IMG/VR virus record: IMGVR_UViG_3300022226_000005
Location: 3,140 to 67,139 of that record
From: a virus
Strand: one strand, 5' to 3'
DNA length: 64,000 nt
In this document: positions 1-64,000 of the stretch, in pieces
Numbering within the stretch: position 1 is the first letter of the stretch
Layout of the letters: each line of letters opens with the position of its first letter
Made by a program: the position numbers and the translations under genes
The notes under the pieces: generated by a model
What the model was told of the DNA's origin: nothing
The model's input: the letters and a program-made list of their open reading frames with translations, nothing else
Databases searched by the model: none

Positions 1-2
1 AA

Positions 3-1835
3 ACGGCTCAAGAGTTTACCTGGCGACATAACGCAGGCGCGGCAACAGGCGCGGCCCTGCTGATGACGCTGAATGATAGCGGCAACCTTTCAGTAACCGG
101 CGCAGTTACAGGCTCAAACCTCAACGTCTCTAACTGGGACACAGCGTTTGGGTGGGGCGATCACGCCGGTCTATATGCAGCTGCTTCTCATACGCACCTG
201 CTTGCAGCAGGCGCAACTGATGTGACGGCTACGGCAGCGGAAGTAAATCTGCTAGACTTGGCCGCGCTAACCGTTAACGATGTGCTGGTTGCATCCAGCG
301 CTTCTACTGCTGCTTGGCGACAACTCGTCGAGGCAGACATATCTGACTTCGGCAGTTATGCAGATGCTTCTCATACGCACTTACTTGCGGCGGGGGCAAC
401 TGATGTGACGGCTACGGCAGCGGAGCTGAACTTGCTCGACCTGGCGGGCTTGACTGCAGGGTGGGTATTGTCCGCCGACACAGCTACGACTGCCAGCTGG
501 AAAGCCCCGACAGCGGGCGTATCGGCCCTTGCCGATCTGACCGATGTAGTTAGCGCCACAAACACTGACAAGTTTGCCCTTATGGCAAACGGCACGACTG
601 GGTACGTAGGCAGAGCACTAGTTGAGGCAGACATATCTGACTTCGGCAGCTATGCAGCTGCTTCCCATACGCACCTGCTCGCGGCGGGGGCAACCGATGT
701 GACAGCTACGGCGGCAGAATTGAATCTGCTAGACTTGGCCGGTTTGACCGCAGGCTGGGTGTTGTCCGCTGACACAGCCACTACTGCGAGCTGGAAAGCG
801 CCAACAGGCGGTGGCGCATCAGCTCTTGCTGATTTGACCGACGTAGTCAGCGCCACAAACACCAACAGGTTTGCCCTTATGGCAAATGGCACGACTGGGT
901 ACGTAGGCAGGGCACTAGTTGAGGCCGACATCAGTGACCTCGGCAGCTATCTCCCACTTGGCGGTGGAACGGCAACCGGCAGGATCATAATTAATAATAC
1001 GGAAGACGTTGCCGTAGGCTCGTTATCCGGGCCACTGATTATAGGCGGCGACGGCACGGCTGCCCACATTGCCATTGACAACAACGAGATCATGGCGAAA
1101 GCTACAGCATCTACTGCGGCCACGCTGAACCTCAACGTTGAAGGCGGGTTAGTTAATATTGGATCAGGCGGCCTTACGGTGGCCGGGAACACAAATGTAA
1201 CCGGCGGTAACCTTTCAATTCCCACCGCTCTCAGACTGTACTTGGATGGCGGCGGCGACACGTATTTTATTGAATCAACGAGCAACACCGTGAGGCTTTT
1301 CACCGGTGGCGTACAAAGGCTGCAGGTCAGCACTACGTTCGCGATCAATACCGCAGCCTCCGTGAACGGGGCTCTTTCAATCCCGGCAGCTAGTAGGCTA
1401 TATTTAGACGGCGGGTCTAATACGTATATCCAAGAAGTCACCGCAGATGTACTGGGCCTCTTTGCTGCTAACGCTTCTCCGTTTCAAGTTACGTCAACTA
1501 CAGCGGAGTTTACAAAAGGAGTATCTGAACAGACACAGAGCTTTAGTACTTCGGGTACGCAAACCATGAACTTGGCGAACGCTAACTATTTCTATGTCAG
1601 CGGTGCTCTTGGAACAAACTCAATTACGTTCGCTTTTTCAAACGTGCCCGCCAGTACACGAGCTTGGTCCTGTACTTTGGAGTTGATTGACGCTGATGGC
1701 GCAACAATTACTTGGCCTACCGTTACCTGGGTTGGCGGTGCAGCACCTACGCTTAGTGCAAACAGAGACTTCATTGTTTTCTTTGGCCGCACGGGCACAA
1801 CTACGATTTACGCACAGCACGTCGGGAGCACGTAA
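3..1835 (+). CDS. Tail fibre protein, 5'-truncated by window edge
   Basis: Frame is open from base 3, upstream of the ATG at 63; Ala/Gly/Thr-rich with long internal repeats; directly followed by a gp38-like adhesin. Confidence 0.8.
   Translation, partial: TAQEFTWRHNAGAATGAALLMTLNDSGNLSVTGAVTGSNLNVSNWDTAFGWGDHAGLYAAASHTHLLAAGATDVTATAAEVNLLDLAALTVNDVLVASSASTAAWRQLVEADISDFGSYADASHTHLLAAGATDVTATAAELNLLDLAGLTAGWVLSADTATTASWKAPTAGVSALADLTDVVSATNTDKFALMANGTTGYVGRALVEADISDFGSYAAASHTHLLAAGATDVTATAAELNLLDLAGLTAGWVLSADTATTASWKAPTGGGASALADLTDVVSATNTNRFALMANGTTGYVGRALVEADISDLGSYLPLGGGTATGRIIINNTEDVAVGSLSGPLIIGGDGTAAHIAIDNNEIMAKATASTAATLNLNVEGGLVNIGSGGLTVAGNTNVTGGNLSIPTALRLYLDGGGDTYFIESTSNTVRLFTGGVQRLQVSTTFAINTAASVNGALSIPAASRLYLDGGSNTYIQEVTADVLGLFAANASPFQVTSTTAEFTKGVSEQTQSFSTSGTQTMNLANANYFYVSGALGTNSITFAFSNVPASTRAWSCTLELIDADGATITWPTVTWVGGAAPTLSANRDFIVFFGRTGTTTIYAQHVGST
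174..950 (+). repeat. In-frame tandem repeats in the tail fibre (units of 183, 294 and 297 nt)
   Basis: YA(A/D)ASHTHLLAAGATDVTATAAE(V/L)NLLDLA starts at 174, 357 and 651; LVEADISD(F/L)GSY closes each unit. Confidence 0.95.
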
Positions 1836-2650
1836 TGCGCGGGCGTACGGCAGGGCGGTTGCTTGTCGCATCTGGAAAAGTTTCACGACTGACGATCAGC
1901 GGCGGTACAAGCGTTGTGCTTACCAGCGTAACCGCCTTTACCAGCTTAGACAAGACTAAAAAAATAGTCGTCACGCTGACTGGCGCGTTTGGATCAAGTG
2001 CATCAGCCACACCAGCGTTTGATTGCGGCAACCTGTCGACCTGGAAAGACGTCGACATCATTATCGACTCTGGGTGCACAATATACGCTAGGGGCGGTAA
2101 CGGCGGTAGTGCTTCAGGCGGTAGCGGCGCACAAGGTGGGATCGGCCTGCAAGTTAACTCCAGCAATAGCTCCAGCGTCCTGTCAATAATAAACAACGGC
2201 ACCATCGCTGGCGGCGGAGGCGGCGGCGGCGCAGGCAGCCAGTCATCGGCCGCTGGGTATAACGGCCTCTCTAAATCCTGTAACTTTCTCGGAAACAGCA
2301 TAGCTGGCGGCGGAGGCGGCGGAGGCGGCCGTGGGCGAAACAACTCTGCGGGTGGCTCAGGCAGCTCAAACGTTTTGACGGCTTGTAGCGCTATACAGAC
2401 TGCGGGCTCTGGTGGCGCGGGCACTACAACTGCTGCTGGCGGCGGCGGCATAAGGGGCGAAGTATTTTACAGACCCGCAACTTGCCCGCCTTGTTCCTCC
2501 AACTCTCTTTTGGGTTGGGCAGGCGCGAGCGGCGGTTCGTGGTCAACCGCTGGTACCAACGCCACTGTAGGCGGTAGTGGAGGTGGTGCTGGCACTTCTG
2601 TCGCAAATCAGGCATCATGTGCGTGGACAGACAACGGAACGCTTCTTTGA
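1835..2650 (+). CDS. Glycine-rich receptor-binding adhesin, T-even gp38-like
   Basis: IYARGGNGG, GG.GLQVN, IINNGTIAGGGGGGG motifs match gp38 glycine-rich segments; follows the tail fibre. Confidence 0.75.
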   Translation: MRGRTAGRLLVASGKVSRLTISGGTSVVLTSVTAFTSLDKTKKIVVTLTGAFGSSASATPAFDCGNLSTWKDVDIIIDSGCTIYARGGNGGSASGGSGAQGGIGLQVNSSNSSSVLSIINNGTIAGGGGGGGAGSQSSAAGYNGLSKSCNFLGNSIAGGGGGGGGRGRNNSAGGSGSSNVLTACSAIQTAGSGGAGTTTAAGGGGIRGEVFYRPATCPPCSSNSLLGWAGASGGSWSTAGTNATVGGSGGGAGTSVANQASCAWTDNGTLL

Positions 2651-3075
2651 TAGTACTACCACACGACCGCCGCCCGACAGACCCACGCATCAATGTAGTG
2701 GCGTTCTGGCCATATCCGGAAACGACGCCAGCGAACAAACAGGCTTTTGCTTTAGACTATAACGCGCTGTCCGTCGTTTACGGGGTGGGCGTACAAATGG
2801 TCGACTTCCCGAGCGAAGAGCTGTTTTTCAACTCGTCGCCCCTAATCGCGGTCGAAGAATGGACTAATAACCCGACTGCGGTTGCGCTCAAAGATTTCGA
2901 GCACCCGATAAACGCTACATATATTATCGGCAACTCTCAGTATCGCTGGCCTAGCGGGCACTACGACGTCGCGCATAAGGTTTATTTTCGAACGCCGAAT
3001 CTTGTTCCCCTTTACGGGCACCAAGCAGCGGCAATAATTTTACAAGACAGGTGTGAAAAAAATGCAGGTATATAA
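2647..3075 (+). CDS. SPOUT (SpoU/TrmH-like) methyltransferase-like protein 1
   Basis: LKDFEHPINATYIIGNS...VYFRTP...LYGHQAAAIILQDR resembles the SpoU C-terminal knot; probable TTG start overlapping the upstream TGA. Confidence 0.6.
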   Translation: MIVLPHDRRPTDPRINVVAFWPYPETTPANKQAFALDYNALSVVYGVGVQMVDFPSEELFFNSSPLIAVEEWTNNPTAVALKDFEHPINATYIIGNSQYRWPSGHYDVAHKVYFRTPNLVPLYGHQAAAIILQDRCEKNAGI

Positions 3076-3352
3076 TAACTTTCGGGTCCTTAACTACGAC
3101 AAAGACATTGGGCACATGGAAACCGCGTGGTACAACGACCAGCTTCCTTTTGCTGGGCAGACCATACTACGTACTAACCTCAGGGTACCGCCCGAGTTCG
3201 AATCCGAGCTCTGGACGCGCGACCAACTTCGTCTTTATTGGCTTTCTACCGGCGCGGTCAACGACGTCCCCGCTATCCCACAGTGGGCGATAGATGAGGC
3301 CGAGGACACATACAGCGCATACGAATTCAAAGTCCGGATACGCACCCGCTAA
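3053..3352 (+). CDS. Hypothetical protein, possible tail-fibre assembly factor
   Basis: Tightly packed ORF in the tail operon; function inferred from position only. Confidence 0.5.
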   Translation: MKKMQVYNNFRVLNYDKDIGHMETAWYNDQLPFAGQTILRTNLRVPPEFESELWTRDQLRLYWLSTGAVNDVPAIPQWAIDEAEDTYSAYEFKVRIRTR

Positions 3353-4351
3353 ATGCTCAGTGACGCAGAGGTCGACGACCTGTTCGCCGGTACCACATTC
3401 GGCATCGAGTTCGATTGCGGTGAGTTCGACCGGCACGCACCGCTACCCGAAGGCCACACGTGGTGCACGGACGAGGTCGCGTCACACTCTTCGGCTGGGG
3501 TCGGCGCTGATCCATCGCTTCGATACAACATGTTCGGCGGCGAAGTCCAAACTGCGCCAGCAAACTCGGAAGAGCAGCTTTTCCAGTTTATAGACGACAT
3601 CCTGAGGGCAACACTTCCGCACGACAAGCTTCGTTTTTCTTCCACCATACACGTGCACGTGAGGATACCTAAGCTCCTTGAGCGCCCCGATTTGTTACGC
3701 CATCTTGTGCGGTGGTCCACGGAGTGGACTCCAGAACTTTCTAGCCACTGGTTTCGCTGGGAGGATACGGATTACAGCCACCTCCCGGAAGAAGCGCGTT
3801 GGTACTACAAGTGGTCCGAGGAGTGTAACCGCCGCGTCAAGACGGAAGTGTACGACAGCGCCGCTCTTGCACGCATGGACGCAGCACCTAGCACTCCGCG
3901 CGAAATAGCATGCGCTTTGCACGACAACCCGCGCGACTGGAAAAACGAGTGGACGTTTGACCTGAACAACAAAAACCGCGTCCACAGACCGGCGATAAAC
4001 TTTGGGCATCTTGCCTTGAATGAGACAATCGAGTTCCGGTGTTTCCAAGCTACCACCGACAGAGAGTGCCTGCGCAATATCATCGCGACTCCCCTCCGCG
4101 TGCTACGCGCTGCGTTAACCGGTGACCCCGATCCTGCGCGCGTAGTGCGAGGTGTCAGGTTCCAGGACAATTTTACGTTGATATGGGGCGACGATACGGA
4201 TAGCAAAATGATCGCTGCTGGCAAAACGAGTCTATACTTTAACACGCACGACGACTATCGGAACCGCATAGCGATAATGCTTATACAGAAACAGATCACT
4301 ATCGCCGACCTTAACTACCCCAAATACTGGATCGACAAAGGCTTTGAGTAG
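3353..4351 (+). CDS. Putative amidoligase (COOH-NH2 ligase fold)
   Basis: TFGIEFD, GGEVQT, STIHVHV, AINF, TIEFRCF motif order typical of the amidoligase family. Confidence 0.75.
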   Translation: MLSDAEVDDLFAGTTFGIEFDCGEFDRHAPLPEGHTWCTDEVASHSSAGVGADPSLRYNMFGGEVQTAPANSEEQLFQFIDDILRATLPHDKLRFSSTIHVHVRIPKLLERPDLLRHLVRWSTEWTPELSSHWFRWEDTDYSHLPEEARWYYKWSEECNRRVKTEVYDSAALARMDAAPSTPREIACALHDNPRDWKNEWTFDLNNKNRVHRPAINFGHLALNETIEFRCFQATTDRECLRNIIATPLRVLRAALTGDPDPARVVRGVRFQDNFTLIWGDDTDSKMIAAGKTSLYFNTHDDYRNRIAIMLIQKQITIADLNYPKYWIDKGFE

Positions 4352-5126
4352 GTTCGACCTGTCTTATTCCCGCAAAGAGCACTGCCGGGATTTTATAGCC
4401 GCGTTTCCCGACGCGCCAACCGGAACGTTTGTAACGAATAAGAACAGTATATGGATGGTAGCCAGGATCGACGGTTTTGTCGTGGGCGTTTGCTGCGCAG
4501 AGATCAAAGGCAAAGACACGTGGGAGTACCGCTCCGCGTACATACACCCTTTGTTCCGAGAGCAGGGGATATATGAAGCGTTGTCCTCATATCGAAAAAA
4601 CTACGTGGATAATTTCCATGTGAAAATAGGGAGCGAAGTTATGCAGTACCCTGAGACATGGCGCAAAGACGGCTTGTTCCCACCGCAGGATATACCGAAC
4701 AACTCAATAGTGGGGTTCTGGCCTATACCAGAAACGACTGATATGAACTTTACTGTGATGGAACAGCATTATCGGGCGCTTGCTTGTACTTACGGCATGG
4801 ACCTGCAGATGGTTGAGAAGCCCAGCCAAATTATCATTACTGACCACAGGCCGTGGATTTCAATCGAGGAATACAGAGAGGAGAAGCCTGGGGTAAGGTA
4901 CGACCAGTTTGAATATCCTGAGGAAGCGATCTACCTCGTTGGGAACTCAGCTTGGCGACACATGAGCGACATATTCGAAATCGACCACATTATCAATGTA
5001 CCTACCCCAGGAGGGTTCGCGCACCCGTTATACGGAAACCAGGTTGCCGCTATTGTGTTTCAGCAGCGGCATCTTCAGCATCCTTTTCTTTTGCCAGAAG
5101 AAAGTTGTGGAACGTTGCCAGCTTGA
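4344..5126 (+). CDS. GNAT acetyltransferase fused to SPOUT-like domain
   Basis: N-half has GNAT motif A (YIHPLFREQGIYEAL); C-half is a clear paralogue of 2647..3075. Confidence 0.65.
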   Translation: MSRFDLSYSRKEHCRDFIAAFPDAPTGTFVTNKNSIWMVARIDGFVVGVCCAEIKGKDTWEYRSAYIHPLFREQGIYEALSSYRKNYVDNFHVKIGSEVMQYPETWRKDGLFPPQDIPNNSIVGFWPIPETTDMNFTVMEQHYRALACTYGMDLQMVEKPSQIIITDHRPWISIEEYREEKPGVRYDQFEYPEEAIYLVGNSAWRHMSDIFEIDHIINVPTPGGFAHPLYGNQVAAIVFQQRHLQHPFLLPEESCGTLPA

Positions 5127-5280
5127 TCTTTAGCTGCACAGCAACTTCTGCTTGCTCGACCTTGATATCCGCGCCGTTTATCAACATAAGGACGTTTTTG
5201 ATATCTTGTGACTTTAACTGCGCCTTGTCTGCTTCTGTAGTAGGTGGCGCACTTTCTTTCGCTTTCGTTTTTGCTACCAT
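5050..5280 (-). CDS. Small helical hypothetical protein, antisense to the late operon
   Basis: AGGA 8 nt upstream of ATG; protein-like composition; fills a gap with no plausible plus-strand gene. Confidence 0.6.
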   Translation of the reverse strand: MVAKTKAKESAPPTTEADKAQLKSQDIKNVLMLINGADIKVEQAEVAVQLKIKLATFHNFLLAKEKDAEDAAAETQ

Positions 5281-5310
5281 GAACGGTGTCCTAGGGTTAG
5301 TTCAGGACGA

Positions 5311-5784
5311 ATGATACCACGGGGAAACAGCCCCGTACACCGATTTATACACTCCTTAGAGGCAGACTACGTGAAATACGATTTCTCCCAAGACCCAGAC
5401 TACTTGGACATAGCGGCTGATATCATTGGCGTACCATATTTTGATGCTAATACCACGTACACAATCGCCATCTTTGACGACGATTGTGAGTTTCAGGCGG
5501 TAGTTTTGTACAATAACTGGGAAGAAAGGAACGTGTCTATGCACATAGCGTCGGTGTCGCCCAAGTGGGCAACGCTAGGTTCGCTTCGAACTGTTTTCGC
5601 GTACCCGTTCCAAGAGCTAGGCGTACACCGAGTGACGGCTGCTACGCGGGAGAACAACGCAAAAGCGCGCTCCATGCTTGCCCGCCTTGGGTATAAGCAA
5701 GAAGGCGAGCTTCGCCAATATTACGAGACCGGAGAAAGTGATATCATCTACGGTATGACCAGAGACGAATGCAGGTGGATTTGA
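5311..5784 (+). CDS. RimJ/RimL-type GNAT acetyltransferase (start may be GTG 5371)
   Basis: VHRVTAATRENNAKARSMLARLGYKQEG motif; position before internal virion genes is usual for podoviruses. Confidence 0.85.
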   Translation: MIPRGNSPVHRFIHSLEADYVKYDFSQDPDYLDIAADIIGVPYFDANTTYTIAIFDDDCEFQAVVLYNNWEERNVSMHIASVSPKWATLGSLRTVFAYPFQELGVHRVTAATRENNAKARSMLARLGYKQEGELRQYYETGESDIIYGMTRDECRWI

Positions 5785-6462
5785 ATGGGTAAAAAAAGCG
5801 CCAAGACACCTCAAGCGTCTTCGCAAGAAGTGGCCCTGGCCGATGTCGCGAAAAAGAAATTCGAGACGTATAAGCGCCTATACCGGCCGCTTGGCAAAGA
5901 AATGCTCAAGCGCAGCTCCGCGACAGAAGGCAAAATTAAAGAAGTCCAAGGCTTGGTCAACGCCGATGTGCAGCAGGCTAGCGCGGGCAGGGATTCTGCT
6001 ATTGCCGCCGCCGGTTTACGCGGCGGGCTGAAAGCCTCTGATAGCCGCGTGCTTATGTCCCGTGGCGCAAACCAGGAAGCTATTGCTACTGCGCGCGGCG
6101 CAGGTAGCGCGGCTGCCCGTCAAGGAGTTATGGCGGCTGACAGGGCGGGGAAAGAAGGGTACGTAGCGCTTGGCCACGGTATTGCCCGCCAAAGCATAGC
6201 GTCGCAAACTGGCCTCGCGCAAGACGCCACTAGTTCAGCCATCCAAGCAGCACAGTTGAAACTGAAGAAGGCCGACCAAATTGCCACCGGGCTTGGCAGC
6301 TTTTTTGGTGCGGCAGCGGGGATGTCAGAAGCAGGTTTGGGAGGTGGCGGCACGGCGGCTCGGCCACAGTTCGGCATGTACCAACTTGGCAACGCTGGCA
6401 GCGGTGCTGACGGCGGCGCTTACAGTTACGGCGGTTTTACCGGCGGCAGGAGCATGCGCTAA
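5785..6462 (+). CDS. Probable internal virion/ejection protein
   Basis: MGKKS start, Ala/Gly/Gln-rich helical sequence, position after the GNAT. Confidence 0.6.
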   Translation: MGKKSAKTPQASSQEVALADVAKKKFETYKRLYRPLGKEMLKRSSATEGKIKEVQGLVNADVQQASAGRDSAIAAAGLRGGLKASDSRVLMSRGANQEAIATARGAGSAAARQGVMAADRAGKEGYVALGHGIARQSIASQTGLAQDATSSAIQAAQLKLKKADQIATGLGSFFGAAAGMSEAGLGGGGTAARPQFGMYQLGNAGSGADGGAYSYGGFTGGRSMR

Positions 6463-7133
6463 TGGCTATCGGAAAAAACAACGAGCAGTATACAGGCTCT
6501 AGTAAACCCCGATACTGGGAGCTTAAGGGCGGCAACCACATGGCGAACTACCAAGCCCCTACGCCCGCCGAAAGCCCCGGCGACATACTTGCGAACATAA
6601 CAAACGAAGACTTTGCAATCTACGAGCAGGACTTCCTGCCAGTAGAAGAACAACTGATCGCCGACGCAACTGACGCGGAATCTGGCAACAAGGCGGCGGA
6701 AGCTGCTCTGGCCGACACGCTGTCTGGGTATGACCGGCAACGCGCAGTCGGGGAACGCGGTCTCGGCCGCACAGGGGTTGCTATGACTGCGGGGCAACAA
6801 GCCAAAGTCGACCAACTATCCGGGCTAGGCCGCACGCAAGCTGGCGTAGGCTCCGCCAACTTAGCACGTCGCGGGCAAAATGCCCAAAATGACGCAACCA
6901 TAACGAACCTCGTGCAAGCGGGCCAGTCCCTTCGCGGCGTAGCCCTGCAGGGGCTCGGCGCTGCGTCTTCTATGGAAACTCAGCGTAACCAAGCTGGCGA
7001 AGCGATGAAGTCGCAAGCGTTTGGCCAAACGATGTCGAATATTGGTACGGGCGCAGGCATAGGATTCGCGGCCTTCGGCCCTGTCGGCGCTGTTGCCGGT
7101 GCTGGCATCGGGCTTCTAACATCACTGTTTTAG
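6462..7133 (+). CDS. Probable internal virion/DNA transfer protein
   Basis: Ala/Gln/Gly-rich with hydrophobic glycine-zipper C-terminus (GAGIGFAAFGPVGAVAGAGIGLL). Confidence 0.65.
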   Translation: MAIGKNNEQYTGSSKPRYWELKGGNHMANYQAPTPAESPGDILANITNEDFAIYEQDFLPVEEQLIADATDAESGNKAAEAALADTLSGYDRQRAVGERGLGRTGVAMTAGQQAKVDQLSGLGRTQAGVGSANLARRGQNAQNDATITNLVQAGQSLRGVALQGLGAASSMETQRNQAGEAMKSQAFGQTMSNIGTGAGIGFAAFGPVGAVAGAGIGLLTSLF

Positions 7134-7142
7134 GAACATAGA

Positions 7143-9149
7143 ATGGCTTTCGGAGAAGGTTTTTTAGCGGGTCTACAAGTGGGGCAGCAATACCGCCACA
7201 AAGAAGAGCTGATGCGCCAGCGCAAGGAAGACCGCGATATCGAAGCTTATGGGCGCGACTTGGAAAGCCTGATGAACGACTGGCAAAACACCAAGGGCGA
7301 CCGGACTGATGAAGAGTTTGTAAACTCCGAAGAGTTCGCTTCTCTGGCGAAGCGCCACCGCAACAGCAAGGTTTTGGAGAAAGCCATCCAGACAGGTTTG
7401 CCCGAAGGCAAAGTCGCTAAGCTGCGCGATATACGCAAGAGCCCCGACGGCCGCAACGTTCTTATCGTGGACACCTACGATAAGAACGGCCGACTGATAA
7501 GCAAAGGTCGCCCCGTCACCGAGGACAGATCATCCCGTGAAGACAATCCGAACGCTAAAGTTCTTCAACTTACCAACAAAGAGATGTACCAAGGTCTCGT
7601 GGGTGCTCTCCAACAGTCGCCCGACTACGTTGACCGTAGAGGTCTCGCGGATCGCTTTGAGGCAACCGTTTCTGCGGTTGATCCAGCAGGCAAAAGCGTT
7701 ACGAAGAATGGTAAGACCGCGCCAATATCAGACGACAATACCCCGCCCCCTAAACCGGAAGCGCCGCTCGACTCAATAACGAAGCCCACTTCTACGGTTG
7801 AGGCCACGCCCGTGCCTGAAGACCCGCAAGCTCCTGCTGAGCCTCTGCCTACACCAGCCGAGCAAGTCGCCGCGCAGAAACAACAGATCGCCGAGTTAGA
7901 GGCGCAGCACAACGCACTTCGCGCTGAGCTCGATGAACTCGAAGACGTGGACAACAAACGCAGTTCGCAAATGACTCACGAGCAGTACATCGCGCATCGT
8001 CGCGAGCTCGCGATGAAGGCCGATCAGTTGGGCCAGATTCAAGGGCAGCTCGACGAGTTGACCGGCGGCTCGATGGCGCGTAGAATGGGGGCTTCGCTCA
8101 GCGAAGTGCCAGGCGACTTTGTTCGTGGTGTAGGTGAATTTGGAGAAGCAATTGCTGATATCCCCGCCGTTAAAGGCGTTTCAAAAGTTGTCGGGGACTT
8201 CCTTAGCGGCCTCAGAACTGGCGAAGGCACGCCACCGCCTAAGGGCACGAAGCAGAGCGAACGGTTTGAGTATGGCGCTGACGCCCAGGTCTTGCCCAAG
8301 CTCAAAGACAAAAAAGGACCCCTCGACCCGAGTAACCTTAAGGATCGTTCACGAGCGCAACAAAACAAGATTGAGGATGTCGCAGGGAAAACTGCCTTAG
8401 CTGTAGCGAACAACGAAAAACTTAGCCGCAAGATGCTGAACGATTATCGGAAGGCTCTGCGGGCACAAGTGGTTTACGGGGATATTACTCCCGCGCAAGC
8501 CACGGCCAGTTACTACGCGGTGCTCGCGGCCACCAAGTCAAAGGACTCGTACAAGCTGCAGCTTGATAGCAAAAACGGCGTGGCGTTCCTCCTGAATGAG
8601 GCCGACGGCAGCGTTACCCGCAGCCAATATGCCAATCCTACGAGCGACGACAAGGGTCCAGGCAGCCAAAGCTACAGCCTCAAAGACTACAAGCAACTCG
8701 TTACAATGGGTGAGATTATAACTCGTGGTGACGAGCACAGGCTGGCCGACTTCATGGCAGTCGCCGACCAAACCCGCGACGCGCTGGGTTTGTTTAACCT
8801 TGCAGAACCTGGTACGCACTCCGTACTTTCTAAAGCTTTCGGCATGTGGGAGAGCAAAGTAAATAGTGCCGCTAATTGGAACCCCTTCCTAAGCGTCGCA
8901 GGCTCCAAGAGCAAAAACCCAAGTTTGTCGCCATTCATCGCGTCCCAAGTACTGAGCGTGCCTATGGACGACCGAGGCCAAGACATGCTGGATGATTTTG
9001 CTGGTAGCCTCGCTATTATCAACGGCGGCAACAAGCTGACTGAGGAACACTGGGCAGGCGTGATCGCGATGGCCCAAGCGTACGCTAAGCAAGGCGTAAC
9101 GGGTAAAGCAGCGCTAGACGCGATAGTCCGTGAACTTTCGGGTAAATAA
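7143..9149 (+). CDS. Probable internal virion/ejection protein, 668 aa
   Basis: MAFGEGFLAGLQ start, coiled-coil and Pro-rich linker, synteny. Confidence 0.55.
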   Translation: MAFGEGFLAGLQVGQQYRHKEELMRQRKEDRDIEAYGRDLESLMNDWQNTKGDRTDEEFVNSEEFASLAKRHRNSKVLEKAIQTGLPEGKVAKLRDIRKSPDGRNVLIVDTYDKNGRLISKGRPVTEDRSSREDNPNAKVLQLTNKEMYQGLVGALQQSPDYVDRRGLADRFEATVSAVDPAGKSVTKNGKTAPISDDNTPPPKPEAPLDSITKPTSTVEATPVPEDPQAPAEPLPTPAEQVAAQKQQIAELEAQHNALRAELDELEDVDNKRSSQMTHEQYIAHRRELAMKADQLGQIQGQLDELTGGSMARRMGASLSEVPGDFVRGVGEFGEAIADIPAVKGVSKVVGDFLSGLRTGEGTPPPKGTKQSERFEYGADAQVLPKLKDKKGPLDPSNLKDRSRAQQNKIEDVAGKTALAVANNEKLSRKMLNDYRKALRAQVVYGDITPAQATASYYAVLAATKSKDSYKLQLDSKNGVAFLLNEADGSVTRSQYANPTSDDKGPGSQSYSLKDYKQLVTMGEIITRGDEHRLADFMAVADQTRDALGLFNLAEPGTHSVLSKAFGMWESKVNSAANWNPFLSVAGSKSKNPSLSPFIASQVLSVPMDDRGQDMLDDFAGSLAIINGGNKLTEEHWAGVIAMAQAYAKQGVTGKAALDAIVRELSGK

Positions 9150-9151
9150 CC

Positions 9152-10741
9152 GTGGCCGAAGATGGTTTCACCAAATTTCTAGCCTCCAAAGTAAGGGACG
9201 CCGATACATTTGAGGGCCCTGGCGGGGAACCCAAACGTATACTCGGCATTGATGCTCCTGAGTCGGGCACACCTGCGGGCGAAGCTGCGACAGACTTCAC
9301 TAAGAAACTTTTAGCTGCAAAAGAAATTTCTGCAAAAGAGAGCGGCAAAAAAGGTTACTACGGCCGCGACCTCGTCGAAGTAAAAATTGATGACACTGAC
9401 CAGCCGCTGGGCGCGCACTTAGCGCGGCTTGGCTACGCTCGGCCAGTAGGGGGAAGCGAATTTGACGACGAAATCAACCGCGCGGAAACGGCGTCCACAG
9501 CTGCCCGCGTACTTGGTGTTCAGGAGCGAGGCGTACAGAATGCTTACGACATCGACCTGTCCGGAGCGACAGCGACTGATCTCGGATCTCGGGCAGGTAC
9601 GTTTGGCAAAGCGGTTGGTCGCGGCGTCGATCAAGTCCAGCAGCTAGGCTATTCTGCGCTCAACGTCGGAGCGATGGCTCTTGGGGATTTATTCGGGACC
9701 GAAGTATTAGATAGTTGGGGCGAGGAAGGCCTACGCCGCAATATGATCGAGGCCGCGATGAACCCCGCAGAGGTACAAACGTGGGACGACGTCGAAAACC
9801 TGTCGACCGGCTTCACGTACGTATTGGAAGCGCTCGGCGAGCAGCTCCCCAACATAGCTACTTTGGTCGGCACCGGTGGTGCTGGCGCGCTTGTTAAAGG
9901 CGGCGTGAGCAAGCTCGTTCAGGCCGGTATCCAGAAGAAGCTCGCCCAGCTCGCCCTCAAGCAGGGCAACAACCTCCAAGTAGCAAAGATCGTAAAAGGC
10001 GGCTCTGGCTTTACTCCCGGCATTGCGGCCGGGTCATACGTTATGGGCACCGGCGAGATCGGAAATGAATTGAGGGAGGCCGGTATCGACTCTCCCGGCA
10101 CAGCTTTGCTCGGCGCGGTTCCGTTTGCCGCGCTCGACACCCTGGGCTTCCAGACGACCATTGGAAGGTTATTCAAAGGCATAGACAAGGACATCGCCAC
10201 TCAGTCCGTAAAGGACATAGCACGCAGCACATTCAGGGCAGCTGGCATAGGCGCGGCTGCTGAGTCATCCACGGAGATGCTACAGGAGGTGATCACATTA
10301 TCTGCTCGCGCTTTCCACGACCCGACTTTTGAGATATTCAGCGACGAGAACTTGGCAAGGATCAAAGAAGCTGGTATAAAAGCAGGTATCGTAGGTGGCG
10401 TGTTCGGTGGCGGAGCTACTGCCATCAACAAGACTGTAGGGAAGCTTACACAACCGCCAGTAGCACCGGCGGAGACCGACGCGGTGACGACCCCGTCGGA
10501 AGCTACACCGCCTCCCCCACCGCCCGGTGGGGGAGTAACAACTTTTCCCCAGCGCGACACTGACTACGGATATATACCAGATGAAGCTACAGTGCCCGCC
10601 CAAGAACTCTTCGAGGATGCCCCGCCCAATGCTGTCGTCTCCATTCGCGGCATGCTTGAGCAGGAAATTGAACCCCAGCTTGCTAAAGCTGAAACGCAAA
10701 TCAATGCTTACGAAGCGTTGAGGAGTTGCTTAGCATCATGA
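9152..10741 (+). CDS. Probable ejection protein with N-terminal SNase (thermonuclease)-like domain
   Basis: VRDADT, RILGIDAPE, GYYGRDLV, LARLGYA motifs; remainder Gly/Ala-rich with hydrophobic helices. Confidence 0.7.
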   Translation: MAEDGFTKFLASKVRDADTFEGPGGEPKRILGIDAPESGTPAGEAATDFTKKLLAAKEISAKESGKKGYYGRDLVEVKIDDTDQPLGAHLARLGYARPVGGSEFDDEINRAETASTAARVLGVQERGVQNAYDIDLSGATATDLGSRAGTFGKAVGRGVDQVQQLGYSALNVGAMALGDLFGTEVLDSWGEEGLRRNMIEAAMNPAEVQTWDDVENLSTGFTYVLEALGEQLPNIATLVGTGGAGALVKGGVSKLVQAGIQKKLAQLALKQGNNLQVAKIVKGGSGFTPGIAAGSYVMGTGEIGNELREAGIDSPGTALLGAVPFAALDTLGFQTTIGRLFKGIDKDIATQSVKDIARSTFRAAGIGAAAESSTEMLQEVITLSARAFHDPTFEIFSDENLARIKEAGIKAGIVGGVFGGGATAINKTVGKLTQPPVAPAETDAVTTPSEATPPPPPPGGGVTTFPQRDTDYGYIPDEATVPAQELFEDAPPNAVVSIRGMLEQEIEPQLAKAETQINAYEALRSCLAS

Positions 10742-10944
10742 AACTTACCCGCAGAAAGCTGGCAGAACTCAAAAACAAAGGCGTTATTAGGCAAGAAATC
10801 GACGGTTCGATAACGATGCTTAAGGATACCTCTAAAGCAGCCCCCACGCCGATGATCGACAATAAAAAGCGGTCGTGGAAAGTTCACGATTTTGAACGTG
10901 ACTTTGAAGGATGGATCACCGCCGTCACGGTAACGGAAAACTAA
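10738..10944 (+). CDS. Hypothetical protein
   Basis: ATGA overlap with upstream stop. Confidence 0.6.
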   Translation: MKLTRRKLAELKNKGVIRQEIDGSITMLKDTSKAAPTPMIDNKKRSWKVHDFERDFEGWITAVTVTEN

Positions 10945-10945
10945 A

Positions 10946-11194
10946 ATGAGTACAGCCGTGACAAACGATGAAATTGCCAAGCAGTTGGAGAAGCACGACC
11001 AACACTTGACTCGCCTGACGGACACAGTCGACAGGATTGAGAAAGACATAGAGCCGATTACGCTTGTCTACATGGACATAGCTGCGGTCGGGCGCGTAGG
11101 CCGTAAGATAGGCAACTTCATTAAGTGGTTTGCCGCCGTATCACTAGCTTTTACAGGCGCGTGGGCTGCCGTTAAGGGGTTTCGACCGTGGTAA
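10946..11194 (+). CDS. Coiled-coil membrane protein, possibly holin-like
   Basis: N-terminal coiled coil plus one C-terminal hydrophobic helix. Confidence 0.5.
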   Translation: MSTAVTNDEIAKQLEKHDQHLTRLTDTVDRIEKDIEPITLVYMDIAAVGRVGRKIGNFIKWFAAVSLAFTGAWAAVKGFRPW

Positions 11195-11475
11195 AAGTAT
11201 TGTTTATAGCGCTGGCGTTGTTTGTAACTTCTGCGCATGCTGAATATAGCGTTAAATACCTCGAACACGCCATGTTTATGACGGTGACGGACGGGCAAAA
11301 ACTCGGCAGGCTTATTTGTTTAGATAACAAAACAGAAGATAAGTCCGCACTCCCCGTAGGGTGGCGAATTTTAACCTGCAACAACTTGCATACGCCTTTA
11401 AATTGGGCGATTTGTTACGTAAACATAGAAAAGAAATCTTTTTTGTGTGGTAAATACACCCCCGTTGGGAACTAG
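11188..11475 (+). CDS. Small secreted protein with four Cys
   Basis: Signal peptide ending AHA; AT-richer than flanks. Confidence 0.6.
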   Translation: MVKVLFIALALFVTSAHAEYSVKYLEHAMFMTVTDGQKLGRLICLDNKTEDKSALPVGWRILTCNNLHTPLNWAICYVNIEKKSFLCGKYTPVGN

Positions 11476-11488
11476 GAGAAACATTTAA

Positions 11489-13924
11489 ATGGCGCTTATT
11501 ACCGATCCCGATAGCCTGAGTCAAGGTACCCTATACGCGGTAACCAACCTCGTTATCACAACTCCCGGCACCGGGGCAGACTCCACGTTTGCCGGAACGG
11601 GTCTCGGCTCGTTGCTGGCAGGTGATTTTTTCGAGATTCGGGATCACTCTGATCCGCTGGCCAACGGCTTGTGGCGAGTAGTTACCGTTAACGGCGACAC
11701 CACCAGCTACGAGGTCGACAAAATTTCAAACGGCGCGGTACCGGCAACCGCTGGTTCCGAGGCAGTCAGTTGGCTCGGTGGCGACGCCACTGTCGCCGAT
11801 GAAAAATCCGTGTACTTCGACACGCTGGTCGAGGAAATCTGGCTCCTAGAGCAAGGCAACCTGTCAGTAGACGGCGTGACCATGCTGGCGCTCCACTCGT
11901 TCATCAAGAAGCGCTGGAAAGACGATCAGCTGCTCATCGACTCTGGTGCCTTCCCGATGGTTGGTATCTCGTTCGCCGCTGGTCAGTGGGAATTCGGCGA
12001 AGACCCGTCGGGTAACAACTCTGACTGGACACTCAAAGTTGACGTGGCCTCCAGCGTTGACTCTCAGCGGCTGATCCGTAACGCGGGCTGGAACCAAAAG
12101 AACAACGCTGGTGTTATCATCGCGAAGTTCTTCAACGTCTCGACTCTTGGTACGTTCGAAGATACAGCCGACCAAGCGAAGTATTTCTTCGGTAATGACT
12201 ACACCACCGACAACACGAACAACTTTGCGTTCACCGGCCCTGTAAACGAGCCGGTCCAATACTTCGACCTGATCGGCGACCTAGCTGGTGACACCCCGTC
12301 GTTCGCTTCCACTACCACGGTTACTCGTGCGACTGGCAGCTTCATCACCGACGGCTTCGTCGTTGGCGGTCAGATCACTGTATCTGGCTCTACCAGCAAC
12401 GACGGCACTTACGCGCTGTCCGCCGTGTCCGCCACCAGCATGACCATCACTACTACGTGGACAGCTGAAGCGTGGGGCACTACTCAGATCGCCGTAGACA
12501 ACGCCAACGCCGTAGCGGTGCAGCTCCGTATTCGTGACGCTGACCCCAAAGGTAAGACCTTCCAGACTTCTGGCCTGACGCAAGCTGGTGAAGACGCGAT
12601 TGCGTCCAAAGTTATCAAATTCCCGCTCGCCAACGGCGCTGACCAAAAGATCGACGTCACCGACGCCAACGTTGTTACCGCCCCCTGGACTGAAGTTCGT
12701 CCTCGGTACCTCGCCACTACGTACAACCGCGATGTTGATACCCTCGGCGTACCCCGTAACTTCGGCATCGTTATCGATGCTGGCACGTACTCCCAGAGCA
12801 ACGGCGCGGCGGCTACTACTTCCCGCTGGGACTCTGCGAACCTCAACCTTGGCACCGGCGAAGCACTTGCTGACTACACTGGCGGTACGCTGATCATCCA
12901 CGAAGGCACGAACAAGGGCAGCTATACCATCTCCGGTACCCCGGTAGATTCGGCTGGCACCTTGCAGGTGACCGTCGTAGGTACGCCTCTGACTGTTACC
13001 GGCTCGAACGAGTCGTTCACGGTACAACGTGCGACGCCTCTTGGCGTAAGTGCACAGAACATCTTTGAGCGCATCCAGTATTTGCTGCGCCAAGGCACCG
13101 ACATCAACGACAGCGCGGACGGCGCAGTTGTCGGCCAGATGACTGGCGAACTGGCGGCTTACGTTGGTGACAACATCACTTTTGGCGGTTTCGAGTCAGT
13201 CAACCCGAATGGTGGTGGCGCAGGCGTTATTGTCGAGGGCTTCGATGCCAATGACACCAACAACATGTTCTTCGTCGACAACCTCGGCGTTGCAACCGGT
13301 ACCCGCAACTTCCCGTTCGTCGCCGCAGGCACACTTAACTTTAACTCTAACCTGACGGGCGATACTGACCCGGAATACTGGCTGTATTACCAGTATACTC
13401 AGCGCGTTACTAACGCGACCATCGATTGTATTGGCAACTCCGGTAGCACGTACGACCTTGAGTCCGACGCTGCGGTTCTCCCTGTGTTTGGGGTCAACGA
13501 CTATGTGCGCATCTCTGGGTTCGCGCAAGCGGCGAACAACGGCTTGTTCCGCGTCACCGTGGTCAACGTCTCCCAGTCTGACTACACGGTTGTCCGCGTT
13601 GACGGCGAGCCGGTCGGCACTACTGAGTCCAACCAGACCGTTAGCGTTGACAAGAACCCCTACAACTCGCCCGACGCGATTATCGTTAATGACAACAGCG
13701 GCTCGCCGATTACTGGCGCTATTGGCGCGGCTTCTATTGCTTTTGACTACGATTACGATAATAATGCACAAGGCGGAAGAGCGACTGAGACAGCCGTGTG
13801 CGTGCTAAAAGCTAGCGGCCTGGAGCTCGGCCAGTACGTCGAGGTTTTAAACCAGCAAATCACTCGCAACACCGGTTTGTCATTCACAGCTACCTCGCCG
13901 TTGGAACGTAACTTTACTCCGTAA
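11489..13924 (+). CDS. Large beta-rich structural protein with repeated small beta modules
   Basis: 811 aa, Thr/Gly/Asn/Asp-rich, four G-D/G-x-I/V-x-I..NG.Y/W/F.V modules. Confidence 0.6.
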   Translation: MALITDPDSLSQGTLYAVTNLVITTPGTGADSTFAGTGLGSLLAGDFFEIRDHSDPLANGLWRVVTVNGDTTSYEVDKISNGAVPATAGSEAVSWLGGDATVADEKSVYFDTLVEEIWLLEQGNLSVDGVTMLALHSFIKKRWKDDQLLIDSGAFPMVGISFAAGQWEFGEDPSGNNSDWTLKVDVASSVDSQRLIRNAGWNQKNNAGVIIAKFFNVSTLGTFEDTADQAKYFFGNDYTTDNTNNFAFTGPVNEPVQYFDLIGDLAGDTPSFASTTTVTRATGSFITDGFVVGGQITVSGSTSNDGTYALSAVSATSMTITTTWTAEAWGTTQIAVDNANAVAVQLRIRDADPKGKTFQTSGLTQAGEDAIASKVIKFPLANGADQKIDVTDANVVTAPWTEVRPRYLATTYNRDVDTLGVPRNFGIVIDAGTYSQSNGAAATTSRWDSANLNLGTGEALADYTGGTLIIHEGTNKGSYTISGTPVDSAGTLQVTVVGTPLTVTGSNESFTVQRATPLGVSAQNIFERIQYLLRQGTDINDSADGAVVGQMTGELAAYVGDNITFGGFESVNPNGGGAGVIVEGFDANDTNNMFFVDNLGVATGTRNFPFVAAGTLNFNSNLTGDTDPEYWLYYQYTQRVTNATIDCIGNSGSTYDLESDAAVLPVFGVNDYVRISGFAQAANNGLFRVTVVNVSQSDYTVVRVDGEPVGTTESNQTVSVDKNPYNSPDAIIVNDNSGSPITGAIGAASIAFDYDYDNNAQGGRATETAVCVLKASGLELGQYVEVLNQQITRNTGLSFTATSPLERNFTP

Positions 13925-13933
13925 TGAGGTACT

Positions 13934-14167
13934 ATGATCGACATCATTGTGAAAACTCCGGAGGGTTACACTCTCCGGAATCCCATCTGGAAGGTCCGTT
14001 CCGACAGTGACTTTGCGTTCGTTGATCTTCTTCGTGAGGTCTGCCAAAAGATAGAGGTAGACCCCCGCGAGTTCAAGGTGCAGCTCGATGGTGCCGACAT
14101 GCAGAATGGGGCACTTTGTCTTAACTTTCTTGACCAAGGCGATACCGTGGAGCTGGTAGAGCGGTAA
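13934..14167 (+). CDS. Ubiquitin-like (beta-grasp) protein without C-terminal GG
   Basis: 77 aa; MIDIIVKTPEG...GDTVELVER follows the ubiquitin secondary-structure pattern; GAGG SD present. Confidence 0.55.
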   Translation: MIDIIVKTPEGYTLRNPIWKVRSDSDFAFVDLLREVCQKIEVDPREFKVQLDGADMQNGALCLNFLDQGDTVELVER

Positions 14168-15726
14168 TGGCTGCTGCAACTTATACATCTGATCTAACAG
14201 ACATCACCCTGTTCGAAAGCACTACAGGCGTCTCCAACTATGGTGGTGGCGGCGGCGCGGCTGCGGCGGGCATTGACTATGCTATAGAAGGCACGAACTG
14301 TGTCGATAAGCAGGTCAACGCGACAGAGCGCGGGTTCCTGTTCCAAGCGGGGGCCAGCTTCACGATAGGAGCAGACGACCACTTCTACGAGTGGGTGTGT
14401 GTCGGAACCTATGGCCTTGCGGCTACTCGTAACAACCGTGGCATCTGCGTGGCTATTGGCGACGACGTCAGCAACTTCGTGCAGTTCCACGTCAACGGGG
14501 TTGACACGCTCCCGCTCGGCGGTATGATCCCCTACGCTGTCAGGTTCAACAACACTTCGGCGACTAACCTTCGCACGCTTGTCGGCTCTCCTGGTACCTC
14601 TCCGGACAGCATTGGTTGTACGGCTAATATAACGGGCTCAGCAAAATTCGCTAACTTGGCCGCTGATGCTTGCCGCATAGGAACTGGATACGACATACTA
14701 AACGGTACTGGCGCAGACCCCGAGGCGGACTTCGCTGGGATAGCTGCGGATGACCTCTCGACTAGAGAAGGCGTGTTGGTCGCGGTCGGCGGCGGCTATA
14801 ACCTACAGGGCAAACTGCGGATAGGTAGCGCGACCACCGCCTGTGAATTCCTGGATAGCAACACCAACATCAACATAGTTGATACCATACACTCTCTGAC
14901 GGACTTCACGGAAATACTGGTGGAGAACGCGTCGAGTATTCTCACCCTTACCAACATCAACTTCCAAGCACTGGGAACAAATAACCCCGGCCGCATCGAG
15001 ATGATTACGGCCACCGCCACCGCTACTCTCACAAACGTGGGTTTCATCGGCTTCGGCGTTTCTGTTTTTGGTTCAGGCACTACTGCTGCGAACTGTCGCT
15101 GGATCGGAGCAAACCAGGTAACGGTGGGCAACGGCACCTACACTGGTTGTGCTTTTGATTCAAGCATAGCGGCCTCAGCCGTACTCGCAGCAAGCCCCGC
15201 CGAAGCCGCTAAGATATCTGGAAGTACTTTCACCAGTGCTGGCACAGGCAACGGCTTGGAGATTACCGGTACTGCTGCTGACTTCACTCTCACAGATGTG
15301 GACTTCAGCGGGTACTCCACCACTGTCGACGCTAACAAGGCGATCTACGTGAACATAGCTTCTGGTACCGTAAACATCACTATCAGCGGAGGCAGCGGCG
15401 TCACCGCCGCCTCGCATGTAAGGACCGCTGGCGCTACTATAGTGGTCAACTCAGACGTGACCGTCACGTTTACAAACATGAAAGATAATACAGAAGTAAG
15501 GATATACACAGCTGGCACGAAAACGGAGTTGGCGGGCATAGAGAACGCCACGGCGGGTACCGCCAACGCGCGCACTTTTGCTGCCGCTATACCGGGCGGA
15601 ACAAACGTGGATTACACGATGGTTAACGAGCAATACGAGATCGTGCGAGTAGAGTCCTTCACGTGGCCTACTGCCGACCAAAGTATCCTTATTAGTCAAC
15701 GCTTCGACCGCAACTTTGTACCTTAA
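14167..15726 (+). CDS. Structural protein with probable beta-helix
   Basis: Short-period beta repeats rich in Thr/Asn/Gly/Ile; in the late operon. Confidence 0.55.
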   Translation: MAAATYTSDLTDITLFESTTGVSNYGGGGGAAAAGIDYAIEGTNCVDKQVNATERGFLFQAGASFTIGADDHFYEWVCVGTYGLAATRNNRGICVAIGDDVSNFVQFHVNGVDTLPLGGMIPYAVRFNNTSATNLRTLVGSPGTSPDSIGCTANITGSAKFANLAADACRIGTGYDILNGTGADPEADFAGIAADDLSTREGVLVAVGGGYNLQGKLRIGSATTACEFLDSNTNINIVDTIHSLTDFTEILVENASSILTLTNINFQALGTNNPGRIEMITATATATLTNVGFIGFGVSVFGSGTTAANCRWIGANQVTVGNGTYTGCAFDSSIAASAVLAASPAEAAKISGSTFTSAGTGNGLEITGTAADFTLTDVDFSGYSTTVDANKAIYVNIASGTVNITISGGSGVTAASHVRTAGATIVVNSDVTVTFTNMKDNTEVRIYTAGTKTELAGIENATAGTANARTFAAAIPGGTNVDYTMVNEQYEIVRVESFTWPTADQSILISQRFDRNFVP

Positions 15727-15737
15727 GGGGCCTGACG

Positions 15738-16979
15738 ATGGCAGTCACTTTCGATGGCCCTAACTTAATAATCACGCTTGAAACAGGCGTAACCTCTCTC
15801 GACTGGGGCGACGTCTACTCGGATTGGAAGCGGTGGGTTAACGATGGCGGTGGCGACCCATACGCTCCCGCGTTTCGCGTAGTAGGCGGCGACCCTTTGT
15901 CGGCGGTAATCAACGCCGGTACTTACTACTTCCTACGTAACGACCTCGGCTGGCGCATCAAACCGCCTGAGGAAGACATCACTGTCTTTGTGACAGGTAA
16001 CCTTGCACTTCAAGACTTGAACGTGCCATCGATCCTGCCAACAACCGGCGCGTTTACTGCTGCGGTACTCGGCCTCCAGCCTGTAACGCAGGGCGTTATA
16101 CCAGAGATGCGCGACAACCTGCGTTTTGCGATTTATCAGAACGCAGTGTGGGTTGACCAAAGCAGCCCGTACTCCGGAACGGCGTTCCCCGTTGGCTCGC
16201 CGAGAGCCCGTGTTAACAACGTCGCTGATGCCAAACTTATTGCTGCTGCTAACGGGTTTACTACACTCGACTTCCTAGGCACATACAACTTCTCTGGTAG
16301 CGACAACGTCGACGACTTCACGCTGAGAGGCGAGGGTGGGGGAGCCTCTACGCTGGTTTTTTCAGCTGGGGATTCGACGGACGGGGCCCGTTTTTACGAT
16401 GCCGAGCTCCAAGGGGATATGTCCGGGGCAATCGAAGCGACGAACTGCCACGTTGCAGGGGTATCTGATGTTGGCGGGAGCGTGCATGAAACGGAGTTTA
16501 AGGGGTGCCTTCTCGGGCCCGGCTCATCTGTCGCCCTTTCCGCAGCGGCGACCGAAGACGTCCACTTCCGTCGTTGCGACAGCGGTTCGCCGGGAGACAC
16601 CGCGGTTATTTATGACTGGAACGGGGCGGCTGCGGGCGGCACCTTCCGTAACTACGGTGGCGGAATCAGGCTGGAAAACCTGACTAATGCTAATGAAATT
16701 TCAATCGACGGCGACTGCCACGTAACAATCGCGGCGAGCTGCACCAGTTGTAACATAGCAATACGGGGGGACGTGAAGGTTACGAACCTTGCTAGCGCGA
16801 ATCCAGGTGTGGTGGTGATCGACCAAGCGATGTACACCAGGATGTTCGAAGTGTGGCAGCGCCTTGGCCTTGACCCGAATAACCCCCTCACTAACCAGAA
16901 CGACGGCGGGTACACTGTTGGCGACATAGACGTCAACGCGACTGCCGTCGGCGACGACATTATACAGACAAGACAATGA
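15738..16979 (+). CDS. Structural protein with probable beta-helical C-terminal part
   Basis: 413 aa, beta-rich repeats, in the late operon. Confidence 0.55.
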   Translation: MAVTFDGPNLIITLETGVTSLDWGDVYSDWKRWVNDGGGDPYAPAFRVVGGDPLSAVINAGTYYFLRNDLGWRIKPPEEDITVFVTGNLALQDLNVPSILPTTGAFTAAVLGLQPVTQGVIPEMRDNLRFAIYQNAVWVDQSSPYSGTAFPVGSPRARVNNVADAKLIAAANGFTTLDFLGTYNFSGSDNVDDFTLRGEGGGASTLVFSAGDSTDGARFYDAELQGDMSGAIEATNCHVAGVSDVGGSVHETEFKGCLLGPGSSVALSAAATEDVHFRRCDSGSPGDTAVIYDWNGAAAGGTFRNYGGGIRLENLTNANEISIDGDCHVTIAASCTSCNIAIRGDVKVTNLASANPGVVVIDQAMYTRMFEVWQRLGLDPNNPLTNQNDGGYTVGDIDVNATAVGDDIIQTRQ

Positions 16980-17197
16980 GCGCTCTCAGCCTCGCGTCTT
17001 TAGGTGTAATATGTAACGCAAGATCGTTTTCTATGGCGAGCTTGGGCGTGTTCTGCCTCGCTGATGAAGCGGCAGTTGTTGTGCCGATACTTAGCGCGGG
17101 CGGGGCAGGCTACACACACGAGATAGATGAAAGGGACGTTTTGGATATTGTATCACTTTTAATTGCATCAGGAGTACTTGACGATGGCAAGCCTTAA
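16976..17197 (+). CDS. Small hypothetical protein
   Basis: ATGA overlap; internal repeat SLASLGV / SMASLGV. Confidence 0.55.
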   Translation: MSALSLASLGVICNARSFSMASLGVFCLADEAAVVVPILSAGGAGYTHEIDERDVLDIVSLLIASGVLDDGKP

Positions 17198-20100
17198 GTC
17201 TTGTTTAGCAAAGGTCAAGAAAGCTGGCTATGACACCAGCGCGTTGCCCCTGCGCGAGTTAGAGGCGTCGAGCGACCCTGTATACGTCATAGAGTCTGAG
17301 CTCAAAGCACTGCGCACTTCGCACGCAGAACTTTTCACTACGCGCGAACGACTGATGGAACAGCTGCGTCAGTTCTCTCCCGAGATGAACGAAGCTATTC
17401 AGGAGCACATCGATGAAGAAATCGCGATTAACGCGCCGAGGCCCGCCGATCCCTCCGTTGGGCCCGAAGCTCCATCAGCTGGACTTCGCAGCGGGCTGGC
17501 CGCAACGGCTCCTTCTGGCCTCCCTACACAGCGCCAGAAGCAGGCTCCTAAGCCCCTCAAAAACCTTGAAGCAGCCGCTGAGAAAAAGAAAGCCACGGTT
17601 GGAGAAGAAGAGGCGGCTAAAGTTAGCAAAGTTATGGCGGTCCTACGTAGAGCTCAGCGGGATGGCAAGGAGTACCACGAACTAAGTGCTTCGTACGCAG
17701 TGCGAAAGGCTACGGCTGCGGGCAAGATGAAAGAGATTCGGGCTATGTTTCCCGAAGAGACCTCGAACATTGCGGCTATGAAGAAATTTCAGCAGGTCGC
17801 TAAAAACCAAGTATCTACGGAGTCAAAAGATGAGGCACCAGTATTTAACAAGCGCCAGCAGAAACAGCTCGGTGCATACAACGAAGAGCTTATCGCACAA
17901 AGAAGCGATGAAGTGGCACCTCGTGGAGAAAAGCCGTCGAGCGATACTTCGCAGCTTGAGGGGGTCACCGAGCAGGAGCCAAAGGCAGTCGAGGTTAAAA
18001 TCGAGCCTTACGTTACTCAGAAAGGCAGCCGTGCAGAGCTGCCTGGTGTCGTGGGCCTTGCCCGACGCATCAAAAACCTCATCCCCGGAGCAACAATGTT
18101 CCGAGAGAGCGCAGGCGGAGGGCTAAGTACCTATGTTATCAAAGTCGATAATGCGGAGCAGGGCGCTTACGACGGGACACCGCAAGAACTTGCCTCGGCG
18201 TTGCTCAAAGTCTTCGAGGACGGCCGTAGGCTTAATCCAAATAAGCCTGAGAACAAGGGTAAGATCCTTGTACTGTATGACAAAAGCGGAGAAAAAGTAC
18301 CTGTTGGGACTATAAGCGTCACGAAACTAGGTGCGGTCGTTGACCAGACGACGAACGACGCCAACATGGCCCCCATCGAGAGGTCAGGTAAACAGTTCAA
18401 TGCGGGGCTTGCGTACCTGATGGCCGAGGGTGGGCTGACTCTACAGAAGACGGAGCCGAAAGTACCCAGCCCGCTCGACAACAAGTTCGTGAAAAAAGCG
18501 TGGGGTAAAATCCACCCGTGGGTCCGTAAGGTTATCGGCAGTCCTGCTTATATGTCGCCGGGTGAGATCGAGACGGCGATAAAAGATCACGGCCTCGTGC
18601 CCCTGGGTTTGGCGCGTTTCACCACGAACCAAATACTGCTTAATGCGGAGAGGATGAAGGCCGCTACGGAGCAGAAGCAAGAGGTAGTCATTTACCACGA
18701 AGCTGGACATATCGCGGACGGCGAGCTAAGCTATCGCCCACAGCAAGAGTGGTTGACCAACGATATGTTGGTGCGGTACTACAACGCCGGGAGAAACCCG
18801 AAAGACCCGTTGTTCGGGTTGTTTGAAATGATATTCTCGGACAAGAGCAAGTACCCCGAGACCGCGTGGCGTAAAGAGGTTATAGCCCAGCTTCACGTGG
18901 GTTATCATCTTATCCCTAATCAACTGAAAGCGTCCAGCCCTGAGGGCTACGCGCTGGTGGAGAGAATCAATGACGAGCTACAGCTCAAATCAGAATTTAT
19001 CGAAAGGGCAGAAGCGGAGCGCCGCGAAACAAGTGTTCCTGGAGGACGTCGAAGTGCTGGGCAAAGCGAAGGCGTTGCGGTATCGCAAGAAAAAGCAAAA
19101 GGAAGCACAGGCGCTCTTAGCAATGAAGCGGTAATAGACACCCGTGGAACGACAGTTGCTCAAGCCTCGCAGTACATCTCAACGCGGACGAAAGCCACTT
19201 CGGACTTTGACCCGACGGACATTGAGGAAGTTGCAAGCGAGCAAGAAGGCGAGGCCGACGTTAGGCAGTTCGAAACCGACGAGGCGCAGATTGCGCGCTC
19301 GACAGGCCGCGCTACGACTTCTCCGGAACTCGTTGGAGCGTCCATTCAACCGAAATCTCGGAACCCCTCAAATGAGGAAGCGAAGCGTATATTCGATACG
19401 ACAACCCAGCGTAAGGCATTCGGGAAGATTCCGAGCGCCTTTATTGCTGTTACCAATAAACTATTCAGTCAGCTGGGTATCAAGACTAAAGTTCTCGTGG
19501 TTGATCAAGCCGGTGCCAAACAGCTCCTCGCGGAAACTGGCTTGCCCTCGCAGTGGAAGACGAACCTTGAGCAGGTTCTAGCTGACCAGCCTGTAGGGCG
19601 GCTCATGCTCTCCGATAGCAGCAACGCCAACGAGCGTTTTGCCGTCATATACATCGACACCACGAAGTCAGACGCCAAACAGCAGCGTGCGCTACTGCAC
19701 GAGCTCGGTCACGTGGTGCAGCTGGCGAAGTTGGATCAAGCGTCGCCTGAAATTCAGAAGGCGCTACGGGACGCACACGAGCTCTCACGGTCACATCAGG
19801 AATTTGAGGAGTGGTTCGCTGACCAGCTGCTGCATTGGGCGAACTCGAAAAGTGTACCAAAATCGGTACTAGACAGGTTTTTCAAAGACCTGGCGCGTGT
19901 TTTGCGTCGGATTTACGCTAAATTCCGGGGGGCACACCCGACTTATGAGCAATATATGGATAGCCTTGTTGCTGCACAGCAACTCAAAGGCGGCATGCAG
20001 AAGCCCGCGTCCGGGAAATTCCGCAGGGATTGGATTGAGGACATGGCTAATAGCGTGGATTCGCCGTTTCTTGCGCGGCAAGAGCGCTCTTTTTACAACT

Positions 20101-22103
20101 TCGGCGGCGAACCGGCCTCAAGCAGCGCTGGGATATCCCGTAAAGGTCAGAAAATTCTCGACTGGGGTAAAGAAAAGGCCGTAGGAACCCGAGAAGCGAT
20201 AGGGGAAATTCTAAAGCCCGCGCACCAAATCGTCACGCAAACCTCGGACGCGTATTTGCGCGCGAACGGCTTGGCTTGGCTGGCCGATCACTTCCACAAA
20301 CGCGCTGACGTACGCACTTCTCGCGTAGGCCCGACAATAGAAACGGAAATCCGCGTAGAGCTGGGCACATTCGAGCCTGATATGGACAAAGTTATGGCGA
20401 AAATGCCGAAAGGCTCGCGGTTTGGTATGTACGTGGACCGAAATACCCCGGAATACGCGCGGGCAATCGAGGACTTACTCGGCCAGGTTGACAACCCCAA
20501 CCCGCTGGCCAAAGAAATGCGCTCATATTTTGAAAAAATGGAGGCTTGGCTGAAGAAAAACGGGGTGGAGTTCAACAAACGGAAGAACTACTTTCCAATA
20601 ATGCTGGATAAACATCTGTGGATGGCGAACCACGACAAGGTTGTGGCTATCGCTATGGACAAGCTCGGAAAAACCCGCGAGCAGGCGGAGAACCTGTATA
20701 TTTCCGTGGCTAGTGACCCGCAAACTTTGTTCGATATGACGGCGGATTACGACCCGAAGACTACCGCGACGTTTGGTCACGCGAAATCCAGAGAGTTTGG
20801 GCCCAAAGAGCACAAGGCTTTCGCTGAGTTTATTGATACGGACCTCGTCTCGGTTATGAAAAACTACACGCATGCGGCGGTAAAACACGTTGTTGTGCAG
20901 CGCCACTTTGGAAGAATCGGGACTAAGGCGGGGCAGAGCGATCCGCTCATTCACCTGAAAGAGTTGCTTACGCGCGCGTTACTTAACAACGAAATCACTC
21001 CCGAGGTGTATGACCGCGTGTGGAATACAATTATTCCCGGTATGTTTGGGCAGTTGGGGGCAAATATGAACCCAACCCTTCGCAAAATGCAGTCAGGTCT
21101 GGTATTCTTCCAGAATGTCAGACTCCTTGGAACAGCCGTCTTGTCTTCGCTCGTCGATCCCGTACACGTTCTGTACCGATCTGGCACGCTTCGGGGGCAG
21201 TGGACGGCTCTTCGTAAGGCCGTGGGAGACCTTAACGATAGGGAAGCGCAACTGTTCTACCGGACAATTGGCATCATACGGGATGATCTCACGGAGGCAA
21301 TTGTCAATGACCCTACGCATACACAATTTTACTCGCCCGGTATTAGGCGGCTGAATGAAACCTTTTTTCGACTGAACGGGATGCACGCGCTGACTAACCT
21401 CAGCCGTATGTACTCGTTCAGCGTTGGCAAGCAGTACATCCTAGAGATGGCCAAAACGAACAACACCGCGCGGCTTACCGAAATGGGACTTACCCGACAA
21501 GAAGTACTCAACTGGGACAAGCGGGGCCAAACGCTCAGCCTCGACAATGTTGAAGACGCGAATGTGCTGTATGCGCTGCATCAGTTTGTAGACGAGTCAA
21601 TCCTCCGCCCGAGCGCAGCGATGCGACCGGCGTGGATGTCCGATCAGCGATGGTTGCTCGTTGCAAACCTCAAATCATTTATCTTCACGTACCACGAGAC
21701 GATCCTACGTCGTATTTGGAGCCAAGTGCGGACCGGTGAGCTGAAAGACCCGGCTGTGTTGCTTCCGTTCATAGGATTCGCGGCCATAGCCCTGTCTGTC
21801 TCGATGTTCGGCTATGAGACGCGTCGGCAGATCATGAACGCTGGGGATGTCCCTGCGTACGCGAGGGCAGACGCGTGGGACTATCTGTGGGAAGGCTTCC
21901 AGCGCACCGGCGCACTTGGCACGATGCAGTTCCTGGTTGACTCGATTGAGGCCGAGAACCGTGGTAAGATGGCGCTTATGTCCATGCTAGGCCCGACAGC
22001 GTCGCAGTTCGAAATGCTCATGACCAAAGACCTCAGCTATTCGTTGCCGCGATCCTTGCCGATATTCGCCCAGTCGCCTGCCCTCCGTGAATGGATCAGG
22101 TAG
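17184..22103 (+). CDS. Giant internal virion (polyvalent-type) protein with two zincin HExxH motifs
   Basis: 1639 aa from ATG 17184 with CAGGAG SD; IYHEAGH (~18696) and LLHELGH (~19698) followed by EEWFAD. Confidence 0.7.
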   Translation: MASLKSCLAKVKKAGYDTSALPLRELEASSDPVYVIESELKALRTSHAELFTTRERLMEQLRQFSPEMNEAIQEHIDEEIAINAPRPADPSVGPEAPSAGLRSGLAATAPSGLPTQRQKQAPKPLKNLEAAAEKKKATVGEEEAAKVSKVMAVLRRAQRDGKEYHELSASYAVRKATAAGKMKEIRAMFPEETSNIAAMKKFQQVAKNQVSTESKDEAPVFNKRQQKQLGAYNEELIAQRSDEVAPRGEKPSSDTSQLEGVTEQEPKAVEVKIEPYVTQKGSRAELPGVVGLARRIKNLIPGATMFRESAGGGLSTYVIKVDNAEQGAYDGTPQELASALLKVFEDGRRLNPNKPENKGKILVLYDKSGEKVPVGTISVTKLGAVVDQTTNDANMAPIERSGKQFNAGLAYLMAEGGLTLQKTEPKVPSPLDNKFVKKAWGKIHPWVRKVIGSPAYMSPGEIETAIKDHGLVPLGLARFTTNQILLNAERMKAATEQKQEVVIYHEAGHIADGELSYRPQQEWLTNDMLVRYYNAGRNPKDPLFGLFEMIFSDKSKYPETAWRKEVIAQLHVGYHLIPNQLKASSPEGYALVERINDELQLKSEFIERAEAERRETSVPGGRRSAGQSEGVAVSQEKAKGSTGALSNEAVIDTRGTTVAQASQYISTRTKATSDFDPTDIEEVASEQEGEADVRQFETDEAQIARSTGRATTSPELVGASIQPKSRNPSNEEAKRIFDTTTQRKAFGKIPSAFIAVTNKLFSQLGIKTKVLVVDQAGAKQLLAETGLPSQWKTNLEQVLADQPVGRLMLSDSSNANERFAVIYIDTTKSDAKQQRALLHELGHVVQLAKLDQASPEIQKALRDAHELSRSHQEFEEWFADQLLHWANSKSVPKSVLDRFFKDLARVLRRIYAKFRGAHPTYEQYMDSLVAAQQLKGGMQKPASGKFRRDWIEDMANSVDSPFLARQERSFYNFGGEPASSSAGISRKGQKILDWGKEKAVGTREAIGEILKPAHQIVTQTSDAYLRANGLAWLADHFHKRADVRTSRVGPTIETEIRVELGTFEPDMDKVMAKMPKGSRFGMYVDRNTPEYARAIEDLLGQVDNPNPLAKEMRSYFEKMEAWLKKNGVEFNKRKNYFPIMLDKHLWMANHDKVVAIAMDKLGKTREQAENLYISVASDPQTLFDMTADYDPKTTATFGHAKSREFGPKEHKAFAEFIDTDLVSVMKNYTHAAVKHVVVQRHFGRIGTKAGQSDPLIHLKELLTRALLNNEITPEVYDRVWNTIIPGMFGQLGANMNPTLRKMQSGLVFFQNVRLLGTAVLSSLVDPVHVLYRSGTLRGQWTALRKAVGDLNDREAQLFYRTIGIIRDDLTEAIVNDPTHTQFYSPGIRRLNETFFRLNGMHALTNLSRMYSFSVGKQYILEMAKTNNTARLTEMGLTRQEVLNWDKRGQTLSLDNVEDANVLYALHQFVDESILRPSAAMRPAWMSDQRWLLVANLKSFIFTYHETILRRIWSQVRTGELKDPAVLLPFIGFAAIALSVSMFGYETRRQIMNAGDVPAYARADAWDYLWEGFQRTGALGTMQFLVDSIEAENRGKMALMSMLGPTASQFEMLMTKDLSYSLPRSLPIFAQSPALREWIR

Positions 22104-22591
22104 TACTCTGTACTAAGTGCGGCGTGCCGTTGGTCCCAGGCGAGAACTGGGCTCCTAGCAGGATTACAAGAAACCACAAAATTTGCGCCTCGTGCAGTTA
22201 TAAAAACAATTTATTCAACCGCGAGGCTCGGTTTACATTAGACCCCGTGAAAGAGCGCTGTATTTTTATGCGGCGAAACGCTCGGGCCAGCGCTGGCAAA
22301 CGAAAGCTAGCGTTCAACATATCTGTGCAACATCTTATGGACATAGCGCCGCAAATATGCCCTGTTTTCGGGGAGCCTTTAGAGTACGGTAACGACAAGG
22401 GGAACCCGCACGTCGCGTCTTTGGATCGGATCGTGCCCGAGCTGGGGTATGTAAAAGGAAACGTCCAGATAATTTCCTTTTTGGCGAACAGAATGAAGTC
22501 GGACGCTTCTCAGGAACAACTTGAGAAGTTCGCCGACTGGGTCAAAAAGCCCCCCGTTACACGCCTTAAAATGACAGATTCAGGGAAGTAA
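22091..22591 (+). CDS. HNH-type endonuclease
   Basis: CxxC pairs, CPVFG, SLDRIVPELGYVKGNV..ISFLANRMK. Confidence 0.8.
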   Translation: MDQVVLCTKCGVPLVPGENWAPSRITRNHKICASCSYKNNLFNREARFTLDPVKERCIFMRRNARASAGKRKLAFNISVQHLMDIAPQICPVFGEPLEYGNDKGNPHVASLDRIVPELGYVKGNVQIISFLANRMKSDASQEQLEKFADWVKKPPVTRLKMTDSGK

Positions 22592-22628
22592 CCGGACAGG
22601 GACGTCACTTTCATACTGAGAGCTATCT

Positions 22629-22988
22629 ATGACACAGAAACTATCTGAACACTTCTCGCGGGAAGAATTCGCTTGTAAATGCGGTTGCGGCTTCGACGTG
22701 GTCGACGCCCAGCTTTTGGAGATGCTCGAAGACATCCGCACGCGGTTCAATAAACCCGTGAAAATAAACAGCGCGGCCCGCTGCCCAACCCACAACAAAG
22801 CGGTTGGCGGGGGCGAGCGCAGCCAGCATTTACTCGGCAAGGCCGCTGATATTGTCATCGAGGGTGAGCAGCCCGGTTACGTAGGCAGCTACGTCGAGGC
22901 AAAGAAGCCGACTTCCTTCGGCATCGGGGTCTACGAAACTTTTACCCACGTTGATTCGCGGTCTGAGAGGGCCAGATGGCGGGGGTAA
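22629..22988 (+). CDS. Endolysin, peptidase M15A family
   Basis: HFSREEFACKCGCG, INSAARC..HNKAVGG..SQHLLGKAADI, FTHVD. Confidence 0.9.
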   Translation: MTQKLSEHFSREEFACKCGCGFDVVDAQLLEMLEDIRTRFNKPVKINSAARCPTHNKAVGGGERSQHLLGKAADIVIEGEQPGYVGSYVEAKKPTSFGIGVYETFTHVDSRSERARWRG

Positions 22989-23176
22989 ATTGGCGTAGTA
23001 CCAAGTTTTTACAGACAACGTTCGTGCTGGTGGCGGCAACGTGGTTGATGGCGCTTTTGAAGATCGACGCGACCACGTACATGCTGCTCACCGGTGCCGC
23101 GCTAGGGAATTATGCGCATTTCGACGTTAAACAAAAGGGACTTTCTCATGTGGGGACTAGTAACAGGACTGATTAG
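22976..23176 (+). CDS. Putative holin
   Basis: Two hydrophobic segments, adjacent to the endolysin. Confidence 0.6.
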   Translation: MAGVNWRSTKFLQTTFVLVAATWLMALLKIDATTYMLLTGAALGNYAHFDVKQKGLSHVGTSNRTD

Positions 23177-23495
23177 CAAAGTTGTTGGTGGTTACCAGGA
23201 ACGCAAAGCTAAGGAAGCTGACGCGAAACAAGCGTGGGAAACCGCGATGGGGCGCAGCATGGAGCACAGCTGGAAGGACGAGTACGTGACAATTGTCATT
23301 ACGTTCCCTCTCTGGCAGATTTTTATCGGAAACCTGGTGTATGCCTTTTCCGAACACGGGGACGAACGGTTGCTCTTGGCTAACCAAAAGTCTCTGGAAG
23401 ACATAGGTGCGCTCATGGGGACTCCCTACGGCGATGTAATGATGATCGTTGTGCTTGCTGCTGTAGGCATAAAAGGACTGAAAGCTCTAAGATGA
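23148..23495 (+). CDS. Membrane protein of the lysis cassette (holin-like)
   Basis: SWKDEYVTIVITFPL motif, 2-3 hydrophobic segments. Confidence 0.6.
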   Translation: MWGLVTGLISKVVGGYQERKAKEADAKQAWETAMGRSMEHSWKDEYVTIVITFPLWQIFIGNLVYAFSEHGDERLLLANQKSLEDIGALMGTPYGDVMMIVVLAAVGIKGLKALR

Positions 23496-23767
23496 TAAAC
23501 GAAAAAGACAAAGACCTGGCGAAGCTGCGCGATGAACTCGTGGAAAGCTACCGGAGCGAACGCAAGGACAAAGCGGTGAAGGCTGCCATCCAGAAGCGCA
23601 TCGACGCTCGTTCTGGGGCAGCCCCACTACATAAAGTTGCGGGAGAAGCGGGGAAGGAGTTTGACAAGAAGAAAAAGAAGAAAAAGAATGTGGGGGATAA
23701 GATTAATGAGAGTAGAGAGGGCTTGGGTGCGGTGATGACGGAGTTGCGGAGGCAGAACGGTGGCTGA
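23492..23767 (+). CDS. Lys/Glu-rich small protein (paralogue A)
   Basis: Strong purine-rich coding bias; aligns with the next gene. Confidence 0.7.
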   Translation: MINEKDKDLAKLRDELVESYRSERKDKAVKAAIQKRIDARSGAAPLHKVAGEAGKEFDKKKKKKKNVGDKINESREGLGAVMTELRRQNGG

Positions 23768-24116
23768 AGATGTGAAAAAGTTGCGTGATGTTTTGATCCA
23801 AAGCTATCGTAATAAGGCTAAGGATAAAATCGTCAAGAAGGCAATTGCTAAGCGGGTTGCGGATAAGAAGTCGCAAAAAGAAGGCATGAAGCTGGATAAA
23901 GTGCGGGAGCATAATTTGAAGCAGCCGTTGTATACGGAAGCTGAGGGCGCACTAAAAAGCGCAAAAGAAAAGAGTGGTGCTGACGATAGGGTGAACGATG
24001 CGCGGAAGAAAGCTGAGGAGAAGCCGGTCAAAAAGAAAGAGAAGAAAAATGTTTTCGGCTTGGGGCAGGCGATGTCGAATATTCGGAAGGTTAAGAACGC
24101 TCCTGGAAAACAATGA
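23760..24116 (+). CDS. Lys-rich small protein (paralogue B)
   Basis: KLRDVLIQSYR..KDKIVK.AI.KR aligns with the previous gene. Confidence 0.7.
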   Translation: MAEDVKKLRDVLIQSYRNKAKDKIVKKAIAKRVADKKSQKEGMKLDKVREHNLKQPLYTEAEGALKSAKEKSGADDRVNDARKKAEEKPVKKKEKKNVFGLGQAMSNIRKVKNAPGKQ

Positions 24117-24445
24117 TCCCGTCAGTGAAAGTAGCTGGCCATCGGTATAAGATTAGGTTAGTGGGCGGGGAGCATACGCCGAATCATGGGCAGTGTGATA
24201 CGGGTGCTTTGCTGATTAGTCTAACGAGGGGGGAAGCGAGTCGGATGCGCGAGACGTTGATTCATGAGATAGGCCACGCGATCTATTATGAATATGACGT
24301 TGAGTCGTGTGCTGATGAGGAATGTCGGGTTAGCAGGCTTAGTACGGGGTGGCATCAAGTTCTAGTTGATAATCCTAAGTTGATTTTGCATATTATTGAC
24401 CCGAAGACGCTTGTGAAGGTTGTGACCGCGTTCGTACGTGAATGA
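24113..24445 (+). CDS. Small zincin-like metalloprotein
   Basis: ETLIHEIGHAIY HExxH followed by EE. Confidence 0.7.
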   Translation: MIPSVKVAGHRYKIRLVGGEHTPNHGQCDTGALLISLTRGEASRMRETLIHEIGHAIYYEYDVESCADEECRVSRLSTGWHQVLVDNPKLILHIIDPKTLVKVVTAFVRE

Positions 24446-24493
24446 ACGGCACCTACGCCCCTGCGAGTTTAATTCCAGGAGCGTAGAGGCCGT
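24446..24493. terminator. Imperfect hairpin where the two transcription arms converge
   Basis: ACGGC/GCCGT, CTACGC/GCGTAG and CCTG/CAGG stems; no clear U-tract. Confidence 0.5.
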
Positions 24494-24520
24494 ATTTCGA
24501 CATTAAAATCTTCTTATAAA

Positions 24521-24847
24521 TCAATCACCTACGTAATTTGGTCCTCCGGGGACCAAACCGTATCTGTGGGCTAAAAGGTGTAATCTTGGGTCTTTTAGGT
24601 AGATTCCACCTGCATAAAGGTAAGAAAGTTTCTCATCGTCAGGACTTTTGATTGTTACGAGGCCGAGTTTGATCATGTTGAGGGCGGTGTGGATGTTGTG
24701 ACGTTTGGAAGCAAGTTCTGTATATGTGATTTGCTCTCCTTTTATTATGGTTCTTTGTTTAGCGATGGCTTTGTTTTTTTCTCGCTGCCCTTTGTCTAGC
24801 GCCCAGAAAATAACTAGGGCTAGTATTACGAGTACTAGCCAATTCAT
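24521..24847 (-). CDS. Hypothetical membrane-anchored protein
   Basis: N-terminal hydrophobic helix. Confidence 0.65.
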   Translation of the reverse strand: MNWLVLVILALVIFWALDKGQREKNKAIAKQRTIIKGEQITYTELASKRHNIHTALNMIKLGLVTIKSPDDEKLSYLYAGGIYLKDPRLHLLAHRYGLVPGGPNYVGD

Positions 24848-25021
24848 TTATTTAAATACCAGGTCGTGTTTTTCTTGGAGCTGCATAACAGCTTCTGCTG
24901 GGGTGTATTTTTCTTCGGGGTATTCTTCACAGAATTGTTTTTCGCTGGTGGGGAGGGCTTCCTCGAAATTACTTTCGAACAGGTTTTTCGCTCGGTCGTA
25001 GTGGGAAGGGCGTTTAATCAT
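24848..25021 (-). CDS. Hypothetical protein
   Basis: GGAG SD before ATG 25021. Confidence 0.55.
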   Translation of the reverse strand: MIKRPSHYDRAKNLFESNFEEALPTSEKQFCEEYPEEKYTPAEAVMQLQEKHDLVFK

Positions 25022-25105
25022 GGCGATCTCCAAATTTAGGCCGCAGTGATCTACAGCCGGGGTGGTAAGGGAATGGGTAAGTTTACGCTGGTCAGCGCAG
25101 GGCTG

Positions 25106-25429
25106 TTAGACGTCGCCGGGGTCGATACCGAGCATAACGTAGTTTACGATTTTGTCGTGGTCTTTGAGTGCTTCTTCGGGGTCGCTATAGCGCCATTGGA
25201 ATTGATCGTAGGCACCGCCGAAAATCATAGTTTCGAATAAAACTGGGGGTGATTCTCCGGAGGTATCAAAGCTGTGGTCGATGCCAAGGAACACTGTTGA
25301 GATTCGGGCTTGGCGGACTTGGGTTTGTTTCATTAGTCGGTTGTTGGAGTGCTCGAACCAGTCGGCCCATTCTTCGATGGTATCTGCTTTACGGACGCTT
25401 TTGCCGTCTTCATCTAGTATGTAGTGCAT
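25106..25429 (-). CDS. Conserved phage hypothetical protein
   Basis: ISTVFLGIDH...LFETMIFGG motif recurrent in phage proteins. Confidence 0.75.
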   Translation of the reverse strand: MHYILDEDGKSVRKADTIEEWADWFEHSNNRLMKQTQVRQARISTVFLGIDHSFDTSGESPPVLFETMIFGGAYDQFQWRYSDPEEALKDHDKIVNYVMLGIDPGDV

Positions 25430-25671
25430 TATTTGTCTATGCTCCGACGCCAGGCGGCGTAATCAAAAAGTGGGATTTGTTGCTTTTTCTTTGTTTCTAC
25501 CATGTCCGTATATGTTATTGTAAGGTAAGCGCCTGAAAACTCCAAGTGGTCTAGTCGAAACCAGTCGTATACGTTTATCCACGCAAAAAACTGCTGTTGG
25601 TGTTCGTGTATGAATAGATGGTGTTCTTCGATGAGGTGTACTGCACGTAGTATGCTTTTTGCGTTGTTCAT
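25429..25671 (-). CDS. Hypothetical protein
   Basis: Packed ORF in the minus-strand operon. Confidence 0.6.
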   Translation of the reverse strand: MNNAKSILRAVHLIEEHHLFIHEHQQQFFAWINVYDWFRLDHLEFSGAYLTITYTDMVETKKKQQIPLFDYAAWRRSIDK

Positions 25672-25988
25672 AGTTTGCTCAAAGTTGTGATCAGTTCGTC
25701 GGTGTTGCTTGTTTTTAGTTCAAGTTCTTCTAGTTTTTTGGATGTAGCATTTCGTTGAATATTTTTGGCCGTTTTCCATTCTGATACTGCGGCAGTAAAG
25801 TTTTTGTAATAACCCAGGAACACAACAGTTCCTGCTTTGTATAGGCGGACACGCCACCTTTTTTTGGCTGTCTCATAGTAGATGCCTTTGGGGATTTCAC
25901 GCTTGTAGTGGTGGTAAACTACTTCAGCGGGACTTGTCAACGAGGCGTTTAAAATCTCGCCAAGCGTCGTCGTTTGGTGCGAGCGCAT
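25668..25988 (-). CDS. AP2-domain DNA-binding protein
   Basis: PKGIYY...KRWRVRL......FLGYY....AA motif. Confidence 0.7.
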   Translation of the reverse strand: MRSHQTTTLGEILNASLTSPAEVVYHHYKREIPKGIYYETAKKRWRVRLYKAGTVVFLGYYKNFTAAVSEWKTAKNIQRNATSKKLEELELKTSNTDELITTLSKL

Positions 25989-26343
25989 ATAAGAATATAT
26001 CCAGAATCGAAGGTGTTTCCCCGGAGAAAAATCCCTTGTGTGGGATTTGTTCGCTGTAGAATGTAATTTTGTTTGGTTGAGCTATTAGTTCGTTGACCAT
26101 CATTCTTATGACCGCGCGTTTTTCGGGTTCAATTGGAAAGAACGGCGGGTGTGGGTATTTATCGTCTAGGTATTGAATACACGTTGATAGTCCGTGAATT
26201 TCTAGGTTTTTATCCTGTATTACAATTTGGTGGCTGTTGCTCGTTATTCCGCCTTCTGTTATCAGCAAGGCTTTTTTAGCTAGGCACGCTTTGATTACCG
26301 GGTACATTCGGTGGTCGGGATTGAATATTTTTATCGGTCGCAT
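25924..26343 (-). CDS. Truncated SspA-like (GST-fold) protein
   Basis: IQYLDDKYPHPPFFPIEPEKRA and FFSGETPSILDIFL match SspA segments EYLDERFPHPPLMPVYPVARG and YFLSDEFSLVDCYL as recalled. Confidence 0.7.
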   Translation of the reverse strand: MRPIKIFNPDHRMYPVIKACLAKKALLITEGGITSNSHQIVIQDKNLEIHGLSTCIQYLDDKYPHPPFFPIEPEKRAVIRMMVNELIAQPNKITFYSEQIPHKGFFSGETPSILDIFLYALAPNDDAWRDFKRLVDKSR

Positions 26344-26711
26344 GTGAATGCAGATATCCAGTCAGCTATTTCTTTGCACGAGATTGCGGCCCCGAGGTCG
26401 ATGGGGTTAAACATTTCTTCGCCAGTAAGAATAACTCCATTTTTAGTTCCGAGTCCCACAATAACTGCCACGTTGCGGCCTTCTTCCATTCGACCACGGA
26501 GCCATTTTTCTTGTAGGTCAGACAATGCAGCACTTTGTTTCGTAGTTTGCGGCGGCTTTGAGATAAGCTTGTATTCGACCCAAATGTCTGCCACTGGACC
26601 GCTATAATACGCATCAGGAATCCCAGCGGTGAAACGGTCGCTGATTTTCCAAGTGTATACATCACTCCTGAGGAGGTTTCCAATTTTTCTTGTGTATCCT
26701 GATTCGTTCAA
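26331..26711 (-). CDS. PD-(D/E)XK nuclease (VRR-NUC/resolvase-like)
   Basis: GIPD...IWVEYK motif. Confidence 0.8.
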   Translation of the reverse strand: MNESGYTRKIGNLLRSDVYTWKISDRFTAGIPDAYYSGPVADIWVEYKLISKPPQTTKQSAALSDLQEKWLRGRMEEGRNVAVIVGLGTKNGVILTGEEMFNPIDLGAAISCKEIADWISAFTCDR

Positions 26712-26784
26712 AAGTTGTGCGCCCCGCCTTTACCGACTTGTTATCCCGAGATATCAGAGGTTTTCAGATTGGGGCGCACTGCGC

Positions 26785-27420
26785 TTAGAGGACGCCTTGG
26801 GCCCGCTCTCGCAGGTGCCAGTGGCTTTCCATCAGTTCGTTTTCGCCTACAGCTTTGAGGCGGCAGGTGGGGAACGAAGCAGATGGGTCGAATGTAATCT
26901 CCGTCACCAAGTTGATGGGGAGTTTGCTGTTTTTGTTACATGCGTCCATGTAGGCACCGAAAGATTTCAAAGCGGTCGGCGTTAAGTCCAGGGTGTAGAT
27001 TGGAGCATTTGATTCCGCGTCGGGGGTGACAAGCGCAAGCCGTACTTTGTTTTGGCATGCTTTGCCGCCGCGACCGTTTGCTGCGGAGCCCCATTCGTTC
27101 ATTGGGCACTCTTCGCAAGACGGGGCGATTGGGGTTTCGATATCGCCTGCGGGTTTGAGCTCTTCCTGGTTGGAGCCGGTTGCGGAACAGTCTGGTCGAT
27201 TACTCGACTGGCCGTCCCACATTGCTTTGTAGTACGTGTTGTTGAACCGGTAATCCAGGATTACCGCCGTAAGGGTGTTGTTTTTCACTTTTTCCCCGTC
27301 GGGAAGGGTGAACTCTTTGCCCTTGGTATTGATGCGGCCACCGGAAGCAGGGATGTTTTGCTTTTGCTTTTCGATTTCTGCAGCAATTTGTTTTTGGAGC
27401 GTTGCTAGTTGTTGTGACAT
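26785..27420 (-). CDS. Probable ssDNA-binding/annealing protein
   Basis: PDC..., C..CP.NEWGS, KAC motifs; sits in the replication module; GAGGA SD before ATG 27420. Confidence 0.55.
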   Translation of the reverse strand: MSQQLATLQKQIAAEIEKQKQNIPASGGRINTKGKEFTLPDGEKVKNNTLTAVILDYRFNNTYYKAMWDGQSSNRPDCSATGSNQEELKPAGDIETPIAPSCEECPMNEWGSAANGRGGKACQNKVRLALVTPDAESNAPIYTLDLTPTALKSFGAYMDACNKNSKLPINLVTEITFDPSASFPTCRLKAVGENELMESHWHLRERAQGVL

Positions 27421-27427
27421 AGATTCC

Positions 27428-27793
27428 TCAGTTCGAACGTAGAGATAGTGTGCGTTTTGTAAATGGTCGTAATCCGGGCACGTCTTCGCCCGACTCACGT
27501 AGTTCTCGATACGATCTTACACTTGGGCGACGTTCAAGTAAATGAATATCTCCTGTGCGCATGATGTGTTCGAAAAATACTTCGTCGTTTTCAATCACCG
27601 GGACTACAGATTCCGTGATAGAAACTGTCGCCGTGTGTCCACGAGCCCCTGGCAGGTCCTGCTCTTCGAGCATCGCAAAAATATTTAATTCCTCTTCTTC
27701 CATGACTTTTCGGATTTTTGCTATTTCTGCTTCGAGCTCGCGCTTTTTTTCGCGCAGTGTGTGGAGTTTGTCGATGGCCGCGCCTAAATTCAT
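27428..27793 (-). CDS. Conserved replication-module protein with N-terminal coiled coil
   Basis: Coiled coil, LLERRPS and VPGL motifs; synteny between helicase and SSB. Confidence 0.6.
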   Translation of the reverse strand: MNLGAAIDKLHTLREKKRELEAEIAKIRKVMEEEELNIFAMLEEQDLPGARGHTATVSITESVVPVIENDEVFFEHIMRTGDIHLLERRPSVRSYRELRESGEDVPGLRPFTKRTLSLRSN

Positions 27794-27794
27794 T

Positions 27795-29171
27795 TTATAG
27801 TCCTAATATGTTGAGGAGAGTTGCTTGCTGGTCAATTTTCCCTTGCAGCTTATTGTACACATGTTCTTCGAGTGTTGCATTAGCTGTTATGTGGATAGTT
27901 TCAGTTTTTCGGGTTTGCCCAGCTCTATAAATTCTTTTGTTGAACTGGGAATATTGTTCCGAGGACCATGTGGGAGAAGCCCATATCGTGGTAGTGCCTC
28001 GGGTCAAGGTAAGTCCATGTGCTGCTGATTTCGGGTGGGCGAAAATAACTTTGATCAGGCCGTCTTGAAAATCTTCGACTGCTTTTTGTCGTTGTTTGTC
28101 GTTTGCTTTGCCGTTGATTATCCCGTATGTGATTTTTTCTTTGTCTGCTATTTTGCATAATTCTTCTAGTTGGTGTCCCCAGTTGTAGGCCACAACACAG
28201 GATTCGCGTTCTTTAATTAGTTGAATTATCAGTTCGTATCTTTCGGTATCGAATAGTTCCGCTGTGCTGTCGTTTTTGTACACTGAGCCAGAAGCCAACT
28301 GTAGTAGTTTTCCCGTTAATACTGCGGCATTCGACGCAGTAATGTCCTCTTGAGCGAGTTGGATCAAAGCATGCTCGGCTAATATGTCGTATTGCTTTCG
28401 TAAGCGAAATGGTAGGTCGAACGTGATTTCCGTTGTAAAATTGTCTGGTATGTCTATGCATTCTTCGAATACGTTCCTGATTGTGATGTCTGCTAGTAGA
28501 TCGGCGACGGCTTCGATTGATCCTTCTTTGTCGCGCCATTGCACCATGTTTGCGGCGGGGCCTACTCTAATGGGTTCGCATACGGAGTTGCGAAATCTCC
28601 AGTACGAAGTGCCAAGTCGCTCGCCGTTGTCGAGGATGAATGCTTGGTTCCATATGTCGGTGACTGTATTTGGGGCGGGTGTACCCGTCATTACTACTTT
28701 ATGATCAAAATGCCCCGAGATCGATTTAGCCGCCTTAGACCGTTGGGCGCTTGGATTCTTGAACGCAGTGGACTCGTCAATAACAAGATCCGTAAGGCCC
28801 AGATAGGCCCACGGATTATCTTTAAGCCATTTAACAGCGTCGTGGTTTGTAATGTAGATTTGCGCGTCTTCACTAAATGCTTTTCTTCTGTTGGTGGCGG
28901 TGGCGATCTTGTATTTTATTTGCGGCTGGAAGCGGATGATGTCATGTGCCCAGGCTGGTTCGAGAATAGACTTTGGTGCGATGACAAGAGCCTTGCGTGT
29001 CGGATCTTGCTCCAGTCGTTTAGCGAACCCGTCAAGGTACGCACGCGTTTTGCCTGTGCCTGGATCGGACATATCGAAGGTGATGGGGTTGTCTGTTTGG
29101 AACGCTGTGCTTTTGGCTTGGTGCTCATAGGCTTTTGGGATTTGATCTTTAGGCAGAGTGAAGTTTGGCAT
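27795..29171 (-). CDS. SNF2-family (SF2) helicase
   Basis: DPGTGKT, VIDES, MTGTP, AHGLTL, QFNKRIYRAGQ. Confidence 0.92.
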   Translation of the reverse strand: MPNFTLPKDQIPKAYEHQAKSTAFQTDNPITFDMSDPGTGKTRAYLDGFAKRLEQDPTRKALVIAPKSILEPAWAHDIIRFQPQIKYKIATATNRRKAFSEDAQIYITNHDAVKWLKDNPWAYLGLTDLVIDESTAFKNPSAQRSKAAKSISGHFDHKVVMTGTPAPNTVTDIWNQAFILDNGERLGTSYWRFRNSVCEPIRVGPAANMVQWRDKEGSIEAVADLLADITIRNVFEECIDIPDNFTTEITFDLPFRLRKQYDILAEHALIQLAQEDITASNAAVLTGKLLQLASGSVYKNDSTAELFDTERYELIIQLIKERESCVVAYNWGHQLEELCKIADKEKITYGIINGKANDKQRQKAVEDFQDGLIKVIFAHPKSAAHGLTLTRGTTTIWASPTWSSEQYSQFNKRIYRAGQTRKTETIHITANATLEEHVYNKLQGKIDQQATLLNILGL

Positions 29172-29895
29172 TCAGCGTTTTCCCATTAGCGGTATATACC
29201 GCTTTAGCGAATCCGCGCGGCGTAGCAGAACGGATATTTTTTGTTTTGAGGCTTTTGCCTCCCAGTTTCGTATATTGCAGAGAGTTCCCGGACTGGGCTC
29301 GAATAGGCTTTTTCTCTGGCATCTTATAGCCGCCACCCGTCCACAGGCAAGTTTTCTTCGTGTAGCCGTCGCGAGGCGTAATGTTTTCGGGGTATAGTGG
29401 GTGGATGTCATTTTCGGGTAGGTAGCCTCCGTATTCAAATGGGTCGAACATGTAGTCGGGTTTGCCGCAGTAGGTTGAGAACGTACTGACTGGGTTCTCG
29501 ATAAAATAAGGACACCCGAGCCACTCTCCTAATTCGCGACAAGTTGCGAATAAATCTAAAGAGAGCGCTAGTGCTCGGGGTCCTTTTTTCTGAAACCACA
29601 ACGCGCCACTGACGGCGACGTTGGTACATTCCGGAAAGCTACCCATGAAAGCTACCCGGTCAACGATCTCGCGTGGTGGTATCCAGCCGTGTCGAATATC
29701 CGCACCTACTTTGTAGAGCCCAGGTCGGGCGGGGTCTGCGTATATTCCTGTTTTGTGTTGTATGTCAACGATGTAACATTCATACCCAGCTTCGAGCCAG
29801 GGCTCTGCCATAATTCCTGTTAGGTCAAAGAGGAAGATTGCTACGTCTTTTTGTTTAATGGTTCTTTCTCCTTTTTTTTGAATATTGCGTCCCAT
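29149..29895 (-). CDS. DNA cytosine-C5 methyltransferase-like protein
   Basis: IFLFDLTG, SFPEC (catalytic Cys position), FIENPV, YTKKTCLW, RSATP.GFA. Confidence 0.7.
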   Translation of the reverse strand: MGRNIQKKGERTIKQKDVAIFLFDLTGIMAEPWLEAGYECYIVDIQHKTGIYADPARPGLYKVGADIRHGWIPPREIVDRVAFMGSFPECTNVAVSGALWFQKKGPRALALSLDLFATCRELGEWLGCPYFIENPVSTFSTYCGKPDYMFDPFEYGGYLPENDIHPLYPENITPRDGYTKKTCLWTGGGYKMPEKKPIRAQSGNSLQYTKLGGKSLKTKNIRSATPRGFAKAVYTANGKTLNAKLHSA

Positions 29896-29989
29896 TTTTC
29901 TTGGGGGATATCAGGCGCGTTATGGCGACGGCGACTGCCTTTGCCGCCGTCTTTGGATGTATGTATGCCTCCATTGTACGGTCTTTTGC

Positions 29990-30295
29990 TCATAGAATTC
30001 TCAGTGGTGTCATGCGTTCAGCGAGGTACCACTGCCCACCTTGGGACGAGGGCCTGTGTTCGATTGACCAGTCGTGGATTTCAACTTCGACCCATACGCG
30101 GTCTTTTCGATCGTCTTTCAGGTGGGGAGTGGTTGGTGTCGGGCAGCAGTGCCACCCAGGACGATGTGTGTAGCCCTTTGTACGATGGTCTTCCGCTTCG
30201 TACGTAGTACCAAGTGCTATGCGCTGCGGCCGGTTGATGAATAGCGGGCCGAGCGTACCGTCTCTTCGAATTGTCATTAGTTTGTATGCGATCAT
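29990..30295 (-). CDS. Conserved phage hypothetical protein
   Basis: RPGWHCC, RVWVEVE, QGG.WYLA motifs. Confidence 0.7.
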   Translation of the reverse strand: MIAYKLMTIRRDGTLGPLFINRPQRIALGTTYEAEDHRTKGYTHRPGWHCCPTPTTPHLKDDRKDRVWVEVEIHDWSIEHRPSSQGGQWYLAERMTPLRIL

Positions 30296-31014
30296 AAATC
30301 AGGGTCTACTGCGTATTGACATTTGCCGTTACCGTTTGCGACGCCGTAGTCGCAGTAAAGGCAGTTCATTTTGTTAGGTTTTGGTGGAAATTCAGTTGCT
30401 GACGTCATTTGGACGGCTCTTTTGTTGAAGTTTGCCATTTGAGCAGTGAGTTGGGAGCGGTTGTATGTACGTCTTTTTGTTTTCCCTTCGTCCAGGTACC
30501 AGAATTCGACAGTAATGCTCTGGGCCTGTGGAAATAAACACATCAAAGCCACACCATAAAGTGCACCCTGCTGAGAATGGGGCACCTCGTTCCCCCACGA
30601 TTTTCCCGTTTTGTAGTCGATTATGGTAAAAGTAGTCTCGTCGTGCTTGATTACTGCGTCCATCTTTGACTGATGCCATACGCTCCCCCAGTCAGTGAAG
30701 CCACACGGTTCCCAATCAGATGTAAAGCCCATTCCTTCTTCAAGGATGACTTGGCCTTCTTTGTACAAGTCCTGTAGTGATTCGAATTGGGAAGTGAACC
30801 GTTTAATGGAGCGTGGCATGTCAGGCACTTCACCTTTGACGTATTCTTCTGCTTCTCTATGAATTCGATTTCCTCGGACAAGGGGGTGAGTTTCATCGGT
30901 GTTTTCTTCCGTAGCGATGCGCTGTATACGCTTGAGGTATTGGGAGTACGGGCACCTCTCGTACTGCTTAAGGGAACTAAAGCTCCAGGTTTGGAGGTTT
31001 CTTGTGTTTGGCAT
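30292..31014 (-). CDS. PD-(D/E)XK exonuclease (Cas4/RecB-like)
   Basis: WSFSSL..YE.CP, RG..IH, KMDAV, IIDYKTGK, PN..NC.YC.Y. Confidence 0.9.
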   Translation of the reverse strand: MPNTRNLQTWSFSSLKQYERCPYSQYLKRIQRIATEENTDETHPLVRGNRIHREAEEYVKGEVPDMPRSIKRFTSQFESLQDLYKEGQVILEEGMGFTSDWEPCGFTDWGSVWHQSKMDAVIKHDETTFTIIDYKTGKSWGNEVPHSQQGALYGVALMCLFPQAQSITVEFWYLDEGKTKRRTYNRSQLTAQMANFNKRAVQMTSATEFPPKPNKMNCLYCDYGVANGNGKCQYAVDPDL

Positions 31015-31213
31015 TAAAGTACCTTCGTAAAAGAATACTGAGTGATAGTGAGCTCACTGTGAAAATTAGCGTCATAACAAAGGCGTCGCCTTGTTGGATG
31101 TACCCGCTGGCTATTAGTGGCCATATTATCCAACGAGTTATAGCTAGTGCGACGATGAATTTAATCGCTGTTTTTACTACTTCTTCAATTATTGATTCAG
31201 CTTTTGTTTGCAT
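30977..31213 (-). CDS. Small membrane protein
   Basis: Two hydrophobic helices, MQTK.ES..E start. Confidence 0.7.
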   Translation of the reverse strand: MQTKAESIIEEVVKTAIKFIVALAITRWIIWPLIASGYIQQGDAFVMTLIFTVSSLSLSILLRRYFNAKHKKPPNLEL

Positions 31214-31883
31214 AATTTTGCTCGAAGAGGTTTATTTTACTCTTACTGCCGTGAACATCAATAGCTATGTTTGGGGCTTTGATGGAGGTTCCGCTGCATA
31301 GTTTGCAGTCGGCGCATTGTACGCCTTTGTAAGAAGGGCAATAGATTTCGCCGTTAAGTAGCGGCTCGTTCGCTGTTTTGACCCGGTACGTTCGCCATCC
31401 CTGTTTAGTTGCCGAAAAATACTCCTGTTCATTGTCGACCGAAGCCATGCAGAGTGTTCTGAATTGTTTGTCACAAGTACTCCATTGATGCGTGTAGCCA
31501 GTATGATTCGGCCGGTGCAATTTCGCAAGAAGCTGTTGCCATGCCCCAAAGGGTATGGCAGTAGGGTCTCCGTATGCACCTAGTCGTAGGGGCACGCCTT
31601 TCGATTGCTGCGATAAGGTGTTTGGAGGGAATTTCTGAATTGCGGTTGGTGCTTGGTGGACTAATACGTAACAAGTGGCTCCGTTGCTTGGTCTGTGTAT
31701 GCAGTTTCCGCATATTGATTTGTCTGCTCCTGTTTTACACGCTTCGGTTGGCGACATTCCGTCAACTACGATCCAAGTTTGGAGCATATTACCGGTTTTT
31801 CGGTTAGATGAGTTTTCGGTGATGTAGCCTTTGATTGGGTTGCCGTCTATTTCGGACGGCCCACTGAAAAATAGTTCTGCCAT
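31197..31883 (-). CDS. Cys-rich GP88-like (radical-SAM-related) protein
   Basis: SICGNC, LRLGAYGDP, HTGYTHQW, MASVD, CP...CADCKLC. Confidence 0.6.
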   Translation of the reverse strand: MAELFFSGPSEIDGNPIKGYITENSSNRKTGNMLQTWIVVDGMSPTEACKTGADKSICGNCIHRPSNGATCYVLVHQAPTAIQKFPPNTLSQQSKGVPLRLGAYGDPTAIPFGAWQQLLAKLHRPNHTGYTHQWSTCDKQFRTLCMASVDNEQEYFSATKQGWRTYRVKTANEPLLNGEIYCPSYKGVQCADCKLCSGTSIKAPNIAIDVHGSKSKINLFEQNYANKS

Positions 31884-31886
31884 GTT

Positions 31887-34202
31887 TCACTTTATTTTTA
31901 CGACTTTATCCGTAGCCTTTTGGGTGGTGAAATAATCATCCATTTTTATTTTTGGGAACGCTGTGTCGTAGCCTTTTGTTACAAGGTTGGCTACGCGTTT
32001 GCGGCTGCTGCTCAGATTATGATAGGTGCACATTCTTGCGAATTTAGTTGCGGACATGTTGCGCGAGTTTTGTAGGATTTCGAACACACGTTGCAGTTCG
32101 TCGCGTGGTATAAAGTCTACGCCGGTTTCGGCCCACTCTTTGATTATGTTTTTATATTCTTCTGCAGTTATGTCGAATGCTGTGTTGCCGCTTCGGTCTA
32201 CGAATTCTAGGAAGAAATCGATGTTTCCTGTTTTGATTGCGTTAAAAAATAAGTCAACTGAATTGTATGATTTGTCTATTAAATCCTTACGCGCCTGGTT
32301 GTCAAGTACAGTTCTTGCGAGTCGCGCATTGGCGGCATAGGAATGTAGGAAATCTGCAAACTCTTTGAGTTCTGCTTCGATATCTGCCACTTGTTGAGCT
32401 GTGATTTCCAACCGCGTATTTTGCGGCGGCGCGATATTAAACCGGCGGTCGGTAGGGGATAGTGGAACAGCCGTGCCAGCGTTTGTGGCCAGAATAATAT
32501 TAAGAAAGGAATGAACCTCGTAAGCATTAGTTCGCATTCTGCGTATGGTAATTCGCTCTTCTGTGATGATATTTTTAATTTTGTTGTGTAGCCTTTCCAG
32601 TTGGTGGGCATCATGGATGTTGAATTCGTCAACAAATACAAAGATAGCTTCTTCGAGTTGGGCATTGAAAAGTTCTTCAAGGTTTTGTCCAGTAATTTGC
32701 GCGACGTATCTTTCTCCGAAGAGTGGCGCTAAAATTTTAGAGACTAGCAGGCCCTTGCCTGTTCCCTCTATCCCTGAGAACAGCCACGCTGTTTGGCTTT
32801 TTTGTCTTGTTTGAAAAATGAATGCTAGCCAGTTTAAAAAGTGCTCGTATGTTTGCTGGTCGGCTGTAATACTCTTTAGGATTAAGTCGATATTTTTTGG
32901 CACCGTGGCAGTGGGGGACGTAGAAGCGTTGCGGAGATACGGGGTGGGTGTAAATTTGTTTGCCCATTGGTCTGTGAAATCAATTACTTTGAGGGTTGTG
33001 GGGTTAAATTCATATGTCCAGTCCGGAATTGCTTCTGGCATGGGTATGTCGTGGTTGATTAGGAAGTCTTCTATTTTGGATTTGCTGGCTGTAGCTCTAA
33101 TATCGACTGTGTTTCCCACTGAATCGTAGAGTCCGTTGTAGTATTCGTCAGTGTTGAAATCTCTAAACACAACAGGAACGACTGTACGAGTCGTGGTTGC
33201 TTTTGCTCTTGCGATTCCTTGGTAGAATGTTGGGTCGATATCGCGGATTTTAACGAGCGGATGCCCTTTAAAGTTGCGCAGTACGTCGGGCCGGTTTTTT
33301 TCATAGTAATATCCCCATGATGGGTTGTCACCCACTATATTACAGCGTACGTATTCGCCTTGGTCCATGGTGTCGGCTATGATCATGGGGTCTGGGTTGG
33401 TTAGAATTTCATCGTCGCCATATGGTTTGTATTTAGCTTTTGATACTTTGAGCCCCATTTGTTTACGAAGCTCGTCGATTTTGTTTTGGAGGTCTGCTTT
33501 ATTTTTGCTTGGGTTTGGTGATGGCGTGAACGATGAAGTATCTTTGCCCCGCACCACTAAATCGAAGTATTGTGTTACCTGCGCGGACAAATTTATAAGA
33601 GTCGGGGGTGAAATGTATATTAACTTGTCGTTCTGGCAAGTAGAAATGTCGAGGGGCCATATAAGTGAGTGGCCATTCTTTGCGAGGATCAACTGATTGG
33701 CCAGTCCGCGCGTTGTAAAATTTAGTTCTTTCAGCCATTCTTTTAGTGCTCCTGGACTTGAGCGTGAAGCCAGCATGAAGTAAATGTGCCCCCGTAGGCC
33801 AGCCGTCCCTTTGAAGCCAGCGCTATTAGAGTGTTGGAATATATACGAGACATCTTGGAAATCCGGGCCGAGGCAGCGGATGAAGTCTTCGACGTCTGTG
33901 AACCCAGTGTCAAAGTCGAGGTCAAGGCATATCCATTCTGTTGGCTCTGTGGGGTTAGTTTTACCGCGTCTTTCTGATGCCACGAGTTCTTCTGATAAGA
34001 CGCCTTTGAGTGCGCAGTGGCCTTGGGCTGCGTGTTTGGTGAGGACTTGGTAGAGTTCATGGATTGTGGTGGGTTCTTCGCGGTGGCTGTTGAACGACTT
34101 TACTAGTGGGTATGGGTGGGTAGTAATTTTACCGTTGGCGTTTGCTTCGTGAGTTTTGCAGAGCGCAGCGCCATTGGCTGCTTCGAGGAAATCGATGCGC
34201 AT
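31887..34202 (-). CDS. DNA primase-helicase (primase N-terminus plus SF3/D5-like NTPase)
   Basis: WICLDLD, HIYF; Walker A GIEGTGKG, FVDE, DRRF. Confidence 0.85.
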   Translation of the reverse strand: MRIDFLEAANGAALCKTHEANANGKITTHPYPLVKSFNSHREEPTTIHELYQVLTKHAAQGHCALKGVLSEELVASERRGKTNPTEPTEWICLDLDFDTGFTDVEDFIRCLGPDFQDVSYIFQHSNSAGFKGTAGLRGHIYFMLASRSSPGALKEWLKELNFTTRGLANQLILAKNGHSLIWPLDISTCQNDKLIYISPPTLINLSAQVTQYFDLVVRGKDTSSFTPSPNPSKNKADLQNKIDELRKQMGLKVSKAKYKPYGDDEILTNPDPMIIADTMDQGEYVRCNIVGDNPSWGYYYEKNRPDVLRNFKGHPLVKIRDIDPTFYQGIARAKATTTRTVVPVVFRDFNTDEYYNGLYDSVGNTVDIRATASKSKIEDFLINHDIPMPEAIPDWTYEFNPTTLKVIDFTDQWANKFTPTPYLRNASTSPTATVPKNIDLILKSITADQQTYEHFLNWLAFIFQTRQKSQTAWLFSGIEGTGKGLLVSKILAPLFGERYVAQITGQNLEELFNAQLEEAIFVFVDEFNIHDAHQLERLHNKIKNIITEERITIRRMRTNAYEVHSFLNIILATNAGTAVPLSPTDRRFNIAPPQNTRLEITAQQVADIEAELKEFADFLHSYAANARLARTVLDNQARKDLIDKSYNSVDLFFNAIKTGNIDFFLEFVDRSGNTAFDITAEEYKNIIKEWAETGVDFIPRDELQRVFEILQNSRNMSATKFARMCTYHNLSSSRKRVANLVTKGYDTAFPKIKMDDYFTTQKATDKVVKIK

Positions 34203-34216
34203 TTATTGCTTCCGTA

Positions 34217-34384
34217 TCAGTCGGATAAGTAATCGGGCGACTCATCGTCATTATCTATTGTTAGCTCAAGGTCGATAAGAATATTTAATTGATTCAGTTT
34301 TTCGACTGCTTGTTCCATCGTAGATAACTTTTCAGTGGTGTCCCGATCTACGATGTGCCCATTCTCGTATTGGAATCTTAGCAC
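34217..34384 (-). CDS. Small hypothetical protein
   Basis: AGGAG SD before GTG 34384. Confidence 0.5.
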   Translation of the reverse strand: MLRFQYENGHIVDRDTTEKLSTMEQAVEKLNQLNILIDLELTIDNDDESPDYLSD

Positions 34385-34449
34385 GTTATTGCTCCTGTTG
34401 TGAAGCTTCATATTATTCCACTGTGGTGTGGACTGCCTGAAAAAGAGGG

Positions 34450-34551
34450 CACCGTTGTGGGGGTTGCACCCACACCATTTGCCCGCTTATACTAGTATCG
34501 GCGGGGTGGTTCTCATCTTGCCGTTGTGTTCTACGGCCTAGAGAAACGGTG
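34450..34551 (-). ncRNA. tRNA-like structured RNA (7-bp closing stem plus T arm, non-tRNA core)
   Basis: CACCGTT/AACGGTG stem; GTGGG-TGCAACC-CCCAC directly 5' of the 3' strand; two further multi-stem arms. Confidence 0.5.
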
Positions 34552-34628
34552 AATTTGGTTGGGCCAGCGTTGCAGAACCCGGCTGACCCGGAGCGGGTAG
34601 GAAAGGCATATGAGGGCCTATCTGCGGA

Positions 34629-35831
34629 TTAGGCGTCCGATATTTCAAGGAATACGGATTCGCCAAACTCGGGTTCTGGTGAATCTCTACACGTTCTTAT
34701 CCATAAGGTTGGATATTCGGGTGGCTGGAAGTCTGTGTTTGCGTAGCCGTCTGTTAGGTAAACAATACATTCCGGTTGTATGTTTTGTTTTTGAATCCAG
34801 TCGAATACTGGTTTGAAGTCGGTGCCTCCGCTACCACGTACTTTGAGTTTGAGTGGGAGGTCTTCAGGTTCATATTCTGTGTGGTTGTGTACTCGTGTGT
34901 TGCACATGACTACGGTCATTTTGCTTGGCGGGCAGTCTTCCAGGATGGCGTTGAGTTCGCCTTGGAATTGTTTGATTTCGTTGTTGGATACTGAGCAGGA
35001 GTCATCGATGGCGATTACGATTTCGCCCATCGATTCTGACCATTGGGATGGTAGGTAAAGGCCTTGGCTGATGTATCGGCGGTTGCCTTTTGCCCAAGAA
35101 TAGTCGGATTTGTCTGATTGTGTTAGGAAGCGGCGGAGGATTTCTTTCCATTGGACTTTTGGAGCCAGGATATCCATCATGATGTCTTCGATGCCGCCGG
35201 GGAGGTTTCCTTGCATTTTGGCGGCTTTTGCCGCTTGCGCAGTTGAGATTTTCCAGTCGTCGTCAAGTTCTTTATCCGACTGTGTAGTCGTTTTGCCTTG
35301 ACCCTTAGATGGATCGTCTTTACCAGTTCCTCCAGTTGGGGCGTCGTTAATTCCGGAAAAATTCGGCGGGCCTTCTCCATCGCCGTCTCCATCATCATCA
35401 TTGTCCTCTAGCTTGTTGTAAATGACTTCTGCGGTCATGCCTTTGTATTGCATGTCGCATGGGGATTCAGGCGGGAGTTCGAGGTCTTTGCAGTCGCTGA
35501 GGATGATATTTACTGCGTGGTCGCATGCACGATCCCACTTACCTTTATCTCGGTCTCCGCGACGTACGACGTGGCCAAGTGCGCAGTGCATCACGTTTTG
35601 TGCGATGCCGCCGACGAGCTGTCGTTCGTTTAGTTCACCGATATTTTCTGGGTTATAGAATAGATTTACCCCGTCTACGTGCATGTGTTTGACGTTGGTT
35701 GTCGGGACGTAGTTGAGTTTTAAGGCTAGAGACCCGAAGAACGGGTGGTCTAGGACCAGGTTGGCTTTTGCTTTACGCAGCCCTTCTTGTACGATCTTTG
35801 GATCGATTGGTGGATCTTTTTCGCTCATCAT
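34629..35831 (-). CDS. Metallopeptidase-like plus VWA domain protein (DUF2201-like)
   Basis: HPFFGSL, DGVNLFYNP, DDSCS (MIDAS), GGTDF, YLTDG. Confidence 0.85.
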   Translation of the reverse strand: MMSEKDPPIDPKIVQEGLRKAKANLVLDHPFFGSLALKLNYVPTTNVKHMHVDGVNLFYNPENIGELNERQLVGGIAQNVMHCALGHVVRRGDRDKGKWDRACDHAVNIILSDCKDLELPPESPCDMQYKGMTAEVIYNKLEDNDDDGDGDGEGPPNFSGINDAPTGGTGKDDPSKGQGKTTTQSDKELDDDWKISTAQAAKAAKMQGNLPGGIEDIMMDILAPKVQWKEILRRFLTQSDKSDYSWAKGNRRYISQGLYLPSQWSESMGEIVIAIDDSCSVSNNEIKQFQGELNAILEDCPPSKMTVVMCNTRVHNHTEYEPEDLPLKLKVRGSGGTDFKPVFDWIQKQNIQPECIVYLTDGYANTDFQPPEYPTLWIRTCRDSPEPEFGESVFLEISDA

Positions 35832-36528
35832 ATTTCTCCAGTATAGCTAGTTTGTTGGTTCCTACTCTTCGTAAAATCCTGTCGACTATTTTTCGGGGAT
35901 TGAATTCGCTGGTTGAGTTTCGGTTCCAGCGAGTTCCACAACCAAATTCCCAGTACATGTCGCCGATGTCGCGCATAAGCTTCAGGTTTTTTACAACGTT
36001 GACGCCGTCGAGTAGGTTTATTAAGGCTTCGATTTCTGCTTCTTTGTTGCCGTAGTGGTATTGTTTTTGGTTGGGGTCGAGGTGGAACGCTTTGTCGCCA
36101 AGTAGGCGTAGTTGGGGCTGAACTATTTTGCGGAAGCGGCGCGTGAGTTTGTGTAGTTCTTTGGTTTTTTCTTTTAGGTCGTCTACATAGATTACGCCTT
36201 CTAGGATGTGCCAGTCGCCGTTTGGTTGGAATTCGATTACTGTGTTATCAGTTAAGAAGTTTTTGTTGAGCTGGAAGGTTCTGGTTTTTGTTTTTTTGAG
36301 GACGAAGTGTTCGTTTGTTAGGACGTTTAGTATGTCGACTGCCGCTTGGTTTAGGTTGTTGCAGGACATAGTTAGATTCCAGCTTCCGTCTGGGCGGGAA
36401 ACGATATCGGCTCCGTAATAGATTTTTACGATAATGTTTTCTGTGCCTTGTTGCTCGTGTACGTGCATGAGCTTGCCGTCACGTTTTTGGTTGCTGAGGA
36501 TTAAGGCTTTGAGGTTAGCGTGGTTCAT
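35773..36528 (-). CDS. Hypothetical protein
   Basis: Long ORF with A-rich coding bias of this arm. Confidence 0.65.
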   Translation of the reverse strand: MNHANLKALILSNQKRDGKLMHVHEQQGTENIIVKIYYGADIVSRPDGSWNLTMSCNNLNQAAVDILNVLTNEHFVLKKTKTRTFQLNKNFLTDNTVIEFQPNGDWHILEGVIYVDDLKEKTKELHKLTRRFRKIVQPQLRLLGDKAFHLDPNQKQYHYGNKEAEIEALINLLDGVNVVKNLKLMRDIGDMYWEFGCGTRWNRNSTSEFNPRKIVDRILRRVGTNKLAILEKYDERKRSTNRSKDRTRRAA

Positions 36529-36779
36529 TCGAGATACTCCTTGACGGCGCTGAATTCTGATAGTCGTTGCATAATGACGCTGGGCGCTAGCGGGTCAGTG
36601 GTTAATTTTAAGACTTTTGCAATCGGAAAGTATGACTTAAACCGGTGAACTTCTTTTTGGTTTTCGTCGTAAATGACAAAATAGTCTCCGCGAGGGGGCG
36701 GGTATAAAAAAAGTGAAAAATAGCGGCCACCTTTGATTCTTCCTTTTGCGAGTTCGGCTGTAATGTTAATTCCGCTCAT
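36525..36779 (-). CDS. Hypothetical protein
   Basis: Packed ORF, GAGGA SD. Confidence 0.55.
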   Translation of the reverse strand: MSGINITAELAKGRIKGGRYFSLFLYPPPRGDYFVIYDENQKEVHRFKSYFPIAKVLKLTTDPLAPSVIMQRLSEFSAVKEYLE

Positions 36780-37008
36780 ATCTTTTCCTCAGATCGGCGA
36801 TTGGTTTTCTGTTTTTGTCGTCGTAGTTTAGGTTGAGGTTTTGGTGTGCTATCCATGCTTTTAGGCGTGGTCTGGCTACCATCTTTAGTTTGTTGTTTTT
36901 ATCTAAGAACCATAGTGAGTTGTTGTGTACACGAAAATACTGGGTGCATTCTAGTAATCGAGCTTTTCCCAGTACCGCTTTTATTTCTTTTTCGGTCCAG
37001 TCAGGCAT
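36766..37008 (-). CDS. Hypothetical protein
   Basis: Packed ORF. Confidence 0.55.
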   Translation of the reverse strand: MPDWTEKEIKAVLGKARLLECTQYFRVHNNSLWFLDKNNKLKMVARPRLKAWIAHQNLNLNYDDKNRKPIADLRKRYERN

Positions 37009-37852
37009 GGTTGGTTGGTAACTGTCTGATTATGGCGTCGGTTTTTTGTATTGCGATTTTTCGTATGACGTCGTCTGTTTTGATGGCTTCGGGGCTTAGA
37101 TTGAACAGGTTGTTTTCAATTTGTTTGGCAATTGCCATGAGTTTTACGTCATCTTCGAAGTTCATTTCTTTGATTTGGTTTACCAGGGTGACGAGGTTTT
37201 CGTGAACCGTAGAACGGTATACGCGACGGCTTGGATTTGCAAGTGTCGTGTAGAGCGAATCGAGGCAGGCAGATGTGCGATTCCATAGGTCGTTCGTTGC
37301 GTGTTTGGTAGCTGTTGAAAGCCGTTTTTCAAGGTCGTCCTGTAGGTCTTTGAGTTGTTGTTCGGGGATGTCAATTCTGAAGTCTCCCTGGTCGGGTACT
37401 GGCGTGATGCGATGTTCGAAGCGGAATCTGCTGCGTACTACGTCGGCGGGTGGGAAGTCTGCGATATCAAACATGTCACCAAGTCGACTCCTGGCATATT
37501 CGATGTAGGTTGGATATCCCACAAGAAACGACTGCAGGGCTTCGTCAAAGTCTTGACGGACTTTACGCATTCGAGCAGTGTATTCGGGGATTTTACGGAT
37601 CGGTAGAATTCGAGTACCTGAGGTTTCGTTCCAGTCGAGTGTGTTGGCGTAGTGGTAGCTTCGGGCTTCATTGATAACCCCTTGAATTTTCTTGAGCGCG
37701 TCTTTATGGAGAAGGTGTTTGTTGAACCGGCCTGCGTCTTTGGCGGCACCGTGTTGTTCGTTGGCTTTGGCGCTGACTTTGCTGTCGAATTTTTGGAATG
37801 TGCATTGTGAGACATTCAGTGTTACTAGGACTGTTTTGGTGTTGAGGCTCAT
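37001..37852 (-). CDS. DUF3150-like protein
   Basis: VLVTLNVSQ, GRFNKHLL, TLDW...RILP, YPT, FPP...RF pattern; next to AAA/VWA genes. Confidence 0.6.
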   Translation of the reverse strand: MSLNTKTVLVTLNVSQCTFQKFDSKVSAKANEQHGAAKDAGRFNKHLLHKDALKKIQGVINEARSYHYANTLDWNETSGTRILPIRKIPEYTARMRKVRQDFDEALQSFLVGYPTYIEYARSRLGDMFDIADFPPADVVRSRFRFEHRITPVPDQGDFRIDIPEQQLKDLQDDLEKRLSTATKHATNDLWNRTSACLDSLYTTLANPSRRVYRSTVHENLVTLVNQIKEMNFEDDVKLMAIAKQIENNLFNLSPEAIKTDDVIRKIAIQKTDAIIRQLPTNHA

Positions 37853-37862
37853 AGTTTATCTC

Positions 37863-38474
37863 CTACGATAAAAATTTTGCTCCGAGTAGTCGGGCTTTGG
37901 CAATTGCAGTGGTTGTGTCTACTTTGGTTTTTATTGGTGTCAGCACTTCGTTTTTGCGGCGAAGGGCTGCTTCTCGCCGTAAGTTTTTCTGGTGTTCGAT
38001 TTCCGCTTTTACGGTATTGAGTTCTAGTGTTTCGGGGTATGCTGTTGTTAGTTGTTTGAGTGTGGGTGTTTCGTTATATTTTGTCCAGAGGTCTCGGCGA
38101 AGTTGGCGTTGTAGTTCTTTTGCTTCGTTCGTGTATTTTTTGTAGCGTGAGTCGGCTCTGGGTTGAACGGTCATTTCTTCGGTGTCGCCATGAAGTTCCA
38201 GGTCTGCAGATATGCGGGTTATACCTTGTTTCATTAGTGGTACTTCACGTGGTAAGTTATAGCTGTTTCCGACGAAGACGTCGAATATTTTTATTGTTTT
38301 TTCCAGTTTGTTTTTCTTACTGGTTGAGGTGTTTAGATACGGTGTGGAGTTTAAAATTAGCGCTGCCATTTCTTCTGGGCTTGGGTGCTTTGGTAGGTCG
38401 CATTCCTGGTTTAATTCTGTTTTTTCTACTTGTTCTTTAATAATTCGTTCAAGTAAGCTGATTGATAATCGCAT
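37863..38474 (-). CDS. Hypothetical protein, Nmad5-like
   Basis: TLKQLTTAYPE motif; AGGAG SD. Confidence 0.45.
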   Translation of the reverse strand: MRLSISLLERIIKEQVEKTELNQECDLPKHPSPEEMAALILNSTPYLNTSTSKKNKLEKTIKIFDVFVGNSYNLPREVPLMKQGITRISADLELHGDTEEMTVQPRADSRYKKYTNEAKELQRQLRRDLWTKYNETPTLKQLTTAYPETLELNTVKAEIEHQKNLRREAALRRKNEVLTPIKTKVDTTTAIAKARLLGAKFLS

Positions 38475-38949
38475 TTGGGAGGAACCTTTTTAGTTCGGGA
38501 AAACGTATGAGTGCTTTTTCGATTGTTGTTTCTCGTAAAGCTTCGCTTGCTGCTTCGAGCAGGGCTTCTCTAGCTGTGGCGAGTTCGCGAACCCGCTCGT
38601 GATATTTTTGTATTGCGGGCGGGATACTGTTGGTTTTTACATAGAGTCTTGTATAGTAGCCGCCGCCGCTGATGGTGTCGTCGTTGTATTCTTTTGCGTT
38701 GAGTGCGCCGTATTTATTGGGTGGTAGGTTTACGTTCCATAGATTGACGTTGTGGTCTGTGCTGAACATTACGCGCCGCCAGATATCTTCATAGAAATGG
38801 GGGTGAATTTCTTTGTCTATTTTGTATTTTTCTAGTAGCGGTAAAGATTCCTGGTAGTAGTCAGGCTCTTTGATTTTTTCTTTGGCTTGGTTGAAAAAAT
38901 TATTGATGCTGAGCCTGACTAAGGAGCGTATTTCGTTGTTTGTTCTCAC
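38449..38949 (-). CDS. Hypothetical protein, Nmad5-like
   Basis: C-terminal TIEKALIRFPELKRFLP; GTGA overlap with the AAA gene stop. Confidence 0.45.
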   Translation of the reverse strand: MRTNNEIRSLVRLSINNFFNQAKEKIKEPDYYQESLPLLEKYKIDKEIHPHFYEDIWRRVMFSTDHNVNLWNVNLPPNKYGALNAKEYNDDTISGGGYYTRLYVKTNSIPPAIQKYHERVRELATAREALLEAASEALRETTIEKALIRFPELKRFLPNAIINQLT

Positions 38950-39932
38950 AGAAGAATGTCCGTGTTGTCCGCGATCCATTCGGCCATTTCCTTGGTTTCG
39001 AGAAGATCGGGTGAGCGTTGGATAGTCATCTTGACTGTCGGGACTTGGAACTCATCTGGCATGCGGCGCAGGTATTCGTTGACTTTTGGGATGTTCTTTT
39101 CGGTCATGTGTTCTGAGAGCATGCCTGCGGTGGCGTATAGCGATGCTGGTTCTGAGGGCATTGGTGTGCCTTGGGGATCTTTTTCGATTGATTCGATGTC
39201 CGGTAGGTCACGGTAAATTCGGATATAGGACATGAATTCGCCAGCTGCAGCTTCGCCGACGGCGGCAATCAGCATTTCGTATTCCAGGTCTGGTGTTGCG
39301 TTATCCAGGATGCGAGATGCGTAAGCCCATGTACGCGGTGTTGCGAAAGAGCGGTGATCTTTGCCGGGATCGTGGTCGTGTAGCATTTCCGGGCGGAACC
39401 GCATGAAAGATACGATTTCGGGGCGGATATTGTTGTTGTTCGCCCAGTTGACCCAGTCGTTCAGCTGCGGTTCGAAATCCACGTGAATCAGCCTGTTGTT
39501 CAGCGCTGAGGACATTTTGTTTGCGAGAGCCCGATCTTGTGCGCGGTTACCGGCACAGATGATTCTCCATCCTTCGGGGAGTTCGTAGTCGCCTACTTTG
39601 CGGTCCAGGATCAGTTGGTATGCTGCGGCTTGGACAGAGTGCGAGGCTTGGTTGATCTCGTCGAAGAACATGATTCCTTCGGGCTCAACATCGGGGTTTG
39701 GCAGGAAGTGTGGTACGTTCCAGATGGTGTAGCCGTCTAGGCAGGAAGGAATACCTCGGATGTCGACGGGGTCCATTTGTGAGAGGCGTATGTCTCTTAC
39801 GGGGATGCCGAGGGAGGCTCCGATTTGGAAAACAGTTTCGGATTTACCTACTCCGGGTGCACCCCATATCATGACGGGGATGTCAGCGTTGAGGCCTACT
39901 TGGATTGCGCTTGCAGCTTTGGACGGGTTCAT
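38946..39932 (-). CDS. MoxR-type AAA+ ATPase
   Basis: GAPGVGKS, DIRGIP, FFDEINQA, AGN, ALNNRL, TPRTW. Confidence 0.92.
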   Translation of the reverse strand: MNPSKAASAIQVGLNADIPVMIWGAPGVGKSETVFQIGASLGIPVRDIRLSQMDPVDIRGIPSCLDGYTIWNVPHFLPNPDVEPEGIMFFDEINQASHSVQAAAYQLILDRKVGDYELPEGWRIICAGNRAQDRALANKMSSALNNRLIHVDFEPQLNDWVNWANNNNIRPEIVSFMRFRPEMLHDHDPGKDHRSFATPRTWAYASRILDNATPDLEYEMLIAAVGEAAAGEFMSYIRIYRDLPDIESIEKDPQGTPMPSEPASLYATAGMLSEHMTEKNIPKVNEYLRRMPDEFQVPTVKMTIQRSPDLLETKEMAEWIADNTDILL

Positions 39933-39941
39933 ATTTTGCTC

Positions 39942-40289
39942 CTAGTGAAGTTTGCTTGGGTCGGGTTTGCCCTTTAGTTCTCCGGTGTCGCCGTCAACTT
40001 GTTTGACGCCTTCTACGTCACCAGCTTCGATGGCTTTCTTGAGAACTTCGGGGAGTTGTTCAAGGGTTTTCTGGATGATTCGCGGTATTTGATCAACCGC
40101 GTCCAGGGTGGTTGTGATAACAATCACTTGCTCGGCCGGTTGGGTCAAGACCATTGCATTTCTCTGGTCTGTTTCTTTGTAAAGCTGGCAGATGACTGAG
40201 GATAGGATTGCGATGCCTTTTTCCGGACCCATTGCTTTGAGGCAGGATTCGGTTAGGGCTTCGATGGTTTGTACATCACTTTTGCTCAT
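39942..40289 (-). CDS. Hypothetical protein
   Basis: GGAG SD before ATG 40289. Confidence 0.65.
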   Translation of the reverse strand: MSKSDVQTIEALTESCLKAMGPEKGIAILSSVICQLYKETDQRNAMVLTQPAEQVIVITTTLDAVDQIPRIIQKTLEQLPEVLKKAIEAGDVEGVKQVDGDTGELKGKPDPSKLH

Positions 40290-40309
40290 AATTTTTCTCC
40301 GGTTAGAAT

Positions 40310-40344
40310 AAAAAACGCCCACGGCAGTCGTAGCTGCGTGGGCG
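40310..40344 (-). terminator. Intrinsic terminator
   Basis: CGCCCAC..GCAG / CTGC.GTGGGCG hairpin followed by a T-run on the minus strand. Confidence 0.7.
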
Positions 40345-40375
40345 AAGAAAAGCTAGGTTAGAGGAGGTAGGTTAC

Positions 40376-40729
40376 CTAGCTTTTGTGCTCGTCAATAATT
40401 TTTGTTAGATCTTTGACTATGGTTTTGGCTACTTCTTCGTCTATTTTTAAGACTGATGGTTTTGTTTCGCCTTTGAGGCCGTCAACCAGTTTCTCTATGA
40501 TAGACGATGCTGCTTCCTCTTGTTTTTTCATAGCCGTGTATATCATGTAGCCATGTTTGTACCATTTGAATGTCGTATATGCATGTATGCCACTCAGAAA
40601 CCCCATCATGATGAATGCGGCGTCCGCACGATTTATCGGGTCTCCGGAGTTGATGCTCATGAAATACATTGTTGATATAGCTGCAATAAGGATTGCCGGG
40701 ACTAGTAAAAGCTTTATTGTGGGGTTCAT
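40376..40729 (-). CDS. Membrane protein with two TM helices
   Basis: Two hydrophobic segments then a charged tail. Confidence 0.7.
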   Translation of the reverse strand: MNPTIKLLLVPAILIAAISTMYFMSINSGDPINRADAAFIMMGFLSGIHAYTTFKWYKHGYMIYTAMKKQEEAASSIIEKLVDGLKGETKPSVLKIDEEVAKTIVKDLTKIIDEHKS

Positions 40730-40749
40730 ATTTTTCTCCGGGCACGGTT

Positions 40750-41304
40750 TTATCCGTGTAGTTGGTGGTAACAGTGTTGGACCATTATGGCCTGTTTGAT
40801 TGCATCATCTCGTGCATCGTGCGCGGTGCCCGATTCCACGTTGGGCATGGGGTCATCTGGGTATGCGAGTTCGATAGTTGTTCTGAGAGACCGGTGCTGA
40901 TGGTATGCAAAAGGTGAATTATCATTAATTGACTTAAAAGCATGATTGAGAATGACGATATCAAAATCAGGGTCGTTTGCATAGTATCTGTCTGCTGTTT
41001 TGCTTTCTAACCACATTCTGTATTTTAGAAGGGCTGTGTTAAGGGGCATCAGAGGATCACGGAAGAGTGATTTCTGGGCGTCTTTTGATTGTTTGAGCCA
41101 CCACTCAATTGTGCTGGCGCTCATGGTTCGCCCGAATTTTTCGTTTGATTCGAGCGAAATGTTTACGTTGAACGAGTGTTTTGCTAGAGATTCGTGCGAA
41201 TCTTTTCCCGCTACATCGAAGTGGACGGCACCGATGGATACGATGGCGGCGGTTGGTATGACGTCCATCGTTTCGATGTCGACCATTATTGCGGGTCTTT
41301 TCAA
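40750..41304 (-). CDS. DEDDh 3'-5' exo(ribo)nuclease
   Basis: MVDIET, IVSIGAV, TIEWW, FDIVIL, HDARDDA; GGAG SD and TTGA overlap. Confidence 0.88.
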   Translation of the reverse strand: MKRPAIMVDIETMDVIPTAAIVSIGAVHFDVAGKDSHESLAKHSFNVNISLESNEKFGRTMSASTIEWWLKQSKDAQKSLFRDPLMPLNTALLKYRMWLESKTADRYYANDPDFDIVILNHAFKSINDNSPFAYHQHRSLRTTIELAYPDDPMPNVESGTAHDARDDAIKQAIMVQHCYHQLHG

Positions 41305-42029
41305 GTTAGAACTCCGGTTACGGTTATTGATATGCGGAGTTTGATTCCCGCATTTGCTGTAAGGTGCCAAACACATGGTGGGGAATCCCAGACGTCGCCT
41401 GATTTCCAATTAGTGACGAATGTTTCTTTCATTTGTATGATGTGCCCAATGTGCCAGTCTGATACGGCAATGATGCGGCGGCCGATAAGACCTAGATCGC
41501 ATTTTGAGTTTGCGCGAGCTTCGGCGGCTGTCATATTTTTTTCAGTGAATTCAGACGCCATTACTAGGTGTGGGTTGATGTGTGCGTTTCTGTCGCGCCA
41601 GCCTTGCATCGTGTCTGAGTGCCAGGGGATTATTGATCCGGGTGGCATTACGAGTAGGCGGCATAGGCAGTTGTCCCATTGCATTCCTATTTTTTCGAAG
41701 GCTTCTTTTCCTCCTATTAGGGCTTTTATGTCGTTGTTGCTTGTGCCGAGTACGCCCCAGTTTGCGTGGTATGTGTTGTTTTCGTCGTAGCCTACTGTGG
41801 CTGGTAGCCCGCTACCTTTGATGGTTTCTCCATAGTGGTAGTCTTGGAGTTTTACGCAGTGTTCCTGGCATATGTCTCGGTTATCTAGCATATATTCGTA
41901 AACTGTGGGGTATAGGTTTCCCAAATTTGTTATGTGTTCGATTTGGTGGTGCCCGGTAGATAGTCCGTTTTGGGTATAGTCTAGCCATTTTTGCCCACTT
42001 CCGTTTTCAATGTAGTCCCAGAGATTCAT
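41301..42029 (-). CDS. Cupin / Fe(II)-2OG oxygenase-like protein
   Basis: RLLVMPPGSIIPWHSD (HxD), W..GDVW, WHLTANAG, distal R in RISITVTG. Confidence 0.75.
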   Translation of the reverse strand: MNLWDYIENGSGQKWLDYTQNGLSTGHHQIEHITNLGNLYPTVYEYMLDNRDICQEHCVKLQDYHYGETIKGSGLPATVGYDENNTYHANWGVLGTSNNDIKALIGGKEAFEKIGMQWDNCLCRLLVMPPGSIIPWHSDTMQGWRDRNAHINPHLVMASEFTEKNMTAAEARANSKCDLGLIGRRIIAVSDWHIGHIIQMKETFVTNWKSGDVWDSPPCVWHLTANAGIKLRISITVTGVLT

Positions 42030-42241
42030 TGTGCCCTCTTGATTTCTTGTAGAGATTCGGCGATTGTGGACATTTGGTGAGCTATCATAGCTAGCGCTGT
42101 TGTCATTTCGGTTAGGTTTGTGTTTATTATTGCAAGTTCACATTGGGTTGCTGTGAGCTTGCTCGTTAATCCGTTCGTTAGTCCGTAAATAGCATCTGCG
42201 GTTTCTGATGCGTAGCTTGATCCGCCGTGGTTTGTCATCAT
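42026..42241 (-). CDS. Small coiled-coil protein
   Basis: Packed ORF. Confidence 0.55.
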   Translation of the reverse strand: MMTNHGGSSYASETADAIYGLTNGLTSKLTATQCELAIINTNLTEMTTALAMIAHQMSTIAESLQEIKRAQ

Positions 42242-42588
42242 AGTTTAGGCCTTAGTATATCGTGTTTTTCCTCGCTTATATAGGTTATTCTTGCTGATTC
42301 TACGTTGGGGCAGTTATTTAATATGCCTATTGCTGCCCATAGTGGTGTTTGGAAGTGTATCCATGGTGGTAGTATTAGCAGGTTTTTTACAAACCAAGCG
42401 CCTGTTATTTCTCCTTTGAGCATTGTTTGTTGTACTGTGTCGTTTTTACTTTTTATTTCTATGTGTGCCGTATAATCTGTTGTTATTTCGCCTTCTTTTG
42501 GAGAGTAGTATTCGATGTATTTTTTAACTCCTAGCAGGCGGTAGTGTGCTTGGTATTCTTTTTGGATTTTTCGGCGGTCAGCGATCAT
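42238..42588 (-). CDS. Hypothetical protein
   Basis: Packed ORF. Confidence 0.6.
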   Translation of the reverse strand: MIADRRKIQKEYQAHYRLLGVKKYIEYYSPKEGEITTDYTAHIEIKSKNDTVQQTMLKGEITGAWFVKNLLILPPWIHFQTPLWAAIGILNNCPNVESARITYISEEKHDILRPKL

Positions 42589-42827
42589 TTTAGTGCACTT
42601 TCAAGTAGGCGGCGTTTTCCGAGTAGTTCATCAGCTTGTTTTTTGAAAAACTCCCAGTCGCTTGCTAAGATTTGTACTTTTGTTGAGCCTTGGGTAATTT
42701 CCAGGCGAAGCTTGCTGTGCGCCATGCTTGCGCCCAAATGGGTGCGTTTTAGTGAGCCGTCGCATGCGCTGTGTTCTATGCTGTGGCCTATTACGCGTGG
42801 CGATATTGGTGTTTTAGCTGTTGGCAT
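42585..42827 (-). CDS. Hypothetical protein (paralogue of 43039..43293)
   Basis: DWEFFKKQADELLGKRRLL. Confidence 0.65.
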   Translation of the reverse strand: MPTAKTPISPRVIGHSIEHSACDGSLKRTHLGASMAHSKLRLEITQGSTKVQILASDWEFFKKQADELLGKRRLLESALK

Positions 42828-43042
42828 TATGGGTGTGTTATGGCTGGGTGTTTTTGGTCTTCGAAGTCGATGTGAATGAGGTTACAGTCGTGGCGACGGC
42901 ACCATACTTGTAAACCTTTTTCTGTAAAGCCGAATTCAAGATCGGCCCATACAGCAGGTGAAACTCCGTCAGGGATTTCTTGGAGGCACATGCCGCAGTG
43001 GAAGTAGGAGATGATTTCATTTGGTACCTTCGCGTTTGTCAT
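42827..43042 (-). CDS. Small Cys/His protein, possible Zn finger
   Basis: HCGMC...WCRRH. Confidence 0.65.
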   Translation of the reverse strand: MTNAKVPNEIISYFHCGMCLQEIPDGVSPAVWADLEFGFTEKGLQVWCRRHDCNLIHIDFEDQKHPAITHP

Positions 43043-43293
43043 TTTAGTAATCTCTTTTTTGCTATGAGTTCCTCAACTTGTTTTTTCAGGAACTCCCAGT
43101 CTTCGGTGAAGATGACAATTTTGCTTTTGTCATCGCGGCTTTGCGCAAGGGATAAATACTGCCGCCCATCCTGATTGATAAGGATGTTGACAAGCGTACG
43201 TGTCTGTGTGGGGTTAGGCGTGTCTTTGTGGGCGATGACAACTCCTGATATATGTGTGGGGGTAGCATCTGAGCTACCGTTGTTGCTGGTCAT
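43039..43293 (-). CDS. Hypothetical protein (paralogue of 42585..42827)
   Basis: DWEFLKKQVEELIAKKRLL; AGGA SD. Confidence 0.65.
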   Translation of the reverse strand: MTSNNGSSDATPTHISGVVIAHKDTPNPTQTRTLVNILINQDGRQYLSLAQSRDDKSKIVIFTEDWEFLKKQVEELIAKKRLLK

Positions 43294-43669
43294 GGTTTTT
43301 TCCTGTGTGGTAGTCATTGATTCCGAGCATTTCCCATTCGAAATGAATTTCGCGATGGCAGTTTGAACATAAGAGGTCACACTTTTGGAGTTCCGCGATA
43401 AGTGAAGCGTATGATTTTCCAAGCGATGTTCCAATACTGAATGTTTTCTCCGAGGGGACGCGGTGGTGAAATTCTAGAGCAGATATGCACTGGTTGTATC
43501 CGCAGATTTTGCACGATCCACCCAAAGTTTTTATGCACCAAAGTTTTTTCTTTTTGCGGTGTTTGGTGACAGCTTCTTGATTGCATTTGCGGCATCTCCA
43601 GCGCTTGTCATTCCACATGTGTTCGGTGTCGCCGTGGATGGCACATTTGTGTGTTTGGCTTGGGTTCAA
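43274..43669 (-). CDS. HNH endonuclease
   Basis: C..CG, ALEFHH, CDLLCSNCHREIH. Confidence 0.88.
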   Translation of the reverse strand: MNPSQTHKCAIHGDTEHMWNDKRWRCRKCNQEAVTKHRKKKKLWCIKTLGGSCKICGYNQCISALEFHHRVPSEKTFSIGTSLGKSYASLIAELQKCDLLCSNCHREIHFEWEMLGINDYHTGKNHDQQQR

Positions 43670-43680
43670 ATTATTGCCTT

Positions 43681-44196
43681 TTAGTTATCGAACCAATATA
43701 CGAGCCGAATGTGGTCCATGTTTTGTTTTTCGATAACATGGGGCCATTTGAGTTTGCGCTTGATGTGTGCTTCTACGCGTTCGTGCATTGGGCCTAGTGG
43801 TGAGTCCGCCCCGCGAAGTACGCGGTACTGTGCCACGAGGAGTCGAAACTCTGTTATGGTTATGTGGTTGGCGGAGTGTGCGTCGGCACCCCAGCGTTTG
43901 TATAAGGTGTCGTTTTTTGAGCATGCGTCGTCAGGCCACCCGCGTTTTTTGGCGGTGGGGCCTTCTGGTTCGTAGCGAACTCCAGGCGAGAGGATACCGA
44001 ATTTTTGGTACCAGCGGTGGTCGTCGATTTCGGACACGACCCACGGGCCTTCCCATGATATGTCTTCGATTTCTTCATCGGTGGCGTCGGGGCTAGGCTC
44101 GCGGTAGTATTCGTTCCGTTCCCATAGATCGAAGGTTTCCCATTTTTTGGTGGTTTCGCTGTAAATTTCGCTGTAAAGATGTATATCGCATCCCAT
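43681..44196 (-). CDS. Conserved phage hypothetical protein
   Basis: MGCDIH start, RG.P.D, RLVYWFDN end. Confidence 0.8.
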   Translation of the reverse strand: MGCDIHLYSEIYSETTKKWETFDLWERNEYYREPSPDATDEEIEDISWEGPWVVSEIDDHRWYQKFGILSPGVRYEPEGPTAKKRGWPDDACSKNDTLYKRWGADAHSANHITITEFRLLVAQYRVLRGADSPLGPMHERVEAHIKRKLKWPHVIEKQNMDHIRLVYWFDN

Positions 44197-44219
44197 GGTT
44201 TTTTCCTTATTGAATATAA

Positions 44220-44311
44220 TAGAACCGATCGGATTCGAACCGATGTCTGCTCAATCCGCCCTTATTACCAGGCTTCAAGCGAGCCGTGTTTCCTTATTAC
44301 ACCACGGTTGT
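44220..44311 (-). tRNA. tRNA-like element with 19-nt anticodon-loop insertion (nominal Ser-UGA)
   Basis: D stem GTGT/ACAC, anticodon stem GCTCG/TGAGC enclosing 26 nt, T arm ATCGG-TTCGAAT-CCGAT; C-C mismatch at 2:71; no CCA. Confidence 0.55.
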
Positions 44312-44362
44312 TTGGGCTACGAGCCCACCTCCGTACACGCTTCTCATAAGCGCTTTGAGGGT

Positions 44363-44593
44363 TCATTTGGTAGGGTGTTTCGCTAGTTGGCTTTTCAGGT
44401 TGCGTACCTGATAGGCGCGTTTGGCGAGCGCTTTGTTGGCGCGTTGGACTTCACCCAGGTAAATAAGTGATTGTAGGCGGTAACGATCGGCGAGGCGAGC
44501 GTTTTCTGTGGCCAGGTTTTTGTAGTAGCCGAGATGGCCTTCGAAGTTGGGTTGTTCGGGTTTTTCGATGAGTTTCAGGTGTTGTTGGGACAT
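44363..44593 (-). CDS. Small coiled-coil protein
   Basis: GAGGA SD before ATG 44593. Confidence 0.6.
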   Translation of the reverse strand: MSQQHLKLIEKPEQPNFEGHLGYYKNLATENARLADRYRLQSLIYLGEVQRANKALAKRAYQVRNLKSQLAKHPTK

Positions 44594-44628
44594 GTTGTTT
44601 CCTCTTGGTATGTGCGAAGTGCGAAGTG

Positions 44629-44698
44629 CGTAGCGCCACGGGATCGAACCGCGCCGTTTTAGTTTTGGAAACTTAACCGCCCCTTGGCTGAGCGCTAC
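44629..44698 (-). tRNA. tRNA-Trp(CCA)-like with reduced D arm
   Basis: Perfect acceptor GTAGCGC/GCGCTAC, T arm CGCGG-TTCGATC-CCGTG, loop TTCCAAA; 3-bp D stem with 4-nt loop; no CCA. Confidence 0.6.
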
Positions 44699-44704
44699 AT
44701 TGGT

Positions 44705-44776
44705 TGGTTGCGGGGGGTGGATTTGAACCACCGAGGTCCGGGTTATGAGCCCAGATTGAGACCGACCTCCCCCGCC
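44705..44776 (-). tRNA. Initiator-type tRNA-Met(CAT) with reduced D arm
   Basis: CTGGG-CTCATAA-CCCGG (three G-C pairs), 1:72 mismatch, T arm, encoded ACCA. Confidence 0.8.
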
Positions 44777-44863
44777 AGAATTTGCTCCGTGTTTGTTCGG
44801 CTGTCCTACAGCCACTCACCATCCGAGCAAGAAAATGAGAGGATCACGGCGTCCTTCGTGCTC

Positions 44864-44940
44864 TGGCTCCAAGAGCTGGGATCGAACCAGCGACCATCGC
44901 TTTAACAGAGCGGCGCTCTACCTGTCTGAGCTATCTTGGA
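44864..44940 (-). tRNA. tRNA-Asn(GTT)
   Basis: Canonical 77-nt cloverleaf with encoded CCA. Confidence 0.95.
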
Positions 44941-45162
44941 TTAATCTAGTTTACCGTACATGTACGATACCGGTTCGTCAAGCGAGAGGTCGAAATCGAC
45001 GTCGATGTCTTTGATTACTTCGGTGAGGATCTGTTTGATTTCGCTGTTTTTGTATCCGTCGACGGCGAGTCGTTCCTGGAGTTGTCGTTTTGCTTCGGTG
45101 TGCGTGGTTGCGTCGAGCATGTATTCGACATCAGTCAGTATTTTTGCTTTGACTTTCATCAT
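44941..45162 (-). CDS. Hypothetical protein
   Basis: GGAG SD; acidic C-terminus. Confidence 0.55.
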   Translation of the reverse strand: MMKVKAKILTDVEYMLDATTHTEAKRQLQERLAVDGYKNSEIKQILTEVIKDIDVDFDLSLDEPVSYMYGKLD

Positions 45163-45409
45163 TTTTGTGTTTCTCCAGTTCTTTACGAGCGAATTCTTCC
45201 TGAATTTCCAGGACGTGGCGGGCTTTGCCGATGTCTTCGATGTGCTTTTCGAGCCCGCCTTTGTTGCGGCGAAGGTATTTGTCAACTTTGCAGTATACAG
45301 CAGCTTGCAGGCCTTCGTAACCAAAGTTGTTGTATGTTGCTTCTAGCGGCTGCACTTTCATTGTTTTGTAGTGGTCGCCGCCGATTTGTTGGTCGAGAGG
45401 TGAGCTCAT
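45131..45409 (-). CDS. DUF3310-family protein
   Basis: QIGGDHY, QP, KY..R.K, EDIGKA. Confidence 0.85.
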   Translation of the reverse strand: MSSPLDQQIGGDHYKTMKVQPLEATYNNFGYEGLQAAVYCKVDKYLRRNKGGLEKHIEDIGKARHVLEIQEEFARKELEKHKNDESQSKNTD

Positions 45410-45648
45410 AGTGCTTTTTTCCGGTTGCCGAGGATTTGTATCGCTCGGGTGATTGTGTGTGCTACATGCTCACGCTTGAACACTTCTGCTCGCCCCACGG
45501 TGTTGATGTGACTGTCCAGGAAGTGCTGGAGCTCATCTTCGACAGTTTCGATTTCTTCGGCTGGCACAACAAATTCGAGCTGAATGGCGTAGCTGGTTTG
45601 GGTGCAGAGGGTTGCTGGAGTGTATTCCGTAATTGGCTTGGTAGGCAT
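45406..45648 (-). CDS. Hypothetical protein
   Basis: Packed ORF. Confidence 0.55.
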   Translation of the reverse strand: MPTKPITEYTPATLCTQTSYAIQLEFVVPAEEIETVEDELQHFLDSHINTVGRAEVFKREHVAHTITRAIQILGNRKKAL

Positions 45649-45799
45649 AGTGCGTAGACCTTTAGGTTGTGTTCAAGTTTGTAGCGACTGATTTCGCGTC
45701 GCCCTTCGTAGCGGCATTCTTCGAAGTACGAGGTGCTAGGTGCTTCGTGCAACGTCACTTCGGGGTTGCTGGCGAGAATTATGATGAGGGCGTAGTATA

Positions 45800-46231
45800 T
45801 CATGATTTCAGCCATTGACGAGTTTTCCAGCGGACGTTTGATTTTTTACTTTTCTCTCTTAGTTCAGTGGTATACCCGTCTGTTTCTTCTAGTATAGTGG
45901 TGGCTTTGCGCGCGGCGGATTCCAGTTCCGCGATGCGCTTGTCTTTTGTTTCACAGCTTTCCCATAAAAGAACTTTGTATTTCTCTGCCGCTTCCATTGC
46001 GGTGATGATTTCGTCCAACAAATTAGGCCAGCCCGCCTGTCCTTCTGCACGCATTTCTTTCTGGGCTGTAATAATTTGCGCTTTCAAGTCTTTATCTGTT
46101 GGCGTTTTTTGCTCTTGCTTTCTTTTATCCAGATCGATGAAAAAAGTTTCTCCCCGATTATCCATTGTTTTTTGCTCTCGCTCCATTCGCTTTATAGCTT
46201 CCTGCTCTGCTTGTTTTATTTGCCTACTCAT
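45800..46231 (-). CDS. Coiled-coil hypothetical protein
   Basis: Packed ORF, heptad pattern. Confidence 0.6.
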   Translation of the reverse strand: MSRQIKQAEQEAIKRMEREQKTMDNRGETFFIDLDKRKQEQKTPTDKDLKAQIITAQKEMRAEGQAGWPNLLDEIITAMEAAEKYKVLLWESCETKDKRIAELESAARKATTILEETDGYTTELREKSKKSNVRWKTRQWLKS

Positions 46232-46542
46232 TTCCTTGTCCTCGTTTTTCTGGCTATCTCGCCCAGTACATACGCCATTCCGCCAGCATCCCGATGCTTT
46301 TCAATCCTAGCTAAAGCCGCATCGAGACGTTTGTTCTCTTTTTCGGCACGAACAGCTCTGGTGTAATAGGCAGAGTTGTAGTTCATATTATTAGATAATG
46401 CTGCTTTTAGATTTGCGATGCGCTGCTTTGCCGCTTCCAGTGCGTCGGCTGCCGCATCAAAATCACCTGTTTGCAACCCGTGAGTAGACCAAGTTTTTTC
46501 AGCTTTTCGCAGCCGTTCAATCAATTCCTTATCCGTCGTCAT
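46228..46542 (-). CDS. Coiled-coil hypothetical protein
   Basis: ELIERLR...AADALEA pattern; GGGAG SD. Confidence 0.65.
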   Translation of the reverse strand: MTTDKELIERLRKAEKTWSTHGLQTGDFDAAADALEAAKQRIANLKAALSNNMNYNSAYYTRAVRAEKENKRLDAALARIEKHRDAGGMAYVLGEIARKTRTRK

Positions 46543-46559
46543 CTCCCGCCCTCGTTTTT

Positions 46560-46877
46560 TTAGCAGTTGGGCCAGGCGGTACACCATTCGTCTGAAGAAC
46601 CCTTCGAGGACGAAGTTCCATTACCCACAGATCCCCCCGAAGACGTGCCCGAGTTCCCGGAGTTTGTGCCTGTGGACGAGTCATCACCAGAATCTTCAGA
46701 CCCTGATCCCGAATCGCCGTCACTATCGTTGTCGTTTTTGCCATTGCCTTTTCCACCGCCGTGATTATCGTGGTCGTGTCCGTGGTTACTGTGACCTTTC
46801 GCACCAGCGAAAGCGGGCGGGAGTGTCGCGATACTGAGGCCGAGGGTGATGAGTAGCGTGATGAGTACATTTTTCAT
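46560..46877 (-). CDS. Secreted low-complexity His/Gly/Ser/Asp protein ending WCTAWPNC
   Basis: Signal peptide ending AFA; AGGA SD. Confidence 0.7.
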   Translation of the reverse strand: MKNVLITLLITLGLSIATLPPAFAGAKGHSNHGHDHDNHGGGKGNGKNDNDSDGDSGSGSEDSGDDSSTGTNSGNSGTSSGGSVGNGTSSSKGSSDEWCTAWPNC

Positions 46878-46909
46878 GGTGGTTCCTGTTTTGAGTGTGA
46901 GTGGGGAGA

Positions 46910-47227
46910 TTAGCAGTTTTCTTCTAGCTCTTCTACTAGTTTTCGGAGACCCACTACAAAGCGGGAGCCGGGGTCGTTTGATTCGCCGGTGAATATATCA
47001 GCTGGGTACTTTTCCAGGAATTTTTCGCTTATGCTTACGAATTCTTTGAAGTTGAACTCACGATTGCGCAGTTGTTTGATGTGTCTGATCTGTGCGTTAC
47101 GTACGTATTCGCTGTATTCTTCTTTCCAGATGATGACTTCGTCTTCTTGGAGCGGGCATGTGCCACGCAGGTTTTCACGCGACAGTGTGACCAGGTCTTT
47201 CCATTCTTTGTCGTAGTGGTGTTTCAT
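46910..47227 (-). CDS. Hypothetical protein
   Basis: ATGA overlap with upstream stop. Confidence 0.6.
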   Translation of the reverse strand: MKHHYDKEWKDLVTLSRENLRGTCPLQEDEVIIWKEEYSEYVRNAQIRHIKQLRNREFNFKEFVSISEKFLEKYPADIFTGESNDPGSRFVVGLRKLVEELEENC

Positions 47228-47415
47228 TTTTGTGGAGGCTCGACGTTGTCTGCTATACCTGTAAAAGCGATGGCTGAACACAGGGCTGCTATTAGTGTTA
47301 ATGTCCAGTAGCCTGGGTGGTCAGCATCTTGTGTCCATGCGTTAATGGCGAGGACCGATACTGATATCGATGTGAATATCGACAGGAAGAATGCTGTTGG
47401 GCCTGCGTTTTTCAT
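47224..47415 (-). CDS. Small membrane protein
   Basis: Two hydrophobic helices; ATGA overlaps. Confidence 0.6.
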   Translation of the reverse strand: MKNAGPTAFFLSIFTSISVSVLAINAWTQDADHPGYWTLTLIAALCSAIAFTGIADNVEPPQK

Positions 47416-47570
47416 AAGAAGAATTCTCTGATGTAAGGGTAAGCGGCCAGGAAGACCATGATACCGCCAGCAGTCCAGGCTAGCCATGGGATGTCCCATA
47501 CCATAGCTGCGATGTACGCCCCTATGATTGATAGCAGGACAATGTCGATGATGTCGATTTCGATAGTCAT
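47412..47570 (-). CDS. Small membrane protein
   Basis: Hydrophobic; ATGA overlaps. Confidence 0.55.
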   Translation of the reverse strand: MTIEIDIIDIVLLSIIGAYIAAMVWDIPWLAWTAGGIMVFLAAYPYIREFFL

Positions 47571-47719
47571 GACGCGTAGATTGCGTAGCCGTGGGCTATG
47601 CCACTGAGGATGAATGACCAGCCCCAGAGCTTCACTGACCAGTTGGGCAGGTTGTCTGGCTCCAGGATTATTAGGCAAATTGCCACGGATGCGAAGAGTA
47701 AGAAGGTGAATGTTAGCAT
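47567..47719 (-). CDS. Small membrane protein
   Basis: Two hydrophobic helices; GGAG SD. Confidence 0.55.
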   Translation of the reverse strand: MLTFTFLLFASVAICLIILEPDNLPNWSVKLWGWSFILSGIAHGYAIYAS

Positions 47720-47805
47720 ATTATTTAGTCTCCATGCTGTGTCACTTTCAAAGTGGCACAGCACCTCGTACGACGTGCAAAGTGCGTCGCGGGGGTTAGT
47801 CTAAA

Positions 47806-47820
47806 TGAGAATGATTCTCA
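47806..47820. promoter_or_regulatory. Fur-box-like 7-1-7 palindrome
   Basis: TGAGAAT-G-ATTCTCA. Confidence 0.4.
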
Positions 47821-47980
47821 ATAAAGCCGTTTTTGTGTCACTTTGAGGGGGTACTGTGCCACTTTGAACGAACCAAAGTGGCACAGTTTTGTTCTCACTT
47901 TGTTCTCACTTTTGGGGTGAACGCGAGTTTAAATAGGGAGTATAAGGTACTGTTTATATTGTATTTTATATTATACATAG

Positions 47981-48022
47981 AAGTACTAAGTACGAAGTAC
48001 GAAGTGCTAAGTGCGAAGTGCT
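47981..48022 (+). repeat. Six tandem heptamers AAGT(A/G)C(G/T)
   Basis: aagtact aagtacg aagtacg aagtgct aagtgcg aagtgct. Confidence 0.9.
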
Positions 48023-48144
48023 GTGCCACTTGTGCCACTTTGAAACGGGTTCTCGCCATGGAAATTATTTTTTATCTTTTTGTTGCTGTGGCTGGAAGTC
48101 GAACCAAAGTGGCACAGCTAGTACTTTACTTTAACTGTTAGCTG

Positions 48145-48157
48145 TAAGTTGTTGATT
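48145..48157 (-). promoter_or_regulatory. IHF consensus site
   Basis: Minus strand AATCAA-CAAC-TTA matches WATCAANNNNTTR exactly. Confidence 0.6.
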
Positions 48158-48158
48158 G

Positions 48159-48821
48159 TTACAAATCGTCTATTTCCCAGATTTCGGCGGTGTCTCCTTC
48201 GATAACCAAGACTTCGGAGGTGCGCCCCAGGCAATCAATCTGGAATGAGTTTCCTTTAGTAACGATGCCAGCTTTGGCGTTGTCAGGCCTATAATTTGAA
48301 TGACCCACAATTTGTCTTGTCTCAATTGGCTCAAACTCCTTCCACCAGTCGCACCAGTATAAACCACCGATTGAGTCCCGTCCGCCTCTTGCACGCCCAA
48401 TCTGATTGAAGCTTCCTTTAGCGAGGTATTCTTCGAGGGTTTCATTTCGGTCCTCTAGTAGTTTTGCGGATACACCAGCGTGAGAGATGAGCCAGTTATC
48501 TATCCATATGTAGTCCATGAGCGGGGTCATATCAACGCTCCAGTTGACCCGGTTTTGTAGTTCATATGAGTACCCGGAGCATTGCATTGTGGGGTCGAGG
48601 TAGCTCATTTCGTGGTTGCCGCGTAGGGCCCATACACGGTCGGGGTGTAGGCGCGCAGCGTTAGTGACGAGGTTGATTGTGTGCAGCTGTTCGAGCATCG
48701 AGCGATCGAAGCTATCGAGATAATCGCCGATAAACACTACCATGTAGCCTTTTTTGTCGAGGATAGTTTCGACGATTTCGTATTGGCCGTGGAGGTCACC
48801 TACTACGACTAGTTTTTTCAT
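48159..48821 (-). CDS. Calcineurin-like metallophosphoesterase
   Basis: GDLHG, GDYLD, GNHE, SHAG, VGHS. Confidence 0.92.
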   Translation of the reverse strand: MKKLVVVGDLHGQYEIVETILDKKGYMVVFIGDYLDSFDRSMLEQLHTINLVTNAARLHPDRVWALRGNHEMSYLDPTMQCSGYSYELQNRVNWSVDMTPLMDYIWIDNWLISHAGVSAKLLEDRNETLEEYLAKGSFNQIGRARGGRDSIGGLYWCDWWKEFEPIETRQIVGHSNYRPDNAKAGIVTKGNSFQIDCLGRTSEVLVIEGDTAEIWEIDDL

Positions 48822-49182
48822 GTGTTTTTCCTTTTATTTGGCGCAAGCGCCAAGCTTCATAAGCGCTTTGCTGTAGAATACAGAAGAAAGCGTATAGAGC
48901 AGCTAATATGTACCAGCCAGGCCATAATAGTATGCCGACTAGTATTGCGTCATATGTGATATCAACCCAACGCGGCAGGACTGTGAATGATGCTGAGTCT
49001 GTGTCGAACGTTTTGTCTGCCGCTCCTTCGTGCAGGAGTGCAAGGCTTGTTAAGGCGTAGAAACACACTAGGAAAGTGATGATGTGTTCGGCTGGTTCGA
49101 AGTTGTAGAATACAGCCATAATAGCTATAAATAGTACCGAGCCGTTAATGGCAGTCCAGCGGGCTATGAGTATAAGTTTCAT
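48796..49182 (-). CDS. Polytopic membrane protein
   Basis: Three to four hydrophobic helices. Confidence 0.65.
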   Translation of the reverse strand: MKLILIARWTAINGSVLFIAIMAVFYNFEPAEHIITFLVCFYALTSLALLHEGAADKTFDTDSASFTVLPRWVDITYDAILVGILLWPGWYILAALYAFFCILQQSAYEAWRLRQIKGKTHEKTSRSR

Positions 49183-49298
49183 GTGTTTTTCACCACGTGG
49201 TAGGTTATGAAGCTGATCATGATTACGACTGCGATGAGTGCAATGCAAGATGTGATGTCAGTTACCATTTTGTCTGTTAAGCATTCCATGGTGAGGTC

Positions 49299-51146
49299 CT
49301 ATTTTGAGTAGTTCTTTGCCCACCCACCTTCAGCTGCCAACGGTAAGTCGGGAGCCCAAGCAGGAGGCGTCGACATAACCTTATTGATGTAGGCGTAGAC
49401 GCCAGAGGCGTATTCTGTTTTGCAGATTGCGATAATCTCATCATGCGTGCTCGAGACCACCCTGATTTTGGCTTTCTGGTCGACCGTATAGATCTGCTCA
49501 GCGATGACGATGCGCGCCAGGGCCTGGATGATGTTCTCAAGGATTATTCCTCCGTAGAGTTTTTTACCTCCGTCGTAAACCCAAGATGCATCTTCTTCGT
49601 CCCACCGGAGGTTGTTGTAGTGTAAGACCATGCCGTTTGGGAGCGTGATCCCGCCGTGGCCAAATATGAGACCGTTGAATTCGTAAGGTTTACTATCTTT
49701 AATACGTGGTATAAGCGAGTTGAGCTTTTCCCACATCGCTTTTGTTTTTTCATTGACGGACCGCCATTTATTGACAGCGTTTTGTGCTTCTAGCTGGCTG
49801 AGGTGTACAGGAGGTGTGCCCATAAAGCCAAGTGCGGCATTAACGCGGAGCTTACGCCAACCCATGTTGTATCCAAGAGCCAGTTCGAGCATCTTCCCGA
49901 AGAATCTTTCGTGGATATGATCTTCTTTGTTACACTCATAACCGTAATGGTTACTAGCAGCATAAAGATATACATCCCCCCCGTTGCGAAGAATATCAAG
50001 CTTGTTGAGTTCCCCGCAAAACCAAGCGTTGAGGCGTAGCTCAATTTGAGCACTGTCAACCACAACCACACTGAACCCGTCAGGAGCGTAAATAGAACGG
50101 CGTAGTACACCACTAGCAGGGTTGTTAGGGTTGTATCTTGGGAGATTTTGAACATTTAAACCGTCCGCACCTGACCATCGGCCAGTGTGCGCTCCGTAGT
50201 AATTGAGGGGCATTGGCATAGCGCCTTTGAGCCCGATTTCATAAAAAGCGCGGGCCCTGGTCAGTTCAATGGTTGATTTGACCAAGGCCCTTGCTTCCCA
50301 AACTATCGCAAATTGCGGGTTGTCTACCTGCAGTTCTCTGTAGGCAAGGTCGGTTTGAGCGAAGGCGTAGGTAAGTTTCCCGGTTGGTTTACCAGTTACT
50401 TTATCCTTGCTTTTGCCCACCTTCATTGGCACTTTGAGGCCTTGAGACTCTATCCATCGTGCAAATTGCGGGTTTGATGACAATACCTTTTGGGACACTG
50501 GACATCGAGATAGTACGTCGTTGCGGTGATCTTCGAGGCGTTGTATTTCATCCGCCAGTAGATCTGTATCTAACTGGAGGACAGGCTCTGCTGCCATTCG
50601 TGCTGTGAGTGACATCAGATAGCGCTCCTGTTCGGGGAGCACGTCTTTTAGTAAGTCGTAAAGTTTGTATGTGAGTTCTACATCTTGTATGCAGTATTTC
50701 TTTAGGATTTCATTTTCTTCCTCCGTAAGTGTTCTCTTACCTTTTGTTTTATCGAGGCCGGTAAGTTTACCTTGTTTGACCCCGAGTATACGTATCGCAG
50801 AGTTCTCCAGAGTTTTTCGTTCTGAAGATGGAAGAAGCACGTTAGCAATTGATTTTGTGTCGAAGTACTGCGCAGGGCGATGGCCATAAACATCGTTGAG
50901 AATGAGCCCGTCGAATGTAAGGTTGTGGCCCACGAGGATGGAAGAACTCCATGAAACATTGCTGAGCGCGCTTCGTATGGATTCCGCAGTCTTGTAGTAG
51001 TGGGTTCGAGCCCTACCCACTTTGATTCCAACGCCTTGCACCTTGAACCTATCATCTCGTATGTAAAGCGCTGTTTTGATTTTTCTGAGTGAGTAGTCTT
51101 GGTCATAGTAGGTTTCAAAGTCAACAGTGACTGGTTGTAGTTGCAT
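49299..51146 (-). CDS. polA: DNA polymerase family A with 3'-5' exonuclease
   Basis: VDFET, HNLTFDG, YCIQD; TGRWS, QNLP, DSAQIELR, R...K...L...Y, HDE. Confidence 0.95.
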   Translation of the reverse strand: MQLQPVTVDFETYYDQDYSLRKIKTALYIRDDRFKVQGVGIKVGRARTHYYKTAESIRSALSNVSWSSSILVGHNLTFDGLILNDVYGHRPAQYFDTKSIANVLLPSSERKTLENSAIRILGVKQGKLTGLDKTKGKRTLTEEENEILKKYCIQDVELTYKLYDLLKDVLPEQERYLMSLTARMAAEPVLQLDTDLLADEIQRLEDHRNDVLSRCPVSQKVLSSNPQFARWIESQGLKVPMKVGKSKDKVTGKPTGKLTYAFAQTDLAYRELQVDNPQFAIVWEARALVKSTIELTRARAFYEIGLKGAMPMPLNYYGAHTGRWSGADGLNVQNLPRYNPNNPASGVLRRSIYAPDGFSVVVVDSAQIELRLNAWFCGELNKLDILRNGGDVYLYAASNHYGYECNKEDHIHERFFGKMLELALGYNMGWRKLRVNAALGFMGTPPVHLSQLEAQNAVNKWRSVNEKTKAMWEKLNSLIPRIKDSKPYEFNGLIFGHGGITLPNGMVLHYNNLRWDEEDASWVYDGGKKLYGGIILENIIQALARIVIAEQIYTVDQKAKIRVVSSTHDEIIAICKTEYASGVYAYINKVMSTPPAWAPDLPLAAEGGWAKNYSK

Positions 51147-51395
51147 TTAATCTGCCCATATGTAATGGATCTGGTAATCCTCTCCATCTAGTTGTTTTTC
51201 GTGGTTGAATTTGTAGTCAAACACGAAGCAAGATGCCACTGAGACACAGTTTAGATCTGTGTATTCTTTATTATTATACACAAGCCGCGCAGGTATTAAA
51301 CCTGTTGCTTGCTCACCATCATCATCGTACTTTTCGCCGAATTTGACATCACCTAGTAGTCGCCAATCGGCTAGTATTTGTTGTCGTGTTTTCAT
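51147..51395 (-). CDS. Hypothetical protein
   Basis: Packed ORF. Confidence 0.6.
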   Translation of the reverse strand: MKTRQQILADWRLLGDVKFGEKYDDDGEQATGLIPARLVYNNKEYTDLNCVSVASCFVFDYKFNHEKQLDGEDYQIHYIWAD

Positions 51396-51634
51396 TACGT
51401 ATTACTTACGCAGGTAGTTAGAGCTAAGATGGCTAACCATAACGCGCACCAACCCACCATATCAACTAGGCGTTTCATGGTTCTGTTGAAGTCTTGCAGC
51501 TCTCTGACTACAGCTGCTTTGGCTTTTATTTCTTCGGGTGTCATGGTATATCTCCCTGCGAGACCCACTTGGTCTCGGGGTTTTTGGGCAAAAAAATAGG
51601 CGCTACCCGTGTGGGTAGCACCAAAGGCGGGGAC

Positions 51635-51832
51635 TCAGTGGTAGCCCCAGGCAGTGTAGCAGCGGTCTTTTTCCTCATCTTCGGGTGACCGGTATACGGT
51701 GTCCGCGCCGTTTTCGGCGGGGTCGAAAGTGTCGAACTCGTGGTCGTTGAGCGCCATCATGAGTTCTGAGGCAACGGCCTCGTCTGTGGTTCGTATGACT
51801 TGGCCGGTAGGGCCGATGAATTCATAGATCAT
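51635..51832 (-). CDS. Small acidic hypothetical protein
   Basis: GGAG SD. Confidence 0.6.
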   Translation of the reverse strand: MIYEFIGPTGQVIRTTDEAVASELMMALNDHEFDTFDPAENGADTVYRSPEDEEKDRCYTAWGYH

Positions 51833-51855
51833 CGATTATCTCCAATGTACGATGG

Positions 51856-51889
51856 AAATGAAACTGCCCTCGACCGAAGCCGAGGGCAG
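51856..51889 (-). terminator. Intrinsic terminator with cUUCGg tetraloop
   Basis: Minus strand CTGCCCTCGGC-TTCG-GTCGAGGGCAG-TTTCATTT. Confidence 0.8.
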
Positions 51890-51896
51890 GGAGTGC

Positions 51897-52709
51897 CTAG
51901 TCTTCCTCGTTTTCGGGGAATACCTGACGTTCGATCAATGAGAGCTCTTCATGAGCTTCGAGGATCAGTTTGACTTGTCCAGCTTCCTTTGCTCGGACGG
52001 CGTCGTAAAAGGCACCATACTGGTTGACGGTTGCGCCTGGATCGCCCAGAGCCCATACCATCGGTCGGATGAGATCCTTGATGGTGAGTATGTCGCCGGG
52101 GCTGACCTTTGCCATTTCCGAGGCGGGGCAGTCGATCATGCTGATGACTGCTTTTTCCATTTCGGCTTGGTTCAGCCAGTCAGTTTTGTAACTGACGAAG
52201 GTTTCGGCGATGACTTTCTTGACGCCGGGATCATCAGTTGCAGCTGTGAGTGCTGCTAAGGCCTGACTATCCGAACGGTTGGTGACTCCGTTGCAGAGGC
52301 GTTTGCAGGCGTTCATGATCGCTTCCTGCATGTAGGTGGGCGAGCTCGGGACGAACTCGTAGTCGAGGGCCAGCGAGATCAAGGCCAGTGCAACAGCACC
52401 GCCATCACGTTCATCGCGGTCGTATTTCGGAGCAGTCAGGATAGACGACTCGGAGGCTTTGGACATCCAGCCGTTTTCGGACTGGGGTAGTTCGCCTGCA
52501 GCATCGCGACGAGCGGCGAAGAAGGCTTCACCTTGGTCGTTGCGTGCTTTCCATGCTGCTGCGTTGATGCCAGCACGAAACAGCTGAAAGCTGAGGCTGC
52601 GCTTGGCGAGCGGCGAATCATGGAATACAGGGTGGATCAGGTCGCTGCCCAGCTGTGTGAAATGCACGTTGTTGGGCATGTGTGCGTTGGTGTTGACTTT
52701 GTCGTTCAT
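51897..52709 (-). CDS. Early hypothetical protein, 270 aa
   Basis: GGAG SD; GC-rich third positions unlike neighbours; own terminator. Confidence 0.8.
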   Translation of the reverse strand: MNDKVNTNAHMPNNVHFTQLGSDLIHPVFHDSPLAKRSLSFQLFRAGINAAAWKARNDQGEAFFAARRDAAGELPQSENGWMSKASESSILTAPKYDRDERDGGAVALALISLALDYEFVPSSPTYMQEAIMNACKRLCNGVTNRSDSQALAALTAATDDPGVKKVIAETFVSYKTDWLNQAEMEKAVISMIDCPASEMAKVSPGDILTIKDLIRPMVWALGDPGATVNQYGAFYDAVRAKEAGQVKLILEAHEELSLIERQVFPENEED

Positions 52710-52813
52710 GGGTATCTCCATTGTTGACGATTAATGATCAGCAGTCAGTCTACTGATTTCACGAGTTTAACCAGTGGCTGAGCCCCGCGAGGCCCGGCCA
52801 CCGGTCGGTCGGT

Positions 52814-53038
52814 TTATTCTGCTTCTTCCATTATTAATTGGAGTTTATGATATGCAGCTACGAGTTTATCGACTGATATCAAAGTTGCCAGATTATCGAC
52901 TTCGACGAAGATGTTACTCGGCATTAAGAGTTTTTTGCCATTACATCCGTGGTCGATGGTCGTGCCGTATGTTCCGATGGTGATTTCGGGGTACGTATCT
53001 TTGCTTAGTTGGTATGGGCCTGAATGTATTTTAGCCAT
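52814..53038 (-). CDS. Hypothetical protein
   Basis: GGAG SD. Confidence 0.6.
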   Translation of the reverse strand: MAKIHSGPYQLSKDTYPEITIGTYGTTIDHGCNGKKLLMPSNIFVEVDNLATLISVDKLVAAYHKLQLIMEEAE

Positions 53039-53040
53039 GG

Positions 53041-53529
53041 TTAGAACTCCACGAATGCTTGGAAGGCGATACCAACGAGAAAATAGCTGGCACGCACTTT
53101 GAAGTGTTTGTGTAGCGGTAGCGATACGGTTGGCATTGCGTATGGCATTATGTCAAGGCTGTATCCGGATACAATTCCGTAAGCTAGACCGAAGTCCATG
53201 CCAGCAGCGTTGGTGAAGAAGCGGTCGTTCAGTCCGTAGATGGTCCAGCTTTCTTCGTCGACGCTGTTTTGGTATTGCATAACACCAAGCCAGTCGCCGT
53301 CATCAGTGATTCTGAGCTCTATGACACGCCCTTTGTGGGTTTCATTCCACGGTGTTCCATCGCTACGTTCTCTATCGAAGTGGTAGCTGGTCGGCATCAC
53401 ACCGATGCGCAGATGTTGGGCCTGGGCTTGGCTGAAGAAGCCTATTGTGCCAAGTATAAATAGTATGACTAGAGCCGTTACTCCGATGCCTTGAGCTACT
53501 CTGAGCCAGAAGAATGTATAGCGATTCAT
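53041..53529 (-). CDS. Small outer-membrane beta-barrel, PagP-like
   Basis: Long signal segment ending AQA; SYH..WNE..G, YQNS, GLAYGIVSGY, alternating beta pattern; C-terminal Phe. Confidence 0.6.
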   Translation of the reverse strand: MNRYTFFWLRVAQGIGVTALVILFILGTIGFFSQAQAQHLRIGVMPTSYHFDRERSDGTPWNETHKGRVIELRITDDGDWLGVMQYQNSVDEESWTIYGLNDRFFTNAAGMDFGLAYGIVSGYSLDIMPYAMPTVSLPLHKHFKVRASYFLVGIAFQAFVEF

Positions 53530-53595
53530 GATTTTACTCCTTAGTGCAGGTGAACGGTGGTGAACGGTGTTTCCTGCGGTGAAACATCAGTTGTG

Positions 53596-53625
53596 TCAGA
53601 CTGTTGCATAAATACAACAGTCTGA
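53596..53625. promoter_or_regulatory. Perfect 11-bp inverted repeat in early leader
   Basis: TCAGACTGTTG-CATAAATA-CAACAGTCTGA. Confidence 0.7.
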
Positions 53626-53637
53626 GTAGGTATGTGA

Positions 53638-53826
53638 TTAGTATGCTCCTAGCACCGCCAGCACGAACGTCGCACTGCGCACGAGGAACAACGCACCTAG
53701 CACGAGGCACACTGTAATGAGCACACGGTTGATAGTGATGAGTGGCTTAGTACTTGGTACTGAGTGCGTGATACCACGTAGCTCGTGCTGTGTGGGTTGT
53801 ATGTTACGCCATTGCTTGATAGTCAT
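53638..53826 (-). CDS. First early-arm ORF, small membrane protein
   Basis: AGGAG SD; C-terminal hydrophobic helix. Confidence 0.55.
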   Translation of the reverse strand: MTIKQWRNIQPTQHELRGITHSVPSTKPLITINRVLITVCLVLGALFLVRSATFVLAVLGAY

Positions 53827-53829
53827 AGT

Positions 53830-54263
53830 GTGTATCTCCTGTTGAGTTCATAGTAATGACCAGTGCGTCGCGCAGTGACGCTGTACTTCGTACTATGTAC
53901 ACAGCACGTTGTCAGGAATCTTTGGGGCCCCATATTGGCGTTGCACTTTGTACGTCGTGCTGTGTGACTTCGAACCGGTCGGGGAGTGCAAAGTTGGCGA
54001 CGGGGGTATGTGGAATGGAGACGACCATAATGCTAATTTTCGCCGAAAAAATTTTTTTCAGAAATTGCTTGCTAAATTTATTTTTTCTGTGCGCATGCGG
54101 AGAGTAGTGTATACTCCCCGCATGCAGCACCGCGCACCTCGCACTTCGCACCACCCAAAACGCCCGTGGACAGCCTACTACCGCCTGTATCGCGCGAGGA
54201 TGTTTCTGGGAGGTGCGAAGTACAAAGTGGCAGCCCCGCAGCCCATCAGGCAATAATGCGACT
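53830..54263. other. Divergent non-coding region, candidate genome end or pac region
   Basis: Lies between early arm and terS; A/T tracts 54045-54087; hairpin 54093-54125; heptamer repeats. Confidence 0.5.
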
Positions 54264-54764
54264 ATGAAAGAGCTGGTAGTCAAAAAAGATTTAGAGAGCA
54301 TGCTATCGGAACTTACCCCGATGCAGAAACTTTACACAGAGGCGCGGCTTCACGGTCTTTCGCCCCTTGATTCCGCTAAGGCGGCAGGATTTAAGCACCC
54401 ATCGATACAATGCCACGCATACGAGAAGCATCCCCGGATTGCTCCGATAGTTTCTATGGCGAGTGCGAGGTCTATGGAGCGCTATCAGCTCTCACGAGAT
54501 CATGTGATCGAGGGGTTCATGGATGCAGTAGCAGCTGCTGGTTCGAGCACAGAACTTACAGCCGCCTGGCGCGAAATTGGGAAGATGTTAGGGCATTACG
54601 CTCCGGAGCTCCACGAGCACAGAGTAAGTGTCGAGAATATGACACTGAACAAGCTGGAGACAATGTCGGACAGGGACTTGGCGGAGCTCGCCGAAATGGA
54701 CGAATTTACATTACCCCGCGACCACGAGCTAGTCGCGAACTACAAGGTACTTGACGAGGAATGA
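54264..54764 (+). CDS. terS: Terminase small subunit
   Basis: LTPMQKLY, AKAAGF HTH-like start, AWREIGKMLGHY; upstream of terL. Confidence 0.85.
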   Translation: MKELVVKKDLESMLSELTPMQKLYTEARLHGLSPLDSAKAAGFKHPSIQCHAYEKHPRIAPIVSMASARSMERYQLSRDHVIEGFMDAVAAAGSSTELTAAWREIGKMLGHYAPELHEHRVSVENMTLNKLETMSDRDLAELAEMDEFTLPRDHELVANYKVLDEE

Positions 54765-55021
54765 CGCTACAAGACATAGCGCTGGTCATTGGCATAACGC
54801 TGCCCATTATGGGTGGCGCTGGCACCGGTGCGAAGCTCTATGGGGACAGGTACATCTGGGTGGCCAGCGACACGTACAACCAGACAGAACTACGAAAACT
54901 GCAGCGCGAGAAGCGGCTGCTTGAGTTTGATAAGGAAAATGGTACAATCACGCCACGTGGCGAGTTGGAGCTGCGGGAACTCAAGGACCTGGAGAAGCAA
55001 CTTTTACTACAGATGCAGTGA
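54761..55021 (+). CDS. Membrane-anchored coiled-coil protein
   Basis: N-terminal hydrophobic helix, ATGA overlap. Confidence 0.6.
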   Translation: MTLQDIALVIGITLPIMGGAGTGAKLYGDRYIWVASDTYNQTELRKLQREKRLLEFDKENGTITPRGELELRELKDLEKQLLLQMQ

Positions 55022-55194
55022 ACATGCACATAACTATTGTACCGCCTTCGAACAAACCTGCAGTCGTCGAGGTCGAGGATATTGAATACTGGCACGTTGA
55101 GGAAGGGGCCCTCCGCGTCCTGCTGAAAAACGGCCACGAAAGGTATTACCCGCTGTCGAACATAGGGTACGTCGAAGTACATGATGACACCTAA
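55018..55194 (+). CDS. Small hypothetical protein (below ORF-track cut-off)
   Basis: My translation: (V)NMHITIVPPSNKPAVVEVEDIEYWHVEEGALRVLLKNGHERYYPLSNIGYVEVHDDT; GTGA overlap. Confidence 0.55.
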   Translation: MNMHITIVPPSNKPAVVEVEDIEYWHVEEGALRVLLKNGHERYYPLSNIGYVEVHDDT

Positions 55195-55423
55195 GCAGTA
55201 CCATGAAGAACACCAAGCACCAGTCCCGGATGGACCGCCACGCGTCCCGTCAACTTCGCGCTCGCGGCCTAAACCATATAAGATACGCACGCGGTGGACA
55301 TTATTTGATAAACATGCCCCTTGGGTCACCTACAAAAGGTACTTCACTAAAGCAGCCCGCGACCGGGCTCTTGCACTTTTGCAGCGCAAAGAATCGTACC
55401 GGCGGACCATTGAGTACAAATGA
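55181..55423 (+). CDS. Small basic hypothetical protein
   Basis: Overlaps both neighbours in operon fashion. Confidence 0.55.
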   Translation: MMTPKQYHEEHQAPVPDGPPRVPSTSRSRPKPYKIRTRWTLFDKHAPWVTYKRYFTKAARDRALALLQRKESYRRTIEYK

Positions 55424-57228
55424 GTGAACTCGTCTGTTCGGATTGTGGGTATACTACTGCGGATAAAAGTCGCTTTGGTTTTGCTACTGGCGTTTGCATT
55501 CCGTGCAAAGCAAAGCGTGATTCTTTGGCACTCAAGGAAAAAGCAAAGAAGCGCAAGGCTGAGAAAGATGATCGAGATGCACGAAAGGCAGTCCGCGTTC
55601 AGGAGGCCGCAGCCAAACGTGCACGCCGGGTGGCCAAGCGTAAAGCAGAGAAGCAAGCCGCCATCGATGCTGCAAAGGCTGAGCGTGCCGCCCAGCGCCA
55701 GGTCAAAGCGTCTAACCACCGAATTAATGTTGCTAAAAGAGAGCTGGCAATCCGCCACCTCTCTCGACATCATCTACTACCATTCGTGCTTAGAATGGAA
55801 CCGGCGGACTATCTTCCGGGATGGGTGCATAAAGATATATGTCAACGTCTGGAGCAGTTTGAGCGGGATATCCTTGACAAAAAGTCTCCACGCCTTATGC
55901 TGCAGATGCCACCTCGCCACGGGAAATCTCAGCTCGCGTCTGTCAACTTTCCTGCTTGGTACCTCGGACGAAACCCTAAGCACGAAGTAATAAGTGCGAC
56001 GTACGCGGGGTCTCTCGCCAAGGACTTTTCCAAGAAGGTAAGGGGGCTAATGCGCGAACCGAGGTATAAACATGTATTCCCGAAGTGCACTCTTAATAAG
56101 GACTCACAAAACATTGACGGATGGAACACCACTGTCGGCGGCAGCTATGTACCTGCGGGCGTTGATGGTGGCATCACTGGTAAGGGAGCCCATTGTCTCA
56201 TCATCGACGACCCTGTCAAAAACGCTGAGGAAGCTGAGTCAGCCACACAACGCGCGAGCGTACAAGCGTGGTATAGCTCTACGGCGTATACACGGCTTGC
56301 TCCCGGCGGAGGAGTCCTCATCATTCAAACCCGCTGGCACGACGACGACCTGAGTGGCTGGCTTGAAAACAAAATGCACGCCGGGGACGGCGAAGAATGG
56401 GAGATCGTCCGGTACCCCGCTGTCGCACTTAAAGACGAGAAATACAGGAAGACGGGCGAGGCGCTCCATCCTGAGCGTTATGACATTGCCGCACTTGCCC
56501 GCATTGAACGTGCCGTTGGTCCGAGGGTATGGGATGCTCTCTACCAGCAGCATCCGGTTGCTGAGGACGGAACGTACTTCACTAAGGACATGATGCACTA
56601 CTATACGGGCAGCCCACCGGCCCGTATGCATTACTATGCAGCTTGGGACTTTGCGATAGGAAAACTCGACCGTAACGACTATACTGTCGGTATCACGGTT
56701 GGCGTTGACATGGAAGACAACATTTGGGTTGTCGATTGCCGCAGAGGCCGATGGGACGCGTTCGAGATCGCAGAGGAAGTGGTCTCTATGCATAAAGAAC
56801 ACTCAGCTATGGTGACCGGCGTCGAGCGCGGCCAGCTGAGTATGGCTATTGGCCCATATCTTGACAAGCGCATTTCAGAAGAGCGCGCGTGGGATTTAGC
56901 GCTAAAGGATTTGCCGCCGGGGAAAAGAGATAAAGAGTCACGTGCCCGCGTAATACAGGGGCGCATGAGACAAGGCAGAGTGTTCTTTCCTAAGAACGCG
57001 CTCTGGATGACTGAAATGAAAGAGGAGCTGATGAAGTTTCCTCTGGGGCAACACGACGACATGGTCGACGCGCTTGCCTATATAGGATTGCTCTTACAAG
57101 ACATGACGCCTCCACAGGAGTTGAAAGACCCAGACCCGTACGCTAAGGGTTGGAGGAAGCGCCTTAAGACACAACTGACTGTACCGCGTGGCGGGATCGC
57201 GCACGGTGGAGCCTGGATGAGACGATAA
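55420..57228 (+). CDS. terL: Terminase large subunit
   Basis: MPPRHGKS, LIIDDPVK, QTRWHDDDL, AWDFA, DYTV, HDDMVDALAY. Confidence 0.97.
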   Translation: MSELVCSDCGYTTADKSRFGFATGVCIPCKAKRDSLALKEKAKKRKAEKDDRDARKAVRVQEAAAKRARRVAKRKAEKQAAIDAAKAERAAQRQVKASNHRINVAKRELAIRHLSRHHLLPFVLRMEPADYLPGWVHKDICQRLEQFERDILDKKSPRLMLQMPPRHGKSQLASVNFPAWYLGRNPKHEVISATYAGSLAKDFSKKVRGLMREPRYKHVFPKCTLNKDSQNIDGWNTTVGGSYVPAGVDGGITGKGAHCLIIDDPVKNAEEAESATQRASVQAWYSSTAYTRLAPGGGVLIIQTRWHDDDLSGWLENKMHAGDGEEWEIVRYPAVALKDEKYRKTGEALHPERYDIAALARIERAVGPRVWDALYQQHPVAEDGTYFTKDMMHYYTGSPPARMHYYAAWDFAIGKLDRNDYTVGITVGVDMEDNIWVVDCRRGRWDAFEIAEEVVSMHKEHSAMVTGVERGQLSMAIGPYLDKRISEERAWDLALKDLPPGKRDKESRARVIQGRMRQGRVFFPKNALWMTEMKEELMKFPLGQHDDMVDALAYIGLLLQDMTPPQELKDPDPYAKGWRKRLKTQLTVPRGGIAHGGAWMRR

Positions 57229-57560
57229 TGAAAGTTAAAAGCGTAACAATTGAGACAGACAAAGGCGACGAGATCACTATGGGCCTTGACGAAGTTGAAG
57301 ACTTCATGAAAGCTATGCGTAGGTTGAAGAAGTCGTGTGAACCAGAACGTCCCGCGCCCGAGCCCGAGCCTGACCCAAACATGAGCTTGCTTCTTGAAGC
57401 GCTTCGAAAGGAAGCCCAGCGCTCGATGCTGCTGGAAGACCAAGTGAAGCAGATGCCCCCTTACCCCCCAAACACAACCCCGTTTTGGAACGGCAGCGGC
57501 ACGCACATACTTGACACTACTTATAGTCGGCCACCAGTAATTTCGAGCTCCGGGAAATGA
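57228..57560 (+). CDS. Hypothetical protein
   Basis: Packed ORF with Pro/Glu linker. Confidence 0.55.
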   Translation: MKVKSVTIETDKGDEITMGLDEVEDFMKAMRRLKKSCEPERPAPEPEPDPNMSLLLEALRKEAQRSMLLEDQVKQMPPYPPNTTPFWNGSGTHILDTTYSRPPVISSSGK

Positions 57561-57808
57561 GCCTGCAGCAACGCAGAGGCCGGTTTAAAATGCACGAGGA
57601 CGTTGTGTTTAGCAACGACCCGATAGTCGACGCGTTTTTTCGCCAAGTGCGGATTTACAGCGCCGACAAAAAAGACGATGTTGTCTACTACAAAGGAGTG
57701 TCCATAGTCTTCGAAGAGATCTTGGACGATGAAGTAGAGCCGTCCTACGATTTATACGTGGAATCTGGCATGCTGTATGCCGAGCGTAACGACTTTCAGG
57801 AAACATAA
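57557..57808 (+). CDS. Hypothetical protein
   Basis: Packed ORF. Confidence 0.5.
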   Translation: MSLQQRRGRFKMHEDVVFSNDPIVDAFFRQVRIYSADKKDDVVYYKGVSIVFEEILDDEVEPSYDLYVESGMLYAERNDFQET

Positions 57809-59970
57809 TGCCGGGTCAAGATTTGGGTGTTGCGGATAAAGCCGCAAAAGAAAACTGGAATTCATACCAACGGGCCAAGGATGCAGGCCACGATGTGTAC
57901 GTCACCCAGGCAAAAAAGTGTGATCGATTCTACCAAGGCGGGGGCCAGCAGTGGGAAGCTGCTGACCGATCTTACCTTGAGTCCCTAGGAAAACCGGTCC
58001 TCGAAATCAACTTAATCCTCAGCACCGTGAACGCGCTGCTAGGCGAGCAGTCGTCTCAGCGCGTGGACATCGTGTACAAACCGAAGAAGAAGGCAGCCAA
58101 TGAAACAGCAGAGGCCCTCACTGCAGTGGCGATGTCGATACAGGACGACAATCGGTTCGACTGGGTCGAAAGTCAAGTATTCGCCGACGGCGTCATTCAA
58201 GATCGCGGATTCTATGACATACGGATTGATTTCGAGAAGGATATCACGGGAGAAGTTCGTATCACCGCAGAAGATCCTATTAACATCATGCTCGATCCTG
58301 ACGCGAAGGAGTACAACCCAGCGACGTGGAACGAAGTAATTAAAACCAAGTGGATGACGCTTGATGAAGTCGAGGAGCAGTATGGCCCGGATAAGCGCAA
58401 GAGAGTCGAATCGTTTGTTAATACCAGCAATACCTTCGGATCGGACTCGGTACTCCTTGAGGAAGAAACTTTTGGCCAGTCGCAACAGTGGTTCGGCGAA
58501 TGGCAGCAACACGACGACTCGCGGGACATCCGCAAAGTCCGTATTATCGAAAGACAATACAAGCGCTTGGGCACTCAGCGCGTATGGATCGACAACGAAA
58601 CGGGTGATATCTCAGAAATCCCCGAAATGGTCACAGATCTCCGTGCAGCCGAGATCGCTGAGGAACAAAATCTCAGTGTATCGACCCGACGGAAAAGACG
58701 AATTCGCTGGTGCGTCAGCTGCGATGGCGTTGCTATCCTTGACGAGTGGTCGATCTATCGTTCTTTTACAATCGTCCCGTACTTTCCGTACTGGAGACGG
58801 GGCAAGCCGTTCGGAGTGGTTCGAAATCTCCTGTCCCCGCAGGAACAGCTGAACAAGATCGAGAGCCAAGAGCTCCACATAGTTAACACTACCAGCAACA
58901 GCGGCTATACGCTAGAAGCTGGAACACTCGTCAACATGACGGAGGAAGATCTTGAAGCTAGAGGCGCAGAGACAGGGCTTGTACTCGTTCACGCGAGAGG
59001 GTCGAACCCGCCCCAGAAAATTAAGCCGAATCCGGTTCCGTCAGGAATTGATCGCATGTCTGCGAAATCGGCCGCCGCTATCCGCGAGATATCTGGCGTA
59101 CGTGAAGAAATGCTCGGGGCTACCAACCCCGAAATAAGCGGTGTCGCTATGCGCGAAGGCCGCAAAGGCGGCTTGGTTCAGATGCAAGTACCGTTCGACA
59201 ACTTGGCCCGTTCGCGCCACCTCGTCGCTCAAAAGATGTTGGAGCTGGTCCAGGACTTCTACACCGAGACTCGCGTGTTCAAAGTGGTTGACTATCACGA
59301 CCCCGACATGAAAGAGAAGGAAGTAGGCATAAACGTCCCGATGGATGACGGCAGCTTTCTGAACGACATAACGCTGGGCGAATACAGCATTACCATCAGC
59401 ACTGCCCCGGCTCGCGACTCGATGGAAGAGACACAGTTCGCCGAAGCCATATCGCTGCGCGAAGCAGGTGTGGCAATACCAGACGACATCGTCATTGAGA
59501 ACAGCAGCCTCCAGCGCAAGCACGAAATTGCGAAACGCGTCCGAGAGATGCAGGGTATGGGCGAACTTACCGAAGAGCAGATTGCAATGCAGCAGCTCCA
59601 AGTCCAGATGTCCATCAGAAATGCGGAGTTGCAACTATCCGAACTTGAGGCTAGAATTGGCAAGCTGCACGCCGAAGCGGCCCTTGCGCAACAGAAAGCA
59701 CACAGCGAAGGACGCACAGGCGAAGAGTTCCAGATGGAATACCAGCTTAAGATCGCCGAGCTTAAGGGGCAACTGGCCTCGAAAGCTGCGGACCTGCAGA
59801 CTAGTTTGGAGTTGGCCGGTATACACACTAAGGCCAACCTGCAGCAAACCATGTTCCAATCCCTCACTAAACGTACTGAGGGCGAACTCGCAAACAGGAC
59901 CGCGCTGCAAGTAGCCGGTTTGAACGCACGGGCTAAATCGCTGCCCGCCCCTAAAGCGAAAACCAAGTAA
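57808..59970 (+). CDS. Portal protein (P22-like)
   Basis: FYQG..QW, P.LEINLI, G...NL.SPQ..LNK, ISG...EMLG..SG.A, C-terminal coiled coil. Confidence 0.93.
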   Translation: MPGQDLGVADKAAKENWNSYQRAKDAGHDVYVTQAKKCDRFYQGGGQQWEAADRSYLESLGKPVLEINLILSTVNALLGEQSSQRVDIVYKPKKKAANETAEALTAVAMSIQDDNRFDWVESQVFADGVIQDRGFYDIRIDFEKDITGEVRITAEDPINIMLDPDAKEYNPATWNEVIKTKWMTLDEVEEQYGPDKRKRVESFVNTSNTFGSDSVLLEEETFGQSQQWFGEWQQHDDSRDIRKVRIIERQYKRLGTQRVWIDNETGDISEIPEMVTDLRAAEIAEEQNLSVSTRRKRRIRWCVSCDGVAILDEWSIYRSFTIVPYFPYWRRGKPFGVVRNLLSPQEQLNKIESQELHIVNTTSNSGYTLEAGTLVNMTEEDLEARGAETGLVLVHARGSNPPQKIKPNPVPSGIDRMSAKSAAAIREISGVREEMLGATNPEISGVAMREGRKGGLVQMQVPFDNLARSRHLVAQKMLELVQDFYTETRVFKVVDYHDPDMKEKEVGINVPMDDGSFLNDITLGEYSITISTAPARDSMEETQFAEAISLREAGVAIPDDIVIENSSLQRKHEIAKRVREMQGMGELTEEQIAMQQLQVQMSIRNAELQLSELEARIGKLHAEAALAQQKAHSEGRTGEEFQMEYQLKIAELKGQLASKAADLQTSLELAGIHTKANLQQTMFQSLTKRTEGELANRTALQVAGLNARAKSLPAPKAKTK

Positions 59971-59982
59971 CGAGGCCCACAA

Positions 59983-61008
59983 ATGGCAAAGAAAGGTGCA
60001 CTAGATGCAGCGCCCGAAGACGACAAGGAAGTTGTTGGCGAAGACACTATATTCGCAGGAGCGGATACATTCGAGCATGACGACGACGAAGACCTGTCCA
60101 CCGCCGATCGTGGCGACGACCCCTCCCTTGATGGACGAATCGCCGTCGAAGAAGACGACGCCATGGAAGAAGAAGAAGTTGTCGTGGCGAAGGCAGCTGA
60201 CGCTGAGCCTGAGGGTGAGGACGACGATCCCGCCGAACTTGATGCTGTCACGGCAGATGATGACGCCGAACCCGACGACACCGCCGTCTCAAACTATGTG
60301 TCCAAAGACAGGTTCAACGCCGTCAACGAGCGGATGAAGTTGGCCGAGCAGGCGCTGAAAGAAAAAGAAGCCGCCCTCGCCCAAGAAGCACCCGAACCTG
60401 AGCCCGCGTTTGACTTCGACGCGAAAGAAGTCGAGTACATGGAGCTGGTCACCGACGGCGAGTTTGACAAGGCGAAAGCAGTACGCAAAGAGATCCGCGC
60501 AGCAGAACGCGCTGAGCTCGAAGCCGACGTAGCCGCCAAAGCTGACAACACCACCGCCCGCGTTAACGAGCAGATTGCCTTTAACAACAAGATCCAGGAG
60601 CTAAACGAGGAATTCGATGCTTTCAATCCTAAAAACGAAGCGTACGACCAAGTGCTGGTCGACGAAGCTGTGGATCGCCGCGATTTGTTTGTTGCTCGCG
60701 GTATGTCCTTGGCGGACGCACTCGACCGCGCCGCCCGAGAAGTCGCAAAGCTTTACGACTTATCGAGCAATTTCGAAGCAGCCGCCGACGCGGAACTCGC
60801 CAGGATTCAAGCCGAAGAAAAGGGCAAGCCGCTGCCGAAAAAGAAAATCGACGTGAAGAAGAAGGTGGCCCTAGCGAAAGCGCAACCGCCCATTATGGAC
60901 GAAGGCAGCCCGCAAGAAGAGTCGAAAACCGCCCTCACCATGACCGAAGCGGAGTTCGACGCCTTACCGGAAGCCACGAAAGCCCGCATGCGCGGCGACA
61001 TTGTTTAG
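59983..61008 (+). CDS. Scaffolding protein
   Basis: Very acidic, VSKDRFNAVN, ends EFDALPEATKARMRG; between portal and capsid genes. Confidence 0.85.
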   Translation: MAKKGALDAAPEDDKEVVGEDTIFAGADTFEHDDDEDLSTADRGDDPSLDGRIAVEEDDAMEEEEVVVAKAADAEPEGEDDDPAELDAVTADDDAEPDDTAVSNYVSKDRFNAVNERMKLAEQALKEKEAALAQEAPEPEPAFDFDAKEVEYMELVTDGEFDKAKAVRKEIRAAERAELEADVAAKADNTTARVNEQIAFNNKIQELNEEFDAFNPKNEAYDQVLVDEAVDRRDLFVARGMSLADALDRAAREVAKLYDLSSNFEAAADAELARIQAEEKGKPLPKKKIDVKKKVALAKAQPPIMDEGSPQEESKTALTMTEAEFDALPEATKARMRGDIV

Positions 61009-61031
61009 CCTGAAACGGGCTTATTTAAAAC

Positions 61032-61056
61032 AGCCCCCTTCATGGGGGCTTTATAC
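61032..61056 (+). terminator. Hairpin after scaffold gene
   Basis: AGCCCCC-TTCAT-GGGGGCT then TTATACTTT. Confidence 0.5.
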
Positions 61057-61162
61057 TTTGTACACTTCGTCAGCATTGGAAGGTTGACGGTAATAAATTC
61101 AATTCCCGCATAATGGCAGCGAAAGCCTCTTACTTTTTTTATAAACTAGGAGTATACGAAGA

Positions 61163-62263
61163 ATGGCTACAACCAATTTTTCGCTGCTGACTGATGAGCA
61201 AAAGACCGTATGGTCCCGCGACATTTGGAAGGCGGCTCGTAACTACTCGTTCATGAACAACTTCACTGGTTCTGGCCCCAACGCCATGATCCAGCGTATC
61301 ACGGAGTTGACCAAGACCGAGAAAGGTGACCGTGCGGTCATCACTCTCGTGGCCGATCTGGAATCAGACGGTATCGCGGGAGATAACCAACTGGAAGGCA
61401 ACGAAGAGAGCATCAAGGCATACGACGAGGTCATCACCATTGACCAGCTGCGTAACGCCAACCGCTCGAAAGGTCGCATGTCTGACCAGCGCTCAATCGT
61501 GAAATTTCGCGAAAACTCTCGCGACGTACTGGCCTACTGGCTGGCCGACCGCTTGGACCAAATGGCTTTCCTGACCATGTCAGGCGTATCCTACGCGTTC
61601 AAGAACAACGGCGGTGCCGCACGTCCTGCAGGATCACAACTGCAGAACCTGGCCTTCGCAGCTTCCGTTACCGCGCCAAGCGCCAACCGCCACTACCAGT
61701 GGGACGAAGGTACCAAGACTTTGGTCGCCTCCGCTCCTGGTTCGCTGGTCGCTGGTGCAATCGGTACCGGCGACTACGCGTCGTACGCGATGCTGGTCGA
61801 AGCCAAAGCCATTGCCAAAGAAAGCTACATTCGTGGCATTCGCGGCCCAGGTGGCGACGAGATGTATCACGTGTTTATGACGCCGACCGGGATGGCCAAG
61901 CTCAAGCTTGACACTGACTTCCTGGCCAACGTACGTAACGCAGGCCCGCGCTCCAAGAGCAACGTCCTGTTCAGCGGATCTATCCCGACCATCGACGGTT
62001 TGGTGATCCACGAGTATCGTCACGTTTACCGTAACGATGCCGACTGGAACGTACCTGGACAACGCATCATCTTTGCGGGTGCACAAGCGCTGGGCATGGC
62101 TGACCTCGGCATGCCTTACTGGGACGAGATCGACAAGGACTACAAAAACCAACAAGGCATCGCCGTTGGCAAAATTTGCGGTCTTTTGAAGCCTCAATTC
62201 CCGTCACAAGTGTCTGCGACCACCGAGGACTTCGGTCTGATGGTCATCGACACGGCTATCTAA
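61163..62263 (+). CDS. Major capsid protein (N4-gp56/DUF4043-like)
   Basis: ITELTKTEKGDRAVITL, GDNQLEGNEE, IDQLR, AQAL; strongly biased codons; AGGAG SD. Confidence 0.93.
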   Translation: MATTNFSLLTDEQKTVWSRDIWKAARNYSFMNNFTGSGPNAMIQRITELTKTEKGDRAVITLVADLESDGIAGDNQLEGNEESIKAYDEVITIDQLRNANRSKGRMSDQRSIVKFRENSRDVLAYWLADRLDQMAFLTMSGVSYAFKNNGGAARPAGSQLQNLAFAASVTAPSANRHYQWDEGTKTLVASAPGSLVAGAIGTGDYASYAMLVEAKAIAKESYIRGIRGPGGDEMYHVFMTPTGMAKLKLDTDFLANVRNAGPRSKSNVLFSGSIPTIDGLVIHEYRHVYRNDADWNVPGQRIIFAGAQALGMADLGMPYWDEIDKDYKNQQGIAVGKICGLLKPQFPSQVSATTEDFGLMVIDTAI

Positions 62264-62275
62264 GGAGAACTGAAA

Positions 62276-62668
62276 ATGGCTATTACACTCAAAAGCAATC
62301 GTCAGTACCCCCTGGTAGCAGTTGCCGACTTCGCCTTTGTCGGCTCGGCCCTTGTCTCTGGCATCGCACAGAACGCAGTTGAAGTACCGGCTGGCAGCAC
62401 CATCACCGCTGTCGCCGTCGTCATCGACACTGTATTCGACAGCGTTACCTCTGACGTTATCGACGTAACCGGCGGCGGTACTACCGCTGCTGCCGTCAAC
62501 GCTCAAGCGACGGGTTACACCGCAGGTACCGTCGACGGCTCTGTTAACGCAGCTACTACCTACGTTACCGTAGAGTGGACCGGCGTTGGCGGGTCTACTT
62601 CGGCGGGCGCAGGCCGACTGATCGTCGAGTACGTTATCGACGAGCGCGACAACGAAAACCAGGGCTAA
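62276..62668 (+). CDS. Probable capsid decoration/minor head protein
   Basis: Beta-rich, directly after MCP, AAGGAG SD, same codon bias. Confidence 0.65.
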   Translation: MAITLKSNRQYPLVAVADFAFVGSALVSGIAQNAVEVPAGSTITAVAVVIDTVFDSVTSDVIDVTGGGTTAAAVNAQATGYTAGTVDGSVNAATTYVTVEWTGVGGSTSAGAGRLIVEYVIDERDNENQG

Positions 62669-62684
62669 CGGCCCCTTGTAGTAC

Positions 62685-62723
62685 AGGCCCCCATGCTGTA
62701 AAGTGTGGGGGCCTATTTCTTTT
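62685..62723 (+). terminator. Intrinsic terminator after head genes
   Basis: AGGCCCCCAT...GTGGGGGCCT followed by ATTTCTTTT. Confidence 0.8.
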
Positions 62724-62739
62724 AACCGGAGTACCTTAA

Positions 62740-63357
62740 ATGGCAAAGTACGTATCAATCATTGAACGGCGAGTCGCCACCACTAAGGGAACTACGCTCC
62801 TCTTCAAGCCGATGGAACCTCTCGAAGTACCCGAGATCATCGTGCCCGAGGTGCTTGCGGCAGGGATTGTCCGCGAAGACTTGTTCAAAGCCGCGATGAG
62901 CGGTCAACTCAAAGCAAACGACGAAGCCCTCGTGGCCGCGTCGCTCAGAGCGCAGGCTGTCGAGGGCGGTATAACCGCTGACGAAGAGCCCGTAATTAGC
63001 GAAGAAGATGCCTTCGACACTATTGCTGCTGAGCTCGCCCTGCATAAACAGGAAGAGCAAGAAAAAGACGAAGCTGTTCGTCTGGCAGAACTGGAGGCCG
63101 CAGCCGACGCCGAAGCAGAGGCTTCGCGCGAAGCACGTGGCACTTCGAAGGAAGAGGACGCCGCTTTCCTGGAGTCGGAAAAAAGCCCCGTATTCGATCA
63201 GGCAGTATTTGAAGCAGGCGTGCGGGAACTCATCGCGAAAAACGACCCCGCAACACTTACACCCAAGGGAGCACCGAAGGCGAAAGTATTGTCTGATCTC
63301 GTAGGCTTCGAGGTTCACGCAATACAAATCACGAACTTCCTTAAAAACCTGGAATAG
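62740..63357 (+). CDS. Hypothetical virion-associated protein
   Basis: GGAG SD; Glu/Ala-rich middle, TPKGAPK motif. Confidence 0.7.
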   Translation: MAKYVSIIERRVATTKGTTLLFKPMEPLEVPEIIVPEVLAAGIVREDLFKAAMSGQLKANDEALVAASLRAQAVEGGITADEEPVISEEDAFDTIAAELALHKQEEQEKDEAVRLAELEAAADAEAEASREARGTSKEEDAAFLESEKSPVFDQAVFEAGVRELIAKNDPATLTPKGAPKAKVLSDLVGFEVHAIQITNFLKNLE

Positions 63358-63360
63358 TAA

Positions 63361-64000
63361 ATGCAAGGCAGCGTAGTTATCGATAGAGCGCAAAGGATTC
63401 TCAACGACACCACCGCTGTTCGATGGCCCGCTGCCGATCTTCTGGACTGGCTTAACGAGGGGCAAAAGGCGGCAGTTCGCATTGCCCCCGAAGCCTACAC
63501 GGTTACCGCGAACGTACAGCTGGCTACTGGTGCCCGACAGAACTTGGTTACCATAGCCGCTGCAGCAGCTGTTGAGGTGCCGCTTCGCCTCATTGAAATT
63601 ACCCGCAACGTCACCGACGCCACCGGTTTCCCCGCTTTGCGGGCGATCCGCATGGTAAACCGCAGGGCACTCGACCAAGCGAATCCGGACTGGCCGACTG
63701 ACGCTACCAACGCACTCGTCGAGAACTACATGTTCGATTCGCGCAACCCAAAAGAATTCTTTGTTTATCCGCCGCAACCCGCAGCGGGCCAAGGCTTCGT
63801 GGAGGTTATATATTCGGCGGAGCCGACTGACCTCACGGCCGATACCGACCCGATTGCTCTGGACGATGCGTTCGCCCCCGCGCTTGTAGACTATATCGTG
63901 CATCGCGCCCTTAGCACTGACGCTGAGTACGGCTCTAACCCGGCCCGAGTCGCGCAGCACTTTAACCAGTTTATGGGCGCTATGACGCAAAAGACGCAGA
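63361..64000 (+). CDS. Head-tail adaptor-like protein (DUF6682-like), 3'-truncated
   Basis: Open to window end: AQRILND..VRWP..LLDWLNEGQ, LDQANPDW, YMFD.RNP..FFVYP, ALVDYIVHRAL. Confidence 0.8.
   Translation, partial: MQGSVVIDRAQRILNDTTAVRWPAADLLDWLNEGQKAAVRIAPEAYTVTANVQLATGARQNLVTIAAAAAVEVPLRLIEITRNVTDATGFPALRAIRMVNRRALDQANPDWPTDATNALVENYMFDSRNPKEFFVYPPQPAAGQGFVEVIYSAEPTDLTADTDPIALDDAFAPALVDYIVHRALSTDAEYGSNPARVAQHFNQFMGAMTQKTQ

Follow-up and report, generated by a model that had tools for sequence, protein, structure and literature searches.

What do four translationally coupled genes do directly 3' of an adhesin gene in an uncultured sediment phage, and on which molecule do their products act? 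The genes lie on the + strand at 2647-5126 of the 64,000-nucleotide stretch that was analysed (the window; positions 3,140 to 67,139 of IMG/VR record IMGVR_UViG_3300022226_000005), which belongs to a genome of 68.7 kb. An original prediction, made from the letters alone, had read them as a cassette that methylates, acylates and amide-ligates either the Gly-rich adhesin or fibre, or tRNA. Its sequence observation was confirmed in our analysis and its interpretation was partly supported. Upstream, a distal tail-fibre gene (3..1835, + strand, with its 5' end outside the window) containing three repeats of a unit of about 90 aa is followed by the gene for a GP38-like Gly-rich adhesin (1835..2650, + strand; 271 aa, pI 9.4). 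The adhesin matches Pfam GP38 above threshold (1.1e-11, 45.4 bits; cut-off 25), falls into the PHROG category tail fibre/host specificity and has poly-Gly blocks that are conserved across 10 GP38-like homologues; we propose it as the substrate of the module or as its partner. The module genes, here named A to E, overlap or abut one another and the adhesin gene, so the tight coupling claimed for the four genes at 2647-5126 is borne out. Between the module and the surrounding structural genes, promoter and terminator signals did not exceed chance level, and co-transcription with them is the best reading. The three phage tRNAs are located at 44.2-44.9 kb, and the module is near neither these nor the replication genes.

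Gene A (2647..3075, + strand) encodes a stand-alone, divergent SPOUT-fold protein of 142 aa when read from the TTG at 2647, which overlaps the TGA of the adhesin gene (2648-2650) and yields an N-terminus resembling those of the homologues; ATG 2617 and GTG 2623 are alternative starts. Gene D (4344..5126, + strand; 260 aa, TTG start, overlapping C by 8 nt) encodes a GNAT::SPOUT fusion, in which residues 1 to about 110 form a truncated GNAT and residues about 115-250 a SPOUT fold paralogous to A. The paralogous domains reported in these two genes are real, since the quoted motifs are present and the alignment of A with D residues 118-242 shows 38% identity (E 3e-28), far beyond chance. In the AF2 model of D (pLDDT 89.3, pTM 0.84), residues 115-250 superpose on 2ha8 with a Z score of 12.2 (rmsd 2.9 Å over 119 residues) and on TrmH, RrmA, TrmJ and TrmL with Z scores of 10.5-11.5 (Foldseek probability 1.00), which confirms at the level of the model the SPOUT fold that had been predicted. 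For A we infer the same fold from the model of D and the 38% identity between them. The structures nearest to the D domain are tRNA/rRNA 2'-O-methyltransferases (TARBP1, TrmH, TrmL and TrmJ).

The modelled domain shares with the SpoU/TrmH class (PF00588) an alpha/beta-knot-type fold over about 135 residues (Z 10-12, rmsd about 3 Å), a minimal TrmL-like size, the Gly-Asn of motif 2 and the hydrophobic helix of motif 3, and the A-family profile connects to a true member of Pfam SpoU (hhalign probability 96%, E 1.5e-9). Unlike in that class, motifs 1-3 are altered, the conserved residues are acidic and the genes are set among tail-fibre genes, not translation genes. Motif 1 reads F/W-P-x-P-E-T, with a conserved Glu where TrmH has Asn; the Arg column is variable (R/N/G/W/L/S/I/E across copies, Arg in about half), and neither the motif-1 Asn nor the catalytic Arg of TrmH has a conserved equivalent in the module family. 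In motif 2, where TrmH has G-N-E, the family shows G-N-S and its Gly is invariant, and motif 3 is P-L-Y-G-x-Q instead of S-L-N. The invariant Gly, Tyr-Gly and Gln of the family sit in the segments aligning to TrmH motifs 2 and 3, which build the cofactor-binding knot loops of SPOUT enzymes. Six of the conserved columns are acidic and only two are basic; judged from these alignments, the acidic conservation together with the missing counterpart of the catalytic Arg would not fit an RNA enzyme well. Sequence matches of the family in PDB are weak, A and D are not matched by Pfam SpoU_methylase, whose gathering score they do not reach, and no protein genome-wide matches this profile at E <= 1. Because of the below-Pfam score and the altered motifs 1-3, 'methylate' in the proposed pathway is an assumption and not a finding, while the SPOUT, GNAT-derived and amidoligase folds invoked in it stand.

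The GNAT motif A reported in D was only partly upheld. Over residues 1-95 the model can be superposed on the first ~100 residues, or N-terminal two thirds, of GNATs such as RimI/RimJ and AAC(6'), with Z scores of 10-11.5, covering beta1-beta4/alpha3 and a motif-A-like R-E-Q-G-I-Y. However, the domain is truncated: a low-confidence linker follows, alpha4-beta6-beta7 of the GNAT fold are missing, and the Pfam match stays just under threshold (19.4 vs 20.7 bits). The acetyl-CoA site of the modelled domain may be incomplete, or completed by the partner domain of the fusion. The fusion is conserved in 7 D homologues, and the D family has a net charge of about -20. Fusions of GNAT with the module SPOUT domain occur in either order (D on the one hand, P0049/P0079 on the other), which shows that the two are functionally tied. 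A SPOUT-only isoform may arise from an ATG inside D, at 4641, with AGGGAG ahead of it. Gene E (5311..5784, + strand; 157 aa) encodes a complete GNAT acyltransferase that matches the phrog_4470 acyl-CoA N-acyltransferase (4.8e-33) and, weakly, Pfam Acetyltransf_3/8 and NCBIfam RimI/RimJ/PseH; it follows D in all three D-type lineages (the window locus, L002 and L045). Between D and E, a small convergent ORF (5050..5280, - strand; 76 aa) shares 77 nt with the 3' end of D. This ORF probably represents a real gene, as it is kept in L002 with 41 of 69 aligned residues identical, and its mismatches to L002 by codon position (19/18/36) show a third-position excess in this reading frame.

Gene B (3062..3352, + strand) encodes a small acidic protein of 96 aa from ATG 3062 or 99 aa from GTG 3053; the ATG agrees with the N-termini of the homologues, and the overlap with A is 14-23 nt depending on the start. 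The original prediction left this gene uninterpreted, and it belongs to the conserved core of the module. All A-type loci carry B, without exception between A and C, and some carry it in duplicate. In the family alignment W26, P46, E48, W54, I75, P76, W78, A79 and E82 are invariant. Searches of Pfam, PHROGs, NCBIfam, PADLOC and PDB gave no match for B, and its Atlas model is poor and has no recognisable fold.

Gene C (3353..4351, + strand; 332 aa), whose ATG abuts the TAA of B, encodes a divergent Amidoligase_2 protein with the GS/GCS/PafA fold of carboxylate-amine ligases. Its AF2 model (pLDDT 91.9, pTM 0.91) is matched by Foldseek in PDB to the GS/GCS/PafA superfamily only (GshF, GCL, GS and PafA). 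The top 19 VIA matches (Z 5.2-9.1, 17 of them at Z >= 7.3) are all GS, GCL, GshF, YbdK-like, PafA or Dop, the best being YbdK-like 1tt4, and then the scores drop to Z 4; AFDB matches are named 'Amidoligase enzyme' with a probability of 1.00. The C protein of the window has no Pfam match and does not reach the threshold of PF12224, a profile weakly matched by 5 of 22 C relatives (best E 4.4e-5), and the precomputed P0037 match is faint. E19, D21, E64, H100, H102, R104, E227 and R229 are invariant in the 22 sequences and lie on predicted strands, and we infer that they are equivalent to GS residues. With the Amidoligase_2 (PF12224), GS, GCS2 (YbdK) and PafA ligases C shares the fold, and its invariant set of E/D, E, H-x-H-x-R and E-x-R appears consistent with ATP/metal-dependent carboxylate activation. 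According to the model, C would be an ATP-dependent carboxylate-amine ligase with a GS-type fold, in line with the amidoligase motifs noticed earlier. The absence of the usual partner genes also holds: neither ATP-grasp_4 nor GATase_6 was found in the 68.7-kb genome, while the positive controls were found in 13-14 reference genomes. The amidoligase modules of phiEco32, RIO-1 and PhiM6 type (Iyer et al. 2009, cited in PMC6256558) are likewise phage-borne, but there the partners are ATP-grasp and class-II glutamine amidotransferase proteins instead of SPOUT-like proteins and B, and it is the module in the window that adjoins an adhesin gene. Apart from two distant amidoligases, no module homologues were found in cultured phages.

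An HMM census recovered about 50 metagenomic loci. The order GP38-like, A, B, C occurs in all ten lineages with upstream sequence (the window locus, L003, L006, L011, L015, L025, L026, L031, L036 and L050), in which the identity of C ranges from 37 to 100%. The gene-neighbourhood check suggested for co-occurrence with gp38-like adhesins thus turned out in favour of linkage. As a unit, however, the four-gene cassette did not hold up: the conserved core is A, B and C, and D is a lineage-specific add-on travelling with E, a second GNAT encoded at 5311-5784, beyond the four genes. A and B are duplicated together in L011 and L038-L040, giving A-B-B'-A'-C. The genes 3' of C differ between lineages. 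In the window they are D and the RimI/J-like GNAT E; a 2OG-Fe(II) oxygenase is found beside C in L003 and L031 (PF13640, 26 bits, just under the cut-off of 27), a Sulfotransfer_2 protein in L026 (27.9 bits vs a cut-off of 22), and an Asp/Asn-beta-hydroxylase (AspH)-like protein, recognised by language-model features only, in L028 and L031. These tailoring genes appear to be of protein-modifying types, which supports a protein target. The complete 75.5-kb genome of the relative G001/L002 has other fibre-tip proteins and retains C-D-E; GP38, A and B were not found in it, with positive controls run. At the DNA level this genome resembles the window from 3367 onwards, 14 nt into C, and therefore A and B travel with the adhesin. 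The persistence of C-D-E in a phage without GP38 also means that GP38 cannot be the sole substrate. BLASTP clustering of the related loci placed fibre family F3, to which the distal tail-fibre gene at 3..1835 belongs, in 9 of them, upstream of the module every time, and F3 is the upstream element common to the window and the GP38-less G001/L002.

Taken together, we tentatively favour, at somewhat less than even confidence, a protein-modification pathway whose target would be the fibre tip or the Gly-rich adhesin. In such a pathway, C would activate a carboxylate with ATP and join it to an amine; this carboxylate could belong to the target, as an Asp/Glu side chain or its C-terminus, or to a small acid. 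Homo- or heterodimers of the SPOUT-fold proteins would either hold the substrate or pass on a group taken from a SAM-like cofactor, B would serve as an adaptor or as a specificity subunit that fits the adhesin, and the lineage-specific tailoring enzymes would add further groups, by GNAT acylation here and by hydroxylation and sulfation in relatives. Yeast Sfm1, a SPOUT protein arginine methyltransferase, is a precedent for this fold acting on protein, although no specific similarity to it was seen and it is absent among the 50 matches listed per fold search; to our knowledge all other characterised SPOUT enzymes act on RNA, which counts against a protein target. A precedent is given by bacterial beta-hydroxylase/sulfotransferase/acetyltransferase/methyltransferase operons predicted to modify co-encoded tail-collar-like or Gly-rich proteins (Iyer et al. 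2010, PMC2938197), which likewise have variable hydroxylase, sulfotransferase and acetyltransferase genes beside a Gly-rich fibre-type protein. However, these operons are bacterial and not part of a phage fibre block, their description includes neither a SPOUT protein nor a GS-like ligase nor protein B, and they are predictions only, as is ours. The charge contrast between acidic enzymes and basic adhesin is weak, because the median pI of the whole proteome is 5.9, and inheritance, instead of function, can account for a gene order that is conserved within the structural blocks of phages.

An RNA target, with the SPOUT proteins 2'-O-methylating tRNA or rRNA and the ligase and GNATs building or extending a base modification, would protect tRNAs from anticodon nucleases or retune translation. 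Such a role would agree with TARBP1, TrmH, TrmL and TrmJ being the nearest folds, with a profile that reaches true SpoU methylases and with the three tRNAs encoded by the phage, and tRNA-modifying members exist among GNATs, 2OG oxygenases and ATP-dependent ligases. It is nevertheless quite unlikely, as the module lies inside the structural block, always beside the adhesin gene and away from the tRNA and replication genes, and as the SPOUT family combines a score below the Pfam threshold, the replaced motif-1 Asn, the variable Arg column and the divergent motif 3 with acidic conserved polar residues and the strongly negative D family. The adhesin or fibre is favoured over tRNA 2'-O-methylation because of the position of the module in the structural block, the exchange of A and B with the adhesin and the protein-type tailoring enzymes of relatives. 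Hypermodification of DNA bases before packaging has in its favour a distant amidoligase homologue of Vibrio phage 2.275.O, which adjoins 7-deazaguanine synthesis genes, but it is very improbable: the module is linked to the adhesin and not to replication genes, no TGT/DpdA, QueC/D/E, hydroxymethylase or kinase was found among the 20 replication-region proteins scanned, and we know of no SPOUT enzyme for DNA.

Linkage to the adhesin would also be expected if the module acted on the receptor side, modifying a host surface component or precursor that the adhesin recognises or making an amide-linked metabolite, and so blocking superinfection or keeping progeny from sticking to debris. The need to fit one and the same receptor would then keep module and adhesin gene together, a linkage like that of T5 Llp with the gene of its receptor-binding protein. 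This is unlikely but has several points in its favour, namely the exchange of A and B along with the adhesin, the Pfam Sulfotransfer_2 family being known mainly for carbohydrate sulfotransferases, the PseH-like GNAT matches being sugar enzymes and the nearest solved structures of C being small-molecule ligases (YbdK-like, GCL and GS); peptidoglycan modification was also proposed for earlier phage amidoligase modules (PMC6256558). Among the part of the neighbours scanned, however, no glycosyltransferase, membrane protein, export or lipid-carrier gene was present, and expression with the structural genes would be late for an exclusion function. A SPOUT enzyme with a sugar or lipid substrate is likewise not known to us. 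Alternatively, A and B could be non-catalytic, adhesin-specific assembly or attachment factors on a SPOUT scaffold, with C (and D and E where present) as the only enzymes and C acting on an unrelated target, for example by joining fibre and adhesin covalently through an isopeptide bond. In favour of this, genes 3' of fibre genes often encode chaperones, the occurrence of A and B follows that of GP38, the family has not conserved the canonical catalytic residues of SPOUT enzymes, and PafA, which is structurally related to C, links proteins to one another by isopeptide bonds. Even so, an assembly role is improbable, as the invariant Gly, Tyr-Gly and Gln look like a preserved pocket and not a bare scaffold, and GNAT enzymes carry the same SPOUT domain as a fusion in either orientation.

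We thus assume, with the reservation expressed above, that the module post-translationally modifies the GP38-like Gly-rich adhesin or the fibre tip; if this is true, the receptor-binding surface of the phage would be chemically altered.

The viral contig, recovered from sediment metagenomes, is 68.7 kb long and rated complete by CheckV, and the window covers most of it. The first 23 kb of the window form a block of structural genes on the + strand. There, a tail-fibre gene (3-1835, +) precedes the + strand gene of a Gly-rich adhesin of 271 aa, called GP38-like since it scores above the Pfam GP38 threshold (45.4 bits vs 25). The first gene 3' of the adhesin is A (2647-3075, +), encoding a stand-alone SPOUT-fold protein, followed by B (3062-3352, +) for a small acidic protein, C (3353-4351, +) for an amidoligase and D (4344-5126, +) for a truncated GNAT fused to a SPOUT domain. 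Neighbouring genes overlap by 4 nt (TTGA) at adhesin/A, by 14-23 nt at A/B and by 8 nt at C/D, and B is followed by C without gap or overlap. Downstream of D are a short convergent ORF, then E (5311-5784, +; phrog_4470, E 4.8e-33), which encodes a complete GNAT, and then further virion proteins. All the module genes are short and their products soluble-looking. A promoter and terminator scan of 1-9200 found such sites no more often than in shuffled sequence, thus the cassette A-D is not separated from the structural genes. No RNA sequencing run contains the locus, and the timing of its expression is read from position alone. The short convergent ORF (5050-5280, -; 76 aa) overlaps the last 77 nt of D and is kept in the relative L002, with 41 of 69 residues identical and with substitutions in excess at the third codon position (19/18/36); on these grounds it looks like a real small opposite-strand gene within the + strand structural block. 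In the fibre protein, a unit of about 90 residues (SHTHLLAAGATDVTATAAE.NLLDLA...W(K/R)) is present as three copies in tandem, and L002 has a single copy of this unit in the 205-aa protein encoded just upstream of C. Elsewhere in the window, ARAGORN found three tRNA genes at 44220-44940 (-), one of which (44220-44311) has an oversized anticodon loop without an assignable anticodon. The replication-side block encodes a DUF2201 metallopeptidase/VWA-like protein and a MoxR-type AAA ATPase (34629-35831 and 38946-39932, both -) near DNA polymerase A, an SNF2 helicase, a PD-(D/E)XK nuclease and a DUF5906 primase-helicase.

None of A, B and C received a name from any sequence library searched, so structure was needed, and the sequence profiles of C and D gave only noise against the PDB, so fold searches were needed. 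A and residues 118-242 of D are 38% identical (E 3e-28), and the paralogous motifs quoted in the original prediction are all present. The model of D, built on 53 sequences (pLDDT 89.3, pTM 0.84), superposes with residues 115-250 on TARBP1, TrmH, TrmJ and TrmL (best Z 12.2, rmsd 2.9 Å, 119 residues); the SPOUT fold proposed from the sequence is therefore borne out for D on TrmH-class structures, and from D we infer the same fold for A. An exhaustive profile search gathered 127 clusters of this domain at 50% identity, while a narrower SPOUT alignment used as the query found few loci. The weak tail of the family search includes one protein that passes Pfam's SpoU model, and hhalign links it to the family with 96% probability; the SpoU model itself has no match anywhere in the window's genome. 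The domain of A and D is thus a SPOUT fold and not an ordinary SpoU methylase. Compared with TrmH and its relatives, motif 2 is G-N-S with an invariant Gly, motif 3 is P-L-Y-G-x-Q where those enzymes have S-L-N, and the region of motif 1 reads F/W-P-x-P-E-T, its Glu being conserved. Near motif 1 there is just one Arg column, where roughly half the copies have Arg and the remaining copies N, G, W, L, S, I or E (in the window, Asn in A and Arg in D), and the conserved polar columns of the family are six acidic and two basic. In SPOUT enzymes, the segments of TrmH motifs 2 and 3 are the cofactor-binding knot loops. The segments of the family that align to these motifs contain its invariant Gly, Tyr-Gly and Gln, so the family probably retains a ligand pocket.

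The GNAT read into D from the sequence stands in part: the first two thirds of the GNAT fold can be overlaid with residues 1-95 (Z 10-11.5), but the alpha4-beta6-beta7 half is missing from the model. We also considered that this N-terminal domain is a fused B, which was rejected by hhalign (probability 0.1%). Two metagenomic proteins carry a SPOUT-like domain of this family fused to a full GNAT in the order opposite to that of D; for these and for weaker members of the family, the contigs are too short to give informative context. The start codon of D (4344-4346) is TTG in the window and L002, GTG in L028 and ATG in L045. An internal in-frame ATG at 4641 is preceded by AGGGAG at a spacing of 6 nt (region 4629-4643), the database gene call for the window's genome at this position is a SPOUT-only product of 161 aa, and an SD-like GAGGAAG is found at the corresponding site in L002 and L028, but there it coincides with conserved Gly-Ser codons. 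It is possible that D yields two isoforms, one of full length and one SPOUT-only.

The model of C, built on 22 homologues (pLDDT 91.9), matched bifunctional glutathione synthetase, glutamate-cysteine ligase, glutamine synthetase and PafA in Foldseek. In an exhaustive alignment with 48,161 PDB representatives the top 19 hits all belong to this one ligase superfamily, 17 of them at Z 7.3-9.1, after which Z drops to 4. Moreover, the matching AFDB clusters are called 'Amidoligase enzyme', and PF12224 is touched weakly by 5 of 22 relatives of C, all of which bears out the earlier amidoligase call. The invariant residues (E19, D21, E64, H100, H102, R104, E227 and R229) fit, with a putative residue mapping, the pattern of the metal/ATP site in GS-like ligases. 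The known phage amidoligases have ATP-grasp and glutamine amidotransferase partners, whereas C has neither: a search of the genome found no gene for either, in agreement with the original prediction. Among 50,697 cultured-phage records, the searches for the cassette turned up only two distant amidoligases. A distant homologue of C (28% identity over 41% of the query) is present in Vibrio phage 2.275.O (MG592671.1, record 332034-337242), immediately upstream of a 7-deazaguanine/queuosine gene set (QueF-like reductase, transporter, queuosine biosynthesis protein, nucleophile aminohydrolase and GTP cyclohydrolase I). As for B, searches of Pfam, PHROGs, NCBIfam, PADLOC and PDB gave no match, and a poor Atlas model has unspecific look-alikes only. 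Complex prediction of B with A plus C scored 0.19, below the mark of 0.32, which speaks neither for nor against an interaction. B is a new, recurrent small protein of no known fold.

About 50 loci were gathered from viral, genomic and metagenomic collections, and each of their ORFs was searched with HMMs for the SPOUT-like domain, B, C, the N-domain of D, the GP38-like adhesin and E. The order GP38-like/A/B/C was found in 10 of the 10 lineages having sequence upstream of A (the window, L003, L006, L011, L015, L025, L026, L031, L036 and L050), whose C proteins are 37-100% identical to that of the window, so the co-occurrence with gp38-like adhesins that the original prediction proposed to look for is there; the Gly-rich patterns are of too low complexity for a census of adhesin genes. 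The most distant lineages have internally duplicated modules, A-B-B'-A'-C in L011 (2973-5499) and L038-L040 and A-B-B'-C in L015 (4913-7008), with B copies just 23-38% identical to the B of the window, so that A and B behave as a pair. D is present in three lineages (the window/L028, L002 and L045), and E follows it in every lineage with sequence downstream of D (the window, L002 and L045). The genes after C vary by lineage: L003 and L031 have a 2OG-Fe(II) oxygenase (26 bits vs a cut-off of 27), L026 has a Sulfotransfer_2 protein (27.9 bits vs 22), and L006 and L015 have an HTH-phosphoesterase. Furthermore, L028 (between B and C) and L031 encode a 240-aa protein that resembles Asp/Asn beta-hydroxylases by language-model features. 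L006, L007 and L014 carry a second SPOUT-like gene that is far more divergent (127 aa; it matches the family HMM at E about 1e-9), lying in L006 (13304-13687) about 5 kb downstream of A-B-C and adjoining the gene of a 554-aa protein. The full GP38-like/A/B/C module is also found inside a 3.17-Mb Gemmatimonadota MAG chromosome (CP070792.1, L026), with an extra 166-aa ORF between the adhesin and A, and on a Pseudohongiellaceae MAG contig (L025); both may be prophages and hint at hosts.

The closest complete relative, L002 (G001, 75.5 kb; 79% identity in C), is collinear with the window in its downstream part. DNA similarity begins at window position 3367, 14 nt into C (9066 in L002), with 67-77% identity from the start of C on and none upstream, where L002 has Mtd_N-type fibre proteins. 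GP38 and B were not found in L002 by searches that recover them in the window's own genome, and its only SPOUT-like domain is that in D. This sharp mosaic boundary indicates that the fibre/adhesin/A/B block was exchanged for Mtd_N-type fibre genes, A and B going with the adhesin while C-D-E stays.

That a conserved, enzyme-rich module is tied to the distal fibre genes is solid. Our favoured, still tentative prediction is that it modifies the adhesin or fibre tip post-translationally. This is suggested by the strict linkage to GP38-like, the co-exchange of A and B with it, the position within the structural block, the protein-type tailoring enzymes in relatives and the non-RNA-like conservation of the SPOUT family. 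There is also a precedent: operons of hydroxylases, sulfotransferases, acetyltransferases and methyltransferases were predicted to modify co-encoded proteins, the predicted substrates being tail-collar-like or glycine-rich (Iyer et al. 2010, PMC2938197). The argument from net charge was downgraded, as the proteome is acidic overall, and PADLOC found no defence-system relatives.

Against modification of the adhesin or tip counts that nearly all known SPOUT enzymes act on RNA, that C-D-E is found without GP38 as well and that synteny in a structural block can be inherited passively. Among the rival readings, a function directed at the receptor or envelope, or a small-molecule product, is unlikely, and modification of tRNA or rRNA slightly more so. 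That A and B serve in assembly and C alone is catalytic appears quite doubtful, and DNA modification seems very improbable indeed. Returning to the adhesin or fibre tip as substrate, the fullest form of that proposal, in which this phage group chemically edits its own receptor-binding tip, is rather unlikely. A SPOUT-fold enzyme would have moved from RNA to a protein substrate and would act together with a glutamine-synthetase-like ligase and the matched small adaptor B, and the Gly-rich adhesin would receive amide-linked groups and others from them. Lineages would differ in this chemistry through add-on enzymes that can replace one another (hydroxylase, sulfotransferase, acyltransferase), giving a post-translational layer of host-range determination.

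The folds are known; the novelty lies in the signatures of the families, in protein B and in how the genes are combined. DNA and protein matches to A, B, D and the window's GP38-like were sought among the 50,697 cultured-phage records without finding a homologue, and literature searches brought up neither a SPOUT protein paired with an amidoligase nor enzymes linked to gp38. We rate the module among the phage peptide/amide-ligase modification modules. Whatever its target, it brings an unannotated SPOUT family with conserved residues unlike those of RNA-directed enzymes, a set of partners that is new for amidoligases of phages, and a recurrent small protein. At present, host range in tailed phages is accounted for by receptor-binding protein sequences. 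If the adhesin is modified, an enzyme set inherited and swapped with it would add to host recognition a chemical layer that is invisible to sequence-based host prediction and relevant for fibre engineering.

Follow-up and report, generated by a model that had tools for sequence, protein, structure and literature searches.

The window analysed here, a 64,000-nucleotide stretch of the genome of an uncultured phage from sediment, encodes a stand-alone 77-residue protein (13934-14167, + strand) that is predicted to adopt a ubiquitin-like β-grasp fold and that ends in ...VELVER, with no Gly tail. The gene is closely packed between homologues of gp53 and gp54 of cyanophage Syn5, and we tentatively propose that its product is a non-conjugated adaptor for assembly of this horn module. 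By sequence, the protein falls outside the known ubiquitin-like families and is best treated as a small, new family of its own.

The 77-residue gene and its predicted fold

The junction upstream of the gene (13922-13936, + strand) is compact. The TAA stop codon of the preceding 811-residue gene (13922-13924) is followed by a GAGG (13926-13929) that lies 4 nt 5′ of the ATG (13934-13936), and the same junction in a sister phage differs at a single base. At the other end, the gene overlaps that of a 519-residue protein in a TAATG stop/start motif (14165-14169, + strand), which suggests translational coupling of the two; in the sister phage, 3 nt separate the 77-residue gene from that of the 519-residue homologue, with no overlap. 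No promoter or terminator was detectable between the gene and the flanking gp53- and gp54-like genes, with which it would be transcribed together.

The sister phage (L001, a 75-kb IMG/VR contig) is the second complete phage genome with the gene. Its copy shares 75% nucleotide identity with that in the window, with a dN/dS of 0.14 and 38 of 58 mismatches at third codon positions. Searches of 5.8 billion clustered proteins recovered five clusters, which together with their members yielded seven distinct sequences, 71-100% identical and all exactly 77 residues long. The open reading frame is a real gene under purifying selection, and its 8.9-kDa product is acidic (pI 4.4). An antisense open reading frame (13880-14188, 102 aa) was considered as the coding frame and rejected because the substitutions relative to L001 follow the + strand frame. 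A programmed -1 frameshift fusing the 77-residue to the 519-residue protein was also set aside: the -1 frame does not open until 14134, and no slippery heptamer is seen in that stretch by eye.

An earlier note on this DNA had recognized a ubiquitin-like pattern in the protein, and structure prediction, structural comparison and sub-threshold sequence matches all agree with it. The ESM Atlas model (pLDDT 0.83, pTM 0.77) has structural neighbours in ten clusters among the matches listed, nine of which have ubiquitin-family names or Pfam domains, the tenth being unnamed; the ubiquitin-family neighbours align with TM scores of 0.74-0.83 over 72-75 residues. The note had suggested AlphaFold and Foldseek as a check for a β-grasp, and this prediction too is of a ubiquitin-like β-grasp, although the AlphaFold2 model, built on a shallow alignment of five sequences, is poor (pLDDT 49.8). 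Its secondary structure elements run strand, helix, strand, strand. The Foldseek PDB matches listed for this poor model are to ubiquitin, SUMO, ISG15, NEDD8 or ubiquitin-derived chains (E 0.008-0.07, TM 0.47-0.63). A VIA-align scan of 48,161 chains, independent of Foldseek, placed ubiquitin-superfamily domains (UBX, SUMO, ISG15, PB1 and UBL) at nearly all of the best 50 positions (Z 4.8-6.1), led by the UBX domain 5x3p (Z 6.1). These Z-scores are modest, as one would expect of a model of low confidence.

Comparison of the family profile with PDB sequences yielded sub-threshold matches only, 14 of 17 of them to ubiquitin-like domains and in one consistent register. The best was the parkin Ubl domain (E 0.13), with residues 21-77 aligned onto 15-72, an alignment in which R77 corresponds to ubiquitin R72. 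Alignment to ubiquitin with hhalign, as supporting evidence only, gave the register of the earlier note (P 0.023). Scanning the protein against Pfam, PHROG, NCBIfam and PADLOC models returned no match, and hmmscan reported no ubiquitin family at E ≤ 1. The genome, searched in six frames at E ≤ 10, was likewise negative for PF00240 (ubiquitin) and PF11976 (Rad60-SLD), and for PF06805 (Lambda_tail_I), PF08817 (YukD), PF02597 (ThiS) and PF14454 (Prok_Ub), the last two also in the second complete genome. Two predictors thus give a predicted ubiquitin-like β-grasp for a protein that no family model matches.

The C-terminus, the surface and the conjugation machinery

All seven sequences end in ...V(E/D)(L/V)VER at residue 77, without Gly or Gly-Gly. 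Going by the parkin Ubl alignment, the protein stops at the equivalent of ubiquitin R72, directly before LRGG, as the earlier note had claimed. An end at this position means that the protein lacks the flexible tail, ending in Gly, on which E1 enzymes act by adenylation. The tail has an established role in this step (PMC1949818), and a host E1 is therefore also unlikely to activate a protein with no Gly at its end.

The phage appears equally devoid of its own conjugation enzymes. The statement that E1, E2 and JAB genes are absent from the window could be extended to the whole 68,696-bp record, for which CheckV completeness is 100%. There was no match in this record to the E1 family ThiF (PF00899), to the two E2 families searched, UQ_con (PF00179) and Prok-E2_B (PF14461), or to JAB (PF01398) and Prok-JAB (PF14464). 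ThiF and Prok-JAB were also without a match in the second complete genome. Together with the lack of a terminal Gly, these results uphold the view that the protein is not conjugated by a phage system. Some ESM Atlas look-alikes of the neighbouring 811-residue protein carry an E1_FCCH assignment (13-25% of members, scores <0.9); this was discounted for the 811-residue protein itself, as PF16190 was absent by both hmmscan and six-frame search.

Outside the window, the open frames at the two ends of the 68,696-bp record both match the internal virion protein family phrog_511, that at L009:1887-2696 over profile positions 319-585 and that at L008:3-1025 over positions 534-860. The phrog_511 gene thus seemingly spans the record ends, which fits a circularly permuted, complete genome.

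The equivalents of the Leu8-Ile44-His68-Val70 patch of ubiquitin, read from the weak alignment in the parkin/ubiquitin register, are P9/E10, Q/R50, E/D73 and V75. Conservation lies elsewhere: the β1-β2 hairpin is nearly invariant across the family (17 of 21 residues), whereas β3, the strand that carries Ile44 in ubiquitin, is the least conserved (two of six residues, with Q/R at the Ile44 position). With seven close sequences, this contrast is suggestive only (Fisher p 0.066).

The flanking module and the distribution of the gene

The earlier note had placed the gene inside a structural block. The structural operon stands, and we re-read it as a module like the Syn5 horn/knob genes rather than a tail module. 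Upstream lies the gene for the 811-residue protein (11489-13924, + strand), a homologue of Syn5 gp53 (tblastn E 4e-10) that is 44% identical over its full length to a protein of Rctr197k (tblastn). Downstream is the gene for the 519-residue protein (14167-15726, + strand), whose C-terminus is homologous to Syn5 gp54 (BLASTP E 3e-10); the match runs from its C-terminal 140 residues onto the gp54 C-terminus. The next gene (15738-16979, + strand) encodes a 413-residue protein that is a homologue of Syn5 gp55 over its first ~110 residues (tblastn E 7e-7), and the module is closed by a conserved small open reading frame of 73 residues (16976-17197, + strand), with no family match and 51% identical in the sister phage. 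The gp53-, gp54- and gp55-like genes are in the same order as in Syn5 (NC_009531), where gp53 is annotated as a structural protein. The two horn proteins of Syn5 are reportedly gp53 and gp54 (Raytcheva 2014). Syn5 gp55, for its part, is assigned as a knob-like capsid protein (PMC4102127). A reading of the neighbours as tail spikes or fibres, with the 77-residue protein as a tail-fibre chaperone, was rejected on the grounds that the flanking genes are homologues of Syn5 gp53 and gp54.

The likeness to Syn5 extends to the order of the three genes and stops short of the 77-residue gene itself: in Syn5, only 12 nt separate gp53 from gp54, and there is no ubiquitin-like gene. The proteins here are larger (811 residues against 446 for Syn5 gp53), and the genome that holds the module, about 69 kb long, is that of a KPP25-like podovirus, in which the module may specify a horn-like appendage. 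Kinship with KPP25, a Pseudomonas podovirus, shows in a capsid protein that is 57% identical, and the phage carries an SU10-type adaptor.

The model of the 519-residue protein is of high quality (pLDDT 93.5, 43-sequence alignment) and consists of an N-terminal jelly roll, a right-handed β-helix and a C-terminal β sandwich. Its structural matches include AlgG (Z 17.5) and Geobacillus virus E2 ORF18 (Z 16.4), followed by phage tailspikes and depolymerases (Z 14-15). The modelled β-helix resembles those of polysaccharide enzymes of the alginate epimerase/lyase and depolymerase type. Should the 519-residue protein be part of the horn, this appendage could bind polysaccharide or cut it.

Further genes of the region can be described briefly. 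Two small genes lie 5′ of the module (10946-11475), neither with a family match: one encodes 82 residues with a hydrophobic C-terminal segment (60% identical in the sister phage) and the other 95 residues with a signal-peptide-like N-terminus (55% identical). Beyond the module, a virion protein of 1646 residues (17163-22103) has two HExxH motifs (HEAGH and HELGH) and a weak Peptidase_M78/IrrE-like match (E 2.4e-4), making it a candidate ejected metalloprotease.

The family of the 77-residue protein is tiny, with five clusters on roughly 25 contigs, and its genomic context was read in two carriers, the 68,696-bp record and L001. The family of the 519-residue protein, on the other hand, has at least 329 members in metagenomes; set against five clusters, this means that the 77-residue protein cannot be a core assembly component. 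Among 31 related viral loci with a 519-family gene that were scored, the 77-residue gene was found in L001 only. In the closest outgroup (L010), the gp53-like and gp54-like genes are 9 nt apart with no 77-residue gene between them. The 815-residue L010 protein is 44% identical to the 811-residue protein and the 523-residue one is 61% identical to the 519-residue protein, and the flanking genes keep the same protein ends (...ERNVT and MVAATYTSDL...). The gap without the gene is about 20 nt in Rctr197k. Since the flanking genes are adjacent in L010, Syn5 and Rctr197k, a 243-nt unit of ribosome-binding site and gene was most likely inserted, or else repeatedly lost. We conclude that a contiguous gene pair probably acquired the gene in this narrow clade alone, with repeated loss as the alternative. 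As the pair works without the gene in many other phages, an essential role in assembly is weakened, which leaves an adaptor, a passenger unrelated to the horn and an anti-defence mimic as readings of its function.

Wider searches added nothing to the family. No relatives were found by tblastn of the protein against 50,697 phage records, and scans of metagenome and genome contigs revealed no further ones. A phmmer search of 1.84 billion representative proteins returned its own cluster and two repeat proteins, which score through many short repeats and were dismissed as false positives. Longer or fused forms were not found, which is weak evidence, and no ubiquitin-like domain is hidden in the proteins of the related loci or of the 519-residue family. 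By capsid protein, the closest cultured relative of the phage is KPP25, which lacks a counterpart of the gene.

Between the two complete genomes, the 77-residue protein is 71% identical, to be compared with 81% for the gp53-like protein, 74-76% for the backbone, 37% for the gp54-like and 42% for the gp55-like protein. Its conservation tracks that of the gp53-like protein and the backbone, not that of the fast-evolving gp54-like protein.

What lies at the junction 5′ of 519-family genes varies from lineage to lineage, and the site looks like a hot spot for small accessory genes. Cys-rich proteins of 71 and 83 residues are encoded there in two loci (L014:3789-4004 and L015:3749-4000), proteins of 144-147 residues with a weak CxxCxxCC (PF03692) match in others (L004:5537-5980 and L040:3597-4031; also L041), and related proteins of 106 and 113 residues in two more (L011:3673-3993 and L033:3650-3991). 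A 4.7-kb viral contig (L003:855-4711) encodes a 65%-identical relative of the 519-residue protein, preceded by a 500-residue open reading frame that resembles a large terminase subunit by eye, a 117-residue open reading frame and a 160-residue coiled-coil protein. This context suggests that the gp54-like gene moves between very different genome contexts.

Possible roles and comparison with known systems

The position of the gene between relatives of horn genes makes its product a probable non-covalent binding partner, and if the partner is a horn-module protein, the likeliest candidate, a role in assembling the horn-like appendage would follow. The adaptor that we tentatively favour would be made in step with the horn-module proteins and would bind one of them, the conserved gp53-like (811-residue) protein being the likelier partner. 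It would act non-covalently, as do UBX, UBL and PB1 domains and YukD, most likely through the near-invariant β1-β2 hairpin, given that the canonical Ile44 patch is not conserved, and it may assist, time or decorate the assembly of the appendage in its lineage. The predicted fold, the end at R72, the missing conjugation enzymes, the operon position, the dN/dS value, the conservation and the Syn5-order neighbours all support this role, as does the precedent of YukD and the lambda gpI Ubl domain, non-conjugated ubiquitin-like proteins reported to serve in assembly. Against it count the gene pairs of Syn5, Rctr197k and L010 that lack the gene, its presence in one of 31 loci, and the unrelated genes at the same junction elsewhere.

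Some of these same observations suit a different, more doubtful explanation, in which the gene is unrelated cargo: a lineage-specific accessory gene lodged in a permissive junction of a highly expressed late operon. The target of its product would then be a host or phage protein outside the horn module, for instance in host takeover or the exclusion of other phages. A clade-restricted insertion into an otherwise contiguous gene pair fits such a passenger, as do the unrelated small genes that occupy the slot in other lineages and the very small size of a family with no relatives among 1.84 billion representative proteins. A passenger is harder to reconcile with the lack of a promoter or terminator of its own and the apparent translational coupling to a structural gene, with a ribosome-binding junction kept in both complete genomes, or with conservation equal to that of the structural backbone. 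It is very unlikely that the resemblance to ubiquitin is itself a coincidence, arising from prediction bias on a short β-α-β sequence. The low AlphaFold2 confidence, the failure of every ubiquitin-like Pfam model and sequence matches that are not significant alone would allow for this, but two predictors and three structure aligners agree on ubiquitin-superfamily domains, and most of the best PDB sequence matches point the same way in a single register.

An anti-defence decoy is also unlikely, if somewhat less so. Here a tail-less mimic made late in infection would bind the E1, E2 or deubiquitinase of a Bil/Bub-type defence without being activated itself, or would shield a structural protein from tagging. 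The predicted fold is eukaryote- and ISG15-like, exactly the activation tail is missing, and the gene is an accessory one confined to its clade, a frequent trait of counter-defence genes. Bil is reported to tag a phage structural protein late (10.1101/2023.09.04.556158), which suits a late gene. E1 and E2 enzymes normally take hold of the surface around Ile44 (PMC1949818), however, and the aligned positions here vary and have polar or charged residues (Q/R at 44, E/D at 68). The protein bears no resemblance to PADLOC defence-system models, and a phage inhibitor of Bil is neither mentioned in the Bil paper searched nor found in literature searches. A further difference lies in what is tagged. 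The Bil targets known to us are the central tail fibres of siphophages, not horn proteins, and this mismatch also speaks against a decoy. We consider it quite improbable that a mimic cut before its activation tail, and co-expressed with exposed appendage proteins, serves as a dead-end competitor or shield against Bil/Bub-type immunity.

Comparison with known ubiquitin-like systems places the protein, by analogy, closest to the non-conjugated ubiquitin-like domains and YukD, and it would work most like these. With UBX, UBL and PB1 domains it shares a predicted β-grasp of ~75 residues with no C-terminal Gly-Gly, and non-covalent action would be expected of it. Those domains are parts of larger eukaryotic proteins, whereas the phage protein stands alone and has no Pfam match. 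UBX domains further carry a conserved Arg and, joining strands 3 and 4, a loop with the FPR motif; the β3-β4 loop here reads DGADMQNG, with no FPR. YukD is, like the phage protein, a stand-alone ubiquitin-fold protein of the bacterial world without a conjugation tail. YukD of the Bacillus T7SSb is reported to control the assembly of a large machine (PMC12637312; PMC1949818). The earlier note had drawn this comparison, which holds as an analogy and not as a relationship: PF08817 has no match, the context is not that of a secretion system and shared ancestry is not detectable.

The comparison with lambda gpI made in the same note fared worse. Both are phage proteins with a ubiquitin-like β-grasp, encoded in a virion-assembly operon and outside the classical E1/E2 pathway (PMC1779556), and the Ubl domain of gpI (TAPI) is reported to act as an assembly checkpoint (PMC12908700; PMC1779556). 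In gpI, the Ubl domain ends in a conserved Gly and is followed by a Gly-rich linker and a structural domain at the C-terminus; gpK, encoded next to it, is reported to cleave gpI through its JAB domain (PMC12908700). The 77-residue protein lacks the Gly, the linker and TAPI-C domain and a match to PF06805, and there is no JAB in the genome, let alone next door. gpI is moreover flanked by a gpK-like JAB/NlpC peptidase and by gpJ, whereas the 77-residue gene is flanked by horn genes and has no tail-tip context. BilA and the other conjugated Ubl proteins of bacterial Bil/Bub systems likewise have a ubiquitin/ISG15-like fold and act in a phage-host conflict around phage structural proteins. These proteins have a terminal Gly, and their genes are accompanied by those for E1, E2 and JAB; none of this applies here, and the 77-residue protein matches neither Prok_Ub nor ThiS.

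The phage ubiquitin-like proteins that we found described are processed or conjugated, be it the gpI domain or those encoded in E1/E2/JAB cassettes. The use of the ubiquitin fold as an adaptor is a known theme, so the present case is best filed under it; what is new is the setting in a phage horn module. If the adaptor reading is true, a stand-alone ubiquitin fold that cannot be conjugated, encoded in a virion-appendage operon, would extend the adaptor use familiar from UBX, UBL and YukD to phage particles. If the protein were instead a decoy, it would represent a new class of counter-defence and the first viral decoy ubiquitin-like protein in prokaryotes. At present the gene is a well-defined lead with a putative role. 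Together with its module, it offers a handle on the unexplained horn of Syn5-like phages. The gp53/gp54/gp55-like module is also found in Rctr197k, S-TIP28 and Maribacter phage Panino, as well as in numerous uncultured phages whose backbones differ, and its wide occurrence (at least 329 gp54-like homologues) suggests that horn-like appendages may far exceed the single case described.

Follow-up and report, generated by a model that had tools for sequence, protein, structure and literature searches.

The question raised by this locus is whether a phage carries an SspA of its own, since proteins of the SspA family have so far been known as accessories of bacterial RNA polymerase. The window analysed here is a stretch of 64,000 nucleotides that spans bases 3140-67139 of a phage record of 68,696 bp in IMG/VR, which comes from sediment metagenomes and is rated complete. 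A sequence-only reading of the window had proposed that a 139-aa ORF is a shortened SspA with the PHP motif, that it overlaps a gene for an AP2-domain protein, and that the pair either co-activates late promoters or poisons host SspA dimers. Here we find that this protein (mini-SspA) is a phage-encoded, minimised GST-fold protein of the SspA clade without a glutathione site, as judged from sequence relationships. No publication describing a phage-encoded SspA homologue was found, and the single phage paper that turned up concerns SspB.

The early/replication block of the phage occupies 29 kb of the minus strand, starting near 53.5 kb and reaching 24.5 kb, and encodes DNA polymerase A, a DUF5906 primase-helicase, a MoxR-type ATPase with a DUF2201 VWA-like protein, PDDEXK_1, an SNF2 helicase and DUF7307. 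The plus strand carries the structural genes, including those for the terminase, the portal, the major capsid protein and a virion protein of 1646 aa. Three genes of 126, 139 and 106 aa, each overlapping the next, are found close to the distal end of the early block (Table 1), and the stop of the 126-aa ORF overlaps the mini-SspA start by 13 nt. No RNA run was found to contain the locus.

Table 1. Positions in the window of the three-gene cassette and of the segments discussed in the text.
Feature	Position	Strand	Basis or remark
Upstream protein, PD-(D/E)xK-like motif, 126 aa	26331..26711	-	ORF; PHROG 35651, E 4e-13
Mini-SspA, minimal GST fold of the SspA clade, 139 aa	25924..26343	-	
Codons P64-H65-P66-P67, counterpart of E. 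coli SspA P84-H85-P86-P87	26143..26154	-	SspA alignments
AP2-like DNA-binding protein, stop codon included	25668..25988	-	106 aa from ATG 25988; 90 aa from TTG 25940
AP2/integrase-type core (three strands, one helix), residues 33-80	25749..25892	-	
C-terminal tail of the AP2 protein, residues 84-106, KKLEELELKTSNTDELITTLSKL	25671..25739	-	predicted docking peptide is residues 86-106
Overlap of the mini-SspA and AP2 genes, 65 nt, different frames	25924..25988	-	

The 139-aa minus-strand protein contains KYPHPPFFPIEPEKRA, and the peptide quoted in the sequence-only reading, QYLDDKYPHPPFFPIEPEKRA, was present at residues 57-77. The best PDB and NCBIfam matches of mini-SspA were SspA and MglA (E 4e-6 and 9e-6), with the SspA structure 3lyp as the top PDB sequence match (E 4e-6) and SspA as the best NCBIfam model. 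Against this SspA model (NF007016, ~210 aa), mini-SspA scored 25.2 bits over residues 42-85 only, below the equivalog cut-off of 314 bits and short of a full-length match. The AlphaFold model, for which the input alignment held eight homologues, has a pLDDT of 89 and shows a complete but minimal GST fold, with a predicted thioredoxin-like N-domain (beta1-alpha1-beta2-beta3-beta4-alpha3), a Pro-rich linker and four C-terminal helices. The sequence-only reading was wrong to take most of the N-domain as missing, since the N-domain loses alpha2 alone; relative to SspA, the alpha4-alpha5 hairpin is shortened and C-terminal helices are absent. Superposition on GSTs covers all 139 residues (VIA Z about 13), and SspA, zeta GST and tau GST tie as structural neighbours (VIA Z 12.6-13.6), so that the structure cannot part SspA from the zeta and tau GSTs and the class has to be assigned from sequence.

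A profile built on 51 distant members of the family, all without the His of the PHP motif and all from outside the close subfamily, ranked nine SspA-clade chains first (1yy7 with 72.7 bits, E 2e-19; E. coli SspA with 70.5 bits), and the next class was zeta GST with 59.2 bits. The profile alignment to SspA covers residues 7-130 and has two deletions, one at alpha2 and one at the alpha4-alpha5 hairpin. In a maximum-likelihood tree built on 69 sequences, the SspA-like proteins (E. coli and Allochromatium SspA among them) and the mini family formed one clade (support 97/95) apart from the outgroups, which were few (two proteins of the zeta type and six GSTs of E. coli), with the SspA-like sequences chosen by their similarity to the query profile; the mini family itself was monophyletic (98/92). 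For full-length matches without PHPP, the SspA model was still the best in 8 of 10 cases. Taken together, the profile ranking and the tree favour SspA over the ordinary GSTs, and we place mini-SspA in the SspA clade on these comparisons.

A search of 5.8 billion proteins returned eight close homologues of mini-SspA and no more, and an exhaustive profile search of 1.84 billion representatives returned 141 matches, about 90 of which are proteins of 126-190 aa aligned over their whole length. The family comprises ~90 clusters at 50% identity, drawn from metagenomes and prophages, and is previously undescribed. No DNA or protein relative was found in 50,697 GenBank phage records, where the sole weak matches were to host sspA, and there was no match in PHROGs or BFVD; a search for related loci with a narrow alignment returned one IMG/VR relative, which was already known. 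The strongly conserved positions of the family are Y58, R/K62, Y/F63, P64, P66, P70, P73, R76, A77, R80 and D115.

With a numbering offset of 20 between the phage protein and E. coli SspA, the residues R65, R82, F83, P84, H85 and P86, by which E. coli SspA contacts region 4 of sigma-70 as well as the beta' zinc-binding domain, PHP taking part in the contact to region 4 (PMC7515715), correspond to phage K45, K62, Y63, P64, H65 and P66. Likewise, the E. coli dimer contacts Y78, E81, R96, G97, R100 and L101 correspond to phage Y58, D61, R76, A77, R80 and M81. Across 68 members, the equivalents of the RNA polymerase contacts and those of the dimer contacts are both conserved above average (permutation p 0.012 and 0.03, respectively), some of these residues probably for structural reasons, and the linker/RNA polymerase face is the most conserved surface segment of the family. 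PHP itself is present in this protein, and nine of ten close homologues keep the His as well (7 of the 8 in the alignment plus two further representatives), and K45, K62, Y63, P64 and P66 are invariant among the close homologues. It does not extend to the wider family, which keeps P-x-P with Y in 17, E in 13, H in 12, A in 8, S in 8 and F in 7 of 88 members; with His in only 12/88, PHP is a feature of the subfamily and not of the family. A lack of PHP in phage homologues, which the sequence-only reading had named as evidence against itself, thus applies to the family as a whole but not to this subfamily, and the variable His counts against a polymerase-contacting role. The copy in an Allochromatium prophage carries PYP. 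By alignment, MglA of Francisella, which sits on RNA polymerase, has PFP at this position.

The overlapping AP2-domain gene was confirmed as a 106-aa ORF with an AP2/integrase-type core. Its overlap with the mini-SspA gene is 65 nt if translation starts at the ATG and would be 17 nt from the in-frame TTG, either of which may be the start codon. The ATG start adds a helical N-extension that is modelled with confidence; a 68-nt version of the overlap occurs in the related locus L005, where the gene caller took an alternative frame and missed the AP2 gene, and 106-aa products also occur in the close relatives P0153 and P0154. The model has a pLDDT of 83.5, rising above 90 in the core (strands E36-39, E44-51 and E54-61, helix H64-80), and shows the AP2-type core, a three-stranded sheet on a helix, with invariant G35, R44, R46, V47, R48 and Y60. 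The closest structural match was the GCC-box domain 2gcc (VIA Z 4.2, rmsd 2.0 A over 49 residues), followed by the DNA-binding domains of the HPI, Tn916 and lambda integrases and the AP2 domains of TEM1 and WRI1, all with modest Z values. Pfam AP2 did not match the 106-aa protein of the window at E <= 1 and matched 2 of 7 relatives (E 1.5e-5), and a precomputed PF00847 match is present in 4 of 65. The partner family consists of these 65 small proteins of 68-106 aa, which share the core LPxG(I/V)(W/Y)(Y/F)E..R.R(Y/W)RVRLY...V...SY...T..EA. After the core comes a variable linker and then a short amphipathic C-terminal motif, which recurs in 63 members; in the protein of the window, the tail has a low pLDDT when this protein is modelled alone. 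A relationship between the AP2 family and P1 Lpa was rejected (hhalign probability 0.06).

Binding between the two proteins was predicted, in support of the pair that the sequence-only reading had proposed. Two copies of mini-SspA together with AP2 residues 25-106 scored 0.89 in all three runs, and three controls scored 0.00-0.02; in calibration, 58 of 80 solved complexes attain the score mark used, as do 2 of 110 mismatched pairs. Since a solved complex of this kind exists (6WEG), part of the high score may come from the predictor having learnt that fold. In these models the partner has a pLDDT of 72-73, contacts agree by 60-75% between runs, and the AP2 protein touches both mini-SspA copies. 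Its predicted interface consists of the tail only (residues 86-94, 96-97, 99-100, 102-104 and 106), which would lie on one subunit along alpha4, alpha5 and the beginning of alpha6 (72-85, 92-99, 106-108 and 114) and on the beta3-beta4 hairpin of the other (35-36 and 45-50), while PHP residues 64-66 stay outside the interface. Conservation of the tail groove is no higher than average (p 0.13). In Francisella, the C-terminal tail of the 111-aa PigR binds the open face of MglA-SspA, and this contact is weakened by changes at MglA T47, P48, Y63, R64 and K101 and at SspA K65 and V105 (PMC5630020, PMC9304144). By alignment these positions map to phage residues 34, 35, 50, 51, 88, 53 and 93, which lie at or beside the predicted tail site. 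The models thus predict that the AP2 tail docks across a mini-SspA dimer, and the dimer itself probably forms.

The reading that we favour, tentatively and a little short of even confidence, is a phage-supplied transcription module of the SspA/PigR type. A mini-SspA dimer would carry the AP2 subunit or subunits by their tails in the alpha4/alpha5 and beta3-beta4 groove, so that the AP2 domain would remain available to DNA and the PHP face would stay unoccupied; we infer that the PHP/linker face is presented to host sigma-70 RNA polymerase, and that the pair, as the product of the last part of the 29-kb early/middle operon, would activate the late operon of structural genes. Neither region 2 nor region 4 of sigma-70 was found across the whole 68.7-kb genome, and the large ORFs that were scanned gave no match to an RNA polymerase family, in line with what had been claimed from the letters alone; a Pfam search for a T7-type RNA polymerase was empty, with the control equally silent, and hence is no proof alone. 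The position at the end of the operon and the absence of a sigma-70 domain and, among the large ORFs, of a polymerase fit a late-gene activator.

No repeated operator was found in the late intergenic regions, which counts against the transcription module, nor was there any repeated -22 element like that of P1. Among k-mers in 12 late intergenic regions, AAGACAWWG alone was enriched (7 occurrences against 1.8 expected, 6 on the plus strand); it was picked post hoc and was rejected as a late operator because it has neither extended conservation nor a fixed -10. The sequence GGGGCCCC was found exactly once, within a conserved island at 53914-54058. A more specific form of the transcription module, in which a two-fold symmetric (AP2)2-(mini-SspA)2 assembly sits on an operator at a single late promoter, with this island as the candidate, and holds the sigma-70 holoenzyme by the PHP face, is doubtful.

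Gene order bears on both the transcription module and its first rival. The order PD-(D/E)xK-like gene, mini-SspA, AP2-like gene, with overlapping stops and starts, was found in all 13 related loci examined, which were sampled from the mini-SspA side and the AP2 side and include mini-SspA identities down to about 20-25%; the linkage with AP2 in relatives, which had been put forward as a check, is therefore consistent. In the relatives, genes for PDDEXK_1, SNF2 helicase, DUF7307 and a Cys-rich protein form a block that closes with the cassette, and since the block from PDDEXK_1 to AP2 is all syntenic in one phage lineage, the adjacency is weak evidence for a functional link. The hosts named for relatives are Gammaproteobacteria. 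Two of the loci are in bacterial assemblies, one of them a Gammaproteobacteria MAG; the other, on a contig of 528 kb from Allochromatium humboldtianum DSM 21881, is a prophage.

The cassette sits in a replication/recombination module, straight after a nuclease-like gene, which counts against the transcription module and invites an alternative in which the mini-GST dimer couples the AP2 subunit to the PD-(D/E)xK-like protein with no link to RNA polymerase, so that the product would be a site-directed nuclease or a recombination/replication factor. The nuclease-like gene precedes mini-SspA with an overlapping stop and start in every one of the 13 loci, the neighbouring block is as described above, and in phages the AP2 domain is most familiar as the part that binds DNA in HNH homing endonucleases, whose PHROGs match the AP2 protein in their AP2-bearing parts (E 1e-5). 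However, the nuclease assignment of the upstream 126-aa protein is tentative: it comes from a motif (E3, GxPD33, E46-x-K48, Q67) whose residues are invariant, and profile searches gave neither a Pfam nor a PDB match. Moreover, the nearest relatives of the mini-GST are RNA polymerase-associated proteins, and phages commonly place a late regulator after a resolvase-type gene, as in the lambda nin region followed by Q. We consider a DNA-metabolism role unlikely.

A regulated switch is less likely again. Here a GST-like dimer would sequester and release the AP2 regulator by its tail, perhaps in response to a ppGpp-type ligand and without polymerase, much as glutamine synthetase acts on TnrA/GlnR and Ure2 on Gln3. 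The predicted contact, in which only the tail is held and the DNA-binding domain is free, would suit such a switch, as does the gating of PigR tail binding to MglA-SspA by ppGpp (PMC5630020). GST folds also serve as scaffolds for varied targets, and FzlA was matched by 16 of the 51 family members. However, a switch leaves unexplained why the linker/RNA polymerase face should be the most conserved surface segment.

The idea that the phage protein poisons host SspA dimers found no specific support. In its fuller form, mini-SspA would heterodimerise with host SspA by alpha3/alpha4 and disable it or convert it to an MglA-SspA-like heterodimer. The counterparts of the dimer interface (Y58, D/E61, R76, A77 and R80) are conserved across the family, the host of the related prophage has a full-length SspA (295 bits in the Allochromatium humboldtianum genome), and SspA-family heterodimers are reported to exist in Francisella (PMC1891329). 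In contrast, the complex model is confident with a mini-SspA homodimer, and the alpha4-alpha5 hairpin, which packs at the interface, is shortened, so that we regard an anti-SspA role as improbable, below the switch. A working glutathione-dependent enzyme or redox protein, for which the full thioredoxin-like N-domain and the GST fold would speak, is very improbable, since alpha2 of the glutathione site is deleted, the Glu-Ser of that site is Gly-Leu here and Gly in 57 of 88 family members, the family alignment has no conserved Cys, Ser or Tyr at the alpha1 N-terminus, and full-length SspA is itself without transferase activity (PMC7515715).

If the transcription module is correct, the phage would supply a stripped-down SspA and a DNA-binding partner that docks on it by the tail, which would give viruses a new means of controlling transcription and would define the smallest functional core of the SspA fold. 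In its more specific form, with an operator at the late promoter, it would also be the first virus-encoded RNA polymerase adaptor of the SspA family, in a minimal 139-aa version of the fold. The family is absent from databases of cultured phages, yet it is present in a prophage of the cultured Allochromatium humboldtianum DSM 21881, which makes it testable at the bench.

Among known systems, zeta-class GST (maleylacetoacetate isomerase) has the same fold, equal structural scores and the second-best profile class, whereas it falls 13 bits below SspA, lies outside the clade of SspA and the mini family and is a glutathione-binding enzyme. P1 offers a parallel in concept, as it combines a phage DNA-binding activator with an SspA-type protein at sigma-70 late promoters; however, P1 borrows the SspA of its host, and Lpa is unrelated to the AP2-like protein. 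The SspA of E. coli and Yersinia (7C97, 6WMU, 1YY7) is the best match and belongs to the same clade; it shares with the phage protein the ER(F/Y)PHPP linker and the residues of the dimer contact, and both are without a catalytic glutathione site. The phage protein differs from it in being a third shorter, in scoring 25 bits on NF007016 against the cut-off of 314, and in the variable His of the wider phage family. Francisella duplicated SspA into MglA-SspA and added PigR. Like MglA-SspA/PigR of Francisella tularensis (6WEG, 6WMT), the phage pair is built on a GST-fold dimer of the SspA family as a platform, to which a small DNA-binding protein of ~100 aa is predicted to attach by its C-terminal tail across both subunits. 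In contrast to MglA-SspA, the phage has one mini-SspA gene and therefore presumably a homodimer instead of a heterodimer, with subunits of 139 aa rather than about 205-210 aa; its partner has an AP2-type fold where PigR has a winged helix, and the pair is encoded by the phage and not by the bacterium.

At the start of the plus-strand late operon, comparison with a related 75-kb phage (G002) revealed a conserved island of 145 nt that shares 80% identity between the two phages and is flanked by DNA that cannot be aligned. Within this island, a 30-nt block, TTTGGGGCCCCATATTGGCGTTG(C/T)ACTTTG, is identical in the two phages. The island also carries the palindrome GGGGCCCC, which occurs only once in the window and adjoins a -10-like CATATT, and an A6T6 element lies farther along; the -35 region is not conserved between the two phages. 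We regard the island as a candidate late promoter/operator. The motif AAGACAWWG, a pattern picked post hoc, was found seven times in the window compared to 1.8 expected. The late region accounts for six of the seven, all in plus orientation and several lying directly 3' of stop codons; no extended conservation was found around the seven copies.

In the early region, a protein of ~210-237 amino acids with a conserved cysteine cluster is encoded after DUF7307 in every relative. The protein belongs to no Pfam family, and its alignment shows the invariant pattern C..C-x2-C..N.W.S...GKAC.N.V, of which the GKAC(Q/K)NxV(R/K) part is specific enough to retrieve prophage copies from bacterial genomes. 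Two other early-region proteins are a calcineurin-like phosphoesterase and one that matches the Rv2179c-like 3'-5' exoribonuclease domain with E 2e-38, and three tRNA-like genes lie in this region too. In the related locus L005, the public gene call at 1121-1309 (62 amino acids) is in the wrong reading frame; the actual product, encoded at 1009-1329, is an AP2-like protein of 106 amino acids whose gene shares 68 nt with that of mini-SspA.

Positions of features in the window and in related loci
Feature	Location	Strand	Remark
AAGACAWWG	window 3102, 11043, 16970, 23398, 23505, 54771	+	
AAGACAWWG	window 14114	-	
Conserved island	window 53914-54058		
Conserved Cys-cluster protein	window 26785-27498	-	alignment A5 with relatives
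Rv2179c-like exoribonuclease domain protein	window 40750-41409	-	
Calcineurin-like phosphoesterase	window 48159-48821	-	
tRNA-like genes	window 44220-44940	-	Asn-GTT; Met-CAT; one reported by ARAGORN with four-base anticodon 'tgaa'
Recombination genes downstream of cassette	L006 8846-10619; L022 6493-8046		
Cassette prophage (L015)	NZ_JABZEO010000001.1, 346506-357144		

Shortly downstream of the nuclease-like/mini-SspA/AP2 cassette, some relatives (loci L006 and L022) encode either a tyrosine integrase with an HNH protein or a large serine recombinase, and the lineage therefore includes temperate members; no recombination genes of these kinds were seen in the window. A prophage copy of the cassette is present in Allochromatium humboldtianum DSM 21881. 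Since this host is a cultured purple sulfur bacterium with its own SspA (locus L018), the prophage offers an experimentally tractable system.

What the first reader, a model, noticed from the sequence alone, without database searches (positions are those of the whole stretch)
34412..34628. Intergenic 102-nt RNA with a tRNA acceptor stem and T arm but a foreign core
Minus strand 34551-34450: exact 7-bp stem CACCGTT/AACGGTG stacked on GTGGG-TGCAACC-CCCAC, the tRNA top-half geometry. The D and anticodon arms are replaced by TCTC[GCCGT-AGAACACA-ACGGC]GAGA and ACCA[CCCGC...GCGGG]TGGT, the latter capped by the palindrome ATACTAGTAT (34489-34498). It ends C-CCT rather than N-CCA. Another 8-bp hairpin lies upstream (34561-34589). 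Possible roles: tRNA-mimic decoy, RNase P/Z processing signal for the primase mRNA, or a kissing-loop dimer.
Basis: partly seen in the sequence, partly recalled or inferred. Interest (0 to 1): 0.7.

Follow-up and report, generated by a model that had tools for sequence, protein, structure and literature searches.

The report
Inserted tRNA-like RNA cassette in phage
An uncultured sediment phage has picked up a 113-base cassette, absent from all its known relatives, that folds like the upper half of a tRNA joined to two foreign hairpins; it resembles phage T4's still-unexplained 'species 1' RNA, but there is no evidence yet that it is expressed or useful.

Summary
Minus strand 34551-34450 folds as a perfect four-way junction. 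A 7-bp acceptor stem stacks on a 5-bp/7-nt T arm, and two non-tRNA hairpins fill the core (MFE -38.9 kcal/mol, z -3.07). This top-half geometry with T-loop rules occurs only here and in a true tRNA in the window, and in 0 of 40 shuffles.

Three new results:
- The element plus an 11-nt trailer (34551-34439, 113 nt) is a clean lineage-specific insertion. Four relatives share the flanking intergenic region and lack it, and the closest relative's complete genome has no copy.
- Its exact T arm (GTGGG-TGCAACC-CCCAC, G55 instead of U55) is the T arm of Rfam-valid tRNAs in tRNA arrays and of a phage two-piece tmRNA, so the top half derives from a tRNA.
- Only the upstream hairpin (34561-34589) is conserved with compensatory changes.

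ARAGORN and Rfam do not call the element. No homologue, covariation or RNA data exist.

Best reading (about 0.5): a horizontally acquired tRNA-like small-RNA cassette of the T4 rnaC design, co-transcribed with the replication genes and probably excised by RNase P and 3' processing; its downstream function is unknown.

Earlier unchecked notes of this scan describe similar designs on other phage DNA, with no sequence likeness to this one.

The parts
34439..34551 (-). 113-nt lineage-specific insertion: the tRNA-like element plus its trailer
   Evidence: BLASTN: window 24426-34438 aligns to G001 30160-40149, and window 34552-35892 aligns to G001 40150-41501, which are adjacent bases in the relative. 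L002, L004, L005 and L006 also lack it. GC is 0.549 against 0.47-0.49 in the flanks.
34545..34551 (-). Acceptor-stem 5' strand CACCGTT
34511..34544 (-). Hairpin H1 in the place of the D arm: TCTC/GAGA stem, internal loops, GCCGT/ACGGC stem, loop AGAACACA
   Evidence: pair probabilities 0.78-1.0. An alternative D-arm fold (TCTA-GGCCG-TAGA) is 10-13 kcal/mol worse and has probability of about 0.
34474..34510 (-). Hairpin H2 in the place of the anticodon arm: ACCA/TGGT and CCCGC/GCGGG stems, with a 14-nt loop holding the palindrome ATACTAGTAT (34489-34498)
34457..34473 (-). T arm GTGGG-TGCAACC-CCCAC (G53:C61, T54, C56, A57, A58 kept; G at position 55)
   Evidence: The identical 17-mer is the T arm of tRNAs in L011, L022 and L026 and of the tmRNA in L009.
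34450..34456 (-). Acceptor-stem 3' strand AACGGTG
34439..34449 (-). 3' trailer CCCTCTTTTTC that came with the insertion (discriminator C, then CC, then a T-rich run; no encoded CCA)
34561..34589 (-). Conserved 8-bp hairpin of the ancestral intergenic region; not part of the insertion
   Evidence: Present in all five relatives, with compensatory changes at stem pairs 2, 3 and 4.
34599..34619 (-). Conserved 21-mer AGGCCCTCATATGCCTTTCCT just after the stop codon of the upstream gene
   Evidence: Nearly invariant in the five relatives. Unique in the window.
34629..35831 (-). Upstream gene: DUF2201_N metallopeptidase-like plus VWA-like protein (400 aa)
   Evidence: Pfam PF13203 3.7e-46, PF09967 5.6e-26
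34217..34384 (-). Downstream small ORF. The likely true start is GTG at 34384 behind AGGAG, giving 55 aa as in the relatives; the ORF listing extends it to ATG at 34411.
31887..34202 (-). Primase/helicase-like gene (771 aa, DUF5906)
   Evidence: Pfam. 34% identity to the Pseudomonas phage KPP25/phiR18 protein; Nitratiruptor phage NrS-1 primase 8e-22.

Best explanation
The element is a horizontally acquired, tRNA-derived small-RNA cassette of 113 nt. It was inserted into a conserved intergenic region of the phage's replication-gene operon, on the same strand as the genes. Its ends form a true tRNA 'top half': a 7-bp acceptor stem coaxial with a 5-bp T stem and a T loop. The D and anticodon arms are replaced by two unrelated hairpins, so it cannot decode.

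Inferred mechanism: it is co-transcribed with the flanking genes. Host RNase P cuts at the 5' end of the acceptor stem, before C34551, where U is at position -1. The 3' trailer is removed, and because CC is already encoded, the CCA-adding enzyme needs only to add A. These steps would release a stable tRNA-like RNA of about 102-105 nt. They would also sever the upstream DUF2201 gene's mRNA from the small-ORF/primase mRNA.

Shown here: the fold, the tRNA origin of the T arm, and the insertion. Inferred: transcription, processing, and any trans-acting role of the released RNA, such as a decoy for a tRNA-binding host factor. The design matches phage T4 species 1 RNA (rnaC), whose function is also unknown.
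For: - Fold and statistics.
- The exact T arm occurs as the T arm of Rfam-valid tRNAs (L022 59.1 bits, L011 49.7, L026 40.6) and of a permuted tmRNA (RF04321, 82.1 bits).
- Clean 113-nt insertion: the empty site is conserved in four relatives and the closest relative's complete genome has no copy. Higher GC than the flanks.
- Same orientation as the operon genes; T-loop rules are satisfied only on that strand.
- All 30 pairs of the named helices are perfect Watson-Crick, which does not look like a decaying pseudogene.
- T4 rnaC folds into the same topology: closing stem, two hairpins, and a T arm next to the 3' strand.
- Literature: a 7-bp acceptor stem is a major RNase P determinant, and M. 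smegmatis YrlA with such a stem is cleaved by RNase P and receives CCA (PMC4201824). Non-canonical tRNA-like t-elements direct RNase P/Z cuts in plant mitochondrial mRNAs (PMC1920247). RNase P processes phage M3 and C4 RNAs and operon mRNAs (PMC11143913).
Against: - No homologue of the element was found, so there is no covariation support for any of its helices.
- No own promoter is evident.
- U55 is replaced by G, and there is no D-loop partner for the T loop, so the tRNA elbow that RNase P and other enzymes read may not form.
- The junction has no linker nucleotides and may adopt an X shape, not an L shape.
- No encoded CCA, whereas most true tRNAs of this phage and its relative end in CCA.
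- A single recent insertion may simply be neutral.
Confidence: 0.5

Rival explanations
1. Neutral relic. A fragment of a tRNA or tRNA-like gene from another phage or tRNA array was captured by illegitimate recombination. It persists as functionless passenger DNA, transcribed or not.
For: - Single copy, single lineage, no relatives anywhere.
- Relatives function without it.
- No anticodon loop and no encoded CCA.
- Phage tRNA genes are often gained and lost (own knowledge).
Against: - Thirty perfect Watson-Crick pairs, and a fold far better than shuffles.
- The two core hairpins are well formed, not degraded versions of D and anticodon arms; the tRNA-like alternative fold is 10-13 kcal/mol worse.
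- A very recent insertion could still show all of this.
Confidence: 0.27
2. DNA-level element. It could be a miniature mobile element with 7-nt terminal inverted repeats (CACCGTT/AACGGTG), or a single-strand DNA structure such as a priming or replication signal placed beside the primase gene.
For: - Clean insertion with terminal inverted repeats.
- Both strands fold equally well because no pair is G-U.
- It lies about 240 nt upstream of a primase gene.
Against: - No target-site duplication and no boundary ambiguity.
- No second copy in this genome, in the relative's genome or in IMG/VR by three 17-22-nt probes.
- No transposase or integrase in the genome.
- This reading does not explain why the hairpin next to the 3' repeat is an exact tRNA/tmRNA T arm obeying T-loop rules.
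Confidence: 0.1
3. Cis-regulatory RNA acting on the small ORF/primase genes: a newly gained attenuator, terminator, stabiliser or ligand or protein sensor in the 5' leader.
For: - It lies in the leader of the small ORF and primase, and ends in CCCUCUUUUU.
- Four-way junctions are common in riboswitches (own knowledge).
Against: - No Rfam family matches even at E up to 10.
- The T run is 3 nt from the closing stem and 10 nt from the T-arm hairpin, and the simple terminator scan does not call it on the minus strand.
- Relatives regulate the same genes without it.
- This reading does not explain the tRNA-type T arm.
Confidence: 0.08
4. Bona fide but aberrant tRNA: class-II-like, with H2 as a giant variable arm, or a tRNA carrying an intron.
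For: - T8 is present.
- A possible short D arm TCTA-GGCCG-TAGA with GG in its loop.
- H2 sits where a variable arm would sit.
- ARAGORN calls a 'tRNA-Gly(acc)' with an intron at an 80% score threshold.
- This phage carries other odd tRNAs.
Against: - Not called by ARAGORN at default settings or by Rfam tRNA.
- The cloverleaf alternative is 10-13 kcal/mol less stable, with probability of about 0.
- The putative anticodon stem has 3 of 5 pairs and no U33.
- The relaxed ARAGORN model needs an intron at a non-canonical place.
Confidence: 0.04

Closest known systems
Phage T4 species 1 RNA (rnaC) and species 2 RNA (rnaD)
   Same: A phage-encoded small RNA of 100-140 nt. rnaC folds as a closing stem, two non-tRNA hairpins and a T arm placed directly 5' of the closing 3' strand, the same four-way topology as here. 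It has no anticodon arm. Its function is still unknown (PMC3014915, PMC9697503). It is in no Rfam family.
   Different: - No sequence similarity.
- rnaC sits inside the T4 tRNA cluster, whereas this element is 10 kb from the phage's tRNA genes, between protein-coding genes.
- rnaC has a canonical TTCGAAT T loop and an imperfect closing stem; here the acceptor stem is a perfect 7 bp and the T loop has G55.
- rnaC is conserved among T-even phages, whereas this element is an orphan insertion.
- Expression is shown for rnaC and not for this element.
t-elements of plant mitochondria (tRNA-like processing signals in mRNAs)
   Same: Non-canonical cloverleaves with a good acceptor and T arm, embedded between genes in long transcripts. 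RNase P and RNase Z cut at their ends, and the excised element can receive C/CA (PMC1920247). This is the processing outcome predicted here.
   Different: t-elements are organellar and carry the canonical GGTTCRANYCC T arm, and their ends have been mapped experimentally. None of this is shown for the phage element.
Mycobacterium smegmatis YrlA (bacterial Y RNA with a tRNA-like domain)
   Same: A non-decoding RNA with a T arm and a 7-bp acceptor-like stem that is cut by RNase P and receives CCA. YrlA-like RNAs also occur in phages (PMC4201824).
   Different: - YrlA is defined by a Ro60-binding module (GNCGAAN0-1G motif) and lies within 4 kb of a Ro60/TROVE gene. This phage has no TROVE gene and the element has no such motif.
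- YrlA keeps a D arm.
- No Rfam match.
tmRNA tRNA-like domain (two-piece tmRNA of the phage contig L009)
   Same: Identical 17-nt T arm next to a 7-nt acceptor 3' strand.
   Different: The element has no G3:U70 (it has C3:G70), no ACCA end, no tag reading frame and no pseudoknots. Neither ARAGORN nor Rfam calls a tmRNA.

Membership tests
tRNA (Rfam RF00005) | 7-bp acceptor stem coaxial with a 5-bp T stem; 7-nt T loop with G53:C61, T54, C56, A58 | tested here: met
   The exception is position 55, which is G, not U. The same variant T arm occurs in Rfam-valid tRNAs.
tRNA (Rfam RF00005) | D arm with G18G19, and a 5-bp anticodon stem with a 7-nt loop (U33) | tested here: not met
   The stable fold has two foreign hairpins. 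The cloverleaf alternative is 10-13 kcal/mol worse with probability of about 0, and no U33 loop exists.
tRNA (Rfam RF00005) | Score above detection thresholds (ARAGORN default, Rfam gathering score 29 bits) | tested here: not met
   It is called only at ARAGORN -ps80, with a contrived intron.
tmRNA | G3:U70 acceptor pair, ACCA end, tag reading frame, model match | tested here: not met
   C3:G70, end C-CCT, no tag; no ARAGORN or Rfam tmRNA call.
YrlA / bacterial Y RNA | Ro60 (TROVE) gene nearby and a GNCGAAN0-1G Ro-binding motif (PMC4201824) | tested here: not met
   No TROVE match in the whole 68.7-kb genome at E up to 1. The motif is absent from the sequence. No Rfam match.
T4 rnaC-type phage tRNA-like stable RNA | Four-way fold: closing stem, two non-tRNA hairpins, T arm adjacent to the 3' closing strand | tested here: met
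   which have the same topology.
T4 rnaC-type phage tRNA-like stable RNA | Sequence homology to rnaC or rnaD, and a position inside the tRNA gene cluster | tested here: not met
   Only chance words of 9 nt or less. The element is about 10 kb from the tRNA genes at 44.2-44.9 kb.
T4 rnaC-type phage tRNA-like stable RNA | Accumulates as a discrete stable RNA during infection | not testable with these tools
   Needs RNA data.
Miniature inverted-repeat mobile element | Terminal inverted repeats, target-site duplication, multiple copies | tested here: not met
   It has a 7-nt inverted repeat only. There is no duplication at the junctions. It is single copy in the window, the relative and IMG/VR.
Phage attP carrying a tRNA 3' end | Integrase gene in the phage, and only the 3' part of a tRNA present | tested here: not met
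   No tyrosine or serine recombinase in the complete genome. Both acceptor strands are present.

The most novel reading that the evidence does not exclude
The element is one instance of an uncatalogued class of phage 'tRNA-ended' RNAs. These would be cassettes that move between phages and are excised by tRNA-processing enzymes. They would act in trans as decoys or sponges for host factors that read the tRNA top half, such as tRNA-targeting defence nucleases or processing, modification or CCA enzymes. The palindromic H2 loop might allow dimerisation. L010, which has the same T arm and a different multi-branched core, and T4 rnaC would be other members.
Probability: 0.1. Interest if true: 0.8.

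Novelty: new variant of a known kind. Interest (0 to 1): 0.45.

Why it matters
Phage T4's species 1 and 2 RNAs have been known for about fifty years without an assigned function. If unrelated phages keep acquiring RNAs of the same design (tRNA ends, non-tRNA core), that points to a general and selectable use for a tRNA top half in infection. Candidate uses are mRNA punctuation, a decoy against tRNA-directed defences, or a stable RNA scaffold.

This case adds one clean data point. The cassette can be seen arriving as a discrete 113-nt insertion into an otherwise conserved operon. Its T arm links it to a variant tRNA/tmRNA population (G55, short D loops) found in tRNA arrays. On its own it is an orphan without expression data, so its weight is modest.

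Tried and rejected
- **Detectors.** ARAGORN at default settings and Rfam at gathering score and at E up to 10 give no call for the element.
- **Relaxed ARAGORN.** It gives a contrived tRNA-Gly with an intron; I rejected this.
- **Homologue searches, all negative.**
  - blastn against 50,697 phage records, with the 701-nt and the 113-nt query: no match or only chance words.
  - IMG/VR exact probes of 22, 19 and 19 nt: 0 hits.
  - Combined motif TCTCTAG..GGGTGCAACCCCC: only L010.
  - Earlier notes of this scan searched by sequence: none.
- **L010.** It has the same T arm, is intergenic, and folds at -49.1 kcal/mol with z -3.06.
  - I tested it as a homologue and rejected that: outside the T arm the alignment score is no better than shuffles (91 of 500 as good).
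  - The shared TCTCTAG and ACCACC pair differently, and its closing stem is imperfect.
  - No relative of L010 was found to test it further.
- **attP reading.** Rejected: no integrase or resolvase.
- **Y RNA reading.** Rejected: no TROVE gene.
- **Terminator or promoter.** The simple scan calls nothing relevant on the minus strand.
- **Sequencing runs.**
  - No RNA holder is listed.
  - Three sediment DNA runs, two of which may be the source of this DNA, hold the region with no differences, so they give no covariation.
  - In run X3 the contigs stop at 34538 and resume at 34580; I draw nothing from that uncovered stretch.
  - Run X4 covers only part of the small ORF, from a distant relative.
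- **L007.** This contig has the closest upstream gene (91% aa) but ends before the intergenic region.
- **Other.** A 9-codon ATG frame inside the element (MRTTPPILV) has no convincing ribosome-binding site; I did not pursue it.

Full report
**Where the window comes from.** The window is bases 3140-67139 of a 68.7-kb IMG/VR virus record, rated 100% complete and recovered from sediment metagenomes. Its nearest cultured kin are distant: the primase-like protein is 34% identical to that of Pseudomonas phages KPP25 and phiR18. The finding lies on the minus strand. Upstream is a DUF2201 metallopeptidase/VWA-like gene (34629-35831). Downstream are a small ORF and a 771-aa primase/helicase-like gene (31887-34202).

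**Checking the observation.**
- RNAfold gives exactly that four-way junction as both MFE and centroid: -38.9 kcal/mol, z = -3.07, 1 of 200 shuffles as good.
- Pair probabilities are at least 0.73 for all helices.
- The junction has no unpaired linker nucleotides, and all 30 pairs of the named helices are Watson-Crick.
- I wrote a scan for the tRNA top half: a perfect 7-bp stem, an immediately adjacent 5-bp/7-nt hairpin, and G53:C61, T54, C56 and A58. It finds two sites in the window, tRNA-Asn and this element, and none in 40 dinucleotide-preserving shuffles. Without the T-loop rules the shuffles give 0.875 per window.
- A slightly relaxed version run on the window, on two other phage genomes and on two further viral loci (L008, L009) returns only true tRNA genes and this element.

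**The element is an insertion.** This is the main new result. Using the upstream protein as a probe, I recovered one viral contig (L002, 85% aa identity) and three metagenome contigs spanning the intergenic region (L004-L006, 75-76%) with the same gene order. All four share the intergenic anatomy:
- a nearly invariant 21-mer just after the stop codon;
- an 8-bp hairpin;
- the bases (C)AAATT, or GATT in L005 and L006;
- a second hairpin;
- the ribosome-binding site of the small ORF.

All four lack the stretch 34551-34439. BLASTN of the window against the closest relative's whole genome states it exactly. Window 24426-34438 aligns to 30160-40149, and window 34552-35892 aligns to 40150-41501, which are adjacent bases. 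The relative's complete 75.5-kb genome has no copy elsewhere. Because the closest relative and the more distant ones all show the same empty site, a gain in the window's lineage is the parsimonious reading. The inserted unit is the 102-nt structure plus an 11-nt trailer, CCCTCTTTTTC. It has no target-site duplication. Its GC content is 0.55, against 0.47-0.49 around it.

**The top half is of tRNA origin.** The 17-nt T arm GTGGG-TGCAACC-CCCAC is unusual because it has G where U55 normally stands. Exact-match scans found it 3 times in IMG/VR and 24 times in 596 Gb of prokaryote genomes, roughly the number expected by chance. Four of these hits, however, sit exactly at the T-arm position of RNAs that pass Rfam thresholds:
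- tRNA-Lys in L011 (49.7 bits);
- tRNA-Lys in L022 (59.1 bits);
- tRNA-Gly in L026 (40.6 bits), all three inside dense tRNA arrays;
- a two-piece tmRNA on phage contig L009 (RF04321, 82.1 bits; G3:U70, ACCA end, tag AYTYNTALAA).

Two of those tRNAs have short D loops, AAGCA and AAGGCA. So this T-arm variant belongs to a population of tRNAs with an altered elbow. A fifth hit, L010, is intergenic in another phage fragment. It lies in a multi-branched RNA closed by a stem next to the T arm (-49.1 kcal/mol, z -3.06). Outside the T arm it is not demonstrably homologous to the window's element, and I could find no relatives of it.

**What the element is not.**
- **Not a decoding tRNA.** ARAGORN and Rfam do not call it. 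The only relaxed call needs a misplaced intron. A cloverleaf alternative with a short D arm is 10-13 kcal/mol worse and has essentially zero probability.
- **Not a tmRNA.** It has C3:G70, no tag and no ACCA end.
- **Not a Y RNA.** The genome has no TROVE gene and the element has no Ro-binding motif (PMC4201824).
- **Not an attP.** The complete genome has no integrase or resolvase.
- **Not a multi-copy mobile element.**
- **Not any Rfam family.** It matches none, even at E up to 10.

**The closest known thing.** Phage T4 rnaC (species 1 RNA), taken from the annotated T4 record, folds as a closing stem, two non-tRNA hairpins and a T arm directly next to the 3' closing strand. That is the topology seen here. 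rnaC and rnaD are in no Rfam family, so Rfam's silence says nothing about this kind of RNA. Their roles are still described as unknown (PMC3014915; PMC9697503). There is no sequence similarity between them and the window's element. The element also lies outside the phage's tRNA cluster, so it resembles rnaC in design without being a family member.

**Most likely mechanism.** This part is inferred. The cassette lies on the coding strand of a tightly packed operon and has no evident promoter, so it is probably co-transcribed with its neighbours. A 7-bp acceptor stem stacked on a T arm is what RNase P measures. M. smegmatis YrlA, which has such a stem, is cut by RNase P and receives CCA in vivo (PMC4201824). 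Non-canonical tRNA-like t-elements direct RNase P/Z cleavage of plant mitochondrial mRNAs (PMC1920247). RNase P also processes phage M3 and C4 RNAs and operon mRNAs (PMC11143913).

I therefore expect:
- a cut before C34551, where the base at -1 is U;
- removal of the T-rich trailer;
- completion of the encoded C-CC to CCA.

This would release a stable RNA of about 102-105 nt and separate the upstream and downstream messages. Whether the released RNA does anything, for example as a decoy for tRNA-binding factors or as a dimer through the ATACTAGTAT loop, is open.

The caveats are real. G55 and the missing D-loop partner may prevent a tRNA-like elbow. The linker-free junction may be X-shaped. 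The element has no relatives, so not one of its helices has covariation support. I put about 0.5 on 'acquired tRNA-like RNA cassette that is transcribed and processed'. I put about 0.27 on 'neutral relic of a captured tRNA-like gene'. The remainder goes to DNA-level, cis-regulatory and aberrant-tRNA readings.

**The upstream hairpin.** It is present in all five relatives with compensatory changes: G:C to A:T at stem pairs 2 and 3, and U:G, C:G or A:T at pair 4. It belongs to the ancestral intergenic region and not to the insertion. Its role is unknown. It has a 13-nt loop and no following T run, so it is not a typical terminator.

**Relation to earlier notes of this scan.** Earlier notes, unchecked AI leads found by a word search, describe 146-nt and 214-nt 'tRNA-ended' RNAs in other phages and also name T4 rnaC as the nearest known. 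A sequence look-up found no likeness to this element. I checked the rnaC comparison myself.

**Verdict.** This is a real, non-random, tRNA-derived structured cassette and a clear insertion. It is a new variant of the T4 rnaC kind of phage tRNA-like RNA. It is an orphan without expression or covariation evidence, so its interest is moderate.

Noticed in passing
window 34552-34628 (minus); L002 4213-4291; L004 1183-1261; L005 2097-2170; L006 4179-4252: The ancestral intergenic region holds a nearly invariant 21-mer, AGGCCCTCATATGCCTWTCCT, that is unique in the window. It also holds an 8-bp hairpin with compensatory changes and a 13-nt loop, and a second structure-conserved hairpin just 3' of the insertion site (window TCCAC/GTGGA 34417-34432). 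This is probably a regulatory RNA or protein-binding site of the primase module.
   Followed up: partly
L011 1617-1686, L022 3609-3679, L026 6903-6975, L009/L036 1250-1450: A variant T arm, GTGGG-TGCAACC-CCCAC (G55 instead of U55), is shared by Rfam-valid tRNAs in dense tRNA arrays of Planctomycetota and Verrucomicrobiota MAG contigs. Two of these tRNAs have short D loops (AAGCA, AAGGCA). A phage-borne two-piece tmRNA has the same T arm. This suggests a lineage of tRNAs with an altered elbow.
   Followed up: partly
L010 1763-1883 (minus), IMGVR_UViG_3300023284_001620: An intergenic multi-branched RNA of about 121 nt lies downstream of an RNase H-like gene. It carries the same T arm next to its closing stem, and its 3' end reads G-CCA (-49.1 kcal/mol, z -3.06). 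ARAGORN and Rfam do not call it, and no relatives were found.
   Followed up: partly
window 44630-44698 (minus): My top-half scan finds a 69-nt tRNA-like gene with a perfect acceptor stem and a canonical T arm (GGTTCGATCC). ARAGORN and Rfam missed it. It ends GCAC, not CCA. It lies between tRNA-Met and the next ORF.
   Followed up: no
G001 (IMGVR_UViG_3300009135_000001) 59304-59458 (plus): The closest relative carries a tRNA with anticodon CTA, which would read amber codons; ARAGORN labels it 'Pyl'. It sits next to an odd 72-nt tRNA with a 2-nt 'anticodon' call. The window's phage has a different tRNA set.
   Followed up: no
window 17300-17324, 44605-44636, 47985-48021, 54133-54160: A repeated motif of the type GCACTTCGCACTTCGCAC recurs in several intergenic places on both strands. 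It may be a phage promoter or a protein-binding repeat.
   Followed up: no
L043 (T4) 2909-3172: T4 rnaC and rnaD have no Rfam family. rnaC scores only 17.5 bits against tRNA-Sec.
   Followed up: yes
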